From contig JACKPC010000001.1 of NCBI GenBank assembly GCA_024233835.1, forward strand, positions 1,285,442 to 1,349,441: a stretch of 64,000 nucleotides of DNA. Direction: 5' to 3'. Under the pieces are notes generated by a model. It had not been told where the DNA came from, ran no database searches, and worked only from the letters and a program-made list of their open reading frames with translations. Below, piece by piece: positions 1 to 64,000 of this stretch. The DNA is from Leptospiraceae bacterium (lineage in GTDB: Bacteria > Spirochaetota > Leptospiria > Leptospirales > Leptospiraceae). The translations under genes and the position numbers were made by a program. The number at the start of each line of letters is the position of its first letter. The first letter of the stretch is position 1.

Positions 1-1
1 G

Positions 2-3000
2 CCTACCGTATCGGGTCTTCTGGGAAGTGGCTTACAGCTTTCCGATGGAACGAATACGATAAGCCCCACAGCCAATGGTAGCTGGGCTTTCCCGGCAAGG
101 GCTTCCGGTCTCAGTTATAACGTGACAGTGGCAACACAGCCAACAAATCCCTGGCAGACCTGCTCAGTTACAAACGGTAGCGGGACTTTAACCGTTTCTG
201 ATGTGACGAATGTAACAGTCAGTTGTGTTACCAACACCTATACGATGGGAGGCACAATCAGTGGTTTTGGTTCGGGAACGGACTTAAGTATAACGGATGG
301 AGCCGGTAATACATTGACCCTGCCTGCAGGAAGCAGCACCTTCACTTTTCCCCTGCGGGATAGTGGCAGTAGCTACAGTGTGACTATTGCGACCCAGCCG
401 ACTTCTCCCTGGCAGACCTGTACGGTGACCAATGGTAGCGGTAATTTAACAAATGCGAATATAACGAATGTAAGTATTAGCTGCACTGTGAATACCTATA
501 CCATGTCGGGTTTTATATCGGGACAGGCAAATACTTCGACTTTAATCATCAATAATGGTACAGCCAATGTGACTCTTACCGGTCAGTCGAGTGACTACAA
601 TTATACGGAAAATCTAAACAGTGGCACTTCGTACAACTATACAATAGTGCAACAACCTCCGGGACAGTACTGTGTATTTGTCATGCAGACCCTACTTTCC
701 GGGACTGTGACAAACTCGAACCTTAACAACTTCGGCATCAACTGTGTGAACGGCTATCTGGTGAGTGGTCATATACAACAAAATCCACCGGCTCCGATTA
801 ATATGCACCTGTATCAGGGAAATGTGACTACCCTTGCGGGTAATGGAGTAACCGCAGGTACAGCCGACGGAACGGGTGCTGCGGGACAATTCAATACACC
901 TTCAGGAATCACATTCGATGGAACCTATTTTTATGTTGCTGATACAGGTAATCATAAGATAAAAAGAATTGATTCGAGTGGAAATGTAACTTCTATAGCA
1001 GGAAATGGAATTGCAGGTAATACCGATGGATCCGGGACTTCCATCTCTTCCTTAAATAGTCCAAGAGGGCTTACTACCGATGGAACCTATCTTTATATTT
1101 CAGAATCAAGTGGTAACAGAATCAAAAGGATGCGAATCTCAAGCGGATACGTGGAGACTCTTGCGGGTGATAATTCCGTTGTCTCACCTGCTGCGTCAAC
1201 TCTTGATGGCATAGGAACAGCGGCAAAGTTCAATACGCCTGCGGGAATTGTGGTAGATGGAAATTCTTTGATTATCGTGGAACGAGGTTCCAATGCTATT
1301 CGAGAATTAAATTTGAATACACTTTCTGTAAGCACACTAACAGTCTCAGGAGCAGCATTAAATCAAGCAGAAGGTATCGCACTTGTTGGGAACTACTTGT
1401 ATATTGCTAATTTAAATAGTCATAATATACTAAAAGTTGATAAAACTTCGGGTGTTTCCGTGGTCCTCGCCGGTGGAGCTGCGGGAGAGGTCGGGTATAT
1501 CGATGCTGTAGGTACCACTGCAAGGTTTAATCATCCACATGGGATTGTATCTGATGAAGTTAATCTTTATATAGCCGATTTTGATAATAACCTGATTCGG
1601 CAGCTAGAAATCAGTAGTGGAAGAGTAACAACTCTTGCCGGTACGGGAACAGGTGGAACATCTACCGATGGAATTGGTATCGCAGCTACTTTTAATAGTC
1701 CCAAATTTATGACCAGTGATGGAAAGAATCTGTATGTTGTCATGCATCATGCTATCCGCAAGCTCACCAACAACGGACTTGTGGGTTACTGGCCGCTTAC
1801 TACAAGTGCTGCTGACCATGCCGGAACAAACAACGGAACTTTATATAATTCGCCCGCTTTTACCGCTGCTGATAGATTTGCTGTGGCAAACTCTGCAATC
1901 ACTTTCAATGGCTCAAACCAATTTATTGAAGGTTCTGACTCCGGTTTGCCTTCAGGAGGAAATCCAAGAACAAGTTGTGCCTGGATAAATCCACAGGCAG
2001 TTATTAATGGACTGAGTCTTGTTTTTACCTATGGAACAAATACAGCTTACGGTGGACATGGTATTGCTATAGCAGGAAATGGAACTAAGTTAACCGGAAT
2101 TATGAGTTCCAATTTTGGTGGTTCTGATTTTACAGCACCTTATAACTTAGCAACAAACCAGTGGACACATATTTGTACTACTTATTCCGGCAGTTCAGCA
2201 GGAAATGTTGTGGGAGTTTATGCAAACGGAAAACTCATAGGACAGACTACAACAGGAAACTGGAATACAACTTTATCCGGTCTAATGCGAATAGGTAGCC
2301 AGATCACTAATGCACAGTATTTTAACGGCAATATTGCCGATGTTCGAATCTACAGCCGTGTGCTGAATGAAGGCGAAATCAACGAGCTGGCACAGAATGC
2401 TGCACCCGCACAGGTAGGTTCTACCTACAGCACAGGGGCAACGGGGCTATTGGCAGACTTCCATCTGGATGGTGGTAGTAACAATAGTAGTGGTGCTATT
2501 CCTGATCTGGGTCTTACGGGTTCAACTGGTGGTAATTTCCTCGGTAAGGATGGTGATGCAAATGGATCACGGATGTTTGATATATCCAGTAGTAATACAC
2601 TTAGCGGAACTACGCTCGGCCTTCCTCTTGGTGGAGCCCCTAGAACATTGTGCACATGGATAAATCCTGTATCTTACCCTCCTCCCGGAGGTGGTATTCC
2701 CGGCTGGTATTTTGCTGCCGGTTATGGTGGAACCAGTACAAGCTCTGCTTTTATGGTAGGTGTTTATAATAACTCAGGAATCATCAATCTAACCCTGGAT
2801 TTTGGAAATGATTCAGTTATGGCAGCCTATAATCCGGCACTGAATACCTGGACTCATGTTTGCGGAGTTTACGATGGCAGCACCGCTTATCTTTATGCTA
2901 ACGGTATGTTGTTGAATTCTGCTGCAAAATCCATCAATACAACAACGGGAAGTTTTACTATTGGAGCAAATACAAGTGGCAGCAGTTTTTTCAATGGAAA

Positions 3001-4405
3001 GATAGACGATGTTCGCATCTATAACAATGCACTCAACCAAACGCAAATCCGCCAACTTGCTACACAGGTTCCGACAGGACTTGTGGCCAGATATGATTTC
3101 AATGGAGACGCGAATGATGTAAGTGGATTTGGTGCTAATGGAACTGTATATGGAGCAACACTGACAAGTGACAGGTATGGAAACAGCAATTCAGCTTATA
3201 ATTTTAACCACAATAATCAAAACTACATTGAGGCTCCTCAACTGTTTTTACCTACCGGTTCAAGTTCCAGAACATTATGTGCTTATATTAGACCTCAAAA
3301 TTTACCTCCTACTGCACCGGATCCTCAAAGAGCTGTTTTATATTATGGCACAGCAACTACCAGCGGTGCCAATGGTTTAATCTTTGCATTTGATTATGAA
3401 GTGGCTGTTGCAGGTTATGCAGATGATTTAAGCTTAACCTATCGAACATCTCAAAATACCTGGAATTTCTTTTGTGGTACCTTTGATGGGTCTACAGCAA
3501 GATTGTATTATAATGGAAGGGAATTAATTAATGGAACAAAATCCTGGAATACGGGAACTGGAAATTTCTTTATTGGTAAAAGCTTAAGTACGGTTTATTT
3601 TAATGGAGATATAGACGATGTTCGCATCTATAATCGTGTCTTAACCGAATCGGAAATCCGTGCTTTAAGCGGCTATCATCCGATGCAGGTGACAAGCTGG
3701 AATCCGACGGTTGCCAGTAGTAGTTTACAGTTCCACGTTGCTGCTGATAGTTTTAGTAACCAGGCCGATAATACTACTGTCGGAAACTGGCCGGATATAA
3801 GCGGAAATGGCTTTTTAGGCACCCAATACAACGGGCCAGTTTTTAGAACTGGAGCTAATGGCTTAAATGGTAAACCGGCGATACAATTTAATGGTACTAA
3901 TCAATATTTTGATTTCGGTGCTCAATCAATAGCTTATAATGGTGCAACAGTATTCGCTGTGGCGAAAAATTCCATTTCTGATTATATTGGTAGACCGATA
4001 TTAAGTTATGAACTTGCTTCCGGAGGTTGTGTGACCAGAGTAAATTTGGAAAAAGATTTCACCAATCCGACAAATTATTATTTTGAAGGGCCGGCAAGTA
4101 GTGCGACAATTTCTGCAACTTTAAATGAATCACTTATATTAACCGGTATTCTTGAAGGAACATCCGCGCCAATTAAATTAGCTAAAAACGGAAACGCAGC
4201 TACTTCTGGAGCAAATGTTTCCCTGAGTGGGAATAATTCGTGTAATTTGCGTGCAGGTGGGAGAACAGACACAGCAGATAGATTTCAGGGACTCATTAGC
4301 GAGATCCTGTTATTTAAAGAGGCACTCGGTGTTCCCGACAAAGACATCGTCGAGTGTTATCTCTCTTCTAAATACAATATCCCTATCGGGCATAGCTGTC
4401 CGTAA
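2..4405 (+). CDS. Very large secreted multidomain protein, 5' partial. The reading frame is open back to the window edge. It has N-terminal Ig-like tandem repeats (TxATQPTxPWQTCxVTNGSG), a 6-blade NHL beta-propeller and 4-5 LamG / concanavalin A-like (Laminin_G_3) domains.
   Basis: The frame upstream of the ORF-track Met at 122 translates as ...LSYNVTVATQP, matching the internal repeat SYSVTIATQP, so the protein is truncated at the window edge. NHL motifs appear as FNTPxGIxxDGxYLYxAD..NxIxRxD, six times. LamG signature D(D/A)VRIY(N/S)RxL(T/N)xxEI appears four times, each preceded by YxF/LxGDxxDxSG. Confidence 0.8.
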   Translation, partial: PTVSGLLGSGLQLSDGTNTISPTANGSWAFPARASGLSYNVTVATQPTNPWQTCSVTNGSGTLTVSDVTNVTVSCVTNTYTMGGTISGFGSGTDLSITDGAGNTLTLPAGSSTFTFPLRDSGSSYSVTIATQPTSPWQTCTVTNGSGNLTNANITNVSISCTVNTYTMSGFISGQANTSTLIINNGTANVTLTGQSSDYNYTENLNSGTSYNYTIVQQPPGQYCVFVMQTLLSGTVTNSNLNNFGINCVNGYLVSGHIQQNPPAPINMHLYQGNVTTLAGNGVTAGTADGTGAAGQFNTPSGITFDGTYFYVADTGNHKIKRIDSSGNVTSIAGNGIAGNTDGSGTSISSLNSPRGLTTDGTYLYISESSGNRIKRMRISSGYVETLAGDNSVVSPAASTLDGIGTAAKFNTPAGIVVDGNSLIIVERGSNAIRELNLNTLSVSTLTVSGAALNQAEGIALVGNYLYIANLNSHNILKVDKTSGVSVVLAGGAAGEVGYIDAVGTTARFNHPHGIVSDEVNLYIADFDNNLIRQLEISSGRVTTLAGTGTGGTSTDGIGIAATFNSPKFMTSDGKNLYVVMHHAIRKLTNNGLVGYWPLTTSAADHAGTNNGTLYNSPAFTAADRFAVANSAITFNGSNQFIEGSDSGLPSGGNPRTSCAWINPQAVINGLSLVFTYGTNTAYGGHGIAIAGNGTKLTGIMSSNFGGSDFTAPYNLATNQWTHICTTYSGSSAGNVVGVYANGKLIGQTTTGNWNTTLSGLMRIGSQITNAQYFNGNIADVRIYSRVLNEGEINELAQNAAPAQVGSTYSTGATGLLADFHLDGGSNNSSGAIPDLGLTGSTGGNFLGKDGDANGSRMFDISSSNTLSGTTLGLPLGGAPRTLCTWINPVSYPPPGGGIPGWYFAAGYGGTSTSSAFMVGVYNNSGIINLTLDFGNDSVMAAYNPALNTWTHVCGVYDGSTAYLYANGMLLNSAAKSINTTTGSFTIGANTSGSSFFNGKIDDVRIYNNALNQTQIRQLATQVPTGLVARYDFNGDANDVSGFGANGTVYGATLTSDRYGNSNSAYNFNHNNQNYIEAPQLFLPTGSSSRTLCAYIRPQNLPPTAPDPQRAVLYYGTATTSGANGLIFAFDYEVAVAGYADDLSLTYRTSQNTWNFFCGTFDGSTARLYYNGRELINGTKSWNTGTGNFFIGKSLSTVYFNGDIDDVRIYNRVLTESEIRALSGYHPMQVTSWNPTVASSSLQFHVAADSFSNQADNTTVGNWPDISGNGFLGTQYNGPVFRTGANGLNGKPAIQFNGTNQYFDFGAQSIAYNGATVFAVAKNSISDYIGRPILSYELASGGCVTRVNLEKDFTNPTNYYFEGPASSATISATLNESLILTGILEGTSAPIKLAKNGNAATSGANVSLSGNNSCNLRAGGRTDTADRFQGLISEILLFKEALGVPDKDIVECYLSSKYNIPIGHSCP

Positions 4406-4415
4406 GGGAATAAAT

Positions 4416-4443
4416 GCAGACGAGAAAGCATTTTCTCGCCTGC
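4416..4443. terminator. Bidirectional hairpin terminator between the two convergent giant genes
   Basis: GCAGACGAGAAAGC-ATTT-TCTCGCCTGC imperfect inverted repeat (about 10 bp stem). It lies exactly in the 58-nt gap between the stop at 4405 (+) and the stop at 4464 (-). Confidence 0.5.
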
Positions 4444-4463
4444 ATAAGAAGAATTTTAGCTCT

Positions 4464-7400
4464 TTATAATTCTCCCTGATACAGGGAGTATATTTCTGCC
4501 TCTGTGAGTTCTCTATTATAAATTCTCACATCATCTATACTTCCGATGAAATAATCAGTATTCACCGGGTCACCGGCAATGTAGAAAGTAGTAGCAGCTG
4601 AGTTAAAATCTTTAGTACTGTTAAATATGGTTGATCCATTTACTATAATTTTTCTGTTGGTTCCGGTATATAGAAAGCAGGTGTGATACCATGTTCCGTT
4701 GGTACAGGAATAGGAATTATACCAGGTTCCATTTAAAATATTTCGATTTAAACCTATCTCAGTGGAAGATAAACGAGCTGCAAAGTTTGCATTACTATTA
4801 TCTCCACTAAAAAAGATGGCACGATTGGTTGCACTTAAAGAGGAGGGTTTAATCCAACCGCAAACAGTACGGGCTTCCGCAGCCGAAGGAAAATGTGCAG
4901 CAGATGTGGTGATCCAATTGGTTCCACTAAAACTGTAGGCTCTGTTGGCTGTGCCGTATCTGTCTGTACTTGTTGTAGGAGTATTTACAGGAGTCCCGTT
5001 GTCGCTAAACCCGTCTCCGGCATACTCATCGGTAAGGCTTCCTGAATTAAAGGGGTAGTAAGCGAGCATTCCCTTATCCGGATCGGCAGAAAGGATTTTA
5101 ATTTCATTCGCAGTCAGGGAGCGATCATAAATTCGAAGTTCATCGATACTTCCATTCATGCCGATTCCTCCGAGGTCAGCTCTGAGACCGATTCTTACTA
5201 CCGATGTGTTAACCGTTCCGGGGCTTATCGTTCCATTTCCATCGGCAACACCATTGATGTAGAGTTGATAGGATTCTGAAGTCTTGACTACCGCCACATG
5301 TGTCCAGGTAGAAGCCGGAATGGTAGCTGTGCTATCTACGTTAAGACCGGTTCCGGTATTAATTAAGAACTGTAATATATTCGTTCCCATTATACGAAAT
5401 TCAACATGGTGTCCGGAAGTTGCATCATGCCAGGCAATAATCTCATCATCGGTTCCGGCTGCTGTCCTGTAGATCCAGGCGGAAATTGTCATATTCGTGG
5501 GTAAACTAAAATGGGTACCGAGACTGATGTAGCTCGAAGTACTTCCATTGAATGTAGCTACTGTAGAAGTATTCGAGTATCGATTGGAACCTAAGGAAAC
5601 CCCCGTTGCGGTTCCATGATTGGCATTAACGCTGGCATCATCATAATTCGAATCAAAAGGATAGTAGGCATATAAATTAGAAAAAGTATATTCTCTTTTT
5701 TGAGTATATAAGGTTTTCTTTCCGCTGAGATCCGAGACGACTATATTAAAGTAATAAGCTTTTTCTGCACTGAGTCCTGTAATATTTGCAGAAGTAGTTC
5801 CTGTATACGTATTAAACAGGGTTCCGAGTGTTTCGGTTGAAGAAAGCGAAGTAAGGCAGGGGTAGGTTGCATAGTAAACCTTATAGCTTAAACTTCCCGC
5901 TGCGGTAGCCAGGTCGGAAGCTGCATTCCAGCTTAAGGTAAGAGAAGTGGATGCCACATTGCTTGTAAATATATATCCGTTGGCTACAGTAGGGTTTGTG
6001 AAATCATATTGAGCAGAGGGAGAACTTTGAACTGCGGTTCCTGCGAGATTATATTGATCTTTGGGGGTGACTTCAAAGCGTATGTATTTACCATCGTCTC
6101 CGGCTACAAGGGTATAGGTAGTATTTGTAGCTCCTGATATAGCAGAACAGGTGCCGCTTGTAGTATCGGTACAGCGATACCACTGGTAGGCATGAGTTCC
6201 GGGAAGATGTCCATCCACATCGTTATAAGTAAAGGTTCCGCTGAGCACAGAGCCAATGTTGCTTCCTCCGCTAAAAGCTACCAAACTGGCAGTTGGAGGG
6301 TTATTGGCAGCTACAGTAACGCTTACTGTATAGTTCTGGGTGCTGGCATCAGCGGCTGTTACCACGTAGCTCAGGGGAGTTGAAAAGTTATTGGCTGTAG
6401 TTCCTGAAACCTGGTTGACTCCACCCACCGTAATGCTACTTCCGGAAATAGAAAAATTGGCTACCAGAGCCGTCACATTGGTGTTGTAAGGAACGGTAAT
6501 TGCGATATTCGTTCCGCTGATAATACCTGTAGCTGTGGGGGAACTGAAACCAAACGATATAATTTCTTTGGCCGATAGACTATTGGTATCTGTAATAGCA
6601 AGACTAAAGGGATTTGTGCTTTCTCCTGCCGAATTTTTAGTAAAAACCAGAAAGTGTGTGGCCCCTGAAGGGATGCTTGTATTGGTATTGAAAGTGTAGC
6701 TGAGGTTTGTACCTGTCGCCGCCAAATCAGTAATATGACTTAACTTCGTGCTACTATTCGTTCCCCAGTAGAGGGCGTAGGAAGTGATATTGGATTCATC
6801 AGAAGCTTTTCCTATAGTTAAAATTCCTCCGATTTTTCCAACAGAAACATCCGAGTCTGAAAAGTTTAAAGAAGAAGCAGTTAGAGTAGGTGGACTGATT
6901 AGATCCGAAATAGCCGTACTGACTCCTGTTGACATTTGAACGGTTCCATTTTTAGTAAAAGCAAGCAGGTGAGTTGCCATTGCGGGAATAGCAGTAGAAG
7001 CTAAGGTATAGCTAATATTTTGATTTGTTTTGGAAAGAATTGCGATGGGGTTTCCAATTATTTCTGTAGCGGAACTTCCAAAATAGACCGCATAGGTTGT
7101 GACATCTGTTTCATCAGAAGCTTTTGTAATAGAAAGATTTCCTGCAATATAACCCTTGTTTCCATCTGTATCGGTGAAGTTGAGGGCTTCAGCCGCATGG
7201 GTCGGAGAAGTAAAAACAACAGGTTTTGCATCGCTTCCATCTTCTCCAAAAGCAGTAACGGTCATGACCATAGTTCCTGAGGTAGCCACAGGAGTTGGTG
7301 GAGGTGTATCTGCTGTAATTGTTTCAGGCAGAGAAACCGAAATTTCACCTAACTCTACTCCTGACTCACTGACTATAGTAACCTTAAAACTTCCCGGATT

Positions 7401-8027
7401 AAGTTTCATTTCATATTGACCGTTTTCATCCGTAAGAAATTTGGCCTGTGTGTCATTAATAAGTTTATTGGATCCACTTGTTTCTTCTCCCTTCGTGTTG
7501 TTACCGGAGACTGCCAGAAGGTATTTGGCACCATTCGGGGGACTGGTTCCGAGGTTGAGCATATATATATAAGAGCTTGCCCCGGTTTTCCAGAGTTTTG
7601 TAATACGGGAGAGTTTTTGGTTTTCGGCAGATGCCCAATAAAGGGAGTAAAAATTTATTTCTGTTTCGTCTACAGCTTTTGCAATTTTCACTGGTCCGGC
7701 AATTTTTCCCTTCGTAGGATCAATGTCCACAAAGTCCAATTTACCCGGAGCTTTTTCACTAACAACGGAAGTTCCACCAGTAATTTCTTTTTTTACAGAG
7801 GTTGTCGTGGATAAACTTCCGGCACTCACATTTAATGAGGCATTCTTTACAGTTTCTCCACCAGGAGAAAGTAAATTACCTTTTATTGAATACACGGGTT
7901 TTGGAGAACTTTTTTGTGTATTAAAAGCGGTGATTCGTATTAAGTTATCCTTGCTACTGCCTTCCGGTAGAAATGGATTACAGTGGATTATGAATAAAAA
8001 AATTATATTGAAAACTATAAATTTCAT
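4464..8027 (-). CDS. Large secreted or lipoprotein adhesin-like protein. It has a signal peptide, three tandem Ig-like repeats of about 85 aa, a BIG-like domain, an Ig-like domain, FN3 and two C-terminal LamG domains.
   Basis: The ORF-track start at 8057 is probably 10 codons too long. An AAGGA RBS precedes the ATG at 8027 (MKFIVFNIIFLFIIHC...). Repeat units contain FxDxDxxKGxIAGxxxIxKAxDExxxTxYAxYxG ... THxLxFTKN. LamG signatures are DELRIYDRSLTANEI and DDVRIYNRELTEAEI. Confidence 0.8.
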   Translation of the reverse strand: MKFIVFNIIFLFIIHCNPFLPEGSSKDNLIRITAFNTQKSSPKPVYSIKGNLLSPGGETVKNASLNVSAGSLSTTTSVKKEITGGTSVVSEKAPGKLDFVDIDPTKGKIAGPVKIAKAVDETEINFYSLYWASAENQKLSRITKLWKTGASSYIYMLNLGTSPPNGAKYLLAVSGNNTKGEETSGSNKLINDTQAKFLTDENGQYEMKLNPGSFKVTIVSESGVELGEISVSLPETITADTPPPTPVATSGTMVMTVTAFGEDGSDAKPVVFTSPTHAAEALNFTDTDGNKGYIAGNLSITKASDETDVTTYAVYFGSSATEIIGNPIAILSKTNQNISYTLASTAIPAMATHLLAFTKNGTVQMSTGVSTAISDLISPPTLTASSLNFSDSDVSVGKIGGILTIGKASDESNITSYALYWGTNSSTKLSHITDLAATGTNLSYTFNTNTSIPSGATHFLVFTKNSAGESTNPFSLAITDTNSLSAKEIISFGFSSPTATGIISGTNIAITVPYNTNVTALVANFSISGSSITVGGVNQVSGTTANNFSTPLSYVVTAADASTQNYTVSVTVAANNPPTASLVAFSGGSNIGSVLSGTFTYNDVDGHLPGTHAYQWYRCTDTTSGTCSAISGATNTTYTLVAGDDGKYIRFEVTPKDQYNLAGTAVQSSPSAQYDFTNPTVANGYIFTSNVASTSLTLSWNAASDLATAAGSLSYKVYYATYPCLTSLSSTETLGTLFNTYTGTTSANITGLSAEKAYYFNIVVSDLSGKKTLYTQKREYTFSNLYAYYPFDSNYDDASVNANHGTATGVSLGSNRYSNTSTVATFNGSTSSYISLGTHFSLPTNMTISAWIYRTAAGTDDEIIAWHDATSGHHVEFRIMGTNILQFLINTGTGLNVDSTATIPASTWTHVAVVKTSESYQLYINGVADGNGTISPGTVNTSVVRIGLRADLGGIGMNGSIDELRIYDRSLTANEIKILSADPDKGMLAYYPFNSGSLTDEYAGDGFSDNGTPVNTPTTSTDRYGTANRAYSFSGTNWITTSAAHFPSAAEARTVCGWIKPSSLSATNRAIFFSGDNSNANFAARLSSTEIGLNRNILNGTWYNSYSCTNGTWYHTCFLYTGTNRKIIVNGSTIFNSTKDFNSAATTFYIAGDPVNTDYFIGSIDDVRIYNRELTEAEIYSLYQGEL

Positions 8028-8209
8028 GATTGAGTTTTCCTTTGAATTGTATAGCATATAAGACTATACTTTTTTTTATATTTCTATTTTTTTGACAATT
8101 ATTTTTAAAACTAAAATGCCCTAAATATAAATATGATTCGACACCTTAATGCTCGTAGAAAAATATTAGTTATCAACTGATTTATGAATTCAGGTGTTAA
8201 GGGATAGAA

Positions 8210-9038
8210 ATGAAAGAATTTTTCTTTAAAGAAGGAATTCACCCCAGTGCTATAGTGGAAGATGGAGCGAAAATAGGGAGTGGTGTTTCGATTGGAGCCT
8301 ATTCCGTTATAGGTCCCAATGTTGTACTGAAAGACGGTGTGAAAATTGCTCAAAATGTAATGGTTTCCGGGTTTACAACTATAGAAGAGGAAGCTGAAAT
8401 ATATCCATTTAATATAATAGGTGGCCCGGCTCAGGATCTGAAATACCTGGAGTATGAAGGAAAATTGAAGATTGGAAAAAAAGACTATTGTTCGGGAACA
8501 TACCAGCATACATGCAGGAACTCCTCATTCCGAACATCAGACGGTAATCGGAGATAGTGTCTATATCATGGCTGCCACTCATATCGGTCATGATGTTATG
8601 ATTGGTAATCATTCTATTATTGCAAGCGTTGGTATTGCCGGGCACGTAGAAATTGCAGACCATGTTGTTCTTGGTGCCAGAGCAGGTTTTCATCAGTTTG
8701 TGCATATCGGTCGCTTTGTCATGACGGCCGGTGTAGCAGCCTTCACCAAAGATGTACCTCCCTTTGCCATATCCGAACATGAAAGACCAAATGAATTTTC
8801 CGGCTTAAACGTTATCGGTTTGAAGCGTAATGGGTTTAAGAAGTCGGATATCCAGGAAATCAGGGAAATTTACAAGTATCTGTATTCTTTAAAAGGAAAA
8901 ATAAAAAATAGAACAGGTCCTTTACTGGAGAAATTTCCCGGAAGTGCTTACGCAAAAGAGATTGCGGAGTTCATTAATAAATCAAAAATGAATATCTGTA
9001 CTCCGGGAAGAAGGGGAGTCTCCTCGGAAGAAGAATAA
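8210..9038 (+). pseudogene. lpxA: UDP-N-acetylglucosamine O-acyltransferase LpxA, split into two overlapping frames by a 1-nt insertion in an A7 homopolymer at 8476-8482
   Basis: The left-handed beta-helix hexapeptide repeat protein aligns end to end with LpxA (IHPSAIVEDGAKIG...; ...IVREHTSIHAGT...MAATHIGHDVMIGNHSIIAS...FSGLNVIGLKRNGF). Deleting one A gives the continuous sequence KLKIGKKTIVREHTSIH, which parallels E. coli RVEIGDRNRIRESVTIH. Confidence 0.8.
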
Positions 9039-9053
9039 ATATATTCAATAAAG

Positions 9054-9087
9054 AATCTCAGGGAAGAAGTTCAAACTCCCTGAGATT
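9054..9087. terminator. Strong bidirectional hairpin (11-bp perfect stem) between lpxA (+) and the convergent membrane-protein gene (-)
   Basis: AATCTCAGGGA-agaagttcaaac-TCCCTGAGATT, followed by a T-rich tract on the + strand (tttactctttttctg). Confidence 0.55.
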
Positions 9088-9091
9088 AAAT

Positions 9092-11476
9092 TTACTCTTT
9101 TTCTGAACGTATATATAAGAAAGAACCGAAAATTAAGAGTCCTCCTAAAATTAAAAAAGCGAATATTCGAACAATCGCATCCATTCTGGCCAGGTCGACA
9201 AAGAAAACTTTTAAAACTACTACTAAAAAGAGGGCAAGTCCTGTGTAGCGAAGAGCTTTTTCTTTTTTTTGAATTCCGTAGGTAATACAGGAAATGGCAT
9301 AGACCGACCACAAAACACTCACCGCACCTTTTTGCAAGCGAGGCATGAAATGTTCAAAAAACTGCCTTACTTCTAGAGATAAAAATTGGAATAAAAATAA
9401 AAGACCGATTACAGCAAAGTAGGATGGTCGTACTTTAGAATCTGAAGAAGTAAATCTTCGAAAGTTGAATATACTGAAAGCTATTACGAAAAAAGTAAAC
9501 CAGCGCAGGATAAATTCAAAGAAAGTATATTCACCCTTATACATTCCCATCCCCTCTCCGAACCAGACGGAAAAGAAAAGAACTGTAAAGCGAAATAATA
9601 CAAGAATAAGTAGTAGAATACCGATAGCGGAAAATAAAGGATTCTTTGTAGCTGTAAAATAGAAGTATATAAGGAAACCAAAAATACACCAGGTGGAAGT
9701 TATAAATAATTCTTTTACAGAAGAATTTATAAAGAAAGCATCGAACTCAGCGTTTAAGAATAAGAAAAAAGCAATGATTCCCATCCAGAATAGAATGGGT
9801 TTCCCCCTACCTTCCAGTTTTTTTAGAGTATGTAAATCATTTTTGTTATCAAAAATTGTTTCCCCGTATTGTTTGTGTTCAAGATACAAGCCAAGGAAAT
9901 AAGAAAGGATACTCGAACCGGTTCCGAGCATTCTGCCGATAAAACCCTGCCAGTAATTACCGGGTAGAGTATCAAAGCTTGCCGGAAGGTCGAGAAAAAA
10001 AGTGCGAAAGCCAAGGATTGTATAAGAAATATAAGATAAGGTAGAGAGAAAGGAGCTTCCAAGTTTTTTTCCAAGCCAGAGGAGAATAGCAGAAAACAGG
10101 GCCCAGGCAAAGGTTAAAGCTCTTTCTTCCAGGAATAAAGGCAGAGTTAAGCCGGTAAAAAAAACAGCCAGACCTAAGAGAGAAAGTGAAAGTGCTTTAT
10201 CTTCTATATTTTTCTTATAAAAGAAGTAGACATGAGCTATGTAGTATATTCCTAAAATATTACTGACAATAGAGGGATATTTACTTCCGTAGAGATGGTT
10301 AATATGGGAATAAGCGAGAATAAAAAATAGAAAGGCATTGCTGATAAGATGGATGATTTCCAGGGTAGTGCTTTTTTCTTTTTTTAGAATTTTGTAATAA
10401 TACGCAAGAGCAGAGTGTATTAGAAAAAAGATACACAAGAAAACCATATTTAAAATGAAATTTTCCTTTTGATTCTGATGGCTTCCTCCCGCATACAAAA
10501 GATAGGTAAAGAAAAATGCGAGGTAATTTAAAAGTCTCCAATTTTTAAAATGGGCGATACTCAAAATTCCAATGTTCAGAAGTAACATATACGTATAAAG
10601 AGTCGGAAGGTTGGCATTGCCGGTGCTTAAAAGGATGGGTGTAAAAAAGCCTCCGATAATTCCAAAAATCGCTACCAGCATAGAATTAGTATAGACCGAA
10701 ACTACCCCCGCTCCTACTGTAATCAATGCCATGAAGAGAAATTCCAGACCTACGGGAATCATTTGATAAAAGTGTCCGGCTGCATAGGTGCTAAAGTAAA
10801 AGGTCGCGATACCTCCACCCAATAGCCCTTGAGCTATCAGATGGTATTTTTTATTAATGAGCTTAATACCTCCTAAAAGCATCGCGGAAGCAGAAAGAAG
10901 ACCTATGAGTAGCCTTGCTGAGGGACCTATAAGGTTTCGTTCAATACTCCAATTCAAAACATAGACCAGGGCACTTACAATCGCAATGATTCCTATGCGT
11001 AAAAGCCAGGTGGTAGCTACTGCATATTCCACCGAACCTACCGGAACTTCTTCCTGTCCGTATAATATCCAACTTTTTATTTTAGATAAAGCTTTACTAC
11101 CGGTTTCCGGTTTCTCTTCCAAAATTTCCTGCTTAAAGAATACAGGTTCTCTTGAGACAGATTTTTCTATTACCTCAGGTTGTTTCTCTTCAAGTTTTTC
11201 TTCTTGAGGAGTAGCTTCAGCTTTTAAACTAACAAGCCCTGCAGGTGGTTTTGCTCTCACAGGTTCTTCTGAAGGAGGGCTGTATATTTTGGCTTCCGGA
11301 ACTTTTCTTGTTTCCGTTTTTTCTTCTTTTGGAATAGAGACTCCATTTTTTTTGAGCAGGGTTTCAATATCCCTTAATTGTTCCCTTTGTTTTCGTATTT
11401 CCTCTTTTAGTTGGCTTATCATAAAAAGAAGAATTACAAAAAAGATAAATAAAACTACAAAATATACAGCTTCCAT
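9092..11476 (-). CDS. Polytopic inner-membrane protein, DUF2339-like. It has one N-terminal TM helix, a coiled-coil segment and then about 20 TM helices.
   Basis: The hydrophobicity pattern is clear. The N-terminus reads MEAVYFVVLFIFFVILLFMISQLKEEIRKQREQLRDIETLLKK. Its ATG at 11476 abuts the stop of the upstream flotillin-like gene at 11477. Confidence 0.5.
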   Translation of the reverse strand: MEAVYFVVLFIFFVILLFMISQLKEEIRKQREQLRDIETLLKKNGVSIPKEEKTETRKVPEAKIYSPPSEEPVRAKPPAGLVSLKAEATPQEEKLEEKQPEVIEKSVSREPVFFKQEILEEKPETGSKALSKIKSWILYGQEEVPVGSVEYAVATTWLLRIGIIAIVSALVYVLNWSIERNLIGPSARLLIGLLSASAMLLGGIKLINKKYHLIAQGLLGGGIATFYFSTYAAGHFYQMIPVGLEFLFMALITVGAGVVSVYTNSMLVAIFGIIGGFFTPILLSTGNANLPTLYTYMLLLNIGILSIAHFKNWRLLNYLAFFFTYLLYAGGSHQNQKENFILNMVFLCIFFLIHSALAYYYKILKKEKSTTLEIIHLISNAFLFFILAYSHINHLYGSKYPSIVSNILGIYYIAHVYFFYKKNIEDKALSLSLLGLAVFFTGLTLPLFLEERALTFAWALFSAILLWLGKKLGSSFLSTLSYISYTILGFRTFFLDLPASFDTLPGNYWQGFIGRMLGTGSSILSYFLGLYLEHKQYGETIFDNKNDLHTLKKLEGRGKPILFWMGIIAFFLFLNAEFDAFFINSSVKELFITSTWCIFGFLIYFYFTATKNPLFSAIGILLLILVLFRFTVLFFSVWFGEGMGMYKGEYTFFEFILRWFTFFVIAFSIFNFRRFTSSDSKVRPSYFAVIGLLFLFQFLSLEVRQFFEHFMPRLQKGAVSVLWSVYAISCITYGIQKKEKALRYTGLALFLVVVLKVFFVDLARMDAIVRIFAFLILGGLLIFGSFLYIRSEKE

Positions 11477-13207
11477 CTACGCCTCGTCTTTTACTTTTAG
11501 AGCCTGTATATAGCTCAGGGTTTTTTGTATAAACGATGCCATATTATCAAAAAGAGGATCTGTTTTATCTGTTTGTAATACTCTAAATTCCTTGATTTCA
11601 GGCATGTTTTCTGCAATGCGGGGTAATTCTTTAATCAGTCTTAGGGTTAACTGTTCTGCATTCACTTTATTTCGGGCATCTTGTTTTAGGTTCTCTGCCC
11701 TGGCCATTAATTCTTCGTATTGATAATTAAGCTCATTTTCTTTGCGCTTGAATTCAAATTCTACATCTTTTGAGAGTTTTTCTTTTTCAAGGTTCAGGTT
11801 TAATTGCAGTAGTTCTAAGTCTTTCAGTAAATTTGTTTTGAATTTTTCAAAATCCAAGTTTTTTTCGTGTAGAATTTTTTCTCTTTCGAGTTTTTCTAAG
11901 TCTGCTTCTTGCCTAATTTTTTCGAGTCTGCGGTTTTCTTCTATGACAAAAAGCTCACGTTCTGTTTCTGCACGTTTTTCTTCCTGTTCTTTTACTTCTT
12001 GTTGTTTTAGTTCTTCAAGACTACGTTTTAGTTCAATTTCTTTTTCTCTACTTTTTAACCTGTTTTCCATTTCCTTTTTTGCGGTAATGGTTTCTTCTTC
12101 AAGCTTTAGTTTATGTTGTTCGTTTTTCTTTATGTCTTCATGCCGCTTGGAATCTTCCCTGAGACGGAGTTGTGTAGCTTCAGTTTCTTTTTCCTGCTTT
12201 GTTTTTTCAATTTCCAAATTTGTTTCGGCTGCTCTTGTTTCTTTTAACTGTCTTGTTTCCGCTTCTTTCTTATGAATTTCATTATCCATTTCTAATTGAC
12301 TGATGCGGGCTTTCTTTTTCTGTTCATTACGATAGGGGCTCTGCAAATCATTCCAGAGAGAGGCCGAACTAACAAGGGCTTCTCTGATTTGTACAGTTAT
12401 AATTTTTATTCCCAGACCTTCTTTTCCTTCGGCTACTCGGCTTAAACGAGAAGTTAATTCTTCAATCACAGGAGCTTTATCGGTTAGCACCTCTTCCACA
12501 CTCATCGTTGCAATTTTATCTTTAATTGCGGCCTCAGCCTGCTCGCGTAACTGTGCATTCACAATTCCTAATGGATCGTTAGAATTACTCAGGTCTAATT
12601 TTTTATAGGCTATAGAAAAATCATCAATTTGCCATTGCACATAGGCTAATATATTAATTCCCTGTTTTTCTTTGCTAATGCAGTTGGCCACTACACCTAT
12701 GGTTTGCATGGCAGCGGGGATAACTAAATAGGCATCGGTGCGAGGATTATAACGAAAGGAAATTCCAAGGCCGAGTGTAACGGGTTCTTTTCTATGAATT
12801 CGTGTATGAACCACATAGGCATTGGGAGGAACTATGACTCTTCTCCAAAACCATCTGCCTGTAATCCGAACTCGAATCGGTTCTTTTTCTAATTGTAATT
12901 CTTCGGATGATTTAATTCCTGAGTCAGGGAGATAGTTTTGTTTTCTGGGCATGGGTTTCCTCTCTTCACGTTTTTCTTCAATGTCATTTCTAAGTCTGAA
13001 ATCCGCAGCACCGCCGGGTGCGGGTGAATAAGCGATATTTTCGTTTACCGAAGCAGGCATATCCATCATAGCTTGCTGATAATATGGTTCTTCTGTAGCG
13101 GGCATTGGTTCCGGCATCGGTGCCTCGTCGTATTCCTCAAACGTATCTTCCATCGCTTTTGATTGCTGTTCGAGAAAGACTTCTTTTGCAGCTTTTCGTT
13201 TTTGCAT
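11477..13207 (-). CDS. SPFH / band-7 (flotillin-like) protein with an acidic, Pro-rich N-terminal extension and a C-terminal E/K-rich coiled coil of about 250 aa
   Basis: Band-7 core motifs: RVIVPPNAYVVHTRI..., QTIGVVANCISKEKQGINILAYVQWQIDD, ITVQIREAL. A long heptad-like EKxxEE region follows. Confidence 0.65.
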   Translation of the reverse strand: MQKRKAAKEVFLEQQSKAMEDTFEEYDEAPMPEPMPATEEPYYQQAMMDMPASVNENIAYSPAPGGAADFRLRNDIEEKREERKPMPRKQNYLPDSGIKSSEELQLEKEPIRVRITGRWFWRRVIVPPNAYVVHTRIHRKEPVTLGLGISFRYNPRTDAYLVIPAAMQTIGVVANCISKEKQGINILAYVQWQIDDFSIAYKKLDLSNSNDPLGIVNAQLREQAEAAIKDKIATMSVEEVLTDKAPVIEELTSRLSRVAEGKEGLGIKIITVQIREALVSSASLWNDLQSPYRNEQKKKARISQLEMDNEIHKKEAETRQLKETRAAETNLEIEKTKQEKETEATQLRLREDSKRHEDIKKNEQHKLKLEEETITAKKEMENRLKSREKEIELKRSLEELKQQEVKEQEEKRAETERELFVIEENRRLEKIRQEADLEKLEREKILHEKNLDFEKFKTNLLKDLELLQLNLNLEKEKLSKDVEFEFKRKENELNYQYEELMARAENLKQDARNKVNAEQLTLRLIKELPRIAENMPEIKEFRVLQTDKTDPLFDNMASFIQKTLSYIQALKVKDEA

Positions 13208-13372
13208 ATCAAACCCCTGTGTATTAATGAGTATGAGTATAACGGGAGGGAATTTTTATGTCAATAGGGAAATCAATATTTCGATTACTGTCAGGATAAA
13301 AAATAGTTCAAAATCTGATTTGGATTTTTAGGAACTTATATCAGGGTATGAAATATATTAGAAAATTTATTA

Positions 13373-14845
13373 TTACTTCTTTAAAAACCAGTCATTTTTT
13401 AATCTTTCCTTGTAAAGTCCTGAACGGAAATTGAAAGAGCAGTGTAAGCCATTCTCAGAGAAAAACTGAATATTTCCATAAAGTTGTTTCTTTACAAGAT
13501 TAAAGATTGTATTCATACCGAAAGAGGGAATATTAGAAAAATCAAAGTTATTCGGTACTCCTATTCCATCATCTCTAACTGTGACAAAAATAACTTCATT
13601 TTTCTTAATTAAGTCTATAAACAGAGTCCCGTTCCTGTCGGGGAAGGCATGTTTTAGCACATTCGTAAATAATTCATTTAATACCAGACTGAGTGGAGTA
13701 GCGATATCAATTAGTATATCAATATTTTCTATATTAGATTCAACTTTAATTTTATCCGATTGTACGTTATAGCTTTCAAATAAGTAATTTAACAATTCAT
13801 TTATATAATCCTTGACGTTTATTTTGGAAAGACTTTGAGATTGATACATTTTTTTTTGAATCAATGAAAATACATAAATTCGATTTTCTGCTTCTATGAG
13901 TTCATTTCTTGATTCTTCAGAATCTGAATACAAGCATTGTAAATGTAACAAAGAGCTAATAACTTGTAAGTTATTTCTGGTTCTATGATATAGTTCCTGT
14001 AGTAATAAAGATTTTTCGTGCAAAGCATTGTGAATGTTTCGTTCATTTAGTTTTTGCTCAGTAATGTCCTGGGCAAATCCAAGCATTCGGTAAAGTTTTC
14101 CACTTTCATCAAATTCTACCTCACCGAAACTTCTCAAGTATCGTATTTCTCCATCTGAACGAATGATTCGAAAAGTAACGGGAATTGTTTTTTTTTCAAC
14201 AAAAGCCTTATAGGAAAGTTCTTTAACTTTCTCTAAGTCTTCGGGGTGAATCATCTGAAAAATTTCTTCAATTTTTCCGCTAAATTCATCCTTTCTTAGA
14301 CCGTATAATTCTAACCACTCAGGAGAAACTGTATATAAATTATTCTGTGCATTATATTCCCAGGCACCCATACGGGTTAATTTTGCTGCATCATTTATTA
14401 AAAGTCTCATACGGCTCATTTCTAATTCTTGTTTTTTTCTCTCTGTTATATCTCGAAAGGTTCCAATGGCTTCAGGTCTTGAAGTGTATTTATTTTTTTT
14501 AAAAGAGGATATAACTTCTATCCATCTAACAGTTCCATCATTGTGTAGGACCTGAAGAACGTCTGTATATTCTAATTTTTTCTTATTATTTTGTAAATAC
14601 TCATGGTATTTTTTAAAACGGGATATAATCTTTTTTGAATATTTGATAGGAATAATATCTGAAAGAGAAAATTTTAAAAAATTTTCAGGACTATAACCTA
14701 AAATTTTTTCGATTGAGGGGCTAACAAATGAGAATACCTGTTTTTCGAGATCATAAGCCCAGATTACATCGGAAATGGTTTCTAATAAAAAATCATATTG
14801 CTGATAGTTATGAAAATTTTCTATGTTTTCCAAGTTATTATCCAT
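13373..14845 (-). CDS. PAS/PAC sensor histidine kinase, HisKA_2-type
   Basis: Two PAS-like segments are followed by the H-box ELYHRTRNNLQVISSLLHLQ and an HATPase_c region (LNELFTNVLKHAF...DDGIG). Confidence 0.75.
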   Translation of the reverse strand: MDNNLENIENFHNYQQYDFLLETISDVIWAYDLEKQVFSFVSPSIEKILGYSPENFLKFSLSDIIPIKYSKKIISRFKKYHEYLQNNKKKLEYTDVLQVLHNDGTVRWIEVISSFKKNKYTSRPEAIGTFRDITERKKQELEMSRMRLLINDAAKLTRMGAWEYNAQNNLYTVSPEWLELYGLRKDEFSGKIEEIFQMIHPEDLEKVKELSYKAFVEKKTIPVTFRIIRSDGEIRYLRSFGEVEFDESGKLYRMLGFAQDITEQKLNERNIHNALHEKSLLLQELYHRTRNNLQVISSLLHLQCLYSDSEESRNELIEAENRIYVFSLIQKKMYQSQSLSKINVKDYINELLNYLFESYNVQSDKIKVESNIENIDILIDIATPLSLVLNELFTNVLKHAFPDRNGTLFIDLIKKNEVIFVTVRDDGIGVPNNFDFSNIPSFGMNTIFNLVKKQLYGNIQFFSENGLHCSFNFRSGLYKERLKNDWFLKK

Positions 14846-14856
14846 CTGTTTGTGAA

Positions 14857-16299
14857 CTAATATTCCTTAAAACTTATGAATTTTTCCTGCATCATTTCCC
14901 TGATAGCATACCGTATACCCTCTTTACCAAAGCCACTATTCTTTATCCCACCGTATGGCATATGATCTACTCGAAATGTAGGAACATCATTGATATGAAT
15001 TCCAAATACTTTAATTGTTTTGATAACTTTCAATATATGGGAGAAATTATTAGAGAAAAAACCGCATTGCAGTCCGTAAGCAGAGCGATTAACTTTTTGA
15101 ATGGCTTCATCTAAACTATCATAAGTTTCAATTATCAGAATAGGTCCAAATGCTTCTTCGCAGTATATACGACAAGAATTTGGTACATTACTGAATACAG
15201 TGGCCTCCATTATGGTATTCGTTTTAAGTTTTCCTCCGATATGTAAATTGGCTCCCTTTTGAATACTTTCTTCCATCCAGTTTTGGATCCTCTCAGCTTC
15301 TTTTATTGAAATTAAAGATGAGATTTCGGTTTCTTCCTTAAGTGGATCTCCATAAACAAGTTTTTCTATCCTTCCACAGAGTAGATTTAAAAATTCCTCA
15401 AATCTTTTTCTCGGTAGATGCAACTTTTGAATCGAAATACAAACCTGTCCGGAATAAGCAAAAGCACCACTCACAATCTTCTCCATCAAACTCGGACTGA
15501 ATTCTATATTTTCATCCAGAATAAGGGAAGAGTCCGAACCCAATTCCAGGGTAAGTTTTTTAAAACCAGCTTTTTTCTGGATTTCCTTACCCACTCTCAA
15601 ACTTCCGGTAAATGAAATCTTTTGAATTAAATCAGATTCCACCAACTTTTTTCCGATAACATCTCCTCTTCCGGGTGCTAATTGGACTACTCCGGGAGGA
15701 AGACCGGCTTTCTTCAAAGCTTCTATCAAAGCAAGTGCAGATAAGCTTCCCTGTTCGGAAGGTTTTAAAATAATCGTATTACCGGCGGCAAGTGCCGGGC
15801 CGACTTTGTGAGCCACCAGGTTGAAAGGAAAATTAAAAGGTGTAATGGCACCAACAAGTCCGATAGGTTCCCGGATTGTAAAGCCCAGGCGTCCATTTCC
15901 ACCTTTCGCTGCATCCATGGGAATGGTTTCTCCCCGAATCTGTTTTGCTTCTTCTGCCGAAAAACGGTAAGTTTGAATACAACGATCTATTTCTCCTTTT
16001 GCATAACGTAAAGGCTTTGCTGTTTCGATACTAATTATTTCTGAAAAAAGTTCTTTTTTCTCTTCGAATATACGAGATAGCTTATATAATATTTCAGAAC
16101 GTTCAAAAGCGGGAAGATTTTTATAATCATCAAAGGCATCCTGTGCTACTTGAATTAGCTCGTCTGCTTCTTCGTCTTTTGTATCTGCTACTTTTGCAAT
16201 AATTTCTCCGGAATACGGGTTCGAGATAGGAAAGTAGGATTTGGCTTCTTGCCATAAGCCCTTAGAGAATATTGAAACTTTTTGAAGAGAGTTCTCCAT
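14857..16299 (-). CDS. NAD(P)-dependent aldehyde dehydrogenase family protein
   Basis: ALDH motifs: ITPFNFPFNL, LELGSDSS (ELGGKSP variant), catalytic-Cys region GQVCISIQK, EEAFGP. Confidence 0.85.
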   Translation of the reverse strand: MENSLQKVSIFSKGLWQEAKSYFPISNPYSGEIIAKVADTKDEEADELIQVAQDAFDDYKNLPAFERSEILYKLSRIFEEKKELFSEIISIETAKPLRYAKGEIDRCIQTYRFSAEEAKQIRGETIPMDAAKGGNGRLGFTIREPIGLVGAITPFNFPFNLVAHKVGPALAAGNTIILKPSEQGSLSALALIEALKKAGLPPGVVQLAPGRGDVIGKKLVESDLIQKISFTGSLRVGKEIQKKAGFKKLTLELGSDSSLILDENIEFSPSLMEKIVSGAFAYSGQVCISIQKLHLPRKRFEEFLNLLCGRIEKLVYGDPLKEETEISSLISIKEAERIQNWMEESIQKGANLHIGGKLKTNTIMEATVFSNVPNSCRIYCEEAFGPILIIETYDSLDEAIQKVNRSAYGLQCGFFSNNFSHILKVIKTIKVFGIHINDVPTFRVDHMPYGGIKNSGFGKEGIRYAIREMMQEKFISFKEY

Positions 16300-16300
16300 T

Positions 16301-17758
16301 TCAAGAAAATTCTGTTCGAAACTCTTTATCTAACTCCTCAAGGTATTCATCAAGTACTTCGATGGAGGGAATATTATATTTTAATAAAATATCTTTATCT
16401 ATAGCAAGATAATCGATCTTTTTCTCATAGTAATTAACAAGCATATTAGATAGATAAACAATTTCTACATAATCAGCGAAAGCCTCCTTTGAGGACACAT
16501 TTTTCTGATGATAGTAAATCATAGAAACCAATTCGGGAGGGAAATTCCACTTCTTCGCTAATTTAAAACCAATGTAGTCGTGTCCCATTCCGATACTGAC
16601 TTCTTCCACAAAACGAGAATTTGGAGAAGGTTTGGTCAATTCGTGGATTTTTGTTAATGCGTGTCCCTCTAATGAAATTAGAATTAATTTTCCCATGTCA
16701 TGTATTAAAGAGCCAATAAATAAGAGATCCAGGTTGGGAATTCCAACTTTGCGGCCAATTTCCTTTGAGATGAAAGCAGATCTCAGACCATGTTCATATT
16801 CTTTTTCCAGTTCCTGTCCTATCTCATGAGAGCAGGGAACGCTTATAAGGTTCCGAATAATCTTTCGTAGCTCTTGTTCATCATATGAGTTTATAATATC
16901 ATCCAGATTTCTAATAGAGCCCGGATCTTTTAAATAGCGAAAAGCTTCAATCATGAAGGATATATTTTTTTGAAGTCCTGCTTTGACTTGAGTCCGAAAT
17001 TCTACCGGATCTTGAGTTTCCAAAATAGACTGTAGAGAGTCCGGTAAACAGTAAATCTGTCCGAGACCGGTATAGATATATTCTAAGACTTTGTTGCTTA
17101 CTTCCTGCGGAATGATAACTTCCGGAATAGATAAAAATGTAGTCGTATGACCGTTTTCGGAGTGGATTTTTAAATTATCTTTCGAAAGATGAATACTTCT
17201 TAAGAATAGAATCATCATCACGATCCCGAGGCCCGCACTTTCCTGGTAGTCAGCCACTTCCCGGTAAGCAGTGATAATATCATCATATTTGTCTGAAGCG
17301 AGGATCCGGGAATGAATCCTATCTTTTTCGATTTCGATCAGTTCTGAATTGTTCGCTATTTGAAAATGAAGGCAATTATTTTTCCTGTGGATGATAAGTT
17401 TGATGTAAAAATCTGAATTTTCTAATAAAGGCTGAAAAGACTTCCACTCTTCAAGTACTACTTTCTTGAAAAGGGAAATTCCTTCTTCGTAATCTTCACG
17501 GGAATTTATATCCAGATTTTTCTGACCGAAAAAAACTCTTTTTGCATTGGCGCGGTTGGAATTAACGAGGATTTCTTTTAAAACCATGAATACTGCTTCG
17601 ATAAGGTAGGCTCTTTCCAGAGCTACCATAACATACTGAGTTAAACAGAATAAATCCTGATAGTCCAGATCGGTGATAAAGCTATAGATTAACTCTATTT
17701 TTTCACCAGAAAGAATTCTGTTACTTAAACTCTTCAGTTCAATCATTTTAGTTTTCAA
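16301..17758 (-). CDS. HDOD-domain signalling protein
   Basis: HD-like C-terminal region IGSLIHDMGKLIL...MGHDYIGFKLAKKWNFPPELVSMIYYHQ. Confidence 0.7.
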   Translation of the reverse strand: MKTKMIELKSLSNRILSGEKIELIYSFITDLDYQDLFCLTQYVMVALERAYLIEAVFMVLKEILVNSNRANAKRVFFGQKNLDINSREDYEEGISLFKKVVLEEWKSFQPLLENSDFYIKLIIHRKNNCLHFQIANNSELIEIEKDRIHSRILASDKYDDIITAYREVADYQESAGLGIVMMILFLRSIHLSKDNLKIHSENGHTTTFLSIPEVIIPQEVSNKVLEYIYTGLGQIYCLPDSLQSILETQDPVEFRTQVKAGLQKNISFMIEAFRYLKDPGSIRNLDDIINSYDEQELRKIIRNLISVPCSHEIGQELEKEYEHGLRSAFISKEIGRKVGIPNLDLLFIGSLIHDMGKLILISLEGHALTKIHELTKPSPNSRFVEEVSIGMGHDYIGFKLAKKWNFPPELVSMIYYHQKNVSSKEAFADYVEIVYLSNMLVNYYEKKIDYLAIDKDILLKYNIPSIEVLDEYLEELDKEFRTEFS

Positions 17759-17922
17759 AAAAACTTAACCCACTTAAAAATTCCCGTGTGCCTGTAACAC
17801 ATCTTTTTTTCCAGAAATCAGGAATCTATAATTTTTTATCAGTTCTATGATTATTTACTTTTATAATATATATTCCAAAAGAAAAGGATTTTTTTTTCGT
17901 AGGTTTCCATAAAATATCGGGA

Positions 17923-19272
17923 ATGGTAAAAGAAAAGCAATCAAAAAATAGTCTTTTACAGCATCCTATTTTAGAAATAAAAGTGGAAAATATTCTCCTT
18001 ATGAATAACCCTGAAATGGAAAGAATGGATCTTGAAAATTTTATACCTGAATCTTTAAACAGCATCATCAACGAAGAGTTGTATGTTCCTCATTACCAGC
18101 CTATAGTGAACGCTATCAATCGCAAAATACTGGGATATGAGGTATTGGGAAGGCTTTACTCGATAACCCATGATCAATTTCTTTCTTTAGGTCCTTATTT
18201 TCACGGAAAGCGTTTTAATCTTACCCAAAAAGTCCAGGTGGATAGGATTATTCGGGAAAAAGCCATTAAATACCTGAAGAATTCCGGCAATAATACCAAA
18301 CTCTTTTTTAATTTTATGCCTAATATTCTCTCCAGTGTGCACCAGGATGAGCTTTTAGACCCCGGACGTTTCCACCTGATTCAGCTTATTGAGAAGTATG
18401 AGATTGACAGGAAAAATATAGTAATTGAAATTACGGAAGATGAATTCGATGGAAAGACCGAAAGACTTCTGATGATGGTAAACATTTTCCGCAATTATGG
18501 TTTTAAAATTGCCATTGATGATATGGGAGCAGGGTTTTCTAATCTGGAAAGAATAGGTTATATACACCCGGATATCATCAAAGTAGACATAAGAATTATG
18601 CGAGAAAGCCTGAACCGAACTTCTTTTCGGCACGTTTTAGATGCTATTTCAGAAATGTCTTTAAAACTCGGGAGTGAGCTTTTATTTGAGGGAATAGAAA
18701 CCGAAAAAGAGTTAACCCTGGCCCTTTCCATGGGAGCAAACCTTCTTCAGGGTTTTTATTTTTCCAAGGCCATGTCGGAGTTTCAGAACACTTCCCTCTT
18801 TGCTGATGATTTAAGCATTATTTTGGAAAAATTTGGTGGAATACGTTTCCTGGAGCTCGTAGAGGATTATTCTACTCAACAGGATCTGGTGGATCACCTG
18901 AGTTCAGTTCTGGAATCTATTGAAATTTTAGAGACAGAAACCAGTCAGGTTCATGTATCCCGGGTAGAAAAAATTCTTCCGAGTTTACCATCCGGTATTC
19001 TTGAGGTTTTTCTGGTTGATATGCACGGCTACCAGTTATCTCCCAGTTATGTTCATAAAGAAGATAACTCCTGGGAAGAAGATTTTAAACATATTGGGAA
19101 TAATTACGCCTGGAAACCCTATTTCATGAGACATAAGGCCGAGGCATATTATTTTAAAAAGAAATGGGGGGTAACCAAGCCATTTTATGATATGGAACAT
19201 CAGCTCCAATATGTGATTTTCACGTTTAACTTAAATGCGAATTTAATTCTAATCGCAAAAGTTAAATGCTAA
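17923..19272 (+). CDS. EAL-domain c-di-GMP phosphodiesterase with an uncharacterised C-terminal region of about 160 aa
   Basis: EAL catalytic motifs are conserved: YQPIV, EVLGR, ITEDE, IAIDDMGAGFSNL, IKVD, EGIETE, LQGFYFSKA. Confidence 0.8.
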   Translation: MVKEKQSKNSLLQHPILEIKVENILLMNNPEMERMDLENFIPESLNSIINEELYVPHYQPIVNAINRKILGYEVLGRLYSITHDQFLSLGPYFHGKRFNLTQKVQVDRIIREKAIKYLKNSGNNTKLFFNFMPNILSSVHQDELLDPGRFHLIQLIEKYEIDRKNIVIEITEDEFDGKTERLLMMVNIFRNYGFKIAIDDMGAGFSNLERIGYIHPDIIKVDIRIMRESLNRTSFRHVLDAISEMSLKLGSELLFEGIETEKELTLALSMGANLLQGFYFSKAMSEFQNTSLFADDLSIILEKFGGIRFLELVEDYSTQQDLVDHLSSVLESIEILETETSQVHVSRVEKILPSLPSGILEVFLVDMHGYQLSPSYVHKEDNSWEEDFKHIGNNYAWKPYFMRHKAEAYYFKKKWGVTKPFYDMEHQLQYVIFTFNLNANLILIAKVKC

Positions 19273-19312
19273 GAAAAGCTTGTCACGATAAGCCAGTATA
19301 AAAGTCTAATAA

Positions 19313-19327
19313 TTAGAATGATTCTAA
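19313..19327. promoter_or_regulatory. Perfect 7-1-7 inverted repeat TTAGAAT-g-ATTCTAA about 30 nt upstream of the sufC start. It is a candidate Fur/PerR-family operator.
   Basis: The palindrome is seen directly. It has the same architecture as the PerR box TTATAATnATTATAA. Confidence 0.3.
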
Positions 19328-19354
19328 AAAATATAAGTTGTTCGGGAGGGAGTT

Positions 19355-20092
19355 TTGCCAGAATTACTGAAGATTGTTAACCTACATGCGAATATAGAGG
19401 GTAAGGAAATTTTAAAAGGGGTCAATTTAGAGATTCAGGCGGGAGAGACCCACGCTATTATGGGGAAAAACGGTTCCGGCAAGAGTACCCTTTCCAATAT
19501 TATCCTGGGACATCCTTCTTATAAGATTACAGGAGGTGATATTCTTTTTAAAGGTGAGTCCATACTTTCTCTCAGCACCGATGAAAGGGCTAAAAAAGGT
19601 ATTTTCTTAAGCTTTCAATATCCTACGGCCATCCCCGGAGTCAATGTAGCCAATTTCCTGCGAACCATTTTACGAGCCAAAAGGGGTGCTGACATACCGG
19701 TTCGAGAGTTTCGTAAAGAACTGAACGAAGCAATGGAGGCCTTGCACATGGACAAATCATTTACTTCCCGTTATGTGAATGATGGTTTTTCCGGTGGAGA
19801 AAAAAAGCGGAATGAAATTTTACAACTCAGTCTCCTACAACCCTCGCTCAGTATACTCGATGAGCTGGATTCCGGTCTGGACATAGACGCTTTAAAGCAG
19901 GTCTGTGAAGGCATTAACCGTTATAAAAATGAAAATAATGCTCTTCTTCTCATTACCCACTACCAGAGGATGCTGAATTATGTGATTCCTGATTTTATCC
20001 ACGTTTTTGTAGATGGAAAAATTGTCATGAGTGGCGATAAACATCTGGCTCTTGAATTGGAAGAAAAAGGTTACGATTGGGTGAGTAAATAA
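19355..20092 (+). CDS. sufC: Fe-S cluster assembly ATPase SufC
   Basis: Walker [13 protein letters not shown] signature [13 protein letters not shown], SufC-like length and N-terminus. Confidence 0.9.
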
Positions 20093-20102
20093 GGAGACCC
20101 GG

Positions 20103-21332
20103 ATGAGTACAGCAACCCTAAAAAATCCTTCCTTACATGCTGAATTAGCAGTTCTCTTTCAAAGAACGGAAGAGATAAAGGAACCTTTCTGGTTGAAAGA
20201 ATTCCGAAGAAATGCTTTTCATGTTTTACAAAGGGTTCCGATTCCTAATGCAAGCCTGGAATCCTGGAGGAAGCTTTCCTTATCTAACTTAAAACTGGAA
20301 AAGTTGATCCAGCACTGGAAGTATTCAGAAACTTATTTTACGGAAAACAGAGGAAATTGTCTGAAAAGGTTCTCTGAATTGAATCCCGGAGAAGAAGAAT
20401 TTCTTAGGAAAAAACTCGATTTTCTTCTGGAATACTATTCGGAGAGTTTTTTTAGCTTACTTAATTTTAGTTTTTTCACCTCGACCTGTTTTTTGGAACT
20501 TTCTGAAAAGAATCATATAGCCGGTATTTTTTCAATTTTGGAAAATCATTCCGAAGCCCCCTTTCTTCCTTTAAATATCATTAAAATTGGAAAGTTTGCG
20601 AAAGCAGTAGTGAAAGAAGAAACCAGACTTCCTGCGAATGAAGATTTAGAACTTTACTGTCCTTTTACGGCTCTTTTCTTAGAAGATTCTGCTAATATAG
20701 ACTTCATAAGCTTAGAACAACTTTCCGATTCAAGCTTTCACTTTAAAACCTTTTATTCTTCCCAGGAACAAAATTCCCATTTAAATCTTTCCTACTTTAA
20801 CCTGGATGGATATAGAGGGAAAACCTTTTTTGATTCGGACCTCAGGGGAGAAGGGGCAAATATTTTTTCTTTTGCTGCGATTGGCACCATACAACGCGAA
20901 GTGCAGGATGTGGAATTCAGTATTCGTCATCTGAAAAGTTATACAACAAGCAAGCTTTTGATGAAGGCAGTCGTGCGGGATAAGTCGCACCATATTTTTA
21001 CCGGAAAGCTCTGGATTCCTGCCGGCTTAAAACATGTACAGGCCAGTCAATTAAATAATAACCTGATTTTGGACCCAAAAGCCCGTGCTGAATCCATTCC
21101 CTGTCTGGAAGTTTTTTCGGAAGATGTGAGTTGCTCTCATGGTGCTACTATGGGAGAGATAAAAGAAGAGGAATTATTTTACTTAATGTCGAGAGGACTC
21201 AATGAAGAAGAAGCCCGCGCCCTGATACTGGAGGGATTTTTAGCTTCTATAACCGACAAAATTCCGAATGAAAAAATTTCCTCCGATATACTTGAGTCCT
21301 TACTCGAAAAATTGAACTCTAAGGGTAGATGA
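20103..21332 (+). CDS. sufD: Fe-S cluster assembly protein SufD (SufBD family)
   Basis: The C-terminal SufBD beta-helix region includes GATMGEIKEEELFYLMSRGLNEEEARALILEGF. It sits between sufC and sufS. Confidence 0.75.
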   Translation: MSTATLKNPSLHAELAVLFQRTEEIKEPFWLKEFRRNAFHVLQRVPIPNASLESWRKLSLSNLKLEKLIQHWKYSETYFTENRGNCLKRFSELNPGEEEFLRKKLDFLLEYYSESFFSLLNFSFFTSTCFLELSEKNHIAGIFSILENHSEAPFLPLNIIKIGKFAKAVVKEETRLPANEDLELYCPFTALFLEDSANIDFISLEQLSDSSFHFKTFYSSQEQNSHLNLSYFNLDGYRGKTFFDSDLRGEGANIFSFAAIGTIQREVQDVEFSIRHLKSYTTSKLLMKAVVRDKSHHIFTGKLWIPAGLKHVQASQLNNNLILDPKARAESIPCLEVFSEDVSCSHGATMGEIKEEELFYLMSRGLNEEEARALILEGFLASITDKIPNEKISSDILESLLEKLNSKGR

Positions 21333-21333
21333 A

Positions 21334-21645
21334 ATGGCATTTGTAAAACTGGCAGAGACAACAGATTTTGAAGATATAAAAATGAAAATTGTGGAAACAA
21401 AATTTTTTCGTGTTGGCATTTTTAAAAACACAGATACCTATATTGCTTTTGAAGATGTCTGCACTCATGATGGAGAACCCATTTCAGAAGGGGAACTCGA
21501 CGATTGTATCCTGACCTGTCCCAGACATTTTGCCCAGTTTGACTTAAAAACTGGAGAAGCTCTCTGTATGCCGGCTACAGAACCCATAAAACTTTTCCCG
21601 GTTCGGGTGAATAGAACCGATATTGAAGTAGACCTGGAGGATTAA
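21334..21645 (+). CDS. Rieske [2Fe-2S] ferredoxin-like protein embedded in the suf operon
   Basis: CTH...(17 aa)...CPRH, the Rieske CxH/CxxH pair. There is a 1-nt gap to sufD and to sufS. Confidence 0.7.
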
Positions 21646-21646
21646 T

Positions 21647-22888
21647 ATGAGTCTTGACCCTTACAGACTGAGAACCGATTTCCCTATTCTTTCTACCAAA
21701 ATGAACGGAAAACCTCTGGTTTTTCTCGATAGTGCAGCCAGTTCCCAGAAACCTTTTCAGGTTATCGATGCCCTGGATCGGTATTACAAAGAGGAAAATG
21801 CGAATATTCACCGCGGAATTTATTATCTATCCCAAAAAGCGACCGAACTCTACGAAAAAACGAGGATTAAAGTTGCCGACTTCATAAATGCTCGCTGTGC
21901 AAAGGTTATTATTTTTACAAGAAATGCCACCGAAAGCATCAATATGGTAGCTCAGGCCTGGGGAAGGGAGAATATCGGTCGGGGCGATGAAATCGTTTTG
22001 AATGAACTCGAACACCATTCCAACCTCGTTCCCTGGCACATGCTGGCAAAAGAAAAAGGAGCCGTCTTACGGTTTATACCCTTAAAAGAAGATTCAAGTC
22101 TGGATTACAGTCAATTAGATGAAATTATCAACTATCGAACCAAACTGGTAGCTATATCTCAGATGTCCAATGTTACCGGAACCATGCATGACATTAAAAC
22201 GGTCGTAAAAAAAGCTCATTCCGTTGGAGCCAAAGTCCTTTTAGACGGAGCCCAGGGAGTCTGTCACATACCGGTGAATGTTCAGGAATTGGATATAGAT
22301 TTTTATGCTTTTTCTGCCCATAAGATGCTCGGTCCAACCGGTGTGGGAGTTCTTTACGGAAAAGAAAATGTGTTGGAAAGAATGTCCCCCTGGATGGGAG
22401 GGGGAGATATGATACTCGATGTAGAAAAAGACCGTTCTACCTATGCCGACCTTCCCGCTAAACTGGAAGCCGGAACGCCTAATATAGCCGGAGTTATTGC
22501 TTTTGCCGAGGCGATTGACTATCTTGAGGCGGTTGGACTTGAAAATATTCAAAAACATGAGCAAAAACTTACCCAATATGCCCTCGAAGAACTTTATAAG
22601 TTCGGAGGAATTGAATTATACGGAGTGGAAGATCTTTCTAAAAGAGGAGGGGTCATTTCCTTTAATATGGAAGGGGTTCATCCGCATGATGTGGGTAGTA
22701 TTTTAGACGAACAGGGAATTGCCATTCGAGTGGGACATCATTGCTGTCAGCCTTTTATGAAGAAATGCAAAATATCCGGTACGGCCAGATTGAGTTTCTA
22801 TCTGTACAATACCCTTGAAGATATAGATGCCTTTATTCATGGTTTAAAAACGGTGAAGGAGATCTTCGGCCGTGTCCTTAGAAAGTAA
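21647..22888 (+). CDS. sufS: Cysteine desulfurase SufS (class V aminotransferase, group II)
   Basis: PLP-lysine region [17 protein letters not shown] and the active-site Cys loop RVGHHCCQP. Confidence 0.9.
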
Positions 22889-23291
22889 GCTTTATTCTGA
22901 TTCTTTATTAGATATTTATAAGAATCTGGTATATAGAAAAGCAATGGAAAGCTATACTCACTTCAGCTCGAAAAAGAATCAGCTTTGTGGTGATGAAATA
23001 ACCGTTTATTTTACACTTCTCGAAAATAGAATAATCGATGCCTCATTTCAGGCAGAGGCCTGTATGCTCTGCACGGTTTCCGGAGAGATTCTTTGCCGGG
23101 AATCTATTGGAAAAACTTTTAAGGAACTAAACGAGATAAGTAAAAATTTGAAAGCTTATTTTTCAAACAGGCTGGAACTCGACCTGGAGCTCTCCCGGTT
23201 TCGGGCCCTGCTTACGGCCAGGCCTTATTTGAATCGGCATCGTTGTGTTTTTTTGGCCTGGGAAACTATAGAAGAAGTATTTCATACGTAG
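22872..23291 (+). CDS. sufU: SufU/IscU-like (NifU N-terminal family) sulfur-transfer or scaffold protein
   Basis: [24 protein letters not shown] and [11 protein letters not shown] align with B. subtilis SufU NPTCGD / EGCSIS / KCATLSW. Confidence 0.65.
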
Positions 23292-23306
23292 AAATGGAGA
23301 TATAAT

Positions 23307-23627
23307 ATGCTAATAGAACCTACAGGGGAACTGGAAAAGAAAGTTTTTGAAGCTATAAAACCTATAGAAGACCCGGAATTATATATTTCTTTGGTGGATC
23401 TGGGTTTGATTTATGAAATTCGCGTCGAAGGAAAAAAAGCTTTTATAGACATGACTCTTACCAGTATGGGCTGTCCGGCCGGCCCTTACCTGAAAACATC
23501 TATAGAAAATGAGGTTTTACGATTGGAGGAAATCGAGGAAGTGGAAGTGGAAGTTGTCTGGTCTCCTCCCTGGGATCCAAGAACCATGGCCTCCGAAGAA
23601 GCCAGAATGGATATGGGAATATTTTAA
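23307..23627 (+). CDS. sufT: DUF59 / SufT-like Fe-S assembly factor
   Basis: DPELYISLVDLGLIY...MTLTSMGCPAGP is a typical MIP18/DUF59 signature. Confidence 0.6.
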   Translation: MLIEPTGELEKKVFEAIKPIEDPELYISLVDLGLIYEIRVEGKKAFIDMTLTSMGCPAGPYLKTSIENEVLRLEEIEEVEVEVVWSPPWDPRTMASEEARMDMGIF

Positions 23628-24172
23628 GATTTTTCAGGGATTTCTTTTGGTTTGTCCGAGTTAGAACCGGAAGGCTCCGGTCTGGAAGAATAATACCTCC
23701 AGATAGCCAGAAAAAGATTCACAAGGCAAATTCCGGCAAAAAAATAGGCGTAATTATTAATTCTGTAATCGGTTTTTAAAAGCATATCTGTAAAAATGGG
23801 TCTGGGAAACAAAAAACCGGCAATAAACAGCAGACTCAGAAAGATCTGGGAGAAAACGTAATAATGTTTAAACCAGGTATGGTTCCAGAAAAAATGCAAA
23901 AGCGGAAGAGAAATGGCTATCATGAAAAAAAGTAAGTTTACATTGGTTGAAATATAAATGGTTTCTTTTATGTTTAAAAAATTAACCTCGTAGCTTATCC
24001 ATTGCTTAAAAGTGAAATAAACCTGGATTATCATAGAAGCAATGGAAATCTGCTCTAAAATACTTTTTTTCCACCAGAAAGTGAAAAAAGATTTAACTGC
24101 AAAAATAGAAGCCCTGAACCAACCGACTATAGAGAGATAAAAAAGGCTAAAAAACAGAGCAAGATTCTTCAT
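23624..24172 (-). CDS. Hypothetical integral membrane protein (about 5 TM)
   Basis: ORF with a hydrophobic profile. It overlaps the SufT stop by 4 nt in the convergent orientation. Confidence 0.4.
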   Translation of the reverse strand: MKNLALFFSLFYLSIVGWFRASIFAVKSFFTFWWKKSILEQISIASMIIQVYFTFKQWISYEVNFLNIKETIYISTNVNLLFFMIAISLPLLHFFWNHTWFKHYYVFSQIFLSLLFIAGFLFPRPIFTDMLLKTDYRINNYAYFFAGICLVNLFLAIWRYYSSRPEPSGSNSDKPKEIPEKS

Positions 24173-24630
24173 TACTTCAATAACAGGATCAATTCTAACT
24201 CCAGGCTGGCGTTTAAAGGGAGGCTGGAAACTCCTACCGCAGCTCTTGCATGTCTTCCATCTTCTCCAAAAATTAATTGTAAAAGTTCACTGGCCGAATT
24301 TGCAACGAGGTGTTGCTCGGTAAAGGAAGGCTCTGAGGCAACGAAAACATTCATTTTTAAAACTTTTTCCACTTTATCGAGGGTTCCCAGCAGGGCTTTT
24401 GCAGCTGAAAGTGCATTTAAGCAGGCCTGTTTACTGGCTTCAAACGCTGGATTCAAATCCATCCCGGCACGTATAGGGCCTTTGGAGAGCATTTCACCAT
24501 TTCTTACAGGTAGTTGCCCGGAAGTAAAAAGTAAATTTCCTGATTTTTGAGCGGGTATGTACGAAGCGATAGCTTTCGGTGCATCAGGTAGATTAAGTCC
24601 CAGTTCCAAAATCCTTTTTTCAAAAGACAT
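24172..24630 (-). CDS. RidA/YjgF-family (Rid) protein
   Basis: Size and motifs FTSGQLP...VFVASEPSFTEQHLVAN...ARAAVGVSSLPLNA. Confidence 0.65.
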   Translation of the reverse strand: MSFEKRILELGLNLPDAPKAIASYIPAQKSGNLLFTSGQLPVRNGEMLSKGPIRAGMDLNPAFEASKQACLNALSAAKALLGTLDKVEKVLKMNVFVASEPSFTEQHLVANSASELLQLIFGEDGRHARAAVGVSSLPLNASLELELILLLK

Positions 24631-24756
24631 ATCACAAGGATTTTATTCCAAGGCAATCTTACAATTATAATTTCTGTTAGATGAAACATTTCAATGTAAC
24701 TAAGGCCCCTACAAAAAAATTGATAATCTAAGTTCTATTCTTTCCTTGCATTTATC

Positions 24757-25164
24757 ATGGATATAAGTTTTTTTGGAATTGTGAACTTTCGTTCTATAAT
24801 AGCTTTTTACTTCTTCATTGTCCTTGTTTTAGGAGAATTGAGCTTTGCTCAGGAGAGAATACAAGTCCATCCCTGGGGATTGGATATTACGGAAAGGGTG
24901 ATTAACAGGAAAAATGTTAGTCATATTGTTATAGAAAGTAGAAAAGATCATTACAGGGTGACTCTTCTAGTTTCGGATCGTTTCCCTTACAATTATAAAT
25001 CCCAGTCTTACCCATTTTTTTTTCGAAAGAAAAATAGTGAAGAGGCCCAAAAACTTGTTTCTTATTTGGATAAATTTCTTCAATCTGGAGAGAATCTCTA
25101 TATTCGTTTAAATGGTTCCGAGATTGTTTATCATTCTGCTTTGCACCGGGGAACTCAGAGATAA
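24757..25164 (+). CDS. Hypothetical exported protein, immediately upstream of and abutting the PP2C phosphatase gene
   Basis: N-terminal hydrophobic segment. Stop at 25164 and next ATG at 25165. Confidence 0.35.
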   Translation: MDISFFGIVNFRSIIAFYFFIVLVLGELSFAQERIQVHPWGLDITERVINRKNVSHIVIESRKDHYRVTLLVSDRFPYNYKSQSYPFFFRKKNSEEAQKLVSYLDKFLQSGENLYIRLNGSEIVYHSALHRGTQR

Positions 25165-26472
25165 ATGCTTCTAGAAGAAAAATTATTTAAAGAAAAAGAG
25201 GTTAGTCTTGATAGATTAGGAGTAAAAATAGGGTTTTACCTGCATTTCCTTTTCTATCCTTCTTTATTTCTTTTTCCAATTGAACACAGCCCTTCTTTAA
25301 TTTTTTTAACTATCGGTTATAGTTTTGTTCGTTTTTTTGGTTTTATCTTCAGCAAGGGAAATAGAAACCTAAAACCGATTTTATATTCTTCTTCTATTTA
25401 CTTGATTGTTCTATTGCATTACTATTTTTATTCACTTGATTTTAATGTAATTTATAGAGAGAATTTATTCAGCAATAATGGATACTATATCGTTTTTTGC
25501 CTGGTAATCATCATGCAGGCTACCCGTCTGGATAAAAATAGTATTATAATTTCCAGTTTATCATCTTTTTTAGTTTTCCTAATATTTTACTTTATTAATC
25601 TTCATTTTTATAACTTAAAAATATTATGGAACGAAGTAATATTTAATTTTATTATCTTTTCTGCATCAGGCTTTATTGCATTTTTGGTTTATGACTCCAG
25701 AAAAAATGCGGTTATATCTTATATACAATTATTTAAAGAAAAAATTTCCTTGCAGAAAGATATAAAGCTCGCAAGGAATGTCCAGGAGTGTCTTTTCCCG
25801 GCTAATCGTAAACTCAATCGTCTGCGCTTTGAAGTGTTTCGGAAAACCCATAAACACATTGGTGGAGACTTTTACGACTTTATTCAGTTGAGAGAAGGAA
25901 ATGTGGGTATATTTCTTACAGATGTTGCCGGTCATGGAATTTCTTCTGCCATGGTAGCAGCCATTCTAAAAGTAATGGTATCGAATATGCCCTATATTTT
26001 AAAACTCACACCGGACAGATTTTTGACGTACCTTGATGATAAATTATATTCTGATTTTAATAGCTACCATGCTACAGCTATTTACATGTTCTTAAATTTC
26101 CATGAAAATGAGATTTTAATTGCCAATGCAGGTCATCCTTATATTCTCTATTGTCCGAAAGAGGGGGAGTTTAGAGAGATAAAAACTCTGGGAACCCTTC
26201 TGGGTTTTAAAATTCGAGAACCTGTAGCCGACTGCTTTCAATTTGCATTAAATTCCGGGGATCGTTTCTTTTTGTATACGGATGGTATTATTGAGTGTAT
26301 GAATAATAAAGAAGAACAACTCGGGGCTGAAGGTCTCTTAAAAATACTGAATGCTTATAATCATTTAAGTTTAGCTGAAATAAAAAGGAATGTGCTACTG
26401 GATGTACTCAGTTTCCAGGGTAATAGTGATTTCACCGATGATGCAATGTTTTTAATATTTGAGATAGAATAA
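25165..26472 (+). CDS. Membrane-anchored PP2C-family Ser/Thr phosphatase (SpoIIE/RsbU-like) with a multi-TM N-terminal sensor region
   Basis: About 6-7 N-terminal TM helices, then GGDFYDF, FLTDVAGHGISSAMVAA, YTDGIIE. Confidence 0.75.
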   Translation: MLLEEKLFKEKEVSLDRLGVKIGFYLHFLFYPSLFLFPIEHSPSLIFLTIGYSFVRFFGFIFSKGNRNLKPILYSSSIYLIVLLHYYFYSLDFNVIYRENLFSNNGYYIVFCLVIIMQATRLDKNSIIISSLSSFLVFLIFYFINLHFYNLKILWNEVIFNFIIFSASGFIAFLVYDSRKNAVISYIQLFKEKISLQKDIKLARNVQECLFPANRKLNRLRFEVFRKTHKHIGGDFYDFIQLREGNVGIFLTDVAGHGISSAMVAAILKVMVSNMPYILKLTPDRFLTYLDDKLYSDFNSYHATAIYMFLNFHENEILIANAGHPYILYCPKEGEFREIKTLGTLLGFKIREPVADCFQFALNSGDRFFLYTDGIIECMNNKEEQLGAEGLLKILNAYNHLSLAEIKRNVLLDVLSFQGNSDFTDDAMFLIFEIE

Positions 26473-26486
26473 ATAAGAGGAACCAT

Positions 26487-27257
26487 ATGGAATTTCAATT
26501 TCTGAAGATAGAAAAAAAAGAAAAGTATAGTATAGTAGAAATAAATAGACCGGAAGCTTTAAACGCTTTAAATGAAGAGGTCTTAAAAGAGCTGGAAAAA
26601 TGTGTGGAGTATCTGGAATCTGATGCTAACATGAGATTATTTATCCTTACAGGAAGTGGAAAGTCCTTTGTTGCAGGTGCCGATATTGCAAGGATGAAAA
26701 ATTTCAAAGCAGAAGAAGCCTATGTATTTTCCAATCTCGGCCAATCCGTTTTTAGAAAAATCGAGCATTCTCCACTCATTTCTATTGCCGGGATAAATGG
26801 TTTTGCTCTTGGAGGAGGCCTGGAATTGGCTCTTGCCTGTGATATGAGAGTTCTCTCCGAAAAGGCCAAAGTTGGACTTCCGGAAGTGAGTCTTGGTTTA
26901 ATCCCCGGATTCGGAGGAACTCAGAGGTTGGGAAGACTGGTAGGAAAAGGAAAAGCTATGGAAGTGGTCTTATCGGGAGAAATGTATTCCGCAGAAGATG
27001 CTTATCAAATGGGAATTGCCAATGCTCTTGTCAGTCCGGAAGCTTTAATGGAAACCTGTGAGAAGTATGCCGCTTCCATCTTAAAAAGAGGTCCGATAGC
27101 AACTCGAGAAGCAAAAAATGTAATCAATAGAGGACTGGATCTGAGTATGGAAGAAGGGCTTTACCAGGAAAAAGTTAGTTTTGCTGCACTATTTCAAAAA
27201 GAGGAAGCAAAAGAGGGCTTAAGTGCGTTTTTAGAAAAAAGAGCGCCCAATTTCTAA
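26487..27257 (+). CDS. Enoyl-CoA hydratase / crotonase family protein
   Basis: GSGKSFVAGADI, ISIAGINGFALGGGLELALACD, LPEVSLGLIPGFGGTQRL. Confidence 0.85.
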   Translation: MEFQFLKIEKKEKYSIVEINRPEALNALNEEVLKELEKCVEYLESDANMRLFILTGSGKSFVAGADIARMKNFKAEEAYVFSNLGQSVFRKIEHSPLISIAGINGFALGGGLELALACDMRVLSEKAKVGLPEVSLGLIPGFGGTQRLGRLVGKGKAMEVVLSGEMYSAEDAYQMGIANALVSPEALMETCEKYAASILKRGPIATREAKNVINRGLDLSMEEGLYQEKVSFAALFQKEEAKEGLSAFLEKRAPNF

Positions 27258-27290
27258 GAACGAAATAATAATTCAGGTAAACTAAAAATT

Positions 27291-27737
27291 ATGAAAAAGC
27301 GAATTCTCTATTTTCTTTTATTCTTTCTTCCACTTCATTTAGTTCCGGAGCATATTCTGCGAAATCCACTTCTGGATATTTCCATAGGCGGAAAAAGACT
27401 GCGAGTAGAAATAGCAGCCAGCCCCGAAGCCAGACAAACGGGGCTTATGTTTCGGGAAACTATGGAGGAAAATACAGGAATGCTATTTATCTTTCCTACA
27501 GAAGAATACAGAACTTTCTGGATGAAAAATACTTACCTGCCCCTGTCCATTGCCTATTTCGGGAAGGACAGGATTCTATTTGAAACCATGGACATGCGAC
27601 CCCTGCAAACCAATGAAGTTTATCCATCTTCCGGGAAAGCTATGTATGCACTCGAAGTGAACCAGGGTTGGTATGATAGAAATGGTATTAAAAAAGGAGC
27701 TGTTCTGAATATTCCCGATGGAATCAGGGCGTATTAA
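27291..27737 (+). CDS. DUF192-domain protein with signal peptide
   Basis: RLRVEIAASPEARQTGLMFRETM...GMLFIFP...FWMKNTYLPLSIAYF. Confidence 0.55.
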   Translation: MKKRILYFLLFFLPLHLVPEHILRNPLLDISIGGKRLRVEIAASPEARQTGLMFRETMEENTGMLFIFPTEEYRTFWMKNTYLPLSIAYFGKDRILFETMDMRPLQTNEVYPSSGKAMYALEVNQGWYDRNGIKKGAVLNIPDGIRAY

Positions 27738-27761
27738 GTACCTTTTTACGGGGCAGGTTGA

Positions 27762-28799
27762 TTAGTAATTCAGAATAATTCGATTGATTACACCTGCTCC
27801 TTTCTTCTTGAGTTCTCCGGTAAGCTTTTGTCTTTTCCAATCAAATTGAATAGTTCCATAATTTTCTCCGGAATAATAATTTCCTAATCGATATCGATTA
27901 TCTGAAACTACGTAATCGCCATAGGGCTTATTTAAAGAACTCGAAGTTAGTTCCAAAAACCGAAAACCATTCTGATTTTCAAAACGGGAAATTTCAGCAA
28001 AATGCCTGTCTCCGCTCAAAATAAGAAGGTTTCTTTTTTGGTATTTTTCCAGAAGGTTTAAAAGCCTGAGTCTTTCGAGAGGAAAGTTTTCCCAGCGTTC
28101 AAAATGATGTTCATAGGGCAAAACCTGAATTCCGGAAATGAGAAGCAAAAACGCCTCTTCTTTTTGAAGCTCCGATTCCAGCCATTCCCACTGTTTATTT
28201 CCTAAAAAAGTAGCTCCCGTTTCCCAATTTTCTATATAAGGAGAGAAGAATCGAAAAAAAAGAGGTCCTTTTTTTAAAGGAGTTCGGAAGGTTCTGGTAT
28301 CTAAAAAAATAATTCTAAGTTTTTCCTGTCCTTCTCCAAAAACCTCTGAGTAGTATAAGCCTTTCCGATTTCGAAGAGGATGTTTTGGTGGAAATGAAAA
28401 TGTTTCTAAAAAAAGTTCTTTGGATGCTTCCTGAAACGGATTTTCCGCTCCTCCATCATTGATTCCGTAATCATGGTCATCCCAGATGGCAAACATTTTA
28501 GCTTCTCTCTTTTTTAATCCTTTCCAGAAAGGGTGGATGTTTAGCTGCTTGTAGGCCAGACTTAAAGCTTCAAGATTCTCTCCTTCTGGATAGACATTGT
28601 CTCCCAAAAAAAGGTAAATATCCGGTTTTTCTAAAAAAATATACGAAGCTAAGTCTACAGCTTTCTTTTGCTGAAAGCAGGAAAAGAAAAGCAGTTTGTC
28701 CACTCTCGGATGAGTTCGGATAGAAGATGTGAATCCCAGTATAAAGTATAATGGAATTATATAAGAGATTGAACGAAAAGATTTCCTGATATATTTCAT
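27762..28799 (-). CDS. PhoD-like metallophosphatase (alkaline phosphatase D family)
   Basis: FLGDNVYPEG, WDDHDYGINDGG, LSGDRHFAE. Confidence 0.6.
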   Translation of the reverse strand: MKYIRKSFRSISYIIPLYFILGFTSSIRTHPRVDKLLFFSCFQQKKAVDLASYIFLEKPDIYLFLGDNVYPEGENLEALSLAYKQLNIHPFWKGLKKREAKMFAIWDDHDYGINDGGAENPFQEASKELFLETFSFPPKHPLRNRKGLYYSEVFGEGQEKLRIIFLDTRTFRTPLKKGPLFFRFFSPYIENWETGATFLGNKQWEWLESELQKEEAFLLLISGIQVLPYEHHFERWENFPLERLRLLNLLEKYQKRNLLILSGDRHFAEISRFENQNGFRFLELTSSSLNKPYGDYVVSDNRYRLGNYYSGENYGTIQFDWKRQKLTGELKKKGAGVINRIILNY

Positions 28800-28879
28800 A
28801 GCTACACCTTCATTTTTTTCTATGAAAATTACCTTACCTTATAATGGATATACAGTAAAATAATTGATAGGGGCAGATC

Positions 28880-30730
28880 ATGAAGAAGACTTTAATTAAA
28901 CCCAGTGCGAGGATACACAGTGAATTTATGGTGAATCAGGAAGAGATTTTTATTTTCCCGGTTCCAAATTCCATCTATAAATTTCTCGAACAGGTATGGT
29001 CTTCTTTTGTAAATAAGATGGTGGCTCTTCGCCTATCTGATGAACAACCCATGTTTCATTATTCCATGTTTGAAGTCATTCAAAATACGGATACAAAAGT
29101 AGTTGCCTCTTCCACCTTTTTTAAACTAAGAGAAATTGCTGATAAAAAAGGCGACAAATCGGTAGAGGAGTTTAATTCCAAAGCCAAACCCACTCCTATT
29201 GGAGATGAGCTAAACATTACCACAAAGATCCTGCAAAAAGCTATCATTGATTTTACAGCCGGACACAGACCCGAAATAGAATTTCTCAATATCCGTGATG
29301 AGAAAATGCACGAAAACATGGAGTCTCTCAGAACTCCTACTATGAACTATGCAGTAGGTCTACCACTTTTTGTAAAAGATAATCCCATCGGTGTTCTCTG
29401 GGGAATTCGTAAAGATCCTCTCAATCACCTGCAAAGAAGAGAAGTTATACGACAATTAAGTTCTCTTTTTGAGGTAATTGAATTTGTTGTAGCAAAGGAG
29501 TTGGATGGAAATCAGGACGCCTATATGGCAAGAAAGAACATAGAAAAATCAGATTCGAATTCTATGTCCCGCTATCTGTTCTATACGAAGATTCCCCATC
29601 AACAGGAACCTGTTACCTCTATTATCTTTCGCTCACACAGCTATAAGAAAAATTACCGTCTCGATGCAAGTTTCATTGTTCCCACCACGAACGGCTACTC
29701 GGTCAGCTTAAAGCGCTTCATACCTGAAAAGCAGAATGATACCAATATAGTTCTTCTTATGATACCGGGTTTCTTCTGCCGGCGTTCTGTTATGGATAAG
29801 CTTGCAAGAGAGATGTGCCTTAGTTATGGATATAAAGTTTTTTCCATGGATATGAGGGGACGTTCGAGACAGACCCTTCCTCCCCACGGAATACGCGATG
29901 GTTGGACGGTAGATGATTATGTACAGGATGATTTCCCGGCTGTACTAAAATGGATAAAGGAACATCATCCGGATGATAGACTGGTAGTAGTCGGTCACAG
30001 TATGGGAGGCATGATTCCTCGCTTTTATACTTCAAGCTATAATATTATACGCCGTATCAAAAGAGATGCAACGCTTCCCGATCCGGAAAAGTATATCGAA
30101 GGAATCGTATCCATTACTTCCCCGAATTATATTACTCTCAAGTCTAACTTCATGGGTTTTGATACTCTTAAGAAAGGTGTGAATATGATTCCGCCTAATT
30201 TCTTACTTGATTTTCTTATAAATTTTACCACCACATCTGTGCACACTGCCTTTACAACAATCGACTTAAATAAGTTCTTTAAATTTCTCTTAAATATGCA
30301 TTCTTCCTTACGTCAGTTTTCCTTTACCATCGGAACCAAGGTTGTAAACATAAAAGACTTTGTGGGCTACAAACAGATCTCTCCTTCCGAGTGGTATTTT
30401 TTAATTGAAGATGTTTTTTGTGAAGAGTCTACCAAGGTTATCCTTCAGTTTATTCGTTCTCAGCTCAGCAGTGAGAAGGCTTTTCTTTCTTATGATGGTA
30501 GAATTAATTATACCGCTGAACAACGAAATTTTCGTCTTCCCCTGTATTCTGTAGTAGGAACGGTGGATGCCATTGTGCCGGCAGAAATTCTAGAAGAAGA
30601 CCTGCAATATTTTAATACAAAAAATAAGGTAACAGTAAAATACGAACAGGGGCACTTAGGAATCGTGTTTCACATGCCTACTGTGAAAAAAATCTGCAAA
30701 GGTGTGGACGAGTGGATCCGGGCTTTATAA
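28880..30730 (+). CDS. Two-domain protein: an uncharacterised N-terminal domain of about 250 aa fused to an alpha/beta-hydrolase (lipase/esterase-like) domain
   Basis: GxSxG nucleophile elbow VVVGHSMGGM. The C-terminal region is consistent with an alpha/beta fold. I do not recognise the N-terminal domain. Confidence 0.5.
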   Translation: MKKTLIKPSARIHSEFMVNQEEIFIFPVPNSIYKFLEQVWSSFVNKMVALRLSDEQPMFHYSMFEVIQNTDTKVVASSTFFKLREIADKKGDKSVEEFNSKAKPTPIGDELNITTKILQKAIIDFTAGHRPEIEFLNIRDEKMHENMESLRTPTMNYAVGLPLFVKDNPIGVLWGIRKDPLNHLQRREVIRQLSSLFEVIEFVVAKELDGNQDAYMARKNIEKSDSNSMSRYLFYTKIPHQQEPVTSIIFRSHSYKKNYRLDASFIVPTTNGYSVSLKRFIPEKQNDTNIVLLMIPGFFCRRSVMDKLAREMCLSYGYKVFSMDMRGRSRQTLPPHGIRDGWTVDDYVQDDFPAVLKWIKEHHPDDRLVVVGHSMGGMIPRFYTSSYNIIRRIKRDATLPDPEKYIEGIVSITSPNYITLKSNFMGFDTLKKGVNMIPPNFLLDFLINFTTTSVHTAFTTIDLNKFFKFLLNMHSSLRQFSFTIGTKVVNIKDFVGYKQISPSEWYFLIEDVFCEESTKVILQFIRSQLSSEKAFLSYDGRINYTAEQRNFRLPLYSVVGTVDAIVPAEILEEDLQYFNTKNKVTVKYEQGHLGIVFHMPTVKKICKGVDEWIRAL

Positions 30731-31404
30731 AAAAAGCCCGGGCTCTTTTAGTTCTCAGCCTTTCCGAAGAAGAACTTAAAATATTAAATACTTATAATTT
30801 AGAATCTGTTGATATACTTGAAGTGCGTTTTGACCTCTGTTCAACAGATTTTATCAAAAAAGAACTTACGAGTATATTAAAAAATATTAAAAAACCTCTT
30901 ATCTTTACCTATAGAGTTCCTGCTGATTCCAGCTTAGAGGGAAACCGGGATTTAAAACTGGAAGATGTTTTGTCTCTTTTAAAAGACAATGATAGTGAAA
31001 GGAATTATCTCGATCTGGAGCTGAATCTGAAAGAATCCTTCTTTGACGATTTCAAAGGGGAAAAGTATAGCTTTATTTATTCCTATCACAATTTTGAGAG
31101 AGCCATTACCCTGTCGGAAATGCAGACACTTCTCTCTGAAAGAGAAGCGATCCGGGGAAGAAGCATTGTATATAAGTTTGCAGTTAAAGCCAGGAACATT
31201 TCTGAGTTTTATGAATTCTTTTCGGGGGTAAAACAACTATCTCTCGAGAAAAAGATAGCCGCTATTTCAATGGGAGAACTGGGGATGATGGCAAGAATTT
31301 TTCCGGAAAAGTTTTCTTCTGTTTTCACCTACGCCTGCCTCGGTGAACCGAAAGCACCGGGACAGGTATCCATAGAACTATATCAGAAAATTAGAAAGTT
31401 CTAA
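30712..31404 (+). CDS. aroD: Type I 3-dehydroquinate dehydratase
   Basis: ILEVRFDL, SYHNFE, KFAVKA, AISMGELGMMARI align with the AroD catalytic Lys/His regions. Confidence 0.7.
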   Translation: MDPGFIKKARALLVLSLSEEELKILNTYNLESVDILEVRFDLCSTDFIKKELTSILKNIKKPLIFTYRVPADSSLEGNRDLKLEDVLSLLKDNDSERNYLDLELNLKESFFDDFKGEKYSFIYSYHNFERAITLSEMQTLLSEREAIRGRSIVYKFAVKARNISEFYEFFSGVKQLSLEKKIAAISMGELGMMARIFPEKFSSVFTYACLGEPKAPGQVSIELYQKIRKF

Positions 31405-32827
31405 AACTTAGAAAAGTAGGTTTACCCGCCTCTACCGTTTCTGTTACTGAAGGTGAATTGGATACAGTTGCTCCCATATTTCTCAGGCTAAACTGGTATG
31501 TCCCCGGCTCAATAAAGATTCGCTTTACCTGGAAATTAGAAGGTATTAACCTCCAACAACGCAAATCCGGTTTTATGGTAGTCGACATAGTGGCCGAAAC
31601 TACAAGCCCGGCAGCGAGACCCACCACTTCTCCGGCAAGCTCCAGACCGGCCATAGCAGCTCCGTCCCGCTTATTCTTTCCGCCTTTGCTTTTTGACATT
31701 TTAAACGCTTCTTTGGCTGCATAGGCAGTAGCAGCAGAGGCCACAAACTTGGTTGCAATAGAAGCCACATTCTTTGCTACAATTTCTGAATAATTTTCTT
31801 CGAAACTGGCTATAGCCGTTTCCGAGTAATTGTTTAGAACTGTAGTTTTACCGAGTGAGGTCCCATTTATATATACTTCTCCTTCTCTTGCAGAAGCCGT
31901 ATCTCTTGTTTCATATTTGGGAATCGGGTTTTCAGCCGTTGCAAACATGGCAGTCACTCCCCCGAGACTTAGACCCGTTCCTCCCATACGAAGGGAACCC
32001 TCTATGGCAGAACGCAACATGGGTCCGAAAACCTTATCTTCAAATAATCGTCCTCTCGAGACCTTCACCGCAGACTTACCGGCTTGATGTATTATGATTA
32101 CTTCCGCAAGCCCTTCTCTGTACGGAATGGGCTGCATACCGGCATCATAGGCTTCTATATAGTTTTGACCCTCCGCAAATTCCTTCTGATCGGCAAGGTC
32201 TTTCTCTTTAAGAGCCAGAATGTAACGGTCTCCTAATACTTTTTTATATTCCGGGTTTAATTGACTGATAAGCTTATATTGCACTCTGGCATCGTTATAT
32301 TTACCGAGGTATTCAGAAACAATTGCGTTTATATACCTTGCTAAAAGATTTTGTCTGTAACTGGCTGTTGAAAATTTCATCTCTTTTAGCTCATATTCGA
32401 CTTTTTTAAAGTATCTTTTGGAAGCCTCATGGTCTTTCAGCATCAACTTGTTTAATCCCAGATAAAACTTTATCAGAACTCTTTCGAAGTCTTCTCCCCG
32501 GAAATTTGCTTCTTCATCACTCATAACAAAAGATAGACCCTGTCGAAGTGCACTGACCTGTAAAGTATCCGCAATGGCTTCTGCCTGTTCAAAAACAATT
32601 ACGCTTTTTTCATAATCACCCTTGGTATGAAAAATGATTCCTGCTTCCATAAGATATAAAAGCCTGTCCTTGTTTTCCGAATCCTGCACAATTTCGCGTA
32701 TATCAGGTATCGCTTCTTCATAATTTCCCGAATAAAAAGCTGTTTCGGTCTTTGCAATCCTTTCCTGATAAGAAGCGGAACAGGAAACAAAAAGAGGTAG
32801 AACAAAAAGAGATAGAAAGATTTTCAA
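31391..32827 (-). CDS. TPR-like lipoprotein
   Basis: Lipoprotein signal LPLFVSCSAS. The N-terminal half is helical-repeat-like. Confidence 0.45.
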   Translation of the reverse strand: MKIFLSLFVLPLFVSCSASYQERIAKTETAFYSGNYEEAIPDIREIVQDSENKDRLLYLMEAGIIFHTKGDYEKSVIVFEQAEAIADTLQVSALRQGLSFVMSDEEANFRGEDFERVLIKFYLGLNKLMLKDHEASKRYFKKVEYELKEMKFSTASYRQNLLARYINAIVSEYLGKYNDARVQYKLISQLNPEYKKVLGDRYILALKEKDLADQKEFAEGQNYIEAYDAGMQPIPYREGLAEVIIIHQAGKSAVKVSRGRLFEDKVFGPMLRSAIEGSLRMGGTGLSLGGVTAMFATAENPIPKYETRDTASAREGEVYINGTSLGKTTVLNNYSETAIASFEENYSEIVAKNVASIATKFVASAATAYAAKEAFKMSKSKGGKNKRDGAAMAGLELAGEVVGLAAGLVVSATMSTTIKPDLRCWRLIPSNFQVKRIFIEPGTYQFSLRNMGATVSNSPSVTETVEAGKPTFLSFRTF

Positions 32828-32832
32828 AGTAT

Positions 32833-33402
32833 TTACCAGCCTACACCCGAATTGCTCCTGGCTTTTTTACGAAAGGCGACCTTATCTGACCAGGCTACAA
32901 GAGTGGTTTCTACACTTCGAAGCTCAACGTTTATCACCTGCTCTACGATTTTGTCACCATCCTGTCTAAAAACGGATTCATCTATCTGGGTTTTTATAAA
33001 ATAATTAGGAGATTTTAGTTCACCGGCTGAAAGATTTCCTCCTAATTCCTGATCTTGCTTTAGTTTTTCGAGTGCTTCTTTCAGATTTTCCGAACGAACT
33101 GTGTAAATCCCTTTGGCCAGTAAAGTATTTACAAGTGCATTATCAAAAATATCAGTAGGTATTTCTTCTGTAGTTTCATTTTTAGTGCGTAAGAGCTCTA
33201 CAAAAACCCCGGCTGCCGGTTTATTTTTCTTAAAATGTTTGGATATAGAAGAGGCTAATTTGACAGCAGCCTCCTCCATTTCAAGTCTGGTTAGGCTTCC
33301 GCTATCGGCTACCAGGTCTTTCTTTTCATTTAAGCGCTTTGCTCCTGAACTACAGGAAACAATAAGACTGAAGAGTAAAAAAAGTAAGGATAGATATTTC
33401 AT
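32833..33402 (-). CDS. Small lipoprotein, LpoB-like (COG3417 family)
   Basis: Lipobox LIVSCSSG. The segment VFVELLRTKNETTEEIPTDIFDNALVNTLLAKGIYTVRSE...VINVELRSVETTLVAWSDK follows the E. coli LpoB pattern LLVDSVNNRTNGSLNAAEATETLRNALANNGKFTLVS...LQMQLMLVQTGEIIWSGK. Confidence 0.4.
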   Translation of the reverse strand: MKYLSLLFLLFSLIVSCSSGAKRLNEKKDLVADSGSLTRLEMEEAAVKLASSISKHFKKNKPAAGVFVELLRTKNETTEEIPTDIFDNALVNTLLAKGIYTVRSENLKEALEKLKQDQELGGNLSAGELKSPNYFIKTQIDESVFRQDGDKIVEQVINVELRSVETTLVAWSDKVAFRKKARSNSGVGW

Positions 33403-33517
33403 TCCGATTTTCCTTTTATCTATATTAGTTGCAGTATATTTCTAAATTACCGATTTTTTCAAACAGGTTTCAAGAAAAAATCTTGTCTTTTCAGAAAAAT
33501 ACTTCTTGTATGGGTGA

Positions 33518-34303
33518 ATGGAAACTTTAAGAATTGCCGCTGTTCAACCCGACATTCTCTGGGAAAAACCGGATGAAAACCTGGGGAGAATGGAAAAACT
33601 TCTGAACGAATTACAAGACGTCGACATGATCCTTTTCCCGGAAACCTTTCTTAGTGGTTATACTATGAATAGTCGCAGGCTGGCAGAACCCCGCGGAGCC
33701 AGGGCGGAGACTTTCTTAAAAAAGCTGGCAGAAGCAAAAAAGGCTGCTGTAGGAGGTGGTTGGATACAGGAAAATGGAGAAAAGGCCCCTTTAAATACCT
33801 TTTCCTTTTTTTTTCCGAATGGAGAAGTCAAGCATTACCTGAAAAACCATCCTTTTTCTTTTGTAGGCGAAGAAAAGTTTTATACAGCCGGAGAAGAGCT
33901 TTGCTGTTTTGACTATAAAGGTTTTTCTCTCAGTCTGCTGATTTGCTACGACCTGCGGTTTCCGGAAATTTTCCGAAGAAGTGCGGGACAAACGGATCTG
34001 TACCTTTTAATTGCCAACTGGCCGGATGAAAGAATTGAACACTGGGATACACTTTTAAAAGCGAGGGCTATAGAAAACCAGGCTTTTGTGCTCGGAGTAA
34101 ACCGGGTAGGAAATACCGGCAAGCGCAATGTAAAAAATTTTCCGGGACATACCTCTCTATATGATCCCTTCGGAAAAAATTTGATACAGGATACCGGCAG
34201 AGAGGAAATTTTTATCGTTGAAATCTCCAAAGAAACTCTTCAATTCTATCGGAACAAGTTTCCCTTCTTAAAAGATAGAAAGCCCGTGCATAATCCCTGG
34301 TGA
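33518..34303 (+). CDS. Carbon-nitrogen hydrolase (nitrilase superfamily) amidohydrolase
   Basis: ILFPETF (catalytic Glu), catalytic Cys region LLICYDLRFPE, and NRVG. Confidence 0.8.
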   Translation: METLRIAAVQPDILWEKPDENLGRMEKLLNELQDVDMILFPETFLSGYTMNSRRLAEPRGARAETFLKKLAEAKKAAVGGGWIQENGEKAPLNTFSFFFPNGEVKHYLKNHPFSFVGEEKFYTAGEELCCFDYKGFSLSLLICYDLRFPEIFRRSAGQTDLYLLIANWPDERIEHWDTLLKARAIENQAFVLGVNRVGNTGKRNVKNFPGHTSLYDPFGKNLIQDTGREEIFIVEISKETLQFYRNKFPFLKDRKPVHNPW

Positions 34304-34313
34304 ACCAAATGTT

Positions 34314-35291
34314 TTATGATGCTTTTCGATAATATCCATCTCCCAGGTTTTGAAGTTTCCCCTGCATTTCTTTTTGAACTACAGAAGCCAACTCGGAAGG
34401 TATCCGACAGTATTCTTCTCCGACTAAATCACTGATATGTAAAATTTGCTCAGAACCACTTCCTATATTTTCAATCTGAACCCGATTGGCTCCCTCTGAA
34501 AGTAGCTTTTCTCCTCCTGCATTGTTCTTTTGTTCCGGATGAGTAAAAATGTATATATCACGATTTTGAGATAATGCATGGTAAGCAGAGGAAATAGCTC
34601 CACTCTTAGCCGGGGCTTCCATAATATAAACCGAAGAACAGAGCCCTGTAATGATGCGGTTTCTTCTCGGAAAAGACCAGCGGTTTGTATTTTCTCCGTA
34701 GAACATTTCACTGATGAGCAAGGAAGAATTACTCTTATTCATCTTTTCATACAGATCGCGATTGGAGGATGGATATTCCTTATCCAGACCCGTTCCGAGA
34801 ACTCCTATTACGGGCATGTCCCCTTCGAGAGCTGCCAACATAGACGCTCTATCTATGCCGGAGGCCATCCCGGAAACAAGACCCTCAAAACCTTTCGTCC
34901 TGAGGTAAGAAGGCAGGAAATGACAGGCGAGTCTGGATATATGGGAAGGTTTACGGGTTCCTACAATTGCTACATAGTTTTTCAGGAATAAGTCTTTATT
35001 TCCTTTGTAAAATAAAACAATAGGAGGGTCGTAAATCTCTTTTAAAAGAGGAGGATAAGACGTATCATAGTAATCTATAAAAGATAAATTTAGGGCCTTA
35101 CACTTTTCGTAGACTTCACTTGCAATTTGTAAGTATTTTTCTCTTTTGATTTTTTGCAAGCGGGATAGGGCCAGTTCTGCCAGTTCTTCAATTGACCGGG
35201 CAATTAAATGTAGATTTTGTTTGTAAACTACTTCGTATATTCCATAAAAAGAATATATTAAGGGGTAAAGATTTTGCATATTTGTTTTCAT
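34314..35291 (-). CDS. dprA: DNA processing protein DprA/Smf
   Basis: VAIVGTRKPS...GLVSGMASGID...VIGVLGTGLDKEYP...SGAISSAYHAL. Confidence 0.8.
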   Translation of the reverse strand: MKTNMQNLYPLIYSFYGIYEVVYKQNLHLIARSIEELAELALSRLQKIKREKYLQIASEVYEKCKALNLSFIDYYDTSYPPLLKEIYDPPIVLFYKGNKDLFLKNYVAIVGTRKPSHISRLACHFLPSYLRTKGFEGLVSGMASGIDRASMLAALEGDMPVIGVLGTGLDKEYPSSNRDLYEKMNKSNSSLLISEMFYGENTNRWSFPRRNRIITGLCSSVYIMEAPAKSGAISSAYHALSQNRDIYIFTHPEQKNNAGGEKLLSEGANRVQIENIGSGSEQILHISDLVGEEYCRIPSELASVVQKEMQGKLQNLGDGYYRKAS

Positions 35292-36163
35292 TTCATTCCT
35301 TCTCTTTCTTTTATTTGGTCGAGATTTTTTAATACATTTTTATAAGACTCATATTCTTCTAACTTACCTTTGATTACCTTTCGACCGTGTAATTCTTCAA
35401 TCAGGGTTTTAATTTGCATATACTCATTTCTGGCTTCCGAAACCCTATTTAACTTATATAAGAAATTTGCCCTGGCAAATCTTGTCGGTAAATTTGCCGG
35501 TTGCTTTTTTAGAATTCCATCAAGGAGAAATATGGCTTTTTGAGGTCTATCCGAGTAAGCTTCTCCTAAAACCTGCCTGCCGGTAGATGAGCCGAAGTAA
35601 ATCAGGGCTAACTCGAATGGATAACGGTTATCTTCAGGACTTTTTACCAGTAAAGATTCAAAAATTTGAATAGCCACTTCGGTTCGCTTGGGTTCCCAAC
35701 CCATGTCTCTCGCTGCATTTGCATAGGCAAGGCCCGCCTCATATAAAAGCTGTTCGTTCAGGGATTTATAGAGCAAAGTTTTGTCCCAGTAGGCTAAAGA
35801 GGTTTCGTATTTATGAATTAAGCTTTCCTGCGTGTCTTTTTTAGCGACATCTTCTTTGAGAGACTGGGTGTAATAAATACTTCCCATTTCGTAATTCCCC
35901 ATTCGCATATAGGCCCTGGCAATCCTCCAGGAGAGACTTCCGGCTTTGTTTGTTTTCTTTATCAGTTTGTGGATTTCTCTATCGAGGAGTTTTATTTCCC
36001 CTTCGGTCATGTTCAGACGTTCTTTCCACTCTTCTATATCTTTCTCTGTTATTTTCTTGGGTTGAAGTTTTCGTAAGGTACGTTTTCTTCCCCAATCCTG
36101 TAAGCGTTCACAGGACAGAAGGCTAAACAAAAGGATGAGGTTTATAATAAATTTCATGAACAT
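35288..36163 (-). CDS. TPR-repeat lipoprotein
   Basis: Signal with lipobox LFSLLSC. TPR-like AYxxxG/Y patterns are present. Confidence 0.45.
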   Translation of the reverse strand: MFMKFIINLILLFSLLSCERLQDWGRKRTLRKLQPKKITEKDIEEWKERLNMTEGEIKLLDREIHKLIKKTNKAGSLSWRIARAYMRMGNYEMGSIYYTQSLKEDVAKKDTQESLIHKYETSLAYWDKTLLYKSLNEQLLYEAGLAYANAARDMGWEPKRTEVAIQIFESLLVKSPEDNRYPFELALIYFGSSTGRQVLGEAYSDRPQKAIFLLDGILKKQPANLPTRFARANFLYKLNRVSEARNEYMQIKTLIEELHGRKVIKGKLEEYESYKNVLKNLDQIKEREGMK

Positions 36164-36373
36164 AAACTCCCGAAGAAATCTGTATGGATTATCTTTTCAC
36201 CATTCTTTTTTAAGCGAATAAAAATTGAAGTGGAATTCTCTTTCCCTTTTTTAAGAGTTTCTTCAAAACCGGATAAAAGGGATAATTCATGGAATTTTTT
36301 TTCTTTCATACCCGGATAAAAACTCTTTCAAAAACTTCTGGACAGGCATTGACTATCCAAAGAAATAAACTCT

Positions 36374-38344
36374 ATGAAAAGTCTATGGAATGATGACGAT
36401 GCCAAAAATTTTAAGGGAGACCTGGGTTTACGAGTTTATACAACCCGACTCTTAGGGGCGGACGATACCCTTGTTTTACACGGAGGAGGAAATACTTCCG
36501 TCAAAATAAAAGAGAAAAATCTTTTTTCCGAAGAAGAAGAGATTCTTTATGTAAAAGGAAGCGGCTGGGATCTGGCAAGTATCGAAGAAGCCGGTTTTTC
36601 ACCGGTCAGCTTGCAGCATTTAATACGACTTGCCGGACTTTCGGAATTATCCGATCCGGAAATGGTCAACGAAATGAAAACCCACATGACCCGCGCTTCT
36701 GCTCCTTCCCCTTCGGTAGAAGCTATCCTGCACGCCATCCTTCCTTTTAAGTACGTGGACCATACCCATGCCGATGCAGTAGTAAGTATTACCAATACAG
36801 AGAATGGAAAAGAAAAAATACAGGATATATATGGTGATTCTGTTGTTATTATTCCCTATATTATGCCCGGCTTTGACCTTGCAAGGCTTTGTAACGAACT
36901 TTACCGGAAAGAAAGTAAAAGTTCTACTATAGGAATGATACTTCTTAATCACGGAGTATTTAGCTTTGGAGATACAGCAAAAGAATCTTATGAAAGGATG
37001 ATTCACCTGGTTTCTCTGGCAGAGAGTTATTTGCAATCTAAAAATGCATACTACCTGAGTTCTTCCAATAATTATGAAAAGAAATTCATAGGACTCGAAT
37101 TGGCCTCTTTGCGTAAAAAAGTATCCGAAACCGCGGGTTCTGCCATGATTCTTTATTCCGATAGATCTGATAGATGTTTGAATTTTACGAATAGACCGGA
37201 CTTGCAAAAAATCGCTACACAGGGACCTGCAACCCCGGATCATGTTATCCGCACGAAGCGTATTCCTCTTATCGGAAGAGATGTGGATTCATTTGTAAAG
37301 AATTATAAAACCTATTTTGAAACGAATGAGCCCCATGCAAAAGAAAGAAAAACCATGCTGGATCCATCTCCCCGTGTCATTCTTGACTCGGAATTAGGTC
37401 TCTGCACCGCAGGACAGAATGCAAAAGCAGCTTTTATAGCAGCCGATATCTACCGGCATACTATGGATATAATCGAACGTTCTGAATTATTAGGAGCTTA
37501 TAAAGCCTTATCCGAAAAAGATATTTTTGACATGGAATACTGGGATCTGGAGCAGGCCAAGTTACGTTCCGGAATAATTCCCCCTATTTTTTCCGGAGAA
37601 GTAGTTTTAATTACAGGATCTGCTTCCGGCATCGGAAAAGCCTGTATAGATTCTTTTTTAAAAAGAGGTGCAGCTGTAATCGGACTCGATCTGCAAGCAA
37701 GCGTGGAGACCCTGTATAAAAGACCTGAGTACATCGGGATAGCCTGCGACCTTACAGAAGAAGAACAATTTAAGAAAGCTCTACAAAAGGGAGTGGAACG
37801 ATTTGGTGGCATTGATATGCTTGTATTAAATGCAGGAATATTTCCGAAAAGTTCAAGAATTGAAACCTTAAGTACCGCTGATTGGAAAAAAACTATGAGC
37901 ATAAATTTAGATGCCAACCTCAGTATTCTTCGAGAAACCTATCCCTTCCTGAAACTTTCTTACAGGGGAGGAAGAGTCGCAATAGTGGGTTCTAAAAACG
38001 TTCCGGCTCCGGGACCCGGGGCTGCTGCCTATTCGGTATCCAAAGCAGCTCTGAATCAACTCATGCGGGTAACTGCTCTCGAATGGGGACAGGATAATAT
38101 ACGGATCAATTCGGTTCATCCCAATTCTGTTTTTGATACGGGCATCTGGACGGATGAAGTCCTAAAAGCGAGAGCCGAGCAATATGGTTTAAGCGTGGAA
38201 GAATATAAGAAAAATAATATATTAAAAACTGAAATAAAAAGTAAAGATGTGGCAGAGTTACTGGCAGAGCTTTGCGGCCCTACTTTTTCTAAAACTACCG
38301 CGGCCCAGATTCCTATAGACGGAGGGAATGATAGGGTTTTATAG
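36374..38344 (+). CDS. Bifunctional class II aldolase/adducin-domain plus short-chain dehydrogenase/reductase fusion (rhamnulose-1-phosphate aldolase/alcohol dehydrogenase-like)
   Basis: N-terminal aldolase_II-like region (about 220 aa). C-terminal SDR region with TGSASGIGKAC, NAG and YSVSKAA (YxxxK). Confidence 0.8.
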   Translation: MKSLWNDDDAKNFKGDLGLRVYTTRLLGADDTLVLHGGGNTSVKIKEKNLFSEEEEILYVKGSGWDLASIEEAGFSPVSLQHLIRLAGLSELSDPEMVNEMKTHMTRASAPSPSVEAILHAILPFKYVDHTHADAVVSITNTENGKEKIQDIYGDSVVIIPYIMPGFDLARLCNELYRKESKSSTIGMILLNHGVFSFGDTAKESYERMIHLVSLAESYLQSKNAYYLSSSNNYEKKFIGLELASLRKKVSETAGSAMILYSDRSDRCLNFTNRPDLQKIATQGPATPDHVIRTKRIPLIGRDVDSFVKNYKTYFETNEPHAKERKTMLDPSPRVILDSELGLCTAGQNAKAAFIAADIYRHTMDIIERSELLGAYKALSEKDIFDMEYWDLEQAKLRSGIIPPIFSGEVVLITGSASGIGKACIDSFLKRGAAVIGLDLQASVETLYKRPEYIGIACDLTEEEQFKKALQKGVERFGGIDMLVLNAGIFPKSSRIETLSTADWKKTMSINLDANLSILRETYPFLKLSYRGGRVAIVGSKNVPAPGPGAAAYSVSKAALNQLMRVTALEWGQDNIRINSVHPNSVFDTGIWTDEVLKARAEQYGLSVEEYKKNNILKTEIKSKDVAELLAELCGPTFSKTTAAQIPIDGGNDRVL

Positions 38345-38401
38345 ATTTGAAAGAAGCCGAGGATACAAGAATATCTCTTGACATAGGATAAGAAAAGAAA
38401 A

Positions 38402-39568
38402 ATGTTTCTTATTAAATTGAAGACACATCCTTTCTTTTCTCTCGGCTTTCGTTCTATGTTTTTTTTCGCTGCCCTTTCTGCGTTTATTATGCCGGCTCTC
38501 TGGGTTTCCTTTTATACCGGGAAAACAGCCTTCCCCGGTGGAATCTTTTCACCTATGGACTGGCACGGTTTCGAGATGTATTCGGGTTTCGCTTCTGCCC
38601 TGGTGGCAGGCTTTTTGCTTACGGCTTCTGCTAATTGGTCGGGCAGTCCTGCCGTATCAGGTTATCCTCTTTTCTTTCTCAGCCTGTTCTGGCTTTTAGA
38701 AAGGATTATCTTTTTGATACCTCATCTACCGTATCCTGTTTATGTAATTTCTTCTCTGCCTTTTCCTCTCTTATTTTTAGTTATATTAACGATTCAATTA
38801 AAAACAAACACGAAAAATCGTAACATTTTTCTTCCCTGGCTTATCCTCTTCTTTTTTGCCAAGTTTTTATATATATATTCCGGAATATATAAAGATGCTT
38901 TCAGACTCTTATTTGCGAAAGAGCTATTTGTATCTTCTCTCCGAATTATTATTGTTGTGATTACAGGAAGAATTATTCCCTTTTTCATGGAAAAACGAAT
39001 TGGCTTTCGTCCTAAGGTTCCGCTCTTACTTGAATATGGAAGCATCATTTCCGTTTCTTTTCTTATCTTTGCAAATATAACAGTGCTTCCGGCTTTTACA
39101 GAAGCAATTTTATATTTATTCGCTGTACTTATGAACTCTATAAGATTTTTCTACTGGAGACCTTTGAAGACCATTAAAGTTCCGATTCTTCTAATCTTAC
39201 ATATTGGTTATTTATGGCTTATCTTACACCTTCTTTTAAGTTTTTATGGAAAAGCTTTTCAAAATCCGGGTCCGGTTACTCTGCATTTTTTTTCTACAGG
39301 AGCTCTCGGTACTTTTGCCATAGGAATGATGACGAGAGTTGCTCTCGGTCACAGCGGCCGCATTATACACGCGGATAAATGGATTCTGTTTATGTATGCC
39401 TGCGTGCAAATTGGAGCTATACTCAGAACTATCATTCCTCTTTTCTTTAACGAAATCTATTTTAAGAGTTTACACTATTCGAGTGGTTTCTGGACTCTTG
39501 CTTTTATGATTTACTTGATTCGCTTTACACCCATTCTTTATAAGAAACGAATGGATGCAGAATCATGA
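38402..39568 (+). CDS. nnrS: NnrS-family membrane protein (haem-copper protein linked to NO response)
   Basis: About 12 TM helices, conserved His-containing helices, and the C-terminal RVALGHSGR motif typical of NnrS. Confidence 0.55.
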   Translation: MFLIKLKTHPFFSLGFRSMFFFAALSAFIMPALWVSFYTGKTAFPGGIFSPMDWHGFEMYSGFASALVAGFLLTASANWSGSPAVSGYPLFFLSLFWLLERIIFLIPHLPYPVYVISSLPFPLLFLVILTIQLKTNTKNRNIFLPWLILFFFAKFLYIYSGIYKDAFRLLFAKELFVSSLRIIIVVITGRIIPFFMEKRIGFRPKVPLLLEYGSIISVSFLIFANITVLPAFTEAILYLFAVLMNSIRFFYWRPLKTIKVPILLILHIGYLWLILHLLLSFYGKAFQNPGPVTLHFFSTGALGTFAIGMMTRVALGHSGRIIHADKWILFMYACVQIGAILRTIIPLFFNEIYFKSLHYSSGFWTLAFMIYLIRFTPILYKKRMDAES

Positions 39569-39879
39569 TGAAATTATATTTAATATTTATTGTTTTTTTT
39601 ATTCTAAGTTCCTGTGTCTCTGTACCGCCCGGAACCGGTGGAACTTACTTTTATAATGATTTCTCTTCTACTCATATATTATTTAATATCCCGCAGGGAG
39701 AGGAAGTTGGTTCTACTGAAGGTGCCTGTTATTTGAGCCTTGTTTGTATCGGGGATACGAGGGTGTCTACAGCCGCCAAGAATTCAGGTATAAAAACCGT
39801 ATCCGCTGTAGAGTATCGTTTTCAAAGTATCTTATTTTTCTACTCCAAAACCACTCTCATTGTCTATGGAAGTAAATAA
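39565..39879 (+). CDS. Small TRL-like lipoprotein
   Basis: Lipobox ILSSC. PPGTGGTYFYNDFSS core. Overlaps nnrS by 4 nt (ATGA). Confidence 0.4.
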   Translation: MMKLYLIFIVFFILSSCVSVPPGTGGTYFYNDFSSTHILFNIPQGEEVGSTEGACYLSLVCIGDTRVSTAAKNSGIKTVSAVEYRFQSILFFYSKTTLIVYGSK

Positions 39880-40346
39880 TGTTTGATCCCATATTTTTCT
39901 TATATGGTCTTTTTATTTCTTCCTATATCCCTTCTTTTACTGATAACTACATGCCACCACCGGCAGATGAACGATTGGGTTATTATTACTATGACAATAC
40001 CTCTCTTTTCCGATACAAGAAAAATACAAACCTCTTTGATGCGAGTCAGAAGAAACGTAACCGCTTTCCGATTTTCTTAGGGAATTTAAAAATGACTCTA
40101 TATTCGACACCGCTGCAAAGTTACACAAAATTATATGAATACAAAATTATTTGTCTATCTGTTTATCTCTGTATGGATAGAGATAAACAGTTTTATCATA
40201 AAAAAGGAGCAGTCACTGCGGTGGAACTCGAACACTTTAGCCTTGTATCTTCTGTGAATATAATAAAATACATATATTATGGAATTCCAATAAACTCTAC
40301 CGAAAATCGAACAGAAATCCCGCTTTCAGAACTGCTTCAAAAATAA
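39879..40346 (+). CDS. TRL-like paralog (tandem duplicate of the preceding gene), translationally coupled through TAATG
   Basis: Shares PPPADERLGYYYYDNTS and AVTAVELEHFSLVSS with PPGTGGTYFYNDFSS and KTVSAVEYRFQSILF of the upstream ORF. Confidence 0.3.
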   Translation: MFDPIFFLYGLFISSYIPSFTDNYMPPPADERLGYYYYDNTSLFRYKKNTNLFDASQKKRNRFPIFLGNLKMTLYSTPLQSYTKLYEYKIICLSVYLCMDRDKQFYHKKGAVTAVELEHFSLVSSVNIIKYIYYGIPINSTENRTEIPLSELLQK

Positions 40347-40430
40347 AAAATCAAATTTTTGTAAAAGAAAAAAATCTTGCTTTTTATGAAAATTTTGTAA
40401 TTCTTGTAACTATTCGGTAATATTCCTGAT

Positions 40431-41309
40431 ATGGAACTAGAGTATCATAAACACGCATTTGAACTTGCAGGCCTAAAGCCTGAATGGAACGAAGAGAACC
40501 TCAAAATTTTGGATGAAAAAGAGTCACTTTTCGATATACAATTTCCACAGGCTCTTCGGGAGTGGTATGCTCTCGAAAACCGTGAAGATTTACTCCTGTC
40601 TCACTCTTTGATAGATTATTCCGAGAGTTTACAGGAATTTGGCAATCATTCCAGCTGGGATGAACTACCCGACCCGGAAGATGTTCCGGAGGCTGTGTAT
40701 AACCGCCTTTTACGTTATAACGAACTGTTTGCGAAAAGGAAGGTTTTGAGTATTTTCAGTGAACAGCAGGGCATGATAGGCTGGTTTTTGAAGCTAAACC
40801 ATAAAGAAGACCCGGAAGTTCTCGTACAGCTCGAGGACAATCGACATGAACTCTATTCCTACAAGAATACTTTTTCAGAGTTGATTTATACTTCTGTCTG
40901 GGATGGAATCATTGTTTACGGGCTGGGTAATTTCAGTGGTTATTATGTAGAAGCTGTAGGAAAGAAACTTTCCAGAAAAGCTTTGAAATATATAGAAGAT
41001 AAACTCGGTTTACTTCCTTCTTCTCAGAATCCAGGTACAAAGCGTATGATACTCAGGGCCGGGCAAATCGGCGAAGGTCTTACTTCCTGGCAGGATAGGG
41101 ACTCTGCAAGGTACTTTTTTCATGCTTCGGAACTAAAGCCTTTGCAGAGATTAATGAATCATTTTTTTCGACTTAATTTGCTTACAGGGGATTTTACATG
41201 TAATTATGTAGCCTTTGAAGGGGAAGAAGACTACAAAAGAAAAGAAGAAGAAATGCAGGATTTTCTTAAGAAGAGTTTTTCTCTTTTACAAAAAGAATCT
41301 GTCTATTAA
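40431..41309 (+). CDS. Hypothetical cytoplasmic protein, no recognisable domain
   Basis: Long ORF with normal codon usage. No motif recognised. Confidence 0.35.
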   Translation: MELEYHKHAFELAGLKPEWNEENLKILDEKESLFDIQFPQALREWYALENREDLLLSHSLIDYSESLQEFGNHSSWDELPDPEDVPEAVYNRLLRYNELFAKRKVLSIFSEQQGMIGWFLKLNHKEDPEVLVQLEDNRHELYSYKNTFSELIYTSVWDGIIVYGLGNFSGYYVEAVGKKLSRKALKYIEDKLGLLPSSQNPGTKRMILRAGQIGEGLTSWQDRDSARYFFHASELKPLQRLMNHFFRLNLLTGDFTCNYVAFEGEEDYKRKEEEMQDFLKKSFSLLQKESVY

Positions 41310-41362
41310 CTTTTTACTACTTTTTGTTTGTCTTTTACTTATTTATTTTTTAGGCTTGTTGT

Positions 41363-42559
41363 ATGAAGTCATACAATAATATGCCAAATCATAATCATTC
41401 TCAAAAGCTTTCTCGAAAAGCCTTCATAGAAACAGTAGTTAAGACAGGTCTTGTCTTTTCAGCATCCGACTTTCTACTCTCCTGTTCTTCTCCCGGAAGT
41501 TATAGACGGATAGAAAAAGAGAACTCAGAGACTGATATCTTTTCTTTCCTTCGCTCCGGTATCTATGCTCCGAATCCTCATAACACCCAGGCCTGGAAGT
41601 TTCGACTTATAGGAGAGGATACATTGGAGCTCTTTATTGATGAAAAGAGACTCCTGCCCGAAACGGACCCTCCTGCACGTCAAATTCATATCGGAGCCGG
41701 TTGTTTTATCGAGCAATTTTGTCTGGCGGCCGAAAAAAAATCTTACAAAGTTAAACTGGATTATTTTCCTACGGGCGAATACGGGATAAAAGATTGTGGA
41801 AAAAAACCGGTGGCAATTCTGAAATTATTAAAATCCGAAATCGATTTCAAAGAGGATAGACTTTTTCAGGCGATTGCTGAAAGAACTACAAATCGCTCTG
41901 TTTACTCAGGTAATTTTACTGAGAGCGACTTCCTGAGTTTGAAGCAGGTCATGGGTTCTACGTATTCAGAGCTCAGGCCGATATTGGATGAGTCGAAAAA
42001 AGAAGTTCTAAAACGCATCCTGTATTCTGCCTTTGAAATAGAAATGATAAGTGCGGAAAAAAGTGAAGAAAGTCGTATCTGGTTTCGATATGGAGACGAG
42101 GAAATTTTTTCTAAAAAAGATGGCATTTCCTTAAGAGGTAGTGGTATTAGCGGCTTAAAATTATTTTTTGCCGAGACATTTTTTTTCAAACCCGGAAAAG
42201 AAAGCTGGTACAGCAAGAGTAATATCGAGGCCGGTTTATCTGCATTTAAAACCCAGTTAGAAAGTAGTCCTGCTTTTATTTACTTAAAGACAAAAAATAA
42301 TCAGATGCTGGACTGGGTTCTTTCCGGAAGGGATTATGCACGTTTGAACCTCGCCACGTATGCAATGGGTTTTGCCATGAGTCCTATGAGTCAAATACTA
42401 CAGGAATACCGGGAAATGGAAAAGCTTTTTTCTGAGTTTAATACCCTTATGGAGGTGAAAGAAAAAGAAAAGATCCAGATGATAGTGAGAGTAGGAAAAA
42501 GTGATTATAGATTCTATTCACCCAGAAGAAACCTGAATGAGTTTTTGTTGGATACTTGA
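41363..42559 (+). CDS. Exported (Tat-like signal plus lipobox) nitroreductase-fold family protein
   Basis: N-terminus SRKAFIETVVKTGLVFSASDFLLSC (RK Tat-like motif plus lipobox). APNPHNTQAWKF resembles the FMN-binding nitroreductase motif. The size suggests a tandem nitroreductase-like fold (Acg-like). Confidence 0.4.
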   Translation: MKSYNNMPNHNHSQKLSRKAFIETVVKTGLVFSASDFLLSCSSPGSYRRIEKENSETDIFSFLRSGIYAPNPHNTQAWKFRLIGEDTLELFIDEKRLLPETDPPARQIHIGAGCFIEQFCLAAEKKSYKVKLDYFPTGEYGIKDCGKKPVAILKLLKSEIDFKEDRLFQAIAERTTNRSVYSGNFTESDFLSLKQVMGSTYSELRPILDESKKEVLKRILYSAFEIEMISAEKSEESRIWFRYGDEEIFSKKDGISLRGSGISGLKLFFAETFFFKPGKESWYSKSNIEAGLSAFKTQLESSPAFIYLKTKNNQMLDWVLSGRDYARLNLATYAMGFAMSPMSQILQEYREMEKLFSEFNTLMEVKEKEKIQMIVRVGKSDYRFYSPRRNLNEFLLDT

Positions 42560-42571
42560 AAAAGGCTTATT

Positions 42572-42594
42572 CAAGAGGGCCGAAAACCCTCTTG
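42572..42594. terminator. Bidirectional hairpin terminator (8-bp perfect stem) between convergent genes
   Basis: CAAGAGGG-ccgaaaa-CCCTCTTG. Confidence 0.5.
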
Positions 42595-42605
42595 AAATAT
42601 TTAAT

Positions 42606-43391
42606 TTAGTCTATTTCTTTGCCTTCATCTACATTGCTTTCTTTTCCTTCGGAGTCGGACTCGGAACCGCCACCACCGGATTCTGTATCGATAATTTTAA
42701 ATGTGACTCTTCTTTGCAGGGCGCTTCTATCATCTACATCGGGAATTAGTTCATCACTGGCTACTCCAACTGTAACCATTCTATCGGATGAGAATCCTGC
42801 ATCTACCAGAGCTTTCATTACAGCTTCTGCTCTTTTTTTAGAGTAATAAATATTTCCTTTTTTTGAACCTTCAGCATCTTTGGGTCCGGAAGCATCGGTA
42901 TGACCTTTTAATTGCAGCTTATATTTTTTAGGTAATTTACTTAAAGCAAGGTTAATTTCATCTTTATGTTCTTTTACCCAGCGGTTTAAAAGGGCTTTAC
43001 TGGGAAGGCTTACCATTTTATATCCAAAACCTTTTACTACCTCACCATCCGGATATCTCAGTTTTTCAAGCTTGGTATTTACTCTTTCAAGAACTTCTTT
43101 ACTGATATTGCCGGGAATGACATCGGTCAGGTCGGTGCCTTCTTTGGTAGAACCGTCTTCTTTTGTACCCTCAGTACCTTCTTTAGTATCTGTTTTATCA
43201 GTAGCTTCGTTAGTTCTTTCTTTAACCTCATTACCATCTTTGGAATCTTCGGTTTTACCTTCTGTACCTGTATTTTCTTTATTATCAATTTCACCGGGTT
43301 TGTCTGCTTTTTTGGTTGAGGATTTACAAAAGCCCAGAGAAATAGTAATAAAGATTATTAAGATTATACTAAGATATTTTTTTTGTTTCAT
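42606..43391 (-). CDS. OmpA-family lipoprotein with a T/E/G/K/D-rich low-complexity linker (Loa22-like architecture)
   Basis: Lipobox SLGFCKSS. The C-terminal OmpA_C-like region is LKGHTDASGPKDAEGSKKGNIYYSKKRAEAVMKALVDAGF...RRVTFKI. Confidence 0.8.
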   Translation of the reverse strand: MKQKKYLSIILIIFITISLGFCKSSTKKADKPGEIDNKENTGTEGKTEDSKDGNEVKERTNEATDKTDTKEGTEGTKEDGSTKEGTDLTDVIPGNISKEVLERVNTKLEKLRYPDGEVVKGFGYKMVSLPSKALLNRWVKEHKDEINLALSKLPKKYKLQLKGHTDASGPKDAEGSKKGNIYYSKKRAEAVMKALVDAGFSSDRMVTVGVASDELIPDVDDRSALQRRVTFKIIDTESGGGGSESDSEGKESNVDEGKEID

Positions 43392-43597
43392 AATGTTCGT
43401 CCTTAATACTGTGTGTATTCGACAATACCCATTTTGAGGAATAAAAGAAAAATATAAAAATTTTTCTTATCCTGAAAAAATGTGAAATTATCCTCATATT
43501 TTCAGGTATGGCATAAAAAATAAGCCGGGTACCTGTCTTATCAAATGTAAAGAAATACGGTAAACCTTTCAAGATTTTATTTTTTTTAATAGAAAAT

Positions 43598-44530
43598 ATG
43601 ATTCTAAAAACTATAGTTAACGAAGAATTTGCAGGAATGCGCCTGGATCGCTTCCTTTCCGCTTATACGGGGGATGATATTTCCCGAACCAGTATTCAGA
43701 AATGGATTAAATCCGGGAATATTTTCCAGATACCGGCGAAGAAGGCTGTAAAAGCCAGTTATATCGTCAATTCGGGGGATGAGTTTGAAATCCATATTCC
43801 CAGGAAAAAAGAAATCGGCTTAAATCCGGTAGAAATGCAAATCCCGATTGTCCGGGAATGGGAAGATTTTTTGGTTATCAATAAACCGGCAGGTCTGGCG
43901 TCTCACGGGGGCCCTGGTGATTCAGAACCGAGCCTTGTGAATGGGCTTCTCTTTTTATTTAAAAATCTCTCTTCTGTGGGAGGAGAGGATAGGCCGGGCA
44001 TTGTCCACCGTCTCGACAAACCAACTTCAGGGCTTATGATTGTAGCAAAAAATGATAGGGCTCATATTGCCCTTTCCCGTATGTTTCAGGAAAAAACGGT
44101 TTATAAACGATATTACGCCTGGCTTATACAGGCACCGAGAGAATCCGGTGGAAGAGTAGAATCTCCTATAGGTCGTCATCCGCTTGAACGCTTAAAAATG
44201 TGCATTCGAAAAGATGGTCGAAAAGCTATTACGAATTATAAGATCTTAAAAACAGTTTCATCCCGGAAAGGAAGAAATTACAGCCTTGCCGAGGCTGAGA
44301 TTGAGACCGGTAGAACCCATCAAATACGGGTTCATTTTCAGAGTTTGGGTTGTCCGGTGGTGGGTGATAGGTTATACTCCCGTTCGGGAGATGAATTTAA
44401 GAAATACGGACTTTTACTTTTTGCTCAAAAACTCAGATTTCAACATCCCTTTACGGGAGAAGAAATCGAAATTGAGCTTCCTTTTCCTTCTAATTTTATA
44501 GAGTTTGAAAAAGATTCAGAGTTGAGGTAA
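43598..44530 (+). CDS. rluD: RluA-family 23S rRNA pseudouridine synthase (RluD/RluC-type with S4 domain)
   Basis: S4-like N-terminus (RLDRFLS...). Catalytic motif HRLDKPTSGLMIVAKN. Confidence 0.8.
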   Translation: MILKTIVNEEFAGMRLDRFLSAYTGDDISRTSIQKWIKSGNIFQIPAKKAVKASYIVNSGDEFEIHIPRKKEIGLNPVEMQIPIVREWEDFLVINKPAGLASHGGPGDSEPSLVNGLLFLFKNLSSVGGEDRPGIVHRLDKPTSGLMIVAKNDRAHIALSRMFQEKTVYKRYYAWLIQAPRESGGRVESPIGRHPLERLKMCIRKDGRKAITNYKILKTVSSRKGRNYSLAEAEIETGRTHQIRVHFQSLGCPVVGDRLYSRSGDEFKKYGLLLFAQKLRFQHPFTGEEIEIELPFPSNFIEFEKDSELR

Positions 44531-44531
44531 T

Positions 44532-44828
44532 ATGTTAGCTACTATTCCGCAGGATATAAAATACGATTCAGAGAAGTTATATATCACCTGGAAAGATGGT
44601 TTTCGTTCCGAATATTCACTTTTGGAACTACGAAAAAATTGTCCCTGTGCAAGTTGTCGGGGAGGACATGGTGGAGAAATTGGCTCTGCTACAGGGCATA
44701 TAGAATCTATTTCCCTGATTGCTTATAGAAAAGTAGGGCGCTATGCACTAAATTTCACCTGGTCTGATAACCATGATTCAGGGATATACACTTATGATCA
44801 TTTAAGAGAGATTTCAACTATAAGTTAG
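44532..44828 (+). CDS. DUF971-domain protein
   Basis: WKDGFRSEYSLLELRKNCPCASC...GIYTYDHL. The start is 2 nt after the rluD stop. Confidence 0.6.
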   Translation: MLATIPQDIKYDSEKLYITWKDGFRSEYSLLELRKNCPCASCRGGHGGEIGSATGHIESISLIAYRKVGRYALNFTWSDNHDSGIYTYDHLREISTIS

Positions 44829-44923
44829 ATCTTTTAATAAGAGAGTATAAAATGGCTTATAAACCGTAGAAGTGGTGTATCTAAAAGCTTTAGCTCAAGG
44901 TTTATGTGGACATCGTGTTAAAC

Positions 44924-46801
44924 CTAAAACTTTCGACTCTTCTTATAGATTTCTTCAAATTGTTTTACCAGTTCCGGATGTTCTTTAGATAGGTTATTTT
45001 CTTCTTTTGGATCTTTTTCTATATCGAAGAGTTTTACCTGGTTTTGTGTGAACTTTTTAATGTATTTCCATTTTCCCATACGAATTCCAAATTCTCTCCG
45101 GATCATATAGGAAATCATAGTTTCGAAAGACTTGGCACTGTCTCCCCAAATAGGCACTCCTTCAAATTGAGGAGCCAGGGAAATCCCGGAAATTTGGAAA
45201 AGAGTAGGCATAAGATCCACAAGACCTGCAATTCTCTTGCTTCCTTTGTAGACCATATATTTGGTTCTGGACATATTTTTTCCAATATAAAAGAATAGGG
45301 GAACTCGAACCTGAGATTCATAAACCGAAGTTTGGTGATAAAAAGAACCGGGATGTTCTTCAAATGCCTCTCCGTGATCCGCTGTTATGGCTACAACCAG
45401 ATCATCCATCAGCTTGTGTTCTTTGAAAGAATCAAAGAGTTCTCGAACGGCATCGTCTACTCTGTAGATGGCATTGTCATAGGCATTGACCATGGGCTTC
45501 CAGGGCGGTGCTGCCCGGTACCGGGGCAGGGGTTGGAAAACTTCATATTTTTTCGGAACCTCATAGCTATAATGAGCCGAGTGTAAATGAACAATCAAGA
45601 AAAATGGCCTGGGTAGATCCATTAACCATTTCTTAACTTCCTGTACATTAAAGCCATCATCAACACCATAGTTATAGGTAGCTTCTTTGTTATGCCCCCA
45701 GATATAATGTTTCTCTGAAACTTTACCTGCGTGAAAAACTCGTTTTACACTTTTCTCCTGGAACAAACGAATGATAGAAGCCCAGTGCAGGTCCATAGAA
45801 CTCGAAACTGCAACGGTATAGCCTGCATTCTCAACCTGCTTAAAGATTCCCCAGTTATAATTTGTTTTATCCATTCTCGGATATTTACTCAGGATAAGAG
45901 AAGGAAATGATTTGGCAGTGGCATTTGCCTGGGCATAACAATAATCTACTTTTATAAAGTCATTGGACATGGATTTTATAAAGGGAGTTGTGTTTCGATG
46001 ATAACCGTAATCCGGGAGGTGATCGGCACGTATCGAGTCCATAAGAATCAATACTATATTTGGCTTTGGACCTGGGAAGCTTGTTTTATCAATAAAAACT
46101 TCCGGACGAACATCCGTACTCCCGCTTTCACTTGCATCCAGTTTTAAATGTCCGAGTCCCGCAACATAAATATGGGATGCGATTGTCCCGGAAGTCTTCA
46201 TTTCTTTTGCTATAGTAGGATTGGCAAGACTTTTGTTATAGAAAAAAATACTTATACATATAAAAAGAAAGAAGAAAGCCAGGCCAAGTTGATGAAAGAT
46301 AAAATTTCTTTTCTCTTGGAAATCTTTAGTGAATTTTTTAGATAAGTAAACATAAAGTGCAAAAACTGAAAACCAGGTGAGGTTACTTAAAACTACTTGG
46401 ATAATAAGACCTCTCTGCGCTTCTCCTATTCCTGTTTTAATCATATGACTTACTTCTCCACGGCTTTGTAAAAAAAGTTCCAGTCCTTCTTTACTAATAT
46501 ATACGCCATACTGAAAAAAATGAAAAAACTCACTCGTCGATATAATTGTATGTAAGAGAAGAAGCAAAAATGAAAAAATGATAAGGTAGCGTGAAGAAAA
46601 AAATACCAGAAAAAAAGCAAATAGTAATAGGTAATAGGCTATACTTAAACTTACCGGGAAATACAGGGATGGTAAACTTACCTTATGAAAAGATAGTAAT
46701 TCTATCCATTGCCAGTATTCATAGGATAAGGCCAGAAATAGTAAAATAAGAATCAATAATATATAGGTAATATTTAGCTTTTTCATGTATGCTCCATACA
46801 C
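44924..46801 (-). CDS. Membrane-anchored sulfatase / LTA-synthase family (alkaline-phosphatase superfamily) protein
   Basis: 5 N-terminal TM helices. The periplasmic domain has ILMDSIRADHL and ITADHGEAF. Confidence 0.7.
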   Translation of the reverse strand: MYGAYMKKLNITYILLILILLFLALSYEYWQWIELLSFHKVSLPSLYFPVSLSIAYYLLLFAFFLVFFSSRYLIIFSFLLLLLHTIISTSEFFHFFQYGVYISKEGLELFLQSRGEVSHMIKTGIGEAQRGLIIQVVLSNLTWFSVFALYVYLSKKFTKDFQEKRNFIFHQLGLAFFFLFICISIFFYNKSLANPTIAKEMKTSGTIASHIYVAGLGHLKLDASESGSTDVRPEVFIDKTSFPGPKPNIVLILMDSIRADHLPDYGYHRNTTPFIKSMSNDFIKVDYCYAQANATAKSFPSLILSKYPRMDKTNYNWGIFKQVENAGYTVAVSSSMDLHWASIIRLFQEKSVKRVFHAGKVSEKHYIWGHNKEATYNYGVDDGFNVQEVKKWLMDLPRPFFLIVHLHSAHYSYEVPKKYEVFQPLPRYRAAPPWKPMVNAYDNAIYRVDDAVRELFDSFKEHKLMDDLVVAITADHGEAFEEHPGSFYHQTSVYESQVRVPLFFYIGKNMSRTKYMVYKGSKRIAGLVDLMPTLFQISGISLAPQFEGVPIWGDSAKSFETMISYMIRREFGIRMGKWKYIKKFTQNQVKLFDIEKDPKEENNLSKEHPELVKQFEEIYKKSRKF

Positions 46802-47679
46802 TAAGAATGAAATGAAAGAAAGTCTATAATGATAACTATATTGATTGCAAAAAGATGTACAATACTATAGAAAAAGAATTTTTTTGCCAGCGCTTTGGTT
46901 TGTTTTTTATATAAATCAATCGACATATACAACATGTATAAGGATAGTACGATAGAAAAACCTAAATACAAGAAGCCCACTCGATTAGTTGTAAAATAAA
47001 AACCGATACAACAGGCAATATATAAGAGGGTGTATTTTAAAATTTCACGGGTGGTGATGGCAACTCCCTTAATAACGGGCATCATAGGGAAGTTAGCTGC
47101 ATCGTAATCTTCTTTTAGAAAAATTGCAAGGGCCCAGAAATGAGGAGGAGTCCAAAAGAAAATGATAAGAAAAAGTATCCAGCCGGGAAGGGGGAGGCTA
47201 TTTGTGCTGGCAGCATAACCAATAAGAGGACCCACGCAACCGGCAATGCCTCCGATAACAATATTCTGATCCGTTCTGGGTTTTAGCAAAATAGTATATA
47301 TGAAAATGTAAAACAACATCGATACAAAAGCGCAAATAGCAGTTAAGAGGTTTACATAATAATATAAAAGAAAAAAAGAAGATACAATAAACAAGAAGGC
47401 AACTATAGCAATTGTAGTCGGACGTATATCACCGCTCGGAAGTGGCCGGTTTTTTGTTCTCTCCATTTTTGCATCCAGATCTTTCTCTATATACTGATTC
47501 AACATAAAAGATGCAGAGGACATTAAAAAAGTTCCAAAAAGAACAATGGAAATAAAACCGGCACCGGGTCGTGTATTGGAACCAAGATAAATACCGGGTA
47601 AAACGGTAATCAGGACGAGAGAAGACACTCTCGGTTTTAGAAGTTTATTCCAGATAGAGATATAACGTAACATAATCAA
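46801..47679 (-). CDS. ctaB: Protohaem IX farnesyltransferase (haem O synthase)
   Basis: UbiA-family motifs NQYIEKDLDAKMERTKNRPLPSG and FFWTPPHFWAL. Confidence 0.85.
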   Translation of the reverse strand: MIMLRYISIWNKLLKPRVSSLVLITVLPGIYLGSNTRPGAGFISIVLFGTFLMSSASFMLNQYIEKDLDAKMERTKNRPLPSGDIRPTTIAIVAFLFIVSSFFLLYYYVNLLTAICAFVSMLFYIFIYTILLKPRTDQNIVIGGIAGCVGPLIGYAASTNSLPLPGWILFLIIFFWTPPHFWALAIFLKEDYDAANFPMMPVIKGVAITTREILKYTLLYIACCIGFYFTTNRVGFLYLGFSIVLSLYMLYMSIDLYKKQTKALAKKFFFYSIVHLFAINIVIIIDFLSFHS

Positions 47680-48602
47680 GATTGCTGCTCCTTTAAATTG
47701 TGATAGAGAGCTATATATACCATAATAAATAGTAGAACACCAAGCCCGGAATGAAGAGCTGTAAGGAGGATGGGTAGGCGTAATATTACATTTAAAATCC
47801 CTAATATAACCTGTAGAACAACTATCAGAACTGCAAAATTGAGATACTTTAGGCTCTGATTAGAAAAGGAGGTTTTGTTTTTCTTCGCAAATGCAAAAAG
47901 AAGGAAAATTAAAAGAAGAATAAAATATGCCATGAGCCTGTGTTGTACATGAAAACCTACCGGTCCCGCAAAGCTGGGAAACCAGAGTCCATTGTTACAG
48001 GTTGGCCATTCGTAACAAACAAGTCCCGCATAATTAGAGCTTACTCTTCCTCCCATAAAAAGTTGGAGATACACGCTAAAAACAGTAAGGAGAAGACCTG
48101 AGTTAAAAGGAAGGAAAAGACGATTTTTATTGGGACCTTTTATTCCCTCAACTTCATCCTTCGCTTTTAAAGAAAGATTCACAAGGAAGAAAAAAAATAA
48201 AACTGCGTTTAATAGATGTAGATTGACTGTAGTTGGATCCAGCAGCCTGGTAACCGTCAAGGCACCTAAGATGATTTGGGAGATAAGAGCCAAAAAGGAA
48301 AGTCCTGCCATAATCCCAAATTTATTTCTAAGTATTTTATGTGAAAAAATGAAAAAAAGAATATAGGCGAAAAGTAAGGAAATGATCCCCGAATAGAACC
48401 TGTGACCGACTTCCATATAGGCTGTGAGTTTAGGGGGAGGAACTACTTTTCCATAACACAAAGGCCAATCCGGACAGCCAAGCCCGGAATCAGTTGCCCT
48501 TACCAGCGGGCCAAAAAGAATATTTAAGAAAATAAGAATAGATAAGAGGAAAGTGATTCTGTAGATTTTTTTAGCCTGAGCCGGAAAAGAATGTTCTGCC
48601 AT
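47676..48602 (-). CDS. ctaA: Haem A synthase (COX15/CtaA)
   Basis: GCPDWPLC motif, paired His-containing TM helices. It overlaps ctaB by 4 nt. Confidence 0.8.
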   Translation of the reverse strand: MAEHSFPAQAKKIYRITFLLSILIFLNILFGPLVRATDSGLGCPDWPLCYGKVVPPPKLTAYMEVGHRFYSGIISLLFAYILFFIFSHKILRNKFGIMAGLSFLALISQIILGALTVTRLLDPTTVNLHLLNAVLFFFFLVNLSLKAKDEVEGIKGPNKNRLFLPFNSGLLLTVFSVYLQLFMGGRVSSNYAGLVCYEWPTCNNGLWFPSFAGPVGFHVQHRLMAYFILLLIFLLFAFAKKNKTSFSNQSLKYLNFAVLIVVLQVILGILNVILRLPILLTALHSGLGVLLFIMVYIALYHNLKEQQS

Positions 48603-48777
48603 GGTTTTATCTTCTCTTTTAAATTAGGTTTATTTGACAGATTTTTTTAGATAGTTTTTGTGTATAGTAAAAGGAATGAAAGAACAAAAAAAATACCAGG
48701 CTCCTGAAACAAGAAAGCCGCTTCATCCTGAATAGGAAGAAACGGCAATGAAAAATCTGAGTATAAACCAAGAAAAA

Positions 48778-49197
48778 TTAGCTGGCGGATTCTTCTTTTT
48801 TTGTAGTGGCTTTTTTAATACTTTCAGAAACTTCCTGAATTTTTTCTTTCACTGCTTCTATTTTACCTTCTGGCATTTTTGTTTTGATTTCTTCTGTGAT
48901 TTTATTGAAGTTTTCTACGATTTTGGCTCTGGTTTCTTCATAGTTTTTGCCGGCAACACTTGTAAAGTCTTTAATGTCAGCAATGATTTTATCCAGTGTA
49001 TCTCTTAATTTAACAGCATTTTCAGAACTATCCTGCTCACCTTTAGCTTTCATATCACCATAGATTTTCTCTAATTCAGCTTTGGCGTTTAAAAGGCCAT
49101 CTTTTCCTGATTGAAAGATACCGATTCCTGCATTTAGTAAGTCCATAATTTGCTTTTCCATTTTGATTACCTCTAATTTTATTGAGCTTACGACCAC
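48778..49197 (-). CDS. Small helical, phasin-like hypothetical protein. The start is probably the internal Met MEKQIMDLL.
   Basis: Amphipathic K/E-rich helices with no TM segment. Confidence 0.3.
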
Positions 49198-49375
49198 TCT
49201 TTTTCAAGGCTCTCCTTTGTCAATTACAATATGGTTGTAAACCTCTCCTAAGAAGCCGCTCCTGAAGCCCTCAAGCACATCTCTTCAATTTTAAGGATAT
49301 GTTACAAGCAGGAATTTACGAAATTTCTGGTTTTTTTCCATTGATCCAGGCGGTTTTTAAAAATACAGGTGAATT

Positions 49376-50173
49376 ATGAGTATTGAGATTGAAAAACGCT
49401 TTGAACACATGCTCGCTTTTTTACCTTCCGTAGCCAGCTTTGTTCTTGAGATACAGTCCAAAGTGGAGTTTAGTATTTCCAAGAAAGGAGATATTGATAT
49501 TGTTACCGAAGCCGATCTCGGAGCTGAAAAAAGGATCATTGAGGAAATTCAAAAATATTTTCCGGAAGATAAAATTTTAGGGGAAGAAACTGGTTTAATA
49601 GGAGGAGAAGGGGGCTACAAGTGGATTATTGATCCGGTAGATGGCACAACTAACTTTGCCCACAGACTTCCCCTTTTTGCCATAGCCTGCGGACTCGAAG
49701 ACACCCGGACAGAAGAAGTAGTTCTGGGAATTGTCCTGACTCCGGCCCTGGGGGATGTATATTATGCAAAAAAAGGTTCGGGTGCTTTTAAAAACGGTAA
49801 ATTGATTACAGTTTCCGGAGAAGAAAAAATGATAAATTCCTTACTTTGCACCGGTTTTCCTTACAATTTAATGCAGGATATTGAAGGACTTGGAAATAAG
49901 TTTAAACATTTTCTTTTAAAATCGAGAGGAGTCAGAAGAACCGGTTCTGCCTGCCTCGACCTCTGCTGGCTTGCTGAAGGCAGGTTTGATGGTTTCTGGG
50001 AACAAAACCTGAAACCCTGGGATACAGCCGCCGCAAGCCTAATTATCAGGGAAGCAGGTGGTAAACTCAGTGATTTTTTTGGAGATAAATTTAACCATTA
50101 TGGAAACACCATTCTTGCCTCTAATGGAAAAATACACGAGGATATGCTAAGCGAGTTAGGAAAACTTCTTTAA
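49376..50173 (+). CDS. suhB: Inositol monophosphatase family (SuhB-like)
   Basis: WIIDPVDGTTNF and WDTAAASLIIREAGG. Confidence 0.85.
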   Translation: MSIEIEKRFEHMLAFLPSVASFVLEIQSKVEFSISKKGDIDIVTEADLGAEKRIIEEIQKYFPEDKILGEETGLIGGEGGYKWIIDPVDGTTNFAHRLPLFAIACGLEDTRTEEVVLGIVLTPALGDVYYAKKGSGAFKNGKLITVSGEEKMINSLLCTGFPYNLMQDIEGLGNKFKHFLLKSRGVRRTGSACLDLCWLAEGRFDGFWEQNLKPWDTAAASLIIREAGGKLSDFFGDKFNHYGNTILASNGKIHEDMLSELGKLL

Positions 50174-50673
50174 TTCTCCCTCTTTTCTGCGGGCAGGAAA
50201 TCTTCGGGTTTTATCTGAAATTCAGCTTCTATGACGACTTTTTTTTCTTCATTTAATATACTGATTTTCCATTTCCCATCCCGCAGGTATTTTTTCTCAA
50301 CAAAATCCCGGTAATTCGTACTCAGATATCGATAATCAAATATTCTTCGAAATAGGGGTTTAAACCGAAATTCATGAATTCTCTCATCTCCCGGCTTCTC
50401 CAGGTTCTCCCATTTAAAGAATACAATCTCAAGTTTATCGGAAGGGTGGATGCGGTGGTAGCGGGCATAAATCCGAATTTGTTTGTAATCATTCGAAACT
50501 TCTGTCCAGGCCTGTAAAATGTCTCCATTAGAAGCAGTAAAACTCTTTTCTCCTAATTGCTTTATCCAGCGCAGGGGAAGTTTCTGCTCGGTTAATTTTC
50601 CTTTTTCAATATGAATTCCCCCTAAAAACAAAGGAAACAGGCAAAAAATCAGGAATTTATTTCTATAATTCAT
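50170..50673 (-). CDS. Hypothetical exported protein
   Basis: Signal-peptide-like N-terminus MNYRNKFLIFCLFPLFLGG. No recognised domain. Confidence 0.35.
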   Translation of the reverse strand: MNYRNKFLIFCLFPLFLGGIHIEKGKLTEQKLPLRWIKQLGEKSFTASNGDILQAWTEVSNDYKQIRIYARYHRIHPSDKLEIVFFKWENLEKPGDERIHEFRFKPLFRRIFDYRYLSTNYRDFVEKKYLRDGKWKISILNEEKKVVIEAEFQIKPEDFLPAEKREN

Positions 50674-50804
50674 ACGACTTACCTCGCAAGCAGTGTAGTC
50701 AAATCATAAGCGAAGCAGCGATGGTTCGCTTACTTACCGGAAAAATAAAGGTTCAAAGTTTTTTTGCTATAAAAAAAACTACTTCTTAAAAAAAACTGAT
50801 AAAT

Positions 50805-51569
50805 ATGGAGCTTTTTTGCAGGGAGATAGGAGATGAAAAGAGTCCCGGGCTGATAGTTCTTCACGGACTATTTGGTTCGTCTCGAAACTGGATTAGTAAT
50901 GCAAAAGCTCTCTCCAATCATTTCCGGGTCTATTCTCCGGATCTTCGGAATCATGGGGAATCTCCACACGATATAAGTCATCGCCTTGAAGATATGGTTT
51001 TGGACCTCAAAGAATTTTTTTCCCAAAAAAAGCTTCTCAGGGCAAGTCTTATAGGTCATTCTATGGGGGGGCTCGTTTCTATCCTTTTTGCCAATCAATT
51101 TCCCACCCTGATCGATAAACTCGTTATAGTAGATATAGCTCCCAAAAGCTATAGTTTGGATTATAGTTCTGAATTTACTGCGCTTTCTATGGACGTGAGT
51201 CAATACCATTCCCGCGAGGCTCTTGATAAAGATATGTCAAAAGTTTTAAGTTCTGAGTTTATTCGGAAATTTTTGCAGATGAATCTCGAAAAAGTAAGCA
51301 GGGGGTATCGGTGGAAAATAAATGTGGATGCTATTCGAAATACTCCGGATCGTTTTATTTTTCCAGAGCTTTCCGAACCCTATTTTTCCGGAAGAAGTCT
51401 GTTTGTATTGGGGGAAAAGAGCTTTTTTGTAGAAGAAAACGATAAACAGAACATTAAAAGATATTTCCCGAATGTGGAAATTCAGACCATACCTGGAGCC
51501 GAGCATTATCTTCATTATAGTCATAGCTCGGAATTTCTGCAAATAGTGGAGGATTTTCTTTTAAAATGA
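50805..51569 (+). CDS. Alpha/beta hydrolase
   Basis: LIVLHGLFGSS and LIGHSMGG (GxSxG). Confidence 0.75.
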   Translation: MELFCREIGDEKSPGLIVLHGLFGSSRNWISNAKALSNHFRVYSPDLRNHGESPHDISHRLEDMVLDLKEFFSQKKLLRASLIGHSMGGLVSILFANQFPTLIDKLVIVDIAPKSYSLDYSSEFTALSMDVSQYHSREALDKDMSKVLSSEFIRKFLQMNLEKVSRGYRWKINVDAIRNTPDRFIFPELSEPYFSGRSLFVLGEKSFFVEENDKQNIKRYFPNVEIQTIPGAEHYLHYSHSSEFLQIVEDFLLK

Positions 51570-52870
51570 AGATCCGTCTTCCAGAAACCTGTCTTGTTTT
51601 TCTCATAGGTGCTTCCGGTTCCGGTAAATCCAGCCTGGCTAAAAAGCTGTTTGATCCCTATGAGATCCTTTCTTCCGATCATTTCCGGGCTGTTATTTCA
51701 AATGATGAGAGCGATCAGGAAGCGAGCACCGATGCTTTTGAAGTTCTTCACAGGTTGGTCGAAATGCGTCTGAAGCGGGGGCTTTTTACGGTGGTTGATG
51801 CCACCAATGTAAAACGGGAAGCCAGAAGACCTTTACTGAAAATAAGTCGTCAGTATCATTTTTTAACGGCTGCGATTATTTTAGATTTCAATGAAGACAA
51901 ATGTATTCAGCGAAACCAGGAAAGAACTTATAGAATTGTTGACTCTGAAGTTATACGCAAGCAAATTGATGATCTGCAATTTTCTCTCAGAGTTCTAAAA
52001 AAAGAAGGTTTTTCGTTTATCTATCGATTTACTTCTCCTGAAGAACTCTCCGAATTGAGCCTCGAAAAGTTTTCCTTGAAAAATAATCGCCGAAAAGAGA
52101 AAGGCCCCTTTGACATTATAGGAGATATACACGGTTGCTTCGATGAATTATATGAACTTTTACACAGGCTGGGTTATCAGATACGATTGAATATTCATGG
52201 TAACGAAGAAAGTTTTTCTATACGCCATAGCGAAAATCGAATTCCCGTTTTTTTAGGAGATCTGGTAAATAAAGGACCGAAAAACATTCGGGTTCTACGC
52301 TTTGTAATGGATCTGGTAAATGAAAATATGGCTTACTGTGTTCTGGGAAATCATGAGAAGAAGCTTCTTTATTATCTGCGCGGGAAAGATAGCCGATTGC
52401 GGGGTGGCTTACAGGATACAATAGAACAACTTTCAGGCTATAGTGCAGAGTTTCGAAATTCGGTGGTTGAGTTTATTCGCCGTCTGAGTGATCACTATGT
52501 ATTTGACCATGGAAATTTGGTGGTAGCCCACGCGGGCTTGCGAGAAGAAATGCAGGGAAGAACTTCTATGGGTGTACGAAACTTTTGTATGTACGGAGAA
52601 AATTCGGATGATGTGGATGAATACGGAATGCCCGTTCGATACTCCTGGGTTCAAAACTACCGGGGAAAAGCGAGGGTAGTGTTTGGACATACACCTATTC
52701 TCGAACCTGAATGGTATAACAGAACCATAGATATAGATACCGGTTGTGTTTACGGTGGAAGACTTACGGCCCTACGTTATCCGGAATTAGAAATGGTATC
52801 GGTACAGGCGAGAAAAATCTACTATCAGAGTAGAAGTCCTCTACCACAGCACCTGTCATTACAGAGTTAA
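51566..52870 (+). CDS. Polynucleotide kinase-phosphatase-like fusion: an N-terminal P-loop kinase (AAA_33/PNK-like) plus a C-terminal calcineurin-like metallophosphoesterase (PrpE/lambda-phosphatase type)
   Basis: Walker A GASGSGKSS, then FTVVDATN. The phosphoesterase has GDIHGC, GDLVNKGP, GNHE and GHT. It overlaps the upstream hydrolase gene by 4 nt. Confidence 0.6.
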   Translation: MKIRLPETCLVFLIGASGSGKSSLAKKLFDPYEILSSDHFRAVISNDESDQEASTDAFEVLHRLVEMRLKRGLFTVVDATNVKREARRPLLKISRQYHFLTAAIILDFNEDKCIQRNQERTYRIVDSEVIRKQIDDLQFSLRVLKKEGFSFIYRFTSPEELSELSLEKFSLKNNRRKEKGPFDIIGDIHGCFDELYELLHRLGYQIRLNIHGNEESFSIRHSENRIPVFLGDLVNKGPKNIRVLRFVMDLVNENMAYCVLGNHEKKLLYYLRGKDSRLRGGLQDTIEQLSGYSAEFRNSVVEFIRRLSDHYVFDHGNLVVAHAGLREEMQGRTSMGVRNFCMYGENSDDVDEYGMPVRYSWVQNYRGKARVVFGHTPILEPEWYNRTIDIDTGCVYGGRLTALRYPELEMVSVQARKIYYQSRSPLPQHLSLQS

Positions 52871-52896
52871 AATTCAAAAATATTTTTTAATCGCAG

Positions 52897-52921
52897 GCGA
52901 GTCGTTATGGGCTCGACTGGC
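52897..52921. terminator. Possible hairpin in the gap between the convergent pnkp-like and hisE genes
   Basis: GCGAGTCG-ttatgggct-CGACTgGC, an imperfect stem with 7 of 8 pairs. Confidence 0.3.
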
Positions 52922-52936
52922 GACCGTAAAGAAAAT

Positions 52937-53218
52937 TTATTTCGAATGTCTTTTCTTGAGTTCGTTTATGATTTCCTGAAAGGGAAGTTCTTTTTCTACC
53001 ATTAAAACCTGCATATGAAACAGCAGATCTGCCAGTTCATGTGTAAGCTCTTTTCTGTCCGTATTTTTAGCGGCAATAATTACTTCTCCCGCTTCTTCTC
53101 CAATTTTCTTTAAAATTCTATCAACCCCTGCCTTAAAAAGCCCTGAGGTATAAGAATTTTCCGGTAACTCTTCTTTCCTTTTCTGTAGAAGTGCTTCTAA
53201 TTCTGATAAAAAATCCAT
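52937..53218 (-). CDS. hisE: Phosphoribosyl-ATP pyrophosphohydrolase (MazG-like HisE)
   Basis: LEELxxxxxxRK...EEAGEVIIA...[13 protein letters not shown]. Confidence 0.8.
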
Positions 53219-53308
53219 GATTGCTCCCGATGATGAAAAATAAAAATTTACGATAAACCCCTGCGAGAAAGACTCTAATAAAGAAACTGCACGAAATGGT
53301 TTAATACT

Positions 53309-54130
53309 ATGAAAAAAATATTTTATCTACTGACAATCTTTTTGTTTCCTTCTTTTCTCTTTGCTGAAATCCCCTGGAAAACTTCTATTCTCGAAGCTTT
53401 GAAGGAAGCCAGAGAAAAAAATCAACCTATTATATTGGATTTATACACAGACTGGTGTGGATACTGCAAAGTTTTGGAAAAAAAAATTTTCCCTCAGGAA
53501 CCTGTGCAAAAAGCACTAAAAGAATATATTCCCGTTCGTTTGAATGCTGAAAAATTTCCCAACCTGGTTAGCCATTATGGGGTGAAAGGTTATCCGACTG
53601 TTTTACTCTTAGATAAAAGTGGAAATCTTATCGGCAGGATTACAGGTCTTCCGTCTGAGGATATGCTGGTTAAAAAGATGAAAGAAGCTTATGAATACAG
53701 GGACACGGAAAAGGTTCTTTTAGGGCGTTTAAAGGACAAGCCGGATGATACGGTAAATAACTTCAATCTGGGTGTATATTATTATCGTTCTGGCGAAAAG
53801 GAAAAAGCAAAGAAGTATTTCTATAATTCCTATGGCTCTAAAGACAGCAGCCAATATCCGGAACAAAAACACGATTCTTTGTATAACATGGGTATTATTG
53901 ATATTGAAAGCGGCAACTATTCAGAGGCAGTAAAAACCTGGACTTATTACATGGAACAGTATCCGAAACGGGATCATACAGCCAGCCTGTACTACAGGGG
54001 AAAGGCATACAATAAATTAGGAAAATATAAAGAAGCTAAAGCCGATTTTCATTCAGCAAATACTTTAACCGGTAATGAGGAAGATAAAGAAAAAATTGAC
54101 GAAGCATTAAATGGTTTACCGGTACATTAA
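53309..54130 (+). CDS. Exported thioredoxin-fold protein (CGYC active site) with C-terminal TPR repeats
   Basis: Signal peptide. [17 protein letters not shown]. Confidence 0.65.
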
Positions 54131-54879
54131 TGAAAAAGTTCATATACAAGGTAATTCTCATATTATCTTTAATTAGTTTTTTCCAATGTTGCAGGAGTCT
54201 GTTTTACAGAAGTATGAAAGTCGAAACCTTTGTTGAAAACAAGTTTGAAAAAAAGCCTCTGTCTTATATTCTCTATCTACCCGATACCTATGAAACATCC
54301 AAGAAAAAATGGCCTCTATTGCTTTTTTTACACGGAGCCGGTGAAAGAGGTGCCGATTTAGAACTTCTAAAGAAACATGGCCCTCCAAAGATGATTCGGG
54401 AAGAAAACTTCCATGAGCCCTTTATTATTTTGGCCCCTCAGTGTCCCAAGGGTTCCTGGTGGCCGGATAGAATAGACGAACTCAAAGAACTAATAGATGA
54501 GATACAACAAACGTATCGAATAAATCCCCGCAGGATCTATTTGAGTGGCATGAGTATGGGAGGATACGGCACCTGGGCTATGGCAAAAAAATATCCCGAT
54601 AGTTTTGCTGCCTTCAACCCCATTTGCGGTGGTGGAGAAACAGAGAATCTTTGTGTTTTGAAAGATAAGCCTATCTGGGTGTTTCACGGGGCTAAAGATA
54701 CAGTAGTACCTCTCCAAAAATCGGAAGAGATGGTGAAGGCTCTAAAAGATTGCGGAAAAGAGGATACTATATTTACCATTTATCCGGAAGCAAAACACAA
54801 TTCCTGGGAAGAAACCTATGAGAATCCGGAGCTGTATCGCTGGTTACTGAAATATAAGCTTCCAAAAACTGAGAAGTAA
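54130..54879 (+). CDS. Phospholipase/carboxylesterase-family alpha/beta hydrolase
   Basis: LLFLHGAGERG, LSGMSMGGYG, VFHGAKDTVVP. Confidence 0.7.
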   Translation: MKKFIYKVILILSLISFFQCCRSLFYRSMKVETFVENKFEKKPLSYILYLPDTYETSKKKWPLLLFLHGAGERGADLELLKKHGPPKMIREENFHEPFIILAPQCPKGSWWPDRIDELKELIDEIQQTYRINPRRIYLSGMSMGGYGTWAMAKKYPDSFAAFNPICGGGETENLCVLKDKPIWVFHGAKDTVVPLQKSEEMVKALKDCGKEDTIFTIYPEAKHNSWEETYENPELYRWLLKYKLPKTEK

Positions 54880-54896
54880 TAGAGACGTTTTTCACT

Positions 54897-55634
54897 TTAT
54901 CCTTTTTTAGAAATATCTAAAAAAGGATAGGGTTGTATTAGCTGTTCTACGAGAACATGATTAGGATGCCGAAAAACTTCCTCAATCGTATCATCCTGCA
55001 AAATTCTTCCTTCTGAATAAATTATTACTCTGTCTGCAATTCTACGAGCTTCCAGAATGTCATGGGTAATCAGGACGATAGGAATATTATAATTATCCCG
55101 AATATCTCTCAATAAATTTTGCATTTCTATTCGTATGGGAGTATCTAAAGATGAGAAAGGTTCATCGAGTAGGAGAAGCTCCGGTTTTCGAACAAGGGAA
55201 CGTGCGAGAGCTACCCTTTGTTTTTGCCCTCCGGATATTTCCTGTGAAGAACGATGCAGTAGCGATTTGAGCTGCATTTGTTCAGCAATTTCCATCACTC
55301 TTTCTTTTTTTTCTTTCTTGGGTAAGTCTTTTAGCCCATAACAAATATTTTCTTCGACTGTCATATGAGGGAAAAGAGAATTTGTCTGGAATACATAGCC
55401 GAAAGGTCTTTTTTGCGGAGGAATATCTATTTTTAGATCCGAGTCGTAATAAACTTTATCTCCATATATAATCTGTCCGGTATCGGGCTTTGAAAAGCCG
55501 CTGATATGGTTAAGAGTCATGCTTTTTCCGGCTCCCGAAGAACCAAATAATACGCTTATCTCATTATAGGCATCCCAGCTTACATCGAGGGTAAAGGAAG
55601 GAAATTTTTTTTGAACCTTTACGGATAGCTTCAT
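54897..55634 (-). CDS. modC: Molybdate (or tungstate) ABC transporter ATP-binding protein. It is a short form without a C-terminal TOBE domain.
   Basis: GSSGAGKSM, LSGGQKQRVALAR, LLLDEP. It lies last in the modA-modB-modC order. Confidence 0.7.
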   Translation of the reverse strand: MKLSVKVQKKFPSFTLDVSWDAYNEISVLFGSSGAGKSMTLNHISGFSKPDTGQIIYGDKVYYDSDLKIDIPPQKRPFGYVFQTNSLFPHMTVEENICYGLKDLPKKEKKERVMEIAEQMQLKSLLHRSSQEISGGQKQRVALARSLVRKPELLLLDEPFSSLDTPIRIEMQNLLRDIRDNYNIPIVLITHDILEARRIADRVIIYSEGRILQDDTIEEVFRHPNHVLVEQLIQPYPFLDISKKG

Positions 55635-55635
55635 C

Positions 55636-56310
55636 TTATATTACCTTTTTTGTGAGTCGATTGGCAAGATAAAGAAAGCTTCCCGATATGAGGGTAAAGA
55701 AGATTACTAATATATTAGCCTCCCTATAATCTCCGCTGCTATTATATGTATAAATAGCCAGGGGCATGGTGTTGGTTTTTCCCGGTATATTTCCGGCTAT
55801 CATTAATGTTGCACCAAATTCTCCCATTGATCGTGCAAAGGATAGAATTGCACCTGCTATAATCCCTTTTTTAGATAAAGGTAATATAATTTTAATAGCT
55901 GTATCAAACTCCGATCTACCAAGGGAGTAAGACACATTAATCAAGTGACTGTCTACCGATTCGATAGCAGCTCTGCTTGTTTTAATCATTAAGGGAATAG
56001 AAACAACAAAAGAGGCAAGTACGGCTCCCTGCCAGGAAAACATAAAACTAAACCCACTGATAGCATATAAACTTTTTCCTATGTATCCATTTCGACCAAA
56101 AAGTAAAATTAAATAGTAACCGGTTACGGTAGGAGGAAAAACCAGGGGAAGAGTAAAAAGTATATCCAGAAATTCTTTACCAAAAAAAGATTTTCTGGCC
56201 AGAATATAGGCTATGATAATTCCCACGATCAGCACGAATAGAGTAGAGAAAAAGGAAACTTTTAAAGAGAGTTTTAAGGAAAATAGAGTCGACTCATCAA
56301 ATAAAAACAT
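55636..56310 (-). CDS. modB: Molybdate ABC transporter permease
   Basis: ModB-like N-terminus and the EAA loop region ESVDSHLINVSYSLG. Confidence 0.8.
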   Translation of the reverse strand: MFLFDESTLFSLKLSLKVSFFSTLFVLIVGIIIAYILARKSFFGKEFLDILFTLPLVFPPTVTGYYLILLFGRNGYIGKSLYAISGFSFMFSWQGAVLASFVVSIPLMIKTSRAAIESVDSHLINVSYSLGRSEFDTAIKIILPLSKKGIIAGAILSFARSMGEFGATLMIAGNIPGKTNTMPLAIYTYNSSGDYREANILVIFFTLISGSFLYLANRLTKKVI

Positions 56311-56311
56311 A

Positions 56312-57061
56312 CTATTTTATCCTGAAGCCATACTTCTTAAATATGGTTTTTCCTTCCTCGGAATCGAGAAATTTTATAAACTGTTCTGCTTTTATAATTT
56401 TTGCAGAATCTTTTATAATGGCAATCGGGTAAGTAATGGGTTTATGTAAACGTGAAGGAATCTTATATGCCAAATTTGCTTTATTCTCGGATTTGTAGAG
56501 GTCCGAATAGTATACAAAGCCGGTATCTACTTCTTTTGTTAAAACGTAATTGAATGCCTGTCTAACATTTTCTGCATAAATTAAATCAGATTTTATTTTT
56601 GCATACAGATTTAAAGACTGCAAGGTTTCTACTGCATACTTTCCGGCAGGAACTGTATCCGGGTTTCCTATAACTATTTTTAATTGTGGGTATTGTAAAA
56701 TATCTTCTAATTTAGATATTTTAAAACTACTCCCTTTGTGAGTAACGAGAACTAAATCATTCTCAAGTAATATTTTTCGAGTACCGGTAAGAATGTGACC
56801 TTCATTCTGAAGAATATCCATAAATTTCTCAGAGGCTGAGATATAAATATCCACAGGTGCTCCGGCAGAGATCTGTTTTTGAAGGGTTCCTGATGCACCA
56901 AAATTAAAATAGAGTTTTTGGGGATACTTTTTTTGATAAAGAATTGTAATTTCTTTTAAGGAGTCTTTTAAACTAATGGCAGCCGAGACAGTTAAAGAGT
57001 CTTCTTTTTTTATATTACAACTAATAAAAAAAAATAAAAAAGATAGGATTATTCGCTTCAT
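56312..57061 (-). CDS. modA: Molybdate ABC transporter periplasmic binding protein
   Basis: SAAISLKDSLKEI...FNFGASGTLQKQISAGAPVDIYISAS. Confidence 0.8.
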   Translation of the reverse strand: MKRIILSFLFFFISCNIKKEDSLTVSAAISLKDSLKEITILYQKKYPQKLYFNFGASGTLQKQISAGAPVDIYISASEKFMDILQNEGHILTGTRKILLENDLVLVTHKGSSFKISKLEDILQYPQLKIVIGNPDTVPAGKYAVETLQSLNLYAKIKSDLIYAENVRQAFNYVLTKEVDTGFVYYSDLYKSENKANLAYKIPSRLHKPITYPIAIIKDSAKIIKAEQFIKFLDSEEGKTIFKKYGFRIK

Positions 57062-57092
57062 TACATTTTACTTAATCAGGGATAAAGGAAGT

Positions 57093-57785
57093 TTATCCTC
57101 TATTTCCAAATACTGCCGAGCCTACCCGAATCAGACTGGAACCTTCTTCTATGGCCAGTTCCAGATCGGAAGACATTCCCATAGAAAGAATATCCATAGA
57201 TACACCTTCTATACCTTCTTTTATAATTTGTTTTTGTAAGTTTTTTATAATTTGAAAACTTTTCCGAATGAGAGTTTCTTCTTCCGTATTGGCTCCAATA
57301 GTCATGAGTCCTTTTATCCTGAGACAGGAGAGTTTAGAAACAGAGCGAAGTAGTTCGATAGCTTTTTCCGGCTCCATACCGAATTTACTTTCTTCGTATG
57401 AAGAGTTAACCTGAATCAAAACATTTATAGAACGTCCTTCTTTTTGCAGGTGATTCTCCAATTTTTCGGCTATGCTTAACCTATCTATAGACTGAATCGT
57501 ATGTGCGTATTTTAGAATATCTTTCACTTTGTTGGATTGCAAGTGGCCGATGAAATGCCTTTCAAATGGAAAGTGCTCGATAGCTTCTAACTTTTCTACT
57601 GCTTCCTGGACTCTATTTTCTCCGATTAAGTTTTCACCACATTCGCCTGCTATCAAGATTCTTTCTGCCGGGACGGTTTTAGTTGCGAGGAGTAGTTTGA
57701 CTTCTTCTTTTTTTCTTCCCGCTTTTCTACAAGCTTTTTCTATACGAGCATGGATAGTGGTTAAATTAGATTTAATGTCTTGCAT
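57093..57785 (-). CDS. yggS: YggS-family PLP-binding homeostasis protein
   Basis: LLLATKTVP (PLP-Lys), HFIGHLQSNK, GMSSDLELAIEEGS...VGSAVFG. Confidence 0.85.
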   Translation of the reverse strand: MQDIKSNLTTIHARIEKACRKAGRKKEEVKLLLATKTVPAERILIAGECGENLIGENRVQEAVEKLEAIEHFPFERHFIGHLQSNKVKDILKYAHTIQSIDRLSIAEKLENHLQKEGRSINVLIQVNSSYEESKFGMEPEKAIELLRSVSKLSCLRIKGLMTIGANTEEETLIRKSFQIIKNLQKQIIKEGIEGVSMDILSMGMSSDLELAIEEGSSLIRVGSAVFGNRG

Positions 57786-60334
57786 CAGTTTCCCTTTTTC
57801 TTTAGAAGATCCTGTTGGAGGCGGTTTAGAACCGAAATAGCTTCAAGAGGAGTCATTTTTTCAATCTCCAAAGAAAGAATTTCTTGTTTCAGAGTATCTT
57901 CTTCTGCCTCCTGCTTGATAGCATCCATATTAAAAAGAGTTGGTTCATTTGATTTGAACTGTATTGTTTTTTTACGGGATTCTAAACCTTCCAAAATTTC
58001 TTTTGCTCTCTGTATTGCTGATACGGGAACTCCGGCAAGCCTTGCCACATATATTCCAAAGGATTTCCTGGCCCTACCTTTCCGAACCTTTCTCATGAAG
58101 ATAATTGTATCTTCTTTTTCTACTACATCCATGTATAAATTAAAAATTCCGGTTTCTCTTTCTAACTCCGTGAGTTCATGGTAATGAGTGGCAAATAGAG
58201 TTTTCGTTTTGTCTCCCGGTTCAGAGTTATGATTTAAATATTCAATAATCGCCCAGGCAAGGCTCATCCCGTCATACGTGGAGGTTCCTCTTCCAATTTC
58301 ATCAAAAAGAATGAGGCTATCTTTGGTTTTATTTTTCAAGATGTAAGCTGTTTCTTTCATTTCCAGGAAGAAAGTAGATTCGCCGGAAGTCAAATTGTCT
58401 CCGGAACCAATTCGTGTAAAGACCTTGTCTACCAGGGCTAACTTCGCTTTTTTGGCCGGGATAAAGGAACCCATCTGGAATAAAATCTGGCAAATGGCCA
58501 CCTGTCTCATGAAAGTCGATTTGCCCGCCATATTGGGACCGGTAAGAATGGCAATGCTTGCATCGTAGCGATTCAGTTCAAGGGTATTCGGAACAAAACG
58601 CTCTCCCGGAGGAAGATAGGCTTCTACGACGGGGTGTCTTGCATCTTGTAGGGAAAGACTGCCATCCTCGCAAATTTCCGGTTTTATCCAGGAATATTTG
58701 TCATTGCAGATACAGAGAGATAAAATAAAATCCAGCTCTCCCACCTGTTTGGAAAGATTCAGGAGTGTATGAAAAAATTCGAGACATTTATTTAGCATAT
58801 TCTCAAATTCTATTTTTTCAATTTCCAGTATAATATCATCTGCTTCTAAAATAGTTCTTTCGATCTCATCTAATTCAGAAAAGGAAAAGCGCTCCGATGT
58901 AACCAGGGTCTGTTTTTTTATATAATTAGCCGGAACTGATTTGGCCTGAGCTCTGGAAATTTCTACAAAGTAACCCACTACCTTATTGTATCGAATTTTT
59001 AAGGTGTTGAGTCCTGTTTTCTTTTTTTCTTTTTCTTCTAAGTCTAAGATCCAGTCCTTACCCTTAGTCCTGGCCTCCCTGGCTCGATCCAGGGCTTCAT
59101 TAAAACCTTTACGTATAAACTCTCCCCCGGAACCTAAAATGGCCGGAAGTTCTCCCTCGGAAAGTCTTTCGGCGATATAAGAGTCTAATTGTGAAAGTTC
59201 CGATTCAGGGAAAATAAAACCATATTGCTTTTCATTTAAAAGATTATGAATAGAAGAAGCTATATCTATATTTTTTCTGATAGTCCTAAAATCTCTGGGT
59301 AAAGCCCTACCGGCACGAAAGCGGTTTAATATCCGTTCTGTATCAGCAAAAGAGGATAAAAATTCAGCGAGGGCTTTGCGAGTTTTCTTGTCGGTTTGTA
59401 GTTTTTCGATTTTATCCCAGGTATCTTCGATCATGAGTCGGTTTCGAAATGGAAAGAGAATACGATTCACAAGAATACGTTTACCGATGCCTGTAAAGCA
59501 GTGGTTCAGAACAGAAAAAAGGCTAAATTGCTTGTCTCTTGAAATCTGGTTTTCTACTAAGTCAAGATTTCTCGCTGTTTGTTCATCAATTTCCAGATAT
59601 TCTTTATCATCGATGATAACCGGACTTTTAAATTCAAAGCTATGATTTTTAAAGTTTTCATCGAGAACAAAACGGATAATGTTTTTCAATCTATAAAACT
59701 TACTTTCCGTTTCTCCATCAAAAGAAATTAAATTGGTATTGATATAAGAAAGGAGACAGGGAGGTTCTGTTAAAAACTCTCGAAATTTTTCTTTCTGGTG
59801 TTGGCAGAGGATAATTTCGCTTGGAGAAAACTTGGCAATAACTCCCAGAGCTTTAAGATAATTATCTTTACTATAGTGGCAGTAGTACAGGTCTGAGGTA
59901 GAAACATCGGCAAATCCTAAAAATACCGAGTTTTCCTCAAAATAGATAACACAAAAATAATTATTAGAAAAACCTTTTAAAAGGTTTTCTTCAACTACTG
60001 TCCCGGGGCTTAAAACCCGTACAACCTCTCTCTGTAATAACTTGGAATTACCTGTTGTATCTTTTATTTGTTCACAAATAACAACCTTACGGTTGGCCGA
60101 AATAAGCCTTGATATATAGTTTTCCGTTGCATGATAGGGGATGCCGCACATGGGAATCTTATTCTGTCGTTTTGTTAAAGCAATATCAAGGATAGCAGAG
60201 GCTTCTACTGCATCATCCCCGAACATTTCATAAAAATCTCCCATCCGAAAGAATAAAATGGCATCAGGATATTTGGCCTTGATTTCTTGAAACTGCCTCA
60301 TGGCAGGAGTATTCATGGGATCATTTTTTTGCAT
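57785..60334 (-). CDS. mutS: DNA mismatch repair protein MutS
   Basis: TPAMRQFQEIKAKYPDAILFFRMGDFYEMF, Walker A GPNMAGKST, STFFLEM, FATHYHEL. Confidence 0.95.
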   Translation of the reverse strand: MQKNDPMNTPAMRQFQEIKAKYPDAILFFRMGDFYEMFGDDAVEASAILDIALTKRQNKIPMCGIPYHATENYISRLISANRKVVICEQIKDTTGNSKLLQREVVRVLSPGTVVEENLLKGFSNNYFCVIYFEENSVFLGFADVSTSDLYYCHYSKDNYLKALGVIAKFSPSEIILCQHQKEKFREFLTEPPCLLSYINTNLISFDGETESKFYRLKNIIRFVLDENFKNHSFEFKSPVIIDDKEYLEIDEQTARNLDLVENQISRDKQFSLFSVLNHCFTGIGKRILVNRILFPFRNRLMIEDTWDKIEKLQTDKKTRKALAEFLSSFADTERILNRFRAGRALPRDFRTIRKNIDIASSIHNLLNEKQYGFIFPESELSQLDSYIAERLSEGELPAILGSGGEFIRKGFNEALDRAREARTKGKDWILDLEEKEKKKTGLNTLKIRYNKVVGYFVEISRAQAKSVPANYIKKQTLVTSERFSFSELDEIERTILEADDIILEIEKIEFENMLNKCLEFFHTLLNLSKQVGELDFILSLCICNDKYSWIKPEICEDGSLSLQDARHPVVEAYLPPGERFVPNTLELNRYDASIAILTGPNMAGKSTFMRQVAICQILFQMGSFIPAKKAKLALVDKVFTRIGSGDNLTSGESTFFLEMKETAYILKNKTKDSLILFDEIGRGTSTYDGMSLAWAIIEYLNHNSEPGDKTKTLFATHYHELTELERETGIFNLYMDVVEKEDTIIFMRKVRKGRARKSFGIYVARLAGVPVSAIQRAKEILEGLESRKKTIQFKSNEPTLFNMDAIKQEAEEDTLKQEILSLEIEKMTPLEAISVLNRLQQDLLKKKGN

Positions 60335-60953
60335 TCTGTATAAACTCTTTGATAAGATTCCTATCTTTCTTTCCGGGGAGTGATTCTACTCCTGAAGCTA
60401 CGTCAACACCAAAGGGTTTAACTTTTTGGATAGCTTCTCTTACATTACCCGGATTTAGACCGCCGGCCAGGAAGTATTTTCTTTGAATACCTCTCAGTAA
60501 ATCCCAATTAAAAGTTTCACCGGTGCCACCACCCGCATCTTTACTGTAGCTATCCAGAATCATGTATTCATTTGTAAATAACTCTATGTCCTCTACAATG
60601 AAATCATCCTTTACCTGAAATTGAGGAAGAAGCGGAATTCCAAAGCTTCCTAAAAAAAGGGGGAGTTCAAAGGATTCCTGAACAACATATTGAACATAGT
60701 CAAAGGAAAATTCGGAGAGAATGCTGGTAATTTCCTCTTCTGAATTTTTGTAAAAAAGAGCCACTAACTTCGCAGACCTTTCTTCTAAACCGGTAAAGAT
60801 AGAAAAGATTTCGGATAAGTTATCGGGTTCAATTTTGCGCTTACTAAAGGGAGAGAAATTAAAGCCAATGAAATCAGCTCCATATTCGAGGCAGGCCATG
60901 GCTATATCCGGGTCTTTTACGCCGCAGATCTTTACCTTAGTGTTCTGTTCCAT
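60321..60953 (-). CDS. trpF: Phosphoribosylanthranilate isomerase
   Basis: KICGV...ADFIGFNF...GGLNPGNV. It overlaps the mutS start by 14 nt. Confidence 0.8.
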   Translation of the reverse strand: MEQNTKVKICGVKDPDIAMACLEYGADFIGFNFSPFSKRKIEPDNLSEIFSIFTGLEERSAKLVALFYKNSEEEITSILSEFSFDYVQYVVQESFELPLFLGSFGIPLLPQFQVKDDFIVEDIELFTNEYMILDSYSKDAGGGTGETFNWDLLRGIQRKYFLAGGLNPGNVREAIQKVKPFGVDVASGVESLPGKKDRNLIKEFIQNAKK

Positions 60954-61041
60954 ACCTCTGAACAGATTTTTATATCAGGTTTTTTTGAAAATAGATTTTT
61001 AGAAAGGAAGGTGGCGTACACCACCTTCTGAGGATTGTTTT

Positions 61042-63228
61042 TTACACGATGAAAAGCATTTCCGAATAAGTAGGGAGAGGCCAGAGAGCTGTATCTACCA
61101 GGAGTTCGAGTTCATCGGCTATCTCTCTTGCTGTGTTCATAGCAGGGATGATCTTATCTTTGCAATAAGTAGCATGTTTCAGAACATCATCACTACTATC
61201 TTCGTGAGCGAGAATTTTATTTAGCTCGTCTAATTTCAACTTGAGCTTGCTGGTTTTCAGGCTAACTTCTTTTAAGAGTTCAATTTGAGGTGCCAGATCT
61301 GCATCCGAAAGAACAGATTTAGAAGCATTGATACTATCAGCGAGGTCTTTTTGATACTTGATACAGGCAGGAAGAATCTTAGTCTTTCCTATATCATGAG
61401 TAGCAATTCCTTCTCTTACGATAGACTTGTTGTAGTCTTCGAGGATAATATTATAGCGGCTTTCCACTTCACGAGCAGAAAGAACACTGTATCTACCAAA
61501 AAGGTTTACAATTCTATCTTCTTTTAGAACAGGAAGGGCATCTACGAGAGTTTTTAAATTAGGAAGACCTCTTTTAGCTGCTTCTTTTTGCCATTCTTCT
61601 GTATAGTTATCCCCGTTGAAGATGATTTTCTTGTGCTTCTTGATTTCATCAGCCAGAACAACCTCTACAGCTTTCTCAAGTGTCTTACCGGAAGACATTT
61701 CTTTTTCGATAGCGGTTGCCATGAGATCCAGTGTATAAGCTACAGCTGTATTCAGGGCAAGGTTCGGACCGCCAATAGAAAGAGAAGAAGGAACTGCACG
61801 GAATTCAAACTTATTACCGGTAAAAGCAAAAGGAGAGGTTCTATTCCTGTCAGTAGTATCCTTGGGTAAAGAAGGAATTGTAGAAACTCCAACCTGCATG
61901 AAGCTTCCTTTTTTAGAAGACTTGGCTCCACCTGCTTCCGCAATTTGCTCGATGATGTCGTTAAGCTGGTCTCCTAAGAAAACAGAAAGGATGGCCGGAG
62001 GAGCTTCGTTTGCACCGAGGCGGTGGTCGTTACCGGGGTTAGAAATCGATACACGGAGTAAATCACCAAACATGTCTACAGCTTTAATGGTCGCTACAAG
62101 AAATACGAGGAATTGAGCGTTTTCGTGGGGATTATCACCTGGCTCTAAAAGGTTATGTCCGTCAGTAGTAGCCATTGACCAGTTATTGTGTTTTCCACTA
62201 CCGTTTACCCCTTTGAAAGGCTTTTCATGGAGAAGGCAGGCCAGACCGTGCTTATTTGCTACTTTTTTCAGGATATCCATTACTAACTGGTTATGGTCCA
62301 TAGCTACGTTAGTAGTGGTAAAAATCGGAGCAATTTCGTACTGAGCGGGTGCTACTTCATTGTGTCTGGTTTTAACTGTTACACCTAAGGCCCAGAGTTC
62401 AGATTCTACATCTTCCATATATTCCTGGATTCTATCTTTGATAGAACCAAAGTAATGGTCTTCAGATTCCTGTCCTTTAATCGGTCTTGCACCGTATAGA
62501 GTTCTTCCGGTTGCAATCAAGTCCGGTCTTAAATTGTAGAAATTCTTATCGATTAAGAAATATTCCTGCTCGGGTCCTACTGTGGTTACTACACGAGGGC
62601 TGGTTGTATTTCCAAAAAGCTTCAGGATACGAAGAGCCTGTTGAGATAGAGCATCAATAGAACGAAGAAGAGGAGTCTTCTTGTCAAGAGCTTCTCCAGT
62701 ATATGAGCAGAATGCTGTAGGAATAACCAGTGTAGTGCCTCTTATAAAGGCAGGTGAGGTACAATCCCAGGCGGTATAACCTCTTGCTTCGAATGTTGCC
62801 CGAATTCCTCCGGAAGGAAAAGAAGAAGCATCCGGTTCGCCTTTAATTAATTGATCTCCACCAAAATCCATAATCACCTTACCACTTCCGGTAGGGTTAA
62901 TAAAAGAATCGTGTTTTTCAGCAGTAAGGCCTGTTAATGGATGAAACCAGTGGGTATAGTGGGTAGCTCCATGCTCAATTGCCCAGTCTTTCATGGCAGT
63001 AGCGACAACATCAGCTACTTCCGCTTCCAGGGGTAAACCCAGGTCTATGGTCTTTTTCAAAGACTTATAGATATTCTTGGGCAGGCGCTCTCTCATTACT
63101 ACATCATTAAATACCTTACTACCAAACAGTTCCGTAACAGGAATTTCTGTGTAATCAATCTCCGCTTCCCTTACTTCAGTGTTTGTGATGATTGAAATAG
63201 CTTCCTGTCTTGCTGTAATTTGCTCCAT
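61042..63228 (-). CDS. glnN: Glutamine synthetase type III
   Basis: 728 aa. GS catalytic regions are present (…[10 protein letters not shown]…, …[12 protein letters not shown]…). The length and N-terminal extension are characteristic of GSIII. Confidence 0.85.
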
Positions 63229-63354
63229 ATTGTTTCCTTCTTCCTTATTAAAACTTCTATATACCCCATCTTTTTTTGATGGCTTATATTTTCAATCAAC
63301 CGGATCCAAAATGTCCGATTTTCTTTTCTAATATATTAGCAATAACCATGCCAA

Positions 63355-63882
63355 TTATTTTTCAAGCTCAAGTAATTCTGCTTTTAAGCCTTTTTCAGCT
63401 CGCTTTATAAGTGGAATAATTGATTTTACACTTACCTTTTTTTTTGTAGCGGTTAAAATCCTTTCGGATAGCTTAATTTTACGACGGATGTGGTTAATAG
63501 CTGGTAGAGTAGTCTGAAAATACTTTGCCAGCTCATGATCAGACATAGAAGAATTTTTACTTAAGAAGTCTTTAAGCATTTCATCCGTCCAAATAAGGTT
63601 CGCTGCACCTTTTTCGCGAAAATCAAATTTCTTTAACCTTTCCACCTGCCTTTCCGAACTTCCCTTACTTTTCTTTTTTTTCCAGTAGGGATGCCTGTTT
63701 CTTGCATACTGAATATCTTCTATTGTATATCCTGTTTTTTCTAACCATTCCCTTGTAATTTTCGCCCTCATCCCCCGACTTAAGCGGGATTGAATGGTTT
63801 TATCGATGTATTTATCCGGAGTTTTAGCAGAAAATAGCTTCTTCTTCTCGGCTTTATATTCCGATTCCGTTAATTCTTGCAT
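63355..63882 (-). CDS. Hypothetical basic (K/R-rich) protein
   Basis: ORF only. No recognised motif. Confidence 0.3.
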   Translation of the reverse strand: MQELTESEYKAEKKKLFSAKTPDKYIDKTIQSRLSRGMRAKITREWLEKTGYTIEDIQYARNRHPYWKKKKSKGSSERQVERLKKFDFREKGAANLIWTDEMLKDFLSKNSSMSDHELAKYFQTTLPAINHIRRKIKLSERILTATKKKVSVKSIIPLIKRAEKGLKAELLELEK

Positions 63883-64000
63883 CTGGCAACCTCATAGTAT
63901 TTTACTCCGAGAATTGCTTTCTTTTCGTTATGCGCATTTTCAGCTCAATAAAAGCAACATTCTCGGTTTTTTCTATCTGTAAATAGAAAAAAGGATTGTT

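Follow-up and report, generated by a model that had tools for sequence, protein, structure and literature searches.

Two convergent genes probably encoding very large modular LamG binding proteins in a Leptospiraceae genome

LamG domains belong to a jelly-roll family whose described members include the C-terminal domain of an arabinanase (5hon/5ho0), the pentraxins PTX3 and SAP, a sialidase lectin domain and the Hc-N domain of clostridial neurotoxins. A comparable overall construction is known from Gram-positive adhesins and pilins such as Cna, SdrD, PitA and the B. anthracis TIE protein, which combine a CnaB-type stalk with a distal binding domain. Cna-type adhesins bind via their A-region domains. 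LamG-type lipoproteins form a large and uncharacterised repertoire in the Leptospiraceae, to which the two genes described here are added as representatives of a gene type that is ordinary for this group. The literature searched contained no study or experiment on the LamG/NHL protein family of the first gene in Leptospira. The only marginal item was the unrelated TPR/NHL protein LIC12730 of L. interrogans, which is listed in PMC2889836.

The DNA stretch analysed here (the window) comprises 64 kb. Its first 8 kb are occupied by two intact open reading frames, ORF A and ORF B, which are oriented tail to tail and separated by a 58-bp spacer. ORF A (positions 2 to 4405, plus strand) represents the 3' part of a giant LamG/NHL protein gene, whose 5' end lies beyond the window edge. 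It is open from base 2 and consists of 1467 codons followed by a stop codon at 4403-4405. The earliest in-frame start that can be read is a GTG at 122, which would give 1427 aa, and the gene continues past the 5' edge. Judged from its homologues, about 500-990 aa would be missing upstream. ORF B (4464 to 8027, minus strand) is a complete gene for a LamG protein of 1187 aa with the predicted properties of a lipoprotein. Its ATG at 8027 is the better-supported start and is preceded by a GGA 10 nt upstream, whereas an alternative ATG at 8057 (4464-8057, 1197 aa) lacks a Shine-Dalgarno-like sequence. An earlier note on this DNA had given sizes of at least 1427 aa and of 1188 aa, which agree with the GTG at 122 and with 1187 codons plus stop counted from the ATG at 8027. 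The neighbouring genes are housekeeping genes; they adjoin the only visible border, next to ORF B, as the border upstream of ORF A falls beyond the window. Neither further paralogues nor RNA genes (Rfam, ARAGORN) were found in the 64-kb window. The SufS protein encoded in the window is 72-78% identical to proteins of Leptospiraceae metagenome-assembled genomes (MAGs) and 71-72% identical to those of Leptospira, which supports the Leptospiraceae origin.

The readable part of ORF A starts with three tandem beta-sandwich repeats of about 86 aa (2 to 775, plus strand; residues 2-86, 85-172 and 172-258). They share an invariant Cys pair and the motif TQPxxPxQTCxV, and their fold is CnaB/prealbumin-like. 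No Pfam model exists for this repeat, and its arrays can reach 22 copies. The three repeats are followed by a six-blade NHL beta-propeller (794 to 1801, plus strand) with blades at residues 297, 351, 410, 453, 509 and 564. The NHL model (PF01436) scored 44.6 bits against a cut-off of 20, and six blade motifs are readable in the sequence, as had been claimed earlier. In the PDB, the propeller matched the NHL-repeat proteins NHLRC2 and SOQ1 at E 2.6e-21 and a teneurin-like protein at 3e-13. Three Laminin_G_3 domains (PF13385) follow at 1775 to 3682 on the plus strand (residues 592-799, 815-1024 and 1026-1227); the whole protein gave 221.1 bits (E 9e-66) in three stretches, far above the gathering cut-off of 27.6. 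The C-terminus is formed by a fourth, divergent LamG-like domain (3704 to 4402, plus strand). When analysed alone, this domain reached 19.8 bits with Laminin_G_3 (cut-off 27.6). Comparison with the LamG alignment by hhalign yielded a probability of 95.6% and an E of 1.2e-8 over 177 columns, and the two profiles hit each other. A domain of this type occupies the extreme C-terminus in 34 out of 34 family members recovered and ends in an invariant C-Y-L-S..Y tail.

ORF B is built from a different set of modules. Three FN3-like repeats of about 108 aa are located at 7446-7763, 6900-7208 and 6582-6893 (together 6582 to 7763, minus strand), and the segments on either side of the first repeat gave only a weak CarboxypepD_reg/SdrD_B-like signal. 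The repeat has no Pfam model and produced only noise in a sequence-profile search of the PDB. Its predicted structure has a pLDDT of 96.7, and all top fold matches in the PDB are FN3 domains. This repeat is present in 1616 representative proteins with up to 53 copies per protein. A sub-threshold DUF5018/Cadherin-like sandwich (6282-6581, minus strand) scored 26.6 bits with DUF5018 (cut-off 38.2) and 18.4 bits with Cadherin-like (cut-off 24.2). It is followed by an AIR9-type Ig domain (6018-6290, minus strand; IG_AIR9 27.9 bits, cut-off 27.5) and by a probable fn3 domain (PF00041; 5682-6020, minus strand), which reached 28.5 bits as a segment alone and 22.3 bits in the whole-protein scan (cut-off 25). 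Two Laminin_G_3 domains (5085-5675 and 4467-5072, minus strand) complete the protein; they were detected as two stretches with 168.9 bits and E 1e-49 in the whole protein (cut-off 27.6).

These assignments uphold most of the architecture deduced earlier from the letters of the sequence. Two convergent giant modular proteins of an adhesin-type build are present, both carry LamG domains well above threshold (221 bits in A and 169 bits in B), the Ig-like repeats correspond to beta-sandwich repeats in both ORFs, and the FN3 claim for ORF B agrees with its probable fn3 domain. The BIG-like domain postulated for ORF B found no support. No Big-family Pfam domain was found at E <= 0.01 in the whole-protein scan, or at E <= 1 in seven segments that span most of ORF B outside the two LamG domains and parts of the FN3-like repeats; the segment in question consists of the sub-threshold DUF5018/Cadherin-like sandwich and the AIR9-type Ig domain.

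A search for a lipobox had also been suggested. Bacterial lipoproteins are recognised by a short basic n-region, a hydrophobic h-region and a lipobox with an invariant Cys near the N-terminus, and ORF B was judged by comparison. A signal with a conserved Cys is present: the sequence MKFIVFNIIFLFIIHC (7980 to 8027, minus strand) precedes NPF, and the resulting Cys-Asn-Pro-Phe aligns with the homologues P0002 and P0003. ORF B thus has the sequence features of a predicted bacterial (spirochaetal) lipoprotein. The His at position -1 of its lipobox is unusual, and the same SHC is found in P0036. Conserved-Cys lipoprotein signals were observed in ORF B, P0002, P0003 and P0005 as well as in the A-family members P0034, P0036, P0044, P0060 and P0061, and a Cys behind a hydrophobic N-terminal stretch was found in all 11 full-length relatives inspected (11/11). 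In spirochaetes, the lipobox does not decide between the surface and the periplasmic leaflet. Lipidation, localisation and ligand of A and B are predictions made from the sequences.

Comparison with other Leptospiraceae LamG proteins, likewise proposed beforehand, revealed that saprophytic Leptospira and Leptospiraceae MAGs encode collinear homologues of ORF A, 1950-2440 aa long. The Leptospira proteins bear the name glucanase, as in several RefSeq entries, or are called LamG-like jellyroll fold domain-containing protein. These Leptospira members (about 1957-1973 aa; for example P0044 from L. kanakyensis and P0060 from L. biflexa) are 36-38% identical to ORF A over 94-99% of its readable part, and the MAG members (2318-2439 aa; P0034, P0035, P0037 and P0079) are 43-44% identical over about 88%. 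All share one module order with ORF A, in which the 86-aa repeats are followed by the NHL propeller, by three Laminin_G_3 domains and, at the C-terminus, by the LamG-like domain specific to the family. The MAG proteins contain Calx-beta and Big_5 domains in their N-terminal third, which in ORF A lies beyond the window. The family differs from ORF A in genomic context, and identity stays below 45%; ORF A is therefore no orthologue of a protein from any sampled species.

Relatives of ORF B are few and restricted to MAGs, and no match above 51% identity was found among 5.8 billion proteins. Scanning the GTDB species representatives for exact ORF B peptides likewise yielded no relative. P0003, a Spirochaetota MAG protein of 999 aa annotated as LamG domain-containing protein, has the lipobox and N-terminal arrangement in common with ORF B. 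Its overall module order is the same, with a pair of Laminin_G_3 domains at the end, and identity amounts to 34% over B residues 397-1196 and to 46% over 12-271, but it contains one FN3-like repeat compared to three in ORF B. P0005, a hypothetical protein of 915 aa from a Leptospiraceae MAG, has the same lipobox and N-terminal arrangement and is 43% identical over B residues 12-794. This alignment stops short of the two LamG domains of B, and the last approximately 127 aa of P0005 lie outside the comparison.

The two genes are adjacent, both encode LamG domains and a single hairpin is located in the 58-bp spacer, which could suggest a co-functioning, co-regulated pair whose expression is coupled by the shared hairpin. 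We consider such a coupling very unlikely. Convergent genes give rise to separate transcripts, and the LamG domains of A are only 25-31% identical to those of B. Examination of synteny gave no indication of a conserved unit either: no A-like gene, seen in L. biflexa and two MAG lineages, had a B-like gene beside it, nor the reverse for the B-like genes of two MAGs, and the visible context of P0003 contains no A-like neighbour.

The hairpin itself (4415 to 4445, on either strand) consists of a 13-14 bp stem with a 4-nt loop, and its sequence GCAGaCGAGAAAgcatTTTCTCGcCTGC is found at 4416-4443, 10 nt beyond the stop codon of ORF A and 18 nt beyond that of ORF B. Folding energies of -20.3 kcal/mol on the plus strand and -21.7 kcal/mol on the minus strand correspond to z values of -3.6 and -4.7 against shuffled sequences, and the hairpin ranks as the sixth most stable 36-nt hairpin over all positions of the 64 kb. 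Its sequence occurs only once in the window, by which a repeated or REP-like element was rejected. Among the top 15 hairpins, three others (9053, 27540 and 54896) likewise separate genes that converge. The earlier proposal of a single shared terminator is in part consistent with these data, as the hairpin lies between both stop codons. However, a U-rich tail follows on the minus strand only (UUUAUUCC, 5/8 U; plus strand AUAAGAAG, 1/8 U), and the hairpin was not called by a consensus terminator scan. One bidirectional terminator shared by A and B is plausible, and the candidate most likely would terminate transcription from one or both sides, like the hairpins between other convergent genes in the window.

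The first 8 kb had been noted as being richer in G+C, which is correct: GC is 0.425 over the first 8057 nt and 0.378 over the remaining window. Together with the juxtaposition of A and B, which is absent from relatives, this difference might mark a horizontally acquired 8-kb island. The excess resides entirely at codon position 2, where A and B have values of 0.505 and 0.492 compared to 0.332 +/- 0.036, while their GC3 of 0.332 and 0.345 does not depart from the window mean of 0.345 +/- 0.038. GC contents of 0.440 (A) and 0.422 (B) were predicted from amino-acid composition and window codon usage, and 0.432 and 0.420 were observed. The raised GC is thus due to a composition rich in Thr, Ser, Gly, Ala and Asn and poor in Lys and Glu. 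With values of 0.060 and 0.048, the codon usage of the two genes deviates less than that of other long genes does on average (0.075). Moreover, tRNAs are absent, no mobility gene was found among the scanned neighbours (one Pfam-scanned housekeeping gene on the in-window side), and the nearest homologues among the matches listed all belong to the Leptospiraceae. An island is highly improbable and was rejected on the basis of GC3 and codon usage. Since GC3 lies at the window mean and composition predicts the GC content, the outcome named in advance as refuting it, the GC excess is refuted as a signal; it says nothing about origin, and there is no sign of foreign DNA. In general, GC3 should be checked before a GC bump over surface-protein genes rich in Thr, Ser, Gly and Ala is read as horizontal transfer.

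Taken together, A and B are probably two independent chromosomal genes of a Leptospiraceae bacterium that is uncultured or unsampled, and each would encode a modular binding protein of very large size and without enzymatic function. Judging from sequence features, the products are most likely lipid-anchored surface binding proteins. After export, an N-terminal Cys would carry the lipid anchor, as suggested by the signal seen in B itself and in each A relative available at full length. A series of small beta-sandwich domains may then serve as a stalk, made up of the CnaB-like repeats in A and of the FN3-like repeats, the DUF5018-like sandwich, the AIR9 Ig domain and the fn3 domain in B; the folds of these modules are shown. 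Ligand binding would fall to the distal modules, which in A are the NHL propeller and the four LamG jelly rolls and in B the pair of LamG jelly rolls. By analogy with their closest solved relatives, their ligands may be glycans or proteins present on surfaces, particles or matrix. A profile of the five LamG domains was closest to the C-terminal domain of the extracellular arabinanase (5hon/5ho0; E 1.4e-14) and also hit an S-layer domain protein, pentraxins, the lectin domain of a sialidase and the Hc domains of clostridial toxins (down to E 1e-4).

The arabinanase match, together with GH31 and GH43 glycoside hydrolase genes near A-like genes in some relatives, leads to an alternative in which A and B are accessories for nutrient capture. 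In that case the LamG domains would function as carbohydrate-binding modules and tether polysaccharides of plants or algae to the envelope, perhaps at its periplasmic face, to the benefit of separately encoded hydrolases. This is rather unlikely, as no hydrolase, TonB-receptor or transporter genes adjoin A or B in the window, the glycoside hydrolase neighbours are not kept between relatives, and a long beta-sandwich stalk with an NHL propeller is more typical of surface-projecting binders. An enzymatic role, implied by the name glucanase that the L. biflexa and L. kanakyensis homologues bear, is extremely improbable. Neither A nor B matched a glycoside hydrolase family or any other catalytic domain in Pfam and NCBIfam, the GH16 motif ExDxxE is absent from both, and the relatives of known structure are binding domains. 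Most likely the name was taken from the Pfam description "Concanavalin A-like lectin/glucanases superfamily"; the label carried by the homologues has no backing from any catalytic feature, and a glucanase identity was rejected for this reason.

Regarding A and B as surface binding proteins is compatible with the earlier idea of an adhesin or host-interaction architecture as far as the adhesin-type build is concerned. The host part found no support: among the 120 matches listed, the named full-length relatives of A come from saprophytic Leptospira and uncultured Leptospiraceae MAGs. If surface-exposed, A and B would be candidate factors for adhesion in the environment or for the attachment of free-living leptospires in biofilms. 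With two more predicted LamG-type lipoproteins, the biological weight of the locus is modest. The two widespread beta-sandwich repeats that have no Pfam model could become domain families. A more far-reaching reading, which we put forward only tentatively and hold to be doubtful, is that the 86-aa repeat of A and the 108-aa repeat of B are domain families absent from databases, and that the C-terminal LamG-like domain of A is a family-specific functional unit, for example in ligand binding or surface sorting, of an unstudied class of Leptospiraceae surface proteins.

Relative to the arabinanase- and pentraxin-type lectin modules, which are too distant for a transfer of ligand specificity, A and B carry arrays of two to four LamG domains on a predicted lipoprotein that lacks a catalytic or toxin domain. 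Identity to Cna, SdrD, PitA and the TIE protein is 9-22%, and homology in sequence is lacking. A and B would be anchored by a lipid, whereas the Gram-positive adhesins use LPXTG/sortase, and the repeats of ORF A contain a conserved Cys pair. Finally, the binding modules of A and B are LamG and NHL domains in place of the binding domains of the A region used by Cna-type adhesins.

Two long convergent ORFs fill the first 8 kb of the window; an ORF search confirmed this claim of an earlier note made from the sequence alone. ORF A, encoding a LamG/NHL protein on the plus strand, is open throughout from base 2 to its stop codon at 4403-4405 and comprises 1467 readable codons (residues are counted from window base 2). 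The proposed length of 1427 aa or more was reproduced from a GTG at 122, the first in-frame start readable in the window, but the gene itself starts before the window. Because collinear homologues are 1950-2440 aa long, the true 5′ end of ORF A clearly falls outside the window, judging from these alignments. ORF B, encoding a LamG lipoprotein on the minus strand, spans 4464-8057 in its longest form, from an ATG at 8057 (start of the residue count). The ATG at 8027, favoured previously, is the better start because a GGA lies 10 nt before it and the resulting signal is short and classic, whereas no comparable GGA-type sequence was found upstream of 8057. The predicted product is 1187 aa. The stop codons of both ORFs are separated by 58 bp.

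The readable part of ORF A begins with three tandem copies of an approx. 86-aa stalk repeat (residues 2-258), which gave zero Pfam matches even at E ≤ 1. Shared features of the repeats are an invariant pair of Cys residues and the motif TQPxxPxQTCxV; with 30 copies as input, a confident AlphaFold model was obtained (pLDDT 91.5). Arrays of 3-22 copies were present in 104 retrieved proteins, and among the carriers whose source is named, several belong to Polyangia or Myxococcaceae. Full-length Leptospira homologues of ORF A contain five or six copies. The stalk is followed by an NHL propeller at about residues 265-600 (Pfam NHL, 44.6 bits; cut-off 20). The six blades predicted from the sequence can be made out at residues 297, 351, 410, 453, 509 and 564, and the region matched the solved NHL-repeat proteins NHLRC2 and SOQ1 (E 2.6e-21) and a teneurin-like protein (E 3e-13). 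The Laminin_G_3 assignment held for both proteins, with three domains in ORF A (residues 592-799, 815-1024 and 1026-1227; 221 bits in total, E 9e-66) and two at the C-terminal end of ORF B (169 bits, E 1e-49). The last 233 residues of ORF A reached only a sub-threshold Laminin_G_3 score of 19.8 bits. This domain is kept at the extreme C-terminus in all 34 recovered family members (34/34), and the tail C-Y-L-S..Y is invariant in their alignment. Profile-profile comparison with five canonical LamG domains gave 95.6% probability (E 1.2e-8, 177 columns) and the profiles cross-hit; the C-terminus of ORF A is therefore a fourth, divergent LamG-like jelly roll.

Behind its signal, ORF B carries three FN3-like repeats of approx. 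108 aa (residues 99-204, 284-386 and 389-492; window 6582-7763). A Pfam scan gave no significant match for them, the best score of 18.3 bits lying below the cut-off. A model built from 38 copies was very confident (pLDDT 96.7) and showed seven strands; its top fold matches in the PDB were all FN3 domains (probability 1.0), with TM-scores of 0.5-0.64 and E-values no better than 8e-3. Searched against 1.84 billion representative proteins, the repeat profile retrieved 1616 of them at E ≤ 1e-3, of which 979 reached E ≤ 1e-10. The largest array counted 53 tandem copies, in a protein of 5850 aa. A new domain family could be defined from this widespread repeat. Both flanks of the first copy showed a weak CarboxypepD_reg/SdrD_B-like signal and nothing stronger. 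The middle region contains three sandwich domains, in this order: a sub-threshold DUF5018/Cadherin-like sandwich (26.6 bits; cut-off 38.2), an AIR9-type Ig domain (27.9 bits; cut-off 27.5) and a candidate fn3 domain (28.5 bits for the segment alone, 22.3 in the whole protein; cut-off 25). The name "BIG-like" given earlier to a domain of ORF B is wrong, because the Pfam scan gave no Big-family match. Further copies of the modules of either ORF were not found elsewhere in the window.

The N-terminal signal of ORF B reads MKFIVFNIIFLFIIHC, followed by NPF. Its relatives show ...TALFSC before NPF (P0002), ...FVLCSC before NPF (P0003) and ...GLISC before NF (P0005), and proteins of the A family begin with ...LLVSAC, ...PLFAC, ...PTLSC, ...LFSC or ...TFSHC. 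A His at position -1 of the lipobox occurs in ORF B and again in the A-family protein P0036. The conserved Cys behind a hydrophobic stretch is the signature of lipoproteins; both proteins would be lipidated and exposed at the surface. The best-supported reading is that ORF A and ORF B alike encode lipid-anchored modular binding proteins, in which a beta-sandwich stalk would present NHL and LamG binding modules. A binding role is proposed because the nearest LamG relatives of known structure are domains that bind and do not catalyse: the C-terminal domain of an arabinanase (E 1.4e-14), an S-layer domain protein, pentraxins, a sialidase lectin domain and a clostridial toxin Hc. An enzymatic function, as implied by the name "glucanase" of homologues, is disfavoured, since neither a catalytic family nor a GH16 motif was present in either protein; the name was probably inherited from a superfamily label. 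For such binding proteins, the ligand may be a surface or matrix component, in which case they would serve adhesion, or a nutrient polysaccharide to be captured.

The spacer between the two stop codons harbors the hairpin GCAGaCGAGAAAgcatTTTCTCGcCTGC at 4416-4443, whose predicted presence was borne out. Its folding energy is -20.3 kcal/mol on the plus and -21.7 kcal/mol on the minus strand (z-scores -3.6 and -4.7); it is unique in the window and ranks 6 in stability among 36-nt hairpins at about 64,000 positions. Its proposed role as one terminator shared by both genes was upheld in part. The hairpin is stable and its minus-strand tail (UUUAUUCC) is U-rich, but the plus-strand tail (AUAAGAAG) is not, and a consensus terminator scan did not call it. 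A shared terminator is for these reasons plausible but unproven, the sequence supporting it better for ORF B than for ORF A. The same scan called a 7-bp stem at 4472-4488 (+) within the last codons of ORF B. With the T-rich tail behind it (CTCCCTGATACAGGGAG TATATTTCTG), this small second hairpin could provide a further stop for transcripts that read through from ORF A. Hairpins between convergent genes also occur at 9053-9088, 27540-27575 and 54896-54931 (-16.3 to -16.8 kcal/mol in 36 nt, all in the top 15). Bidirectional ends of the hairpin type look like the ordinary way in which this genome closes convergent transcripts.

The first 8 kb are indeed richer in G+C (0.425 in bases 1-8057 vs 0.378 in the rest of the window), as had been noticed. 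The excess is confined entirely to codon position 2 (GC2 0.505 in ORF A and 0.492 in ORF B vs 0.332 ± 0.036 in 45 other ORFs), while GC3 is typical (0.332 and 0.345 vs 0.345 ± 0.038). The G+C predicted from each protein's amino acids, given the codon usage of the remaining genes, was 0.440 for ORF A and 0.422 for ORF B, compared with 0.432 and 0.420 observed. The rise is therefore due to amino-acid composition, the explanation that the earlier note had named as refuting its G+C point: Gly, Ala, Thr and Ser account for 42% of the residues in each protein vs 23% elsewhere, and Lys and Glu for 3-7% vs 16%. Horizontal transfer, which raised G+C might suggest, is disfavoured by GC3, by the composition-predicted G+C and by codon choice, whose deviation (0.060 and 0.048) lies below that of other long genes (0.075 ± 0.015). 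Composition thus gives no hint that the DNA is foreign.

Judged by sequence, the surrounding genes are ordinary chromosomal ones, nearby lpxA-like, DUF2339, SPFH, PAS kinase, aldehyde dehydrogenase, HDOD, EAL and SufCDS genes and farther away SpoIIE phosphatase, DprA, NnrS, sulfatase and others. SufS shares 72-78% identity with uncultured Leptospiraceae MAGs and 71-72% with Leptospira species. The lpxA-like gene at 8210-9038 (+), which encodes hexapeptide repeats and LpxA domain 2, is broken up into a pair of overlapping ORFs (8210-8557 and 8472-9038). Dropping one A from the A7 run at 8476-8482 (GGAAAAAAAG at 8474) restores a single ORF of 275 aa. The split reflects a sequencing error in the homopolymer, or else a true frameshift or pseudogene.

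At the loci that were compared, A-like genes are flanked by SpoIIE/ATP_bind_3 genes on one side and an EngB-like GTPase gene on the other, in one case as two copies in tandem, or have unrelated neighbours (L. biflexa). B-like genes are sited apart from them and never adjacent, which disfavours an obligate A-B pair. On a related Leptospiraceae metagenome contig (L082, 10001-24715), two A-family genes of 2329 and 2439 aa stand in tandem on the same strand; the family therefore expands by local duplication. The contig of P0003 (L085) carries three tandem genes of approx. 242 aa with a phage tail-collar domain (PF07484) at 6847-9155.

A literature search found no paper on the family of these LamG proteins. 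Mildly new are only the two stalk repeats without a Pfam model. ORF B is a new mosaic built from known kinds of modules, and its relatives are few: P0003, from a Spirochaetota MAG, has the same module order with fewer repeats; P0005, from a Leptospiraceae MAG, matches the N-terminal two thirds only (B 12-794); and for P0002 (711 aa) the match stops at residue 686 of ORF B. For ORF A, both family and architecture already have named representatives in RefSeq. Among the best 120 of 922 matches, Leptospiraceae MAG homologues share 43-44% identity with ORF A and bear N-terminal Calx-beta and Big_5 domains. Homologues from saprophytic-clade Leptospira, collinear with ORF A at 36-38% identity and 94-99% coverage, go by the names "glucanase" and "LamG-like jellyroll fold domain-containing protein".

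Follow-up and report, generated by a model that had tools for sequence, protein, structure and literature searches.

The window, by which we mean the whole 64,000-nucleotide stretch that was analysed, comes from an uncultured Leptospiraceae bacterium and contains a stand-alone lpxA gene, here designated lpxA2, whose reading frame is broken within a run of 7 adenines. The locus includes the following features (window coordinates):

8058–8209, plus strand: AT-rich intergenic region upstream of lpxA2, covered by a promoter and terminator scan

8210–8482, plus strand: 5′ part of lpxA2, codons 1–91, frame 2, from the conserved start MKEFFFKEGIHP through ...KLKIGKK

8476–8482, plus strand: A7 homopolymer at which the frame shifts; the in-frame version, GGA AAA AAG ACT (G K K T), is one A shorter

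8483–8557, plus strand: out-of-frame tail DYCSGTYQHTCRNSSFRTSDGNRR and premature TAG (8555–8557), from the list of open reading frames (ORFs)

8469–9038, plus strand: 3′ part of lpxA2, residues 87–275, frame 3 (tblastn), with the stop codon at 9036–9038

The segment 8460–8500, GAAAATTGAAGATTGGAAAAAAAGACTATTG, holds an exact A7 run (8476–8482) with a G at either end. In a tblastn comparison with the window, amino acids 1–91 of the repaired protein matched 8210–8482 in frame 2 with 100% identity and amino acids 87–275 matched 8469–9035 in frame 3. The N-terminus aligns with those of the intact orthologues P0001–P0011. According to the ORF list, the frame 2 ORF (8210–8557) encodes 115 amino acids, of which the LpxA residues 1–91 are followed by an unrelated tail, and frame 3 has an open stretch (8472–9038) with the sequence ...KKTIVREHTSIHAGT...; in the 3′ part lie the THIGHD catalytic motif, the rest of the hexapeptide coils, and the C-terminal Acetyltransf_11 domain. 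No uninterrupted LpxA reading frame is thus present, the additional A at 8476–8482 cutting the product to 115 amino acids. A preliminary description of this DNA had proposed that the A7 run moves the LpxA frame from frame 2 to frame 3 and that deletion of one A restores the full-length protein. The tblastn alignments and the ORF list bear out the shift, and the repaired ORF encodes 275 amino acids and scores above the NCBIfam LpxA equivalog cut-offs (described below). In the public annotation, the 115-residue product is the hypothetical protein H7A25_05925 (MCP5499420.1, MCB1160271.1), and the 3′ half is the 188-residue hypothetical protein H7A25_05930, which starts at a TTG (8472) and has the cluster members P0012 and P0122; this annotation should be corrected to the 2 halves of one frameshifted lpxA. 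A tblastn search with the repaired protein revealed no further LpxA-like segment in the 64-kb window. In the upstream intergenic region (8058–8209), promoter-like sites occurred at chance level (5, versus 4.4 ± 2.3 in shuffled sequences) and no terminator-like site was found.

The repaired protein matches the LpxA family far above chance. It covers the equivalog models NF003657 (278.9 bits, cut-off 226) and TIGR01852 (265.4 bits, cut-off 231.05) from end to end, and comparison with Pfam revealed 4 stretches of PF00132 (Hexapep) and PF13720 at residues 181–263, so that it has both the β-helix of hexapeptide repeats and the C-terminal helical domain expected of LpxA. Alignments revealed that the residues H124, H127, and D128 (the H-x-x-H-D motif), Q75-D76-L77-K78, G144-H145, and H161-Q162-F163 are kept. 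The junction aligns without a gap against solved LpxA structures (IGKKTIVREH versus IGNNNLIREH of 4e6u), of which the Acinetobacter baumannii enzyme (4e6u) gave the best match (E 3e-52). On these matches, the repaired lpxA2 product is assigned to the LpxA family, and acyltransferase activity is predicted for it.

The closest homologues of the repaired protein form 12 clusters (P0001–P0011 and the partial P0013; counted in a set of 5.8 billion protein clusters), which are 59%–76% identical to it; below this clade, the identity in the protein search falls abruptly to at most 42%. All named members come from Leptospiraceae or Spirochaetota metagenome-assembled genomes (MAGs). In a genome-contig collection that lacks the window genome and its close relatives, the repaired protein found only distant LpxAs (at most 38% identity) from Synergistaceae, Verrucomicrobiales, and others. 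The alignment revealed that all LpxA-invariant residues, including H124/H127/D128, QDLK, GH, and HQF, are kept across the clade. Comparison with classical LpxA (acyl-ACP–UDP-GlcNAc O-acyltransferase; A. baumannii 4e6u and Escherichia coli 1lxa) revealed that (i) lpxA2 shares the equivalog models, the Hexapep and Acetyltransf_11 domains, and the motifs QDLKY and H-x-x-H-D; (ii) the clade differs by a one-residue deletion in one β-helix coil (“A-SVG”) and by a distinct C-terminus, KSK[RM]N[LI]C.P; and (iii) only the frame of the window copy is broken after residue 91. Leptospira interrogans LpxA (3hsq, UDP-GlcNAc3N-selective) belongs to the same enzyme family and comes from the same bacterial family. 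However, lpxA2 is not its orthologue: the match to 3hsq is much weaker (E 9e-35) than that to the A. baumannii enzyme, the motif QDLKY stands where Leptospira-type LpxAs have QDLGF, QSVGF, or QNIGF, and the C-termini differ. Whereas proteobacterial lpxA lies in an lpxD-fabZ-lpxA-lpxB cluster, lpxA2 stands alone in every context retrieved, with varying neighbours:

Window, 8210–9038: LamG surface protein and DUF2339 protein

L003, 1193–1999: fatty-acid desaturase and EF-hand protein

L028, 10001–10807: BT1 transporter and NDH-2

L032, 10001–10831: SH3 protein

The lpxA2 clade, which is the one mildly new element, is rare, confined to MAGs of Leptospiraceae and related Spirochaetota, and similar in appearance to classical LpxA.

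The preliminary description had listed a homopolymer sequencing error among 3 possible causes of the interruption. If the extra A were an artefact of sequencing or assembly, the true genome would have A6 and an intact gene; the 2,049,248-bp contig in the record of the window suggests that it was assembled from long reads, which tend to contain homopolymer errors. However, the exact frameshifted 115-residue product, tail included, is called on 7 further contigs (Logan SRR12358676, SRR14234133, SRR14234062, and SRR23493592; ENA ERZ27248703 and ERZ27309295; NCBI GCA_020440905.1). These contigs come from different runs, and several are short and fragmentary, as in short-read assembly. All 8 loci fetched, which derive from 6 or more sequencing runs or assemblies, have A7 and match the window at 100% identity across 770 to 14,659 bases; the 8 loci are clonal, possibly from one study system, and are independent as sequencing runs and not as populations. 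In addition, the 53 intact genes of the window (coding density 93%) contain 88 homopolymer runs of at least 7 (65 of 7, 16 of 8, and 7 of 9 or more), none of which breaks a frame, which indicates that the assembly is not prone to homopolymer errors. The recurrence of A7 on the 7 other contigs and the absence of any other disruptive run make a sequencing or polishing error very unlikely, and we reject that explanation. A near-identical intact (A6) protein was sought in a collection of 15 billion proteins and was not found, the best full-length match being 76% identical. At the assembly level, where A7 is the consensus sequence only, the disabling lesion is thus fixed in the population (A7 in 8/8 loci, and the intact allele absent from the protein collection). 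The accessions of these runs and assemblies were sought in the literature and gave no match.

Four short-read contigs (L049, L051, L050, and L047) end at window positions 8574, 8574, 8600, and 8726, 90–250 bases 3′ of the A run. We considered these ends as a mark of polymorphism and set them aside; no k-mers shared with co-occurring relatives that might explain them were found. The clustering probably reflects ascertainment, since contigs were retrieved only if they contained the whole 115-residue ORF and most of these are short, although microdiversity may contribute.

A second lpxA was sought with L. interrogans LpxA, the sequence of which was verified to be identical to 3hsq. Many Leptospiraceae MAGs were found to have a Leptospira-type LpxA, and none of the best 120 matches fell in the accession range of the window genome. 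One related MAG, GCA_039028475.1, has both types: lpxA2 (P0003, JBCCIA010000061) and a Leptospira-type gene (P0201, JBCCIA010000148), the latter next to an epimerase gene, with genes for Wzy and glycosyltransferases nearby. A second search with P0201 as the query, followed by reading of the cluster members, revealed P0346 (260 residues; MCB1157457.1 and MCP5501173.1), which reaches 311.8 bits with NF003657 and has 36% identity to repaired lpxA2. Clustering at 90% identity places it with P0209, a protein that shares 56% identity with 3hsq, and it is of the L. interrogans type. P0346 lies on JAGRNG010000159.1 of GCA_020440905.1, a MAG that also includes contigs JAGRNG010000419, 246, and 845, each matching the window at 100% identity; in ENA ERZ27248703, P0346 and window-identical contigs likewise occur together. 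In both NCBI submissions, its accessions are near those of the window proteins (MCB1158001–1160271; MCP5499420–460). The P0346 contigs have a GC content of 0.376–0.377 and a tetranucleotide correlation to the window of 0.970–0.976, compared with 0.973–0.986 for the window's own 8-kb pieces and 0.80–0.94 for contigs of other Leptospiraceae MAGs. On the basis of MAG binning, accession proximity, and composition, P0346 is assigned to the window organism as its second lpxA. The presence of intact P0346 in the same MAG makes the broken gene a second copy rather than the sole lpxA. The premise that an essential single-copy lpxA is broken was therefore wrong, and the search for an intact copy elsewhere in the genome, which had been suggested as a check, supports the suggestion of a pseudogenised paralogue. 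The lpxA2 clade and the Leptospira-type lpxA coexist in both of the MAGs (2/2) in which this could be checked.

The surroundings of the 2 Leptospira-type genes are alike. A polysaccharide-synthesis (flippase-family) gene lies 5′ of P0346 and an epimerase gene directly 3′ of it, as is also the case 3′ of P0201; in both MAGs, the lpxA is followed directly by a gene for an NAD-dependent sugar epimerase/dehydratase (L044, 3732–5493; L030, 3443–5203). The neighbourhood of the Leptospira-type lpxA is thus one of polysaccharide synthesis (flippase, Wzy, and GT4) and not the lpxD-fabZ-lpxA-lpxB arrangement of proteobacteria.

Apart from the frameshift, no lesion was found in the window lpxA2: the 3′ part is open over 189 codons and all clade-invariant residues are kept. 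The expectation that the copy would be degenerate elsewhere too was not borne out. The divergence from the sister sequence P0001 (dN 0.18) has a saturated dS, which makes the pairwise dN/dS uninformative; hence a relative-rate count was used instead, in which the window sequence has 12 unique changes and P0001 has 10 (columns at least 80% conserved in ten outgroup members). Relaxed constraint, sought as extra lesions or faster substitution in the window lpxA2, left no sign. From this sequence comparison, the window lpxA2 was under purifying selection for nearly all its history, and the lack of other lesions and of rate acceleration indicates that the mutation is recent; a broken gene without decay may also fit continued use. 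The preliminary description had also proposed a comparison of the A tract in relatives. At this site, the intact orthologues read GGT GAA AAT ACC, GGT AAA AAC AAT, or GGG AAA AAC AAT; none of the 3 that were read as DNA has an A tract of at least 6, the longest being A5, and at the protein level only P0011 keeps KK in the clade alignment. Since the orthologues lack the tract, both the A6 tract (GGA AAA AAG) and the frameshift are lineage-specific. The window also contains an intact mutS (57785–60334, minus strand) with all five MutS domains, and thus gives no hint that the indel arose in a mismatch-repair mutator.

The analysis shows a real frameshift, which is the sole lesion of lpxA2, and a second, intact lpxA in the same MAG. 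The best explanation, which we consider probable, is a recent +1A frameshift by replication slippage that inactivated a redundant lpxA paralogue, leaving an ordinary young pseudogene; slippage as the cause, the loss of function, and the functional redundancy are what we infer from the observations above. The bacterium has 2 lpxA genes, an intact Leptospira-type gene and the divergent stand-alone lpxA2. The latter would have gained an A6 tract in the window lineage, and this tract would have been extended to A7 by a single replication slip, the most frequent kind of indel in a genome of 38% GC; the A7 allele would then have become fixed in a clonal population. Translation would leave the frame after residue 91 and stop 25 codons on, and the truncated product would comprise the first third of the left-handed β-helix without the catalytic His and the C-terminal domain. 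Because the truncation lies before the catalytic His and the C-terminal domain, lpxA2 is probably inactivated, and its loss would be tolerated because the cell can rely on the other lpxA for the essential first step in making lipid A.

Haemophilus, Neisseria, Campylobacter, and Helicobacter offer classic examples of contingency loci among their lipopolysaccharide (LPS) and lipooligosaccharide (LOS) genes, and the window lpxA2 resembles such loci in having a mononucleotide tract that sets the frame of an LPS-pathway ORF. Phase-variable slippage, another of the 3 causes listed in the preliminary description, would make the tract an A6 (ON)/A7 (OFF) switch of an accessory lipid A acyltransferase, thrown by replication slippage, with the sampled populations mostly OFF. 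The perfect preservation of the rest of the gene agrees with a switch of this kind, and a minor A6 subpopulation might be concealed by the assemblies, which give only the consensus. However, A7 was found in all 8 loci from at least 6 runs with no tract-length polymorphism among the assemblies, no near-identical intact protein is present among 15 billion, and the tract is not conserved, being missing from the orthologues; mutS is intact in the window. The run is also short and ordinary for this genome, in which 37 A7 and 39 T7 runs occur in 64 kb (76 in total) and the 88 runs of at least 7 lie inside intact genes. The evidence does not support phase variation, which we regard as unlikely. The A-run, placed where the 2 frames of an otherwise intact gene meet, likewise recalls Thermus dnaX (A9), Shigella mxiE, and the poly(A) genes of Buchnera and Blochmannia, and slippage is known to rescue frameshifts in poly(A) tracts (PMC5009743, PMC1088944). 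In the window lpxA2, either slippage of RNA polymerase that shortens A7 to A6 in the transcript or a ribosome moving by +1 on A-AAA-AAA-G, where the Lys-tRNA could re-pair in the +1 frame, might allow low-level expression of a “pseudo-pseudogene,” and the fully intact 3′ part would be in keeping with it. By contrast, the known cases of rescue have conserved runs of about 9 or more, and the present run has 7 nucleotides and is found in one clone only. Selection against A or T runs is evident from nine nucleotides in many genomes (PMC1088944), and a run of 7 is below this threshold of about 9. The rescue would need the deletion of 1 nucleotide, whereas transcription errors at A/T runs are insertions and deletions are rarely tied to such runs (PMC5574713). 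The frameshift is present in no orthologue, all 12 of the 12 clade members being single ORFs in which the site varies; the codons that come next, AAA and GAC, are not stall codons, and no RNA structure was predicted 3′ of the site (fold z −0.60). We therefore consider rescue by slippage improbable, to a slightly greater degree than a phase-variable switch.

The 2 fragments might instead act together, with the 115-residue N-terminal fragment and a 188-residue C-terminal fragment, re-initiated at the TTG at 8472, assembling into an active LpxA. Both pieces are annotated as proteins by NCBI, and a Shine–Dalgarno-like AGGA (8458–8461) lies 10 nucleotides before the in-frame TTG. However, this AGGA is part of the conserved GAA GGA AAA (E G K) codons and is present in an intact orthologue too, the cut falls in a continuous β-helix, no clade member is split, and there is no evidence that selection favours a split form, which makes a split enzyme extremely unlikely. 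A broader proposal is that lpxA2 would be an undescribed accessory LpxA, found in environmental Leptospiraceae and of classical specificity (UDP-GlcNAc-type, QDLKY), beside the GlcNAc3N-type Leptospira enzyme, and that an A6/A7 switch or a leaky site would vary the primary acylation of lipid A; we give this proposal only a slender chance. Inactivation of a redundant paralogue by a single slip is thus the explanation that we retain.

Duplication of early lipid A genes has precedents. The lipid A pathway of L. interrogans is listed with one lpxA and with duplicated lpxD1/lpxD2, lpxB1/lpxB2, and kdsB1/kdsB2; which of these Leptospira duplicates are present varies from species to species, and where one copy is missing the other is assumed to complement it (PMC4758666). 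A lineage-specific duplication of lpxA itself is found in Geobacter sulfurreducens (PMC3087551). The 2 lpxA genes described here are likewise lineage-specific paralogues of an early lipid A enzyme. They differ from the Leptospira duplicates in that lpxA itself is doubled, in environmental Leptospiraceae, and in that one copy is newly inactivated and not absent. The window lpxA2 adds a further case to the turnover of paralogues in this pathway, seen just after inactivation.

The event itself has little weight for biology at large, being a textbook homopolymer indel in a redundant gene copy. It illustrates that a broken “essential” gene in a MAG does not necessarily indicate an error or the loss of LPS, and its study uncovered a small second clade of LpxA, restricted to Leptospiraceae, that occurs together with the Leptospira-type enzyme. 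Should the 2 LpxA types differ in sugar-nucleotide or acyl-chain specificity, one would expect the lipid A of environmental leptospires to vary with whether lpxA2 is present, absent, or inactivated; if they use different substrates, the loss of lpxA2 may alter lipid A.

Several other features of the window were observed. Two very large convergent genes (1427 residues, plus strand; 1197 residues, minus strand) occupy 122–8057, 5′ of lpxA2. They contain Laminin_G_3, NHL, and pentaxin-like domains and Ser/Thr/Asn-rich repeats and resemble surface proteins, and this 8-kb stretch is atypical in composition, with a tetranucleotide correlation of 0.69 to the rest of the window, compared with 0.97–0.99 for all other pieces. 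On the other side, at 9092–13207 (minus strand, convergent with lpxA2), there are genes for a DUF2339 multi-pass membrane protein (794 residues) and then for a Band_7/flotillin-like protein (576 residues) with a long Glu/Lys-rich coiled-coil tail. Farther downstream lies a suf Fe-S operon (19355–23627) that encodes a SufC-like ABC ATPase, SufD/B, a cysteine desulfurase, a NifU-like protein, and FeS_assembly_P, with a gene for a small Rieske-domain protein located between sufD and sufS.

Follow-up and report, generated by a model that had tools for sequence, protein, structure and literature searches.

Organization of the locus

The 64 kb stretch of DNA analysed here (the window) carries two adjacent genes on its reverse strand. 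The first encodes a 576-aa SPFH/Band_7 protein (positions 11477..13207; ORF list and Band_7 match with E=2.8e-17) and is preceded by an AGGGG Shine-Dalgarno sequence (13218..13214, reverse strand). The second encodes a 794-aa protein of the DUF2339/Arc3A family with ∼ 23 predicted membrane helices (9092..11476, reverse strand; PF10101 match with E=6.1e-85, AlphaFold model and hydropathy). As the initial annotation had stated, the stop codon of the SPFH gene abuts the ATG of the DUF2339 gene. Direct inspection of the junction (11474..11485, reverse strand; gcgTAGATGgaa) showed the TAG stop at 11479..11477 and the ATG at 11476..11474, with 0 nt between them, and a GAGG Shine-Dalgarno sequence of the DUF2339 gene (11485..11482) located 5 nt upstream of its ATG.

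A pattern scan of the 165 bp that precede the SPFH gene revealed a sigma-70-type promoter (TTGACA-17 nt-TATACT; 13236..13264, reverse strand) that matches the consensus in 11 of the 12 positions and is the top-scoring site of the region. At the other end, a terminator-like hairpin with a U-rich tail (9045..9087, reverse strand) lies 5 nt past the DUF2339 stop codon, between this gene and the convergent lpxA gene. The hairpin (12-bp stem, 9087..9054) has a folding energy of −16.9 kcal/mol (z=−3.85); the pattern scan, limited to loops of 8 nt or less, missed it because its loop is longer. The ORF list and the signal scans showed no third gene in the interval between promoter and terminator, leaving an operon of the Band_7 and DUF2339 genes only. 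The GC content is ∼ 0.36 in the SPFH gene, the DUF2339 gene and their surroundings alike. These sequence signals support co-transcription of the two genes as a two-gene unit.

The SPFH protein

Both family assignments were borne out by HMM searches, with scores above the curated cut-offs. The Band_7 (PF01145) match of the first protein (63.8 bits, cut-off 23.6) covers aa 125–306 and model positions 2–173 of 176; together with the alignment, it delimits an SPFH domain at aa 98–306 (12290..12916, reverse strand), which is preceded by an aromatic/basic GRWFWRR motif. The E/K/R-rich region at aa 292–533 (11609..12334, reverse strand; 23% E, 15% K) is modelled by AlphaFold as one helix with pLDDT of ∼ 90. 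The E/K coiled coil of ∼ 250 aa proposed for this protein is thus retained as a single predicted 242-residue charged helix, and the label 'coiled coil' was dropped, as the heptad periodicity did not rise above that of shuffled sequences.

The acidic, Pro-rich N-terminal extension of ∼ 110 aa was described correctly: residues 1–110 contain 16% Glu and 11% Pro, and the pLDDT is below 50 for residues 25–107. The alignment of homologues revealed a conserved motif, MxKRKAAxxFxEQQ (17 aa), at the extreme N-terminus (aa 1–17, MQKRKAAKEVFLEQQSK; 13157..13207, reverse strand). The motif is predicted to be helical, and in the AlphaFold model the N-terminal helix spans residues 7–23. Its mean identity is 52% versus 16% for the linker that follows (aa 18–97), which is variable, acidic, Pro-rich and disordered. 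Judged by its sequence, the extension is more than a mere spacer. Conservation of the motif also favours the 576-aa start over the NCBI start, which gives 546 aa; other gene callers likewise give 576 aa.

Hydropathy analysis detected no transmembrane (TM) segment in the SPFH protein, the sole 19-residue window to reach KD 1.6 belonging to the conserved core of the domain (aa 159–177), and none of the 24 aligned homologues has a hydrophobic N-terminus. Within the SPFH domain, the AlphaFold model, built from 24 homologues, has pLDDT values below 50 at aa 167–222 and 259–284. A Foldseek search with this poorly modelled structure carried no meaning, returning fibronectin-type and designed-protein noise and a non-significant flotillin line (E=0.09), and a profile search of PDB sequences yielded no SPFH protein of solved structure at E≤0.01.

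The DUF2339 protein

The second protein matches PF10101 with 286.8 bits (cut-off 33.6) over aa 155–789, covering model positions 2–657 of 659; classification under PF10101 is the criterion by which Arc3A homologues were defined (PMC8926400). The earlier count of ∼ 21 TM helices was roughly right: the AlphaFold model (pLDDT 81.5, pTM 0.72) contains TM1 and 22 more long helices, and the hydropathy plot shows 15 strong segments plus weaker ones. In place of the N-terminal coiled coil that had been suggested for this protein, the model has a short helix (aa 23–43) extending TM1. This helix opens a region at aa 23–148 (11033..11410, reverse strand) that also comprises a disordered Glu/Lys/Pro-rich linker and an amphipathic helix (aa 126–139), and which is predicted to be cytoplasmic from the AlphaFold model and the charge bias of the loops (29 K+R on the side of the linker versus 10 on the opposite side). 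The same N-terminal architecture of helix and linker is common to DUF2339 homologues paired with DUF3999. Neither a profile search of PDB sequences nor Foldseek with this good model found a significant relative among solved structures (the best query-normalised TM-score was 0.22, to TPR and toroid repeat proteins), so the fold is of no use for deducing a mechanism.

Phylogenetic distribution and gene neighbourhoods

A phmmer search against 1.84 billion representatives returned only 358 relatives of the SPFH protein, which sets this clade apart from mainstream flotillins. Several homologues are labelled 'flotillin' by JGI. Within the clade, the SPFH domain is 77–90% identical across four or more phyla. 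The closest SPFH relatives (52–60% identity) come from Leptospiraceae, and in the nearest of them (60%) the next gene is LptE-like. Analysis of 86 loci with SPFH orthologues, all from outside the genus and 60 of them (12 from spirochaetes) with 2.5 kb or more of downstream sequence, showed no DUF2339 gene at any of them (0/86; 0/12 for these spirochaete loci, the group in which the initial annotation had proposed to check conservation of the pair). There was no conserved neighbour of any kind at these loci, in agreement with six individually inspected neighbourhoods. When lpxA, the histidine kinase and the aldehyde dehydrogenase of the window were sought beside the SPFH orthologues, as traces of the DUF2339 gene having been cleanly inserted, the only matches were to unrelated kinase paralogues. 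The flanking genes are not syntenic with the related Leptospiraceae loci. On this comparative evidence, the SPFH proteins form a small, anchor-less clade whose gene normally stands alone.

The DUF2339 protein has its closest relatives, with identity of 33% to at most 40%, in PVC-group bacteria and Methylomonas. Thus, the nearest relatives of the two proteins differ in both identity and taxon, which indicates that the two genes have different histories. At the 80 nearest DUF2339 loci, the gene directly downstream codes for DUF3999 in 72 cases, and seven of the other eight have too little downstream DNA to judge. This SPFH gene is found at none of them (0/80), and Band_7 is not enriched among 92 other flanking genes. 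In the window itself, a search for DUF3999 (PF13163) found no homologue (best E=3.8).

The only other copies of the SPFH–DUF2339 pair are on contigs of the same strain that are 100% identical at the nucleotide level. Occurrence in one organism only marks the pair as a local arrangement rather than a conserved new complex, and the comparative evidence does not support the dedicated membrane-microdomain or scaffold complex suggested in the initial annotation: the pair is absent from all 86 SPFH and all 80 nearest DUF2339 loci, and lack of conservation in any related genome is the outcome that the annotation itself had named as refuting. A PADLOC scan of both proteins gave no match, leaving a known anti-phage system unsupported, and an NCBIfam scan gave nothing meaningful.

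Comparison with known systems

Arc3A and Arc3B (PA5114 and PA5113) form antagonism-resistance cluster 3 of Pseudomonas aeruginosa (Ting et al., eLife 2022, PMC8926400). The Arc3A family (DUF2339) guards Pseudomonas against phospholipase toxins, preventing the build-up of lysophospholipids (PMC8926400; bioRxiv 10.1101/2024.10.26.620397), and is usually partnered by Arc3B (DUF3999), whose gene is commonly, but not obligatorily, adjacent in Gram-negative phyla. The protein described here resembles Arc3A in its full-length PF10101 match, in its unusually many, densely packed TM helices and in that almost all of its nearest relatives are followed by DUF3999/Arc3B. It differs in the lack of DUF3999/Arc3B from the window, in the position of its gene, second in an operon after an SPFH gene, and in the number of helices, ∼ 23 predicted here versus 35 reported for PA5114. 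Protection from phospholipases is experimentally established in Pseudomonas only; family membership suggests that it may extend to this protein.

Among SPFH systems, the closest parallel is the PspA–YdjGHI (SamGHI) system of Bacillus subtilis, in which the cytosolic SPFH protein YdjI/SamI is recruited by the membrane proteins YdjG/YdjH (PMC8581546; bioRxiv 10.64898/2026.02.06.704340). Both systems combine an anchor-less SPFH protein and an integral membrane protein in one operon and share a membrane-stress theme. In contrast to SamGHI, the operon described here has no gene for PspA (ESCRT-III-like), its membrane protein is a 794-aa DUF2339 protein rather than the small YdjG/YdjH, its SPFH protein has 576 aa with a 242-residue helix, and conservation of the pair does not extend to other genomes; the likeness of this SPFH protein to YdjI is at the level of the SPFH superfamily.

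An N-terminal TM helix or hairpin serves as the anchor in 10 of the 12 prokaryotic SPFH subfamilies (PMC2636767), and in lacking one this protein is similar to subfamilies SPFH8 and SPFH9, which are termed 'soluble'. The initial annotation had described pairing with NfeD as usual for SPFH proteins, whereas only subfamilies SPFH1, 2 and 5 show it (PMC2636767); there is no NfeD neighbour in this operon. Flotillins (SPFH2; FloT, YqiK, flotillin-1/2) share the layout in which the SPFH domain is followed by a long, charged, helical stretch and, at the C-terminus, by a short conserved segment. Unlike this protein, they possess an N-terminal hairpin or TM anchor and an NfeD neighbour. The HflK/HflC–FtsH cage offers another parallel, an SPFH assembly with a polytopic membrane client, and a pull-down of P. 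aeruginosa Arc3A was enriched in FtsH (12.9-fold) and the SPFH protein HflK (6.4-fold) (PMC8926400). However, HflK/C is TM-anchored and lies on the periplasmic side. The SPFH protein described here is, by prediction, cytoplasmic, and its operon carries no FtsH gene. Leptospira papers that mention DUF2339 report how it is expressed but say nothing on its genomic context.

Functional interpretation

We consider it somewhat more likely than not that this two-gene operon is specific to the strain or species and unites two independently evolving membrane-homeostasis genes. Its products most likely take part, under shared regulation, in a response that confers tolerance of membrane damage, with no obligate co-evolved complex. 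Transcription would run from the near-consensus promoter to the hairpin just past the DUF2339 gene. Ribosomes terminating at the TAG of the SPFH gene would restart at the abutting ATG, which has the GAGG 5 nt upstream, and such stop/start coupling suggests that both proteins are made together. The SPFH product would be an anchor-less, cytoplasmic, flotillin-like protein that probably oligomerizes via its 242-residue charged helix and probably contacts the inner leaflet by way of its GRWFWRR motif, its basic N-terminal helix or both. The DUF2339 product would be a polytopic inner-membrane protein of the Arc3A family lacking the usual adjacent periplasmic Arc3B, and its family membership suggests a role in lysophospholipid handling in this organism.

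Several observations speak against an operon without physical association. Genes that encode subunits of the same complex often have an abutting stop and start with an internal Shine-Dalgarno sequence; without an anchor of its own, the SPFH protein must have some route to the membrane, for which the polytopic protein of its operon is an obvious candidate; and co-purification of FtsH and HflK with Arc3A hints that DUF2339 proteins can associate with SPFH assemblies. The DUF2339 protein might then anchor the SPFH protein, with aa 23–148 docking the SPFH oligomer, in a flotillin-like scaffold around a lysophospholipid-handling protein, comparable to SamG/SamH–SamI. We regard such a complex as unlikely. 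The gene junction, the missing TM segment of the SPFH protein, the YdjI/SamI precedent and the pull-down are in its favour, and the predicted cytoplasmic location of the DUF2339 linker, where it would face the SPFH protein, would make it topologically possible. However, the pair is missing from every other locus compared, and orthologous SPFH proteins (77–90% domain identity) function without an adjacent DUF2339 protein, so that such an anchor cannot be a general requirement. Besides, the N-terminal helix and linker also occur in DUF3999-paired homologues and show no visible SPFH-specific adaptation, HflK/C, unlike this SPFH protein, faces the periplasm, and quality control alone may explain why a tagged giant membrane protein enriches FtsH and HflKC. 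Docking of the SPFH protein on the cytoplasmic linker in this Leptospiraceae lineage, corralling a lysophospholipid-buffering protein in a variant of Arc3 with SPFH instead of, or besides, the periplasm-spanning Arc3B, is a still more doubtful proposal.

Fortuitous adjacency without functional link, with a rearrangement or insertion placing an arc3B-less Arc3A-type gene behind a stand-alone SPFH gene and the tight spacing reflecting read-through compaction, would fit a pairing unique to one strain, relatives in different taxa and non-syntenic flanks, but is improbable given the single promoter and single terminator serving both genes, the exact abutment and well-placed Shine-Dalgarno sequence, which suggest selection for joint expression, the uniform GC content, which gives no sign of recent foreign insertion, and the concern of both families with membrane integrity.

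As the evidence stands, the main value of this analysis is corrective: DUF2339 already has a characterised family role (Arc3A) and a usual partner (DUF3999), and its pairing with SPFH is local and confined to one strain. Among the by-products, the SPFH clade itself most deserves attention. Should the two proteins cooperate, the operon would join two membrane-integrity systems that are both poorly understood, SPFH/flotillin scaffolds and the Arc3A defence against phospholipase toxins, and would offer a simple two-gene system for studying the route of an anchor-less SPFH protein to the membrane. Docking, if true, would fit the unexplained enrichment of HflK and FtsH in the Pseudomonas Arc3A pull-down and would for the first time tie SPFH scaffolds directly to the defence against damage by phospholipases.

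Organization of the SPFH–DUF2339 operon

The window derives from a Leptospiraceae MAG. In it, the SPFH gene (11477..13207, minus strand, 576 aa) and the DUF2339 gene (9092..11476, minus strand, 794 aa) lie end to end: the SPFH stop codon (11479..11477) abuts the DUF2339 ATG (11476..11474) with 0 bases in between, and the junction reads gcgTAGATGgaa. Reading the minus strand thus bore out both the ORF coordinates and the directly abutting stop and start of the initial annotation. Its family assignments were matched as well, with Pfam Band_7 hitting the first gene (E=2.8e-17, aa 125–306) and DUF2339 hitting the second (E=6.1e-85) over essentially the whole model; NCBIfam and PADLOC scans of both proteins added nothing to these Pfam assignments. 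A GAGG sequence is located 5 nt upstream of the DUF2339 ATG, within the SPFH gene's own coding sequence. The 165-bp spacer upstream of the SPFH gene contains a near-consensus promoter (TTGACA-17-TATACT; 13264..13236, minus strand; 11 of 12 consensus matches), and 5 bases past the DUF2339 stop, on the same strand, lies a hairpin of 12 bp followed by a U-rich tail (-16.9 kcal/mol, z=-3.85). The next gene beyond the hairpin, lpxA, is convergent. Its own promoter, the terminator-like hairpin and the convergent neighbour make this two-gene unit a self-contained operon.

The lpxA gene itself (8210..9038, plus strand) appears as two overlapping frames split at a run of seven A residues (8476..8482); removing one A yields an intact LpxA frame with the sequence ...IGKKTIVREHTSIHAGT.... 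Contig L172, whose DNA is 100% identical, has this A-run too, and the split may represent a real frameshift, slippage at the A-run or an assembly error. A 1197-aa protein encoded at 4464..8057 (minus strand), with repeated Ser/Thr-rich modules, a Laminin_G_3 domain (annotated by Pfam in L172) and a lipoprotein-like N-terminus, is probably a surface adhesin.

The SPFH protein and its relatives

We found no transmembrane segment or signal peptide in the SPFH protein. An alignment of 24 SPFH homologues showed a conserved N-terminal motif, MxKRKAAxxFxEQQ, followed by an acidic/Pro-rich linker of varying length, the motif KSSEELQLEKEP, an aromatic/basic GxWFWKR segment and the SPFH domain. The NCBI start of the 100% identical protein H7A25_05940 gives 546 aa, which, in view of the conserved N-terminus, must be too short; the 576-aa start is therefore the correct one, is also predicted by other gene callers and is backed by an AGGGG Shine–Dalgarno sequence upstream of the ATG at 13207. 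The stretch left out by NCBI amounts to 30 codons (13118..13207, minus strand).

Measured against the window protein, the homologues are 77–90% identical in the SPFH domain (aa 98–300), about 16% in the linker and about 37% in the long helix. AlphaFold predicted residues 292–533 as a single confident helix and modelled the SPFH domain itself poorly. The initial annotation had described an E/K coiled coil; the long E/K-rich helix is there, but we found no heptad periodicity of hydrophobic residues in aa 292–533, so 'E/K-rich long helix' is the safer label. Instead of forming a classical coiled coil, this 242-residue E/K/R-rich segment (11609..12334, minus strand) may stand alone as one stable alpha-helix, or it may pack laterally like the 'cage wall' helices of HflK/C and flotillin.

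A phmmer search of 1.84 billion cluster representatives returned only 358 relatives of the SPFH protein at E<=1e-3, and a profile search for solved structures matched no SPFH structure; by these searches, the clade is small and isolated. SPFH domains with 77–90% identity are found in Spirochaetota, Chloroflexota, Desulfobacterota (Desulfonema), Bacteroidota, Gemmatimonadota and Obscuribacterales, as well as in the large sulfur bacteria Thiomargarita and Parabeggiatoa, a pattern that suggests strong constraint plus lateral transfer. Among the hosts are many bacteria that are filamentous or very large. Two sulfidic-cave MAG contigs with SPFH orthologues (L056 and L058) bear the titles 'Borreliella garinii' and 'Leptospira biflexa', names that look implausible for environmental MAGs.

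The DUF2339 protein

The AlphaFold model of the DUF2339 protein, with 118 homologues as input, is good (pLDDT 81.5, pTM 0.72). Its first transmembrane segment runs on as a helix to residue 43, aa 44–125 form a disordered Glu/Lys/Pro-rich linker followed by a short amphipathic helix, and residues 149 to 793 form 22 long helices. The short loops carry 29 Lys+Arg residues on the side of the N-terminal linker versus 10 on the opposite side. This charge bias predicts a cytoplasmic linker, in the compartment that would also house the anchor-less SPFH protein. No significant neighbour of the modelled fold was found among solved PDB structures, and the weak top matches, to TPR and designed toroidal alpha-repeat proteins, hint that helical hairpins are repeated as an array within the membrane. 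Several charged residues (E150, R160, E577, R658, E702, R743, K756 and D761) do not vary across the 118 homologues and may mark a functional site.

Conservation of the gene pair

Inspection of the neighbourhoods of SPFH orthologues in Desulfonema, Ardenticatenaceae, Bacteroidales and two Leptospiraceae lineages revealed no DUF2339 gene, nor is there one beside the closest known SPFH homologue (60% identity). A scan with one genome per species supplied 80 further SPFH loci. Using 120 DUF2339 proteins as tblastn queries, we detected DUF2339 at none of the 86 loci that bear SPFH. Downstream sequence of at least 2.5 kb is present at 60 of these loci (12 of those 60 are spirochaetal). Clustering of all flanking ORFs revealed no conserved SPFH neighbour of any kind. 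The SPFH gene is normally stand-alone. The clade is unusual in itself: an anchor-less protein with few relatives, encoded by a stand-alone gene, whose domain is highly alike across phyla.

The nearest DUF2339 relatives, from Verrucomicrobia, Lentisphaerae, Kiritimatiellia, Planctomycetota and Methylomonas, are just 33–40% identical. Among the 80 nearest loci, taken from metagenomes, DUF3999 lies directly downstream on the same strand in 72, as it does at the DUF2339 locus L010, and in 7 of the other 8 the downstream DNA is too short to judge. None of the 80 carries a window-type SPFH gene, and Band_7 is absent from the families matched by at least two members in a Pfam tally of 92 other genes flanking DUF2339. 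DUF3999 is absent across the whole 64-kb window. The exact DUF2339 protein occurs in three other assemblies in unchanged context; their contigs are 100% nucleotide-identical to the window, hence represent the same strain and do not constitute independent evidence for the pair. Accordingly, the genes and their coupling stand as initially annotated, but the pairing as a conserved module, which that annotation proposed to check in related genomes, does not (0/86 and 0/80 loci). Both proteins add new members to known families, and their arrangement has been seen in a single strain.

Functional implications

DUF2339 is the Arc3A family. Arc3A, which stops lysophosphatidylethanolamine and monolysocardiolipin from building up, is the chief factor that lets P. 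aeruginosa and P. protegens survive the T6SS phospholipase Tle3 (PMC8926400). A second study confirmed that Arc3A protects from two lipase effectors, TseL and Tle1 (bioRxiv 10.1101/2024.10.26.620397). Its usual partner, Arc3B (DUF3999), is a predicted periplasm-spanning protein that makes a small contribution to defence; Arc3A homologues without Arc3B also exist (PMC8926400). An Arc3A pull-down in P. aeruginosa enriched PA4751 12.9x, PA4942 6.4x and PA4941 2.6x (PMC8926400, Appendix 1-table 1), the first two being ftsH and hflK (PMC9866376). PA4941 is hflC. The enrichment of FtsH and HflK circumstantially links a DUF2339 protein to an SPFH assembly, although quality control acting on a big tagged membrane protein may be all that lies behind it. 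In the passages covered, the pull-down paper makes no mention of such a link (PMC8926400).

NfeD partners are restricted to SPFH subfamilies 1, 2 and 5; of the 12 subfamilies, two are predicted to consist of soluble proteins (PMC2636767). In B. subtilis, YdjG and YdjH bring to the membrane a cytosolic SPFH protein from their own operon, YdjI/SamI (PMC8581546; bioRxiv 10.64898/2026.02.06.704340). The most interesting, if rather improbable, reading of the pair is a similar, SamGHI-like anchoring complex. It would be topologically possible, given the predicted cytoplasmic location of both the DUF2339 linker and the SPFH protein; however, the comparative data speak against a need for it, as near-identical SPFH domains work elsewhere without DUF2339, and the N-terminal linker is no different in homologues paired with DUF3999. 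The 86 SPFH and 80 DUF2339 loci gave no sign of a co-evolved complex. A purely fortuitous adjacency is an alternative, though an unlikely one. On the best-supported interpretation, the operon is a local one through which an anchor-less, flotillin-like scaffold protein and an Arc3A-type membrane protein are expressed together, membrane integrity being the common concern of the two families.

Follow-up and report, generated by a model that had tools for sequence, protein, structure and literature searches.

The SUF system typical of Leptospiraceae is split over two loci, and the suf cluster sufC-sufD-Rieske-sufS-sufU-sufT is its main operon. This reading is probably correct as a whole, including its two further parts: a PerR-like repression shared with the sufB locus and a Rieske ferredoxin acting with SufT as the SUF electron donor. 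SufB is retained in this family, its gene lying at another site, usually immediately behind the peroxiredoxin gene ahpC. What is new is that in non-pathogenic Leptospiraceae a PerR/Fur-type palindrome, TTAGAATnATTcTAA, lies ahead of sufC and also ahead of (ahpC-)sufB. "The window" designates below the whole 64-kb stretch of DNA that was analysed.

Gene content and layout of the suf operon

Six tightly packed genes occupy the + strand from position 19355 to position 23627 of the window (ORF list). The same six genes are present in independent gene calls on identical metagenome contigs. Together with a candidate operator, the features are:

19313..19327, no strand assigned: candidate Fur-family (PerR-like) operator, perfect 7-1-7 palindrome TTAGAATGATTCTAA
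19355..20092, + strand: sufC, Fe-S assembly ATPase (245 aa; TTG start, GGGAGG ribosome-binding site ahead)
20103..21332, + strand: sufD, scaffold partner of SufB (409 aa, SUFBD protein)
21334..21645, + strand: Rieske-type [2Fe-2S] ferredoxin (103 aa)
21647..22888, + strand: sufS, type II cysteine desulfurase (413 aa)
22872..23291, + strand: sufU-like, zinc-dependent sulfur-transfer protein (139 aa; GTG start)
23307..23627, + strand: sufT, DUF59-only protein, last gene (106 aa)

ORFs and family profiles agree with the gene content proposed in the initial annotation, and the gaps it reported around the Rieske gene are exact (1 nt on the sufD side and 1 nt on the sufS side). sufS and sufU overlap by 17 nt. 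Given these 1-nt gaps and this overlap, the six suf genes must be co-transcribed. As had also been proposed, sufT closes the operon: the next ORF (23624-24172) is convergent, on the minus strand, and overlaps sufT by 4 nt. Scans identified neither a + strand sigma-70-like promoter upstream of sufC nor a + strand terminator after sufT, and a megablast comparison of the suf region with plasmids gave no match.

SufC has the profile of a SUF-system ATPase (350.6 bits on TIGR01978, cut-off 212.8; PF00005 also matched). SufS scores 613.6 bits on TIGR01979 (cut-off 475) and 494.9 bits on PF00266. The SufU-like protein reaches 77 bits on TIGR01994, under the 92.5 cut-off. Its PDB matches include B. 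subtilis SufU (1xjs, 5xt5) and T. thermophilus 2qq4, and the C-G-D, Cys and C-terminal Cys positions are conserved in an alignment to SufU/IscU-type structures. The operon therefore combines a type II desulfurase with a SufU carrying the Cys/Asp/Cys/Cys zinc site, the equipment of Gram-positive-type SufS-SufU sulfur mobilisation. The last protein carries a single DUF59 domain (PF01883, 65.6 bits, cut-off 23.5, residues 11-83 of 106), which identifies it as SufT within a suf cluster; on the NCBIfam SUF_assoc and SufT models (TIGR02945 and TIGR03406) it scores 89 and 88 bits, both below their cut-offs. SufD, SufU and SufT all score under the NCBIfam equivalog cut-offs. The fold of every protein of the operon is clear from its sequence.

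An HMM comparison had been proposed to decide whether the 409-aa protein is SufD or a SufB-like paralogue. It scores 214 bits on the SufD model TIGR01981, just under the cut-off of 222, versus 110 bits on the SufB model (cut-off 346). Aligned with E. coli SufB and SufD, it has the His and Cys that correspond to SufD H360 and C358, in the motif S-C-S-H-G-A-T; H360 is the conserved SufD His of the SufB-SufD interface. The same alignment shows Asn at the SufB C405 position and no equivalents of SufB C254, Q285, W287, K303 and E434 (ligand roles of the SufB and SufD residues from bioRxiv 10.1101/2022.03.29.486248). Judged by profile and residues, this protein is a true SufD and not a SufB-like paralogue.

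The order sufC-sufD-Rieske-sufS-sufU-sufT, with no sufB within +-10 kb, was observed in 10/10 independent Leptospira/Leptospiraceae loci fetched. L. borgpetersenii shares both the order and the lack of sufB within +-10 kb. The window derives from a deep-branching uncultured member of Leptospiraceae; identity to the L. borgpetersenii proteins is 56% for the Rieske protein and about 36% for SufD. In the sister spirochaetes Leptonemataceae (L024) and Spirochaetaceae (L084), the order is sufB-sufC-sufD-Rieske. To call the cluster atypical, as was initially done, is thus an overstatement: the layout of the window is the ordinary, standard arrangement of Leptospiraceae, and the split is real but not new, the separation of sufB having been published for L. 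interrogans (PMC7567364). The Rieske gene has no occurrence in that paper. The Gram-positive sufCDSUB operon (B. subtilis, S. mutans) shares with the window the sufC-sufD-sufS-sufU order and a sulfur relay of the SufU rather than the SufE type. However, it ends in sufB, whereas the operon of the window ends in sufT, with sufB unlinked and the Rieske gene lying between sufD and sufS.

The separate sufB locus

The 64-kb window contains no sufB: three tblastn queries (E. coli SufB, a Leptospiraceae SufB and the SufD of the window) matched nothing in it but sufD itself, and Pfam searches of most of the other window ORFs of at least 150 aa gave no second SUFBD_core domain. Both scans bear out the initial view that the window has no sufB. 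Nor is the gene next to the operon: none occurs for at least 19 kb upstream and at least 40 kb downstream.

A sufB missing within 64 kb, from a cluster that is otherwise complete, is what would be observed if SufC and SufD alone (for example as SufC2D2), perhaps aided by the Rieske protein, could build clusters. Such a SufB-less system is very improbable. The window SufD has none of the SufB residues of the cluster and sulfur relay (C254, Q285, W287, K303, C405, E434), and a SufD-only scaffold was rejected on this ground. Moreover, SufB genes occur throughout Leptospirales (77-89% identical to a Leptonemataceae query), and a genuine SufB is encoded at an isolated site in L. interrogans. In that species, sufB (LIMLP_05960) is isolated beside ahpC (LIMLP_05955) and is H2O2-induced, while the suf cluster (LIMLP_14560-14580) is without sufB (Zavala-Alvarado et al. 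2020, PMC7567364), the same split as observed here. L. ryugenii also has the ahpC-sufB arrangement.

A further argument against a SufB-less system is the SufB protein P0192, which co-occurs with the exact window strain in three samples. It is complete and encoded on ahpC-sufB-rlmN contigs from SRR23493592, ERZ27248703 and SRR23493597. Contigs 100% identical to the window were obtained from SRR23493592 and ERZ27248703 as well, and SRR23493597 carries a Rieske protein identical to that of the window. P0192 keeps the equivalents of E. coli SufB C254, Q285, W287, K303, C405 and E434. It is a candidate for the SufB of the window organism, to which it is linked by sample co-occurrence and a matching G+C content (39-40%), not by a shared contig. 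P0191, a SufB from another Leptospiraceae MAG, was rejected for this role, having zero sample overlap with the window sequence. At its locus, sufB lies beside a gene of no named function and IDH, without ahpC. In the two-locus system, SufB encoded apart would join SufC and SufD in the usual SufBC2D scaffold, with SufS and SufU supplying sulfur.

A palindrome upstream of sufC and sufB

The palindrome TTAGAATGATTCTAA ends 27 nt upstream of the sufC start, and no other exact copy of it occurs in the 64-kb window. A 7-1-7 inverted repeat with an AATnATT core has the sequence characters of a Fur-family operator, for which it is a candidate, and each half-site is one base off the PerR consensus TTATAATnATTATAA (PMC11631912). 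The box TTAGAATnATTcTAA is found upstream of sufC at 6 Leptospiraceae loci (the window, L006, L010, L012, L014 and L079) and upstream of ahpC-sufB or sufB at L097, L106 and L092. It is conserved at these 9 suf, sufB or ahpC promoters while the flanking sequence is not, and chance alone would give about 0.06 exact matches in the 437 kb examined. Unlike the window, the pathogenic Leptospira loci L003, L007, L008, L011 and L013 do not carry the box upstream of sufC.

This distribution suggests that one repressor may coordinate the split suf system in part of the Leptospiraceae. A Fur-family (PerR-like) repressor acting on the shared TTAGAATnATTcTAA before each locus would keep both in step, and peroxide or iron stress would then induce the suf operon and the sufB locus together. 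A shared PerR-like box would be a simple account of how the split operon is coordinated. There is a parallel in S. mutans, where PerR represses sufCDSUB via a PerR box (PMC11631912). The scope is limited to part of the family because the box is missing upstream of sufC in these pathogenic Leptospira loci and, according to PMC8638967, no canonical PerR/Fur boxes were found in L. interrogans. For Leptospira biologists, the box provides a candidate Fur-family operator in a genus where these are hard to find.

Another regulator (e.g. Rrf2/IscR-like or SufR-like) might bind the palindrome, or it might be an AT-rich promoter element rather than a Fur-family operator. We consider this rather unlikely. 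In its favour, no Fur-family or other regulator gene is linked to the box in the window, both the box and the genome are AT-rich, and the autoregulatory sites of Leptospira PerRA are reported to diverge from canonical boxes (PMC8638967). However, the 7-1-7 architecture with its AATnATT core is a hallmark of the Fur family and the half-sites come within a single base of the PerR consensus (PMC11631912). In addition, the box is kept where its flanks vary and precedes ahpC, a classic PerR target. These features argue for a Fur-family operator.

Identity and possible role of the Rieske protein

The 103-aa Rieske protein consists of a single Rieske domain (PF00355, 52.8 bits, cut-off 20.3) and its ligand motif, C43-x-H45 ... 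C62-x-x-H65, does not vary across 36 homologues. A CxH ... CxxH motif in about 100 aa with no other domain corresponds to a Rieske-type ferredoxin, and cluster binding is predicted from the motif. Among proteins of solved structure, it best matches soluble dioxygenase ferredoxins (TodB 3dqy, NdoB 2qpz, BphF 1fqt/2e4p; E 1e-14 to 1e-11).

A suf gene lies within 1.5 kb in 77 of the 80 nearest genomic homologues, which are spread over about ten phyla (including Planctomycetota, Poribacteria, Chloroflexota, Eisenbacteria, Proteobacteria, Verrucomicrobiota, Bacillota and Spirochaetota), and sufT is directly adjacent to the Rieske gene in 57 of the 80. Exceptions outside a suf context were also observed (Planctomycete homologue P0048 from Thalassoglobus, locus L039). 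The invariant ligands and this suf linkage confirm that the ORF is strongly conserved, a point on which the initial annotation depended. Its description as a gene inserted between sufD and sufS is correct for the position but not for a local insertion, since the gene belongs to an ancestral multi-phylum suf accessory group. The Rieske-sufT suf clusters of Planctomycetota, Poribacteria, Chloroflexota, Eisenbacteria and Gammaproteobacteria encode orthologous Rieske proteins (40-66% identity) with identical ligand motifs. However, these clusters keep sufB adjacent and usually have the Rieske gene beside sufT, whereas in Leptospiraceae it lies between sufD and sufS. In Streptomyces, the suf operon order is presumably sufR-B-D-Rieske-C-S-U-T. 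We found no experimental study of any suf-linked Rieske protein in the literature.

Proteins of this type carry the database name "non-heme iron oxygenase ferredoxin subunit" (HcaC-like), and the best NCBIfam matches of the window protein are HcaC (84 bits, cut-off 113, and 80 bits, cut-off 150) and AndAb (70 bits, cut-off 150), though all are below cut-off. It also has the size, fold family and CxH...CxxH ligands of the dioxygenase ferredoxins TodB, NdoB and BphF. It could therefore be taken for an unrelated aromatic-ring dioxygenase ferredoxin (HcaC/AndAb/TodB) landed by chance in the operon. This is extremely unlikely, and the gene-neighbourhood survey effectively refutes it, the nearest homologues being so consistently found in suf clusters. 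Independent gene calls and Pfam scans revealed no oxygenase or reductase gene in the window neighbourhood. The protein differs from the dioxygenase ferredoxins in lacking such cognate partners and in having its own signature (12 protein letters followed by x-A-x-F, and L-C-M-P-A-T-E-P). Furthermore, in Leptospira locus L003 the Rieske gene overlaps sufD by 4 nt and is translationally coupled. For suf-linked members the database name is thus misleading.

The electron source for SUF-type Fe-S assembly is still unsettled, and an obvious candidate is a conserved ferredoxin encoded within suf operons across many phyla. The Rieske ferredoxin would be a dedicated SUF accessory working with SufT, most likely delivering electrons for persulfide reduction or for the reductive coupling of [2Fe-2S] into [4Fe-4S] clusters, as ferredoxin Fdx does in the ISC system. 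Such an electron donor role would be plausible, and the electron donor or sensor put forward in the initial annotation is a reasonable hypothesis. Electron transfer by the closest solved relatives and the natural fusions of Rieske and DUF59 domains (PMC4982691) fit an accessory of this kind. The window contains no ferredoxin reductase or other obvious redox partner for it.

Two other roles would account for the same conservation. Rieske clusters are known targets of NO and oxidants. The protein might be a sensor or regulator whose His-ligated, redox- and pH-sensitive cluster reports oxidative, NO or iron stress, or Fe-S supply, and modulates SufBCD or SufS. The suf linkage fits this as well as it fits an electron donor, and the suf genes appear to be stress-regulated. 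However, a single Rieske domain of 103 aa leaves no DNA-binding or signalling domain, and the nearest characterised relatives are all electron carriers, which makes a sensor improbable.

Alternatively, the protein could be an Fe-S carrier or a privileged client acting with SufT, holding a [2Fe-2S] cluster transiently and passing it on without electron transfer. The immediate adjacency of sufT in 57/80 loci is compatible with this, as are the involvement of SufT in Fe-S protein maturation under high demand and the existence of natural Rieske-DUF59 fusion proteins (SufT "S7" architecture; Mashruwala et al. 2016, PMC4982691). The chances of this second role appear slight: in solved structures, the clusters of Rieske proteins with this fold are as a rule stable redox centres buried in the protein. 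We know of no carrier-type Rieske protein that would serve as a precedent.

As for the electron donor, it is possible, and we propose it tentatively, that the suf-linked Rieske protein of hundreds of genomes in about ten phyla is the long-sought dedicated donor of the SUF system, acting with SufT, and that the split suf system of Leptospiraceae also constitutes one PerR-like regulon via TTAGAATnATTcTAA. Leptospira includes genetically tractable species and has SUF as its stress-relevant Fe-S system, so that the role of the Rieske protein is directly testable.

The "S7" architecture functionally links the same two domains in one fused protein, whereas the window has separate Rieske and sufT genes with sufS and sufU between them. 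Likewise, isc Fdx and the window Rieske protein are each encoded by a small ferredoxin gene inside an Fe-S assembly operon, and the electron supply role proposed for the Rieske protein would be analogous to that of Fdx. However, their fold and ligation are unrelated: Fdx is of the adrenodoxin type with 4 Cys, while the Rieske type uses 2 Cys and 2 His.

Composition of the suf operon

The operon occupies 19355-23627 of the window and includes six genes, all on the + strand.

19355-20092, +: sufC, 245 aa, TTG start
20103-21332, +: sufD (SUFBD family), 409 aa
21334-21645, +: Rieske gene, 103 aa, separated from each neighbour by 1 nt
21647-22888, +: sufS, 413 aa
22872-23291, +: sufU-like gene, 139 aa, overlapping sufS by 17 nt
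23307-23627, +: DUF59 gene (sufT), 106 aa

ORFs and profile searches bear out in every detail the six-gene cluster described in the initial annotation, together with the 1-nt gaps around the Rieske gene, and six identical genes appear in the gene calls of others on metagenome contigs identical to the window. SufC (350.6 bits against TIGR01978, cut-off 212.8), SufS (613.6 bits against TIGR01979, cut-off 475), the Rieske protein (52.8 bits against PF00355, cut-off 20.3) and the DUF59 protein (65.6 bits against PF01883, cut-off 23.5) all exceed their thresholds; the SufU-like protein scores 77 bits against TIGR01994, under the cut-off of 92.5. A convergent gene follows, overlapping the DUF59 stop by 4 nt, and this marks the end of the operon.

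Whether the 409-aa protein is SufD or a SufB paralogue had been left to an HMM comparison. It obtains 214 bits with the SufD model, under the cut-off of 222, versus 110 bits with the SufB model (cut-off 346). An alignment with SufB and SufD of E. coli and spirochaetes agrees: the protein carries Cys and His at the positions of E. coli SufD C358 and H360 (motif S-C-S-H-G-A-T), Asn at the position of the SufB cluster ligand C405 and Gly at that of SufB E434, and the sulfur-relay residues of SufB (C254, Q285, W287 and K303) are all missing; residue roles follow a study of E. coli SufBC2D (bioRxiv 10.1101/2022.03.29.486248). Scores and residues identify a true SufD, and SufB is therefore required from elsewhere. 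The SufC, SufD, SufS, SufU-type and DUF59 components are all identified as pathway members. The pathway would work like the Gram-positive type, SufS-SufU with the SufBC2D scaffold, here accompanied by SufT, and we infer that the SufB it requires is also available.

Separate location of sufB in Leptospiraceae

In tblastn searches of the 64-kb window, the SufD encoded there, E. coli SufB and a Leptospiraceae SufB match the sufD gene only, and neither sufE, sufA nor ahpC is detected in the window by the same approach. Pfam scans of most other window ORFs of at least 150 aa reveal ordinary chromosomal genes and no Fe-S, Fur-family or ferredoxin-reductase genes. The absence of sufB from the window, as initially noted, is thus confirmed.

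This organization was compared with that of 80 loci obtained from a GTDB scan (one genome per species, with an alignment of Rieske homologues as query) and annotated in tblastn searches that used the window Suf proteins plus SufB, SufD, SufE and SufA of E. coli as queries. The window order without sufB is found in all 10 Leptospira/Leptospiraceae loci. L. borgpetersenii JB197 has the same sufC-sufD-Rieske-sufS-sufU-sufT order, and the 10 kb to each side of the cluster contain no sufB. The order sufB-sufC-sufD-Rieske is kept in one Leptonemataceae (L024) and one Spirochaetaceae (L084) locus. Because of this distribution, the unlinking of sufB is a trait of the family rather than a peculiarity of the window. 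The cluster, first described as atypical, is so relative to model organisms only and not within Leptospiraceae. The split layout has already been described for L. interrogans, so the window adds a new, deep-branching example of an arrangement already known.

In L. interrogans, sufB (LIMLP_05960/LIC11220) is isolated, adjoins ahpC and is induced by H2O2 (PMC7567364). A Leptonemataceae SufB query matches many Leptospirales SufB proteins, the closer matches at 73-92% identity, and in L. ryugenii ahpC and sufB are separated by 18 nt. One candidate, P0192, is a 472-aa SufB named 'Leptospiraceae bacterium' and carried by ahpC-sufB-rlmN contigs of SRR23493592, ERZ27248703 and SRR23493597. The first two samples also provided contigs 100% identical to the window suf region, and the third includes an identical Rieske protein. 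The P0192 contigs have a window-like G+C content (39-40%), and the aligned protein keeps all SufB key residues. These shared samples, G+C and residues make P0192 very probably the SufB of the window's organism. A second candidate, P0191, was rejected because it has no sample in common with the window.

In another Leptospiraceae MAG (GCA_020440865.1, L092:9352-12061), sufB has an unannotated gene on each side (191 and 214 aa) and is not beside ahpC, so not every member of the family pairs ahpC with sufB. The PerR-like box treated below is present there despite the missing ahpC neighbour.

An EAL-domain gene (cyclic-di-GMP phosphodiesterase-like; window 17923-19272) lies just upstream of sufC. 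Synteny extends to distant Leptospiraceae: upstream of sufC in loci L006, L012 and L013, the sequence coding for its C-terminus can be recognised, so this neighbourhood is old.

The Rieske protein as a SUF accessory

The closest relatives of the Rieske protein belong to uncultured Leptospiraceae/Spirochaetota (64-66% identity), followed by Leptospira species (50-56%). The ORF is conserved: the ligand motif C43-x-H45 ... C62-x-x-H65 and the family signature around it are invariant in 36 homologues (39-66% identity). The group is large, since the GTDB scan recovered at least 579 confirmed relatives. Among the best 80 of these, a suf gene occurs within 1.5 kb in 77 and the Rieske gene is directly beside sufT in 57, an adjacency which suggests that Rieske and SufT form a functional pair. 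The 80 loci are distributed among Planctomycetota, Poribacteria, Chloroflexota, Eisenbacteria, Gamma- and Betaproteobacteria, Verrucomicrobiota, Bacillota, Tectimicrobiota, Vulcanimicrobiota and Spirochaetota. Outside Leptospiraceae (L015-L085; e.g. L016:10001-10621 and L069:10001-10646), the Rieske-sufT pair usually corresponds to the last two genes after sufC-sufB-sufD. Natural fusions between a Rieske ferredoxin domain and DUF59/SufT are also on record (PMC4982691). The invariant motif, the linkage to suf and sufT across phyla and these fusions indicate that the Rieske gene is a genuine and ancient SUF accessory. The breadth of both associations is somewhat new.

The best solved relatives are TodB, NdoB and BphF (E 1e-14 to 1e-11), soluble electron-transfer ferredoxins of ring-hydroxylating dioxygenases. 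The protein scores under the cut-offs of the NCBIfam equivalogs for dioxygenase ferredoxins, and its gene neighbourhood contains neither an oxygenase nor a reductase gene. In databases the gene is misleadingly called 'non-heme iron oxygenase ferredoxin subunit'.

No experimental work on a suf-linked Rieske protein was found in the literature. Together with SufT, the protein might supply electrons for cluster synthesis or transfer, a role similar to that of Fdx in the ISC system; this seems the most economical reading, although the protein may instead be a sensor, as also proposed initially, or a cluster carrier. If it proves to be the SUF electron donor, the importance would be considerably greater, and that claim would rest on the whole orthologue group rather than on the window.

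A PerR-like palindrome common to both suf loci

One further feature precedes the operon.

19313-19327: perfect 7-1-7 palindrome TTAGAATGATTCTAA (= TTAGAATCATTATAA, TTAGAATnATTcTAA), candidate PerR/Fur-type operator, 27 bases upstream of the sufC start

The 64-kb window includes no other exact match. With at most one mismatch, this box is found ahead of sufC in five further loci of non-pathogenic Leptospiraceae (L006:1356, L010:187, L012:8050, L014:7942 and L079:2076). It also precedes ahpC-sufB, both on the P0192 contig and in L. ryugenii (L097:489 and L106:5364), as well as the isolated sufB of a different Leptospiraceae MAG (L092:9929). By chance, the 437 kb inspected should contain about 0.06 exact matches, and conservation does not extend to the flanking bases. 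The half-sites each differ from the PerR consensus TTATAATnATTATAA by one base, and PerR represses sufCDSUB in Streptococcus mutans (PMC11631912). The shared box, its near-PerR half-sites and this precedent suggest that one Fur-family repressor may tie the two suf loci into a single regulon. The occurrence of the box at both loci is somewhat new.

In the pathogenic Leptospira loci, sufC is not preceded by the box. This fits the reported H2O2 response of L. interrogans, which involves sufB only and not the suf cluster (PMC7567364), and the reported lack of canonical boxes in searches of this species (PMC8638967).

The pathogenic/intermediate loci L003, L007, L008, L011 and L013 exhibit a different conserved stretch, TTTCCTATTGATCTCTC..TACAAAAAAAAACACTGG, about 100-200 nt upstream of sufC, possibly a small RNA or a further regulatory element. 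The MAG with locus L014 (CAMCZP010000025.1) bears the title 'Leptospira interrogans serovar Manilae'. The suf cluster of this MAG is closer to uncultured Leptospiraceae than to pathogenic Leptospira (SufC 372 bits vs about 345) and carries the PerR-like box; the label looks wrong.

Elsewhere in the window, downstream of the operon, lie a gene for NnrS, a haem/copper membrane protein associated with NO stress (38402-39568), and a haem O/haem A synthase pair (UbiA-type and CtaA; 46801-48602). They are unrelated to suf but reveal an aerobic respiratory lifestyle. Two convergent, very large proteins (122-4405, +, 1427 aa; 4464-8057, -, 1197 aa) carry repeated Laminin_G_3/ConA-like lectin domains, with NHL repeats too in one of them, and are located in a stretch whose G+C content, 0.42-0.45, exceeds the 0.38 of the window.
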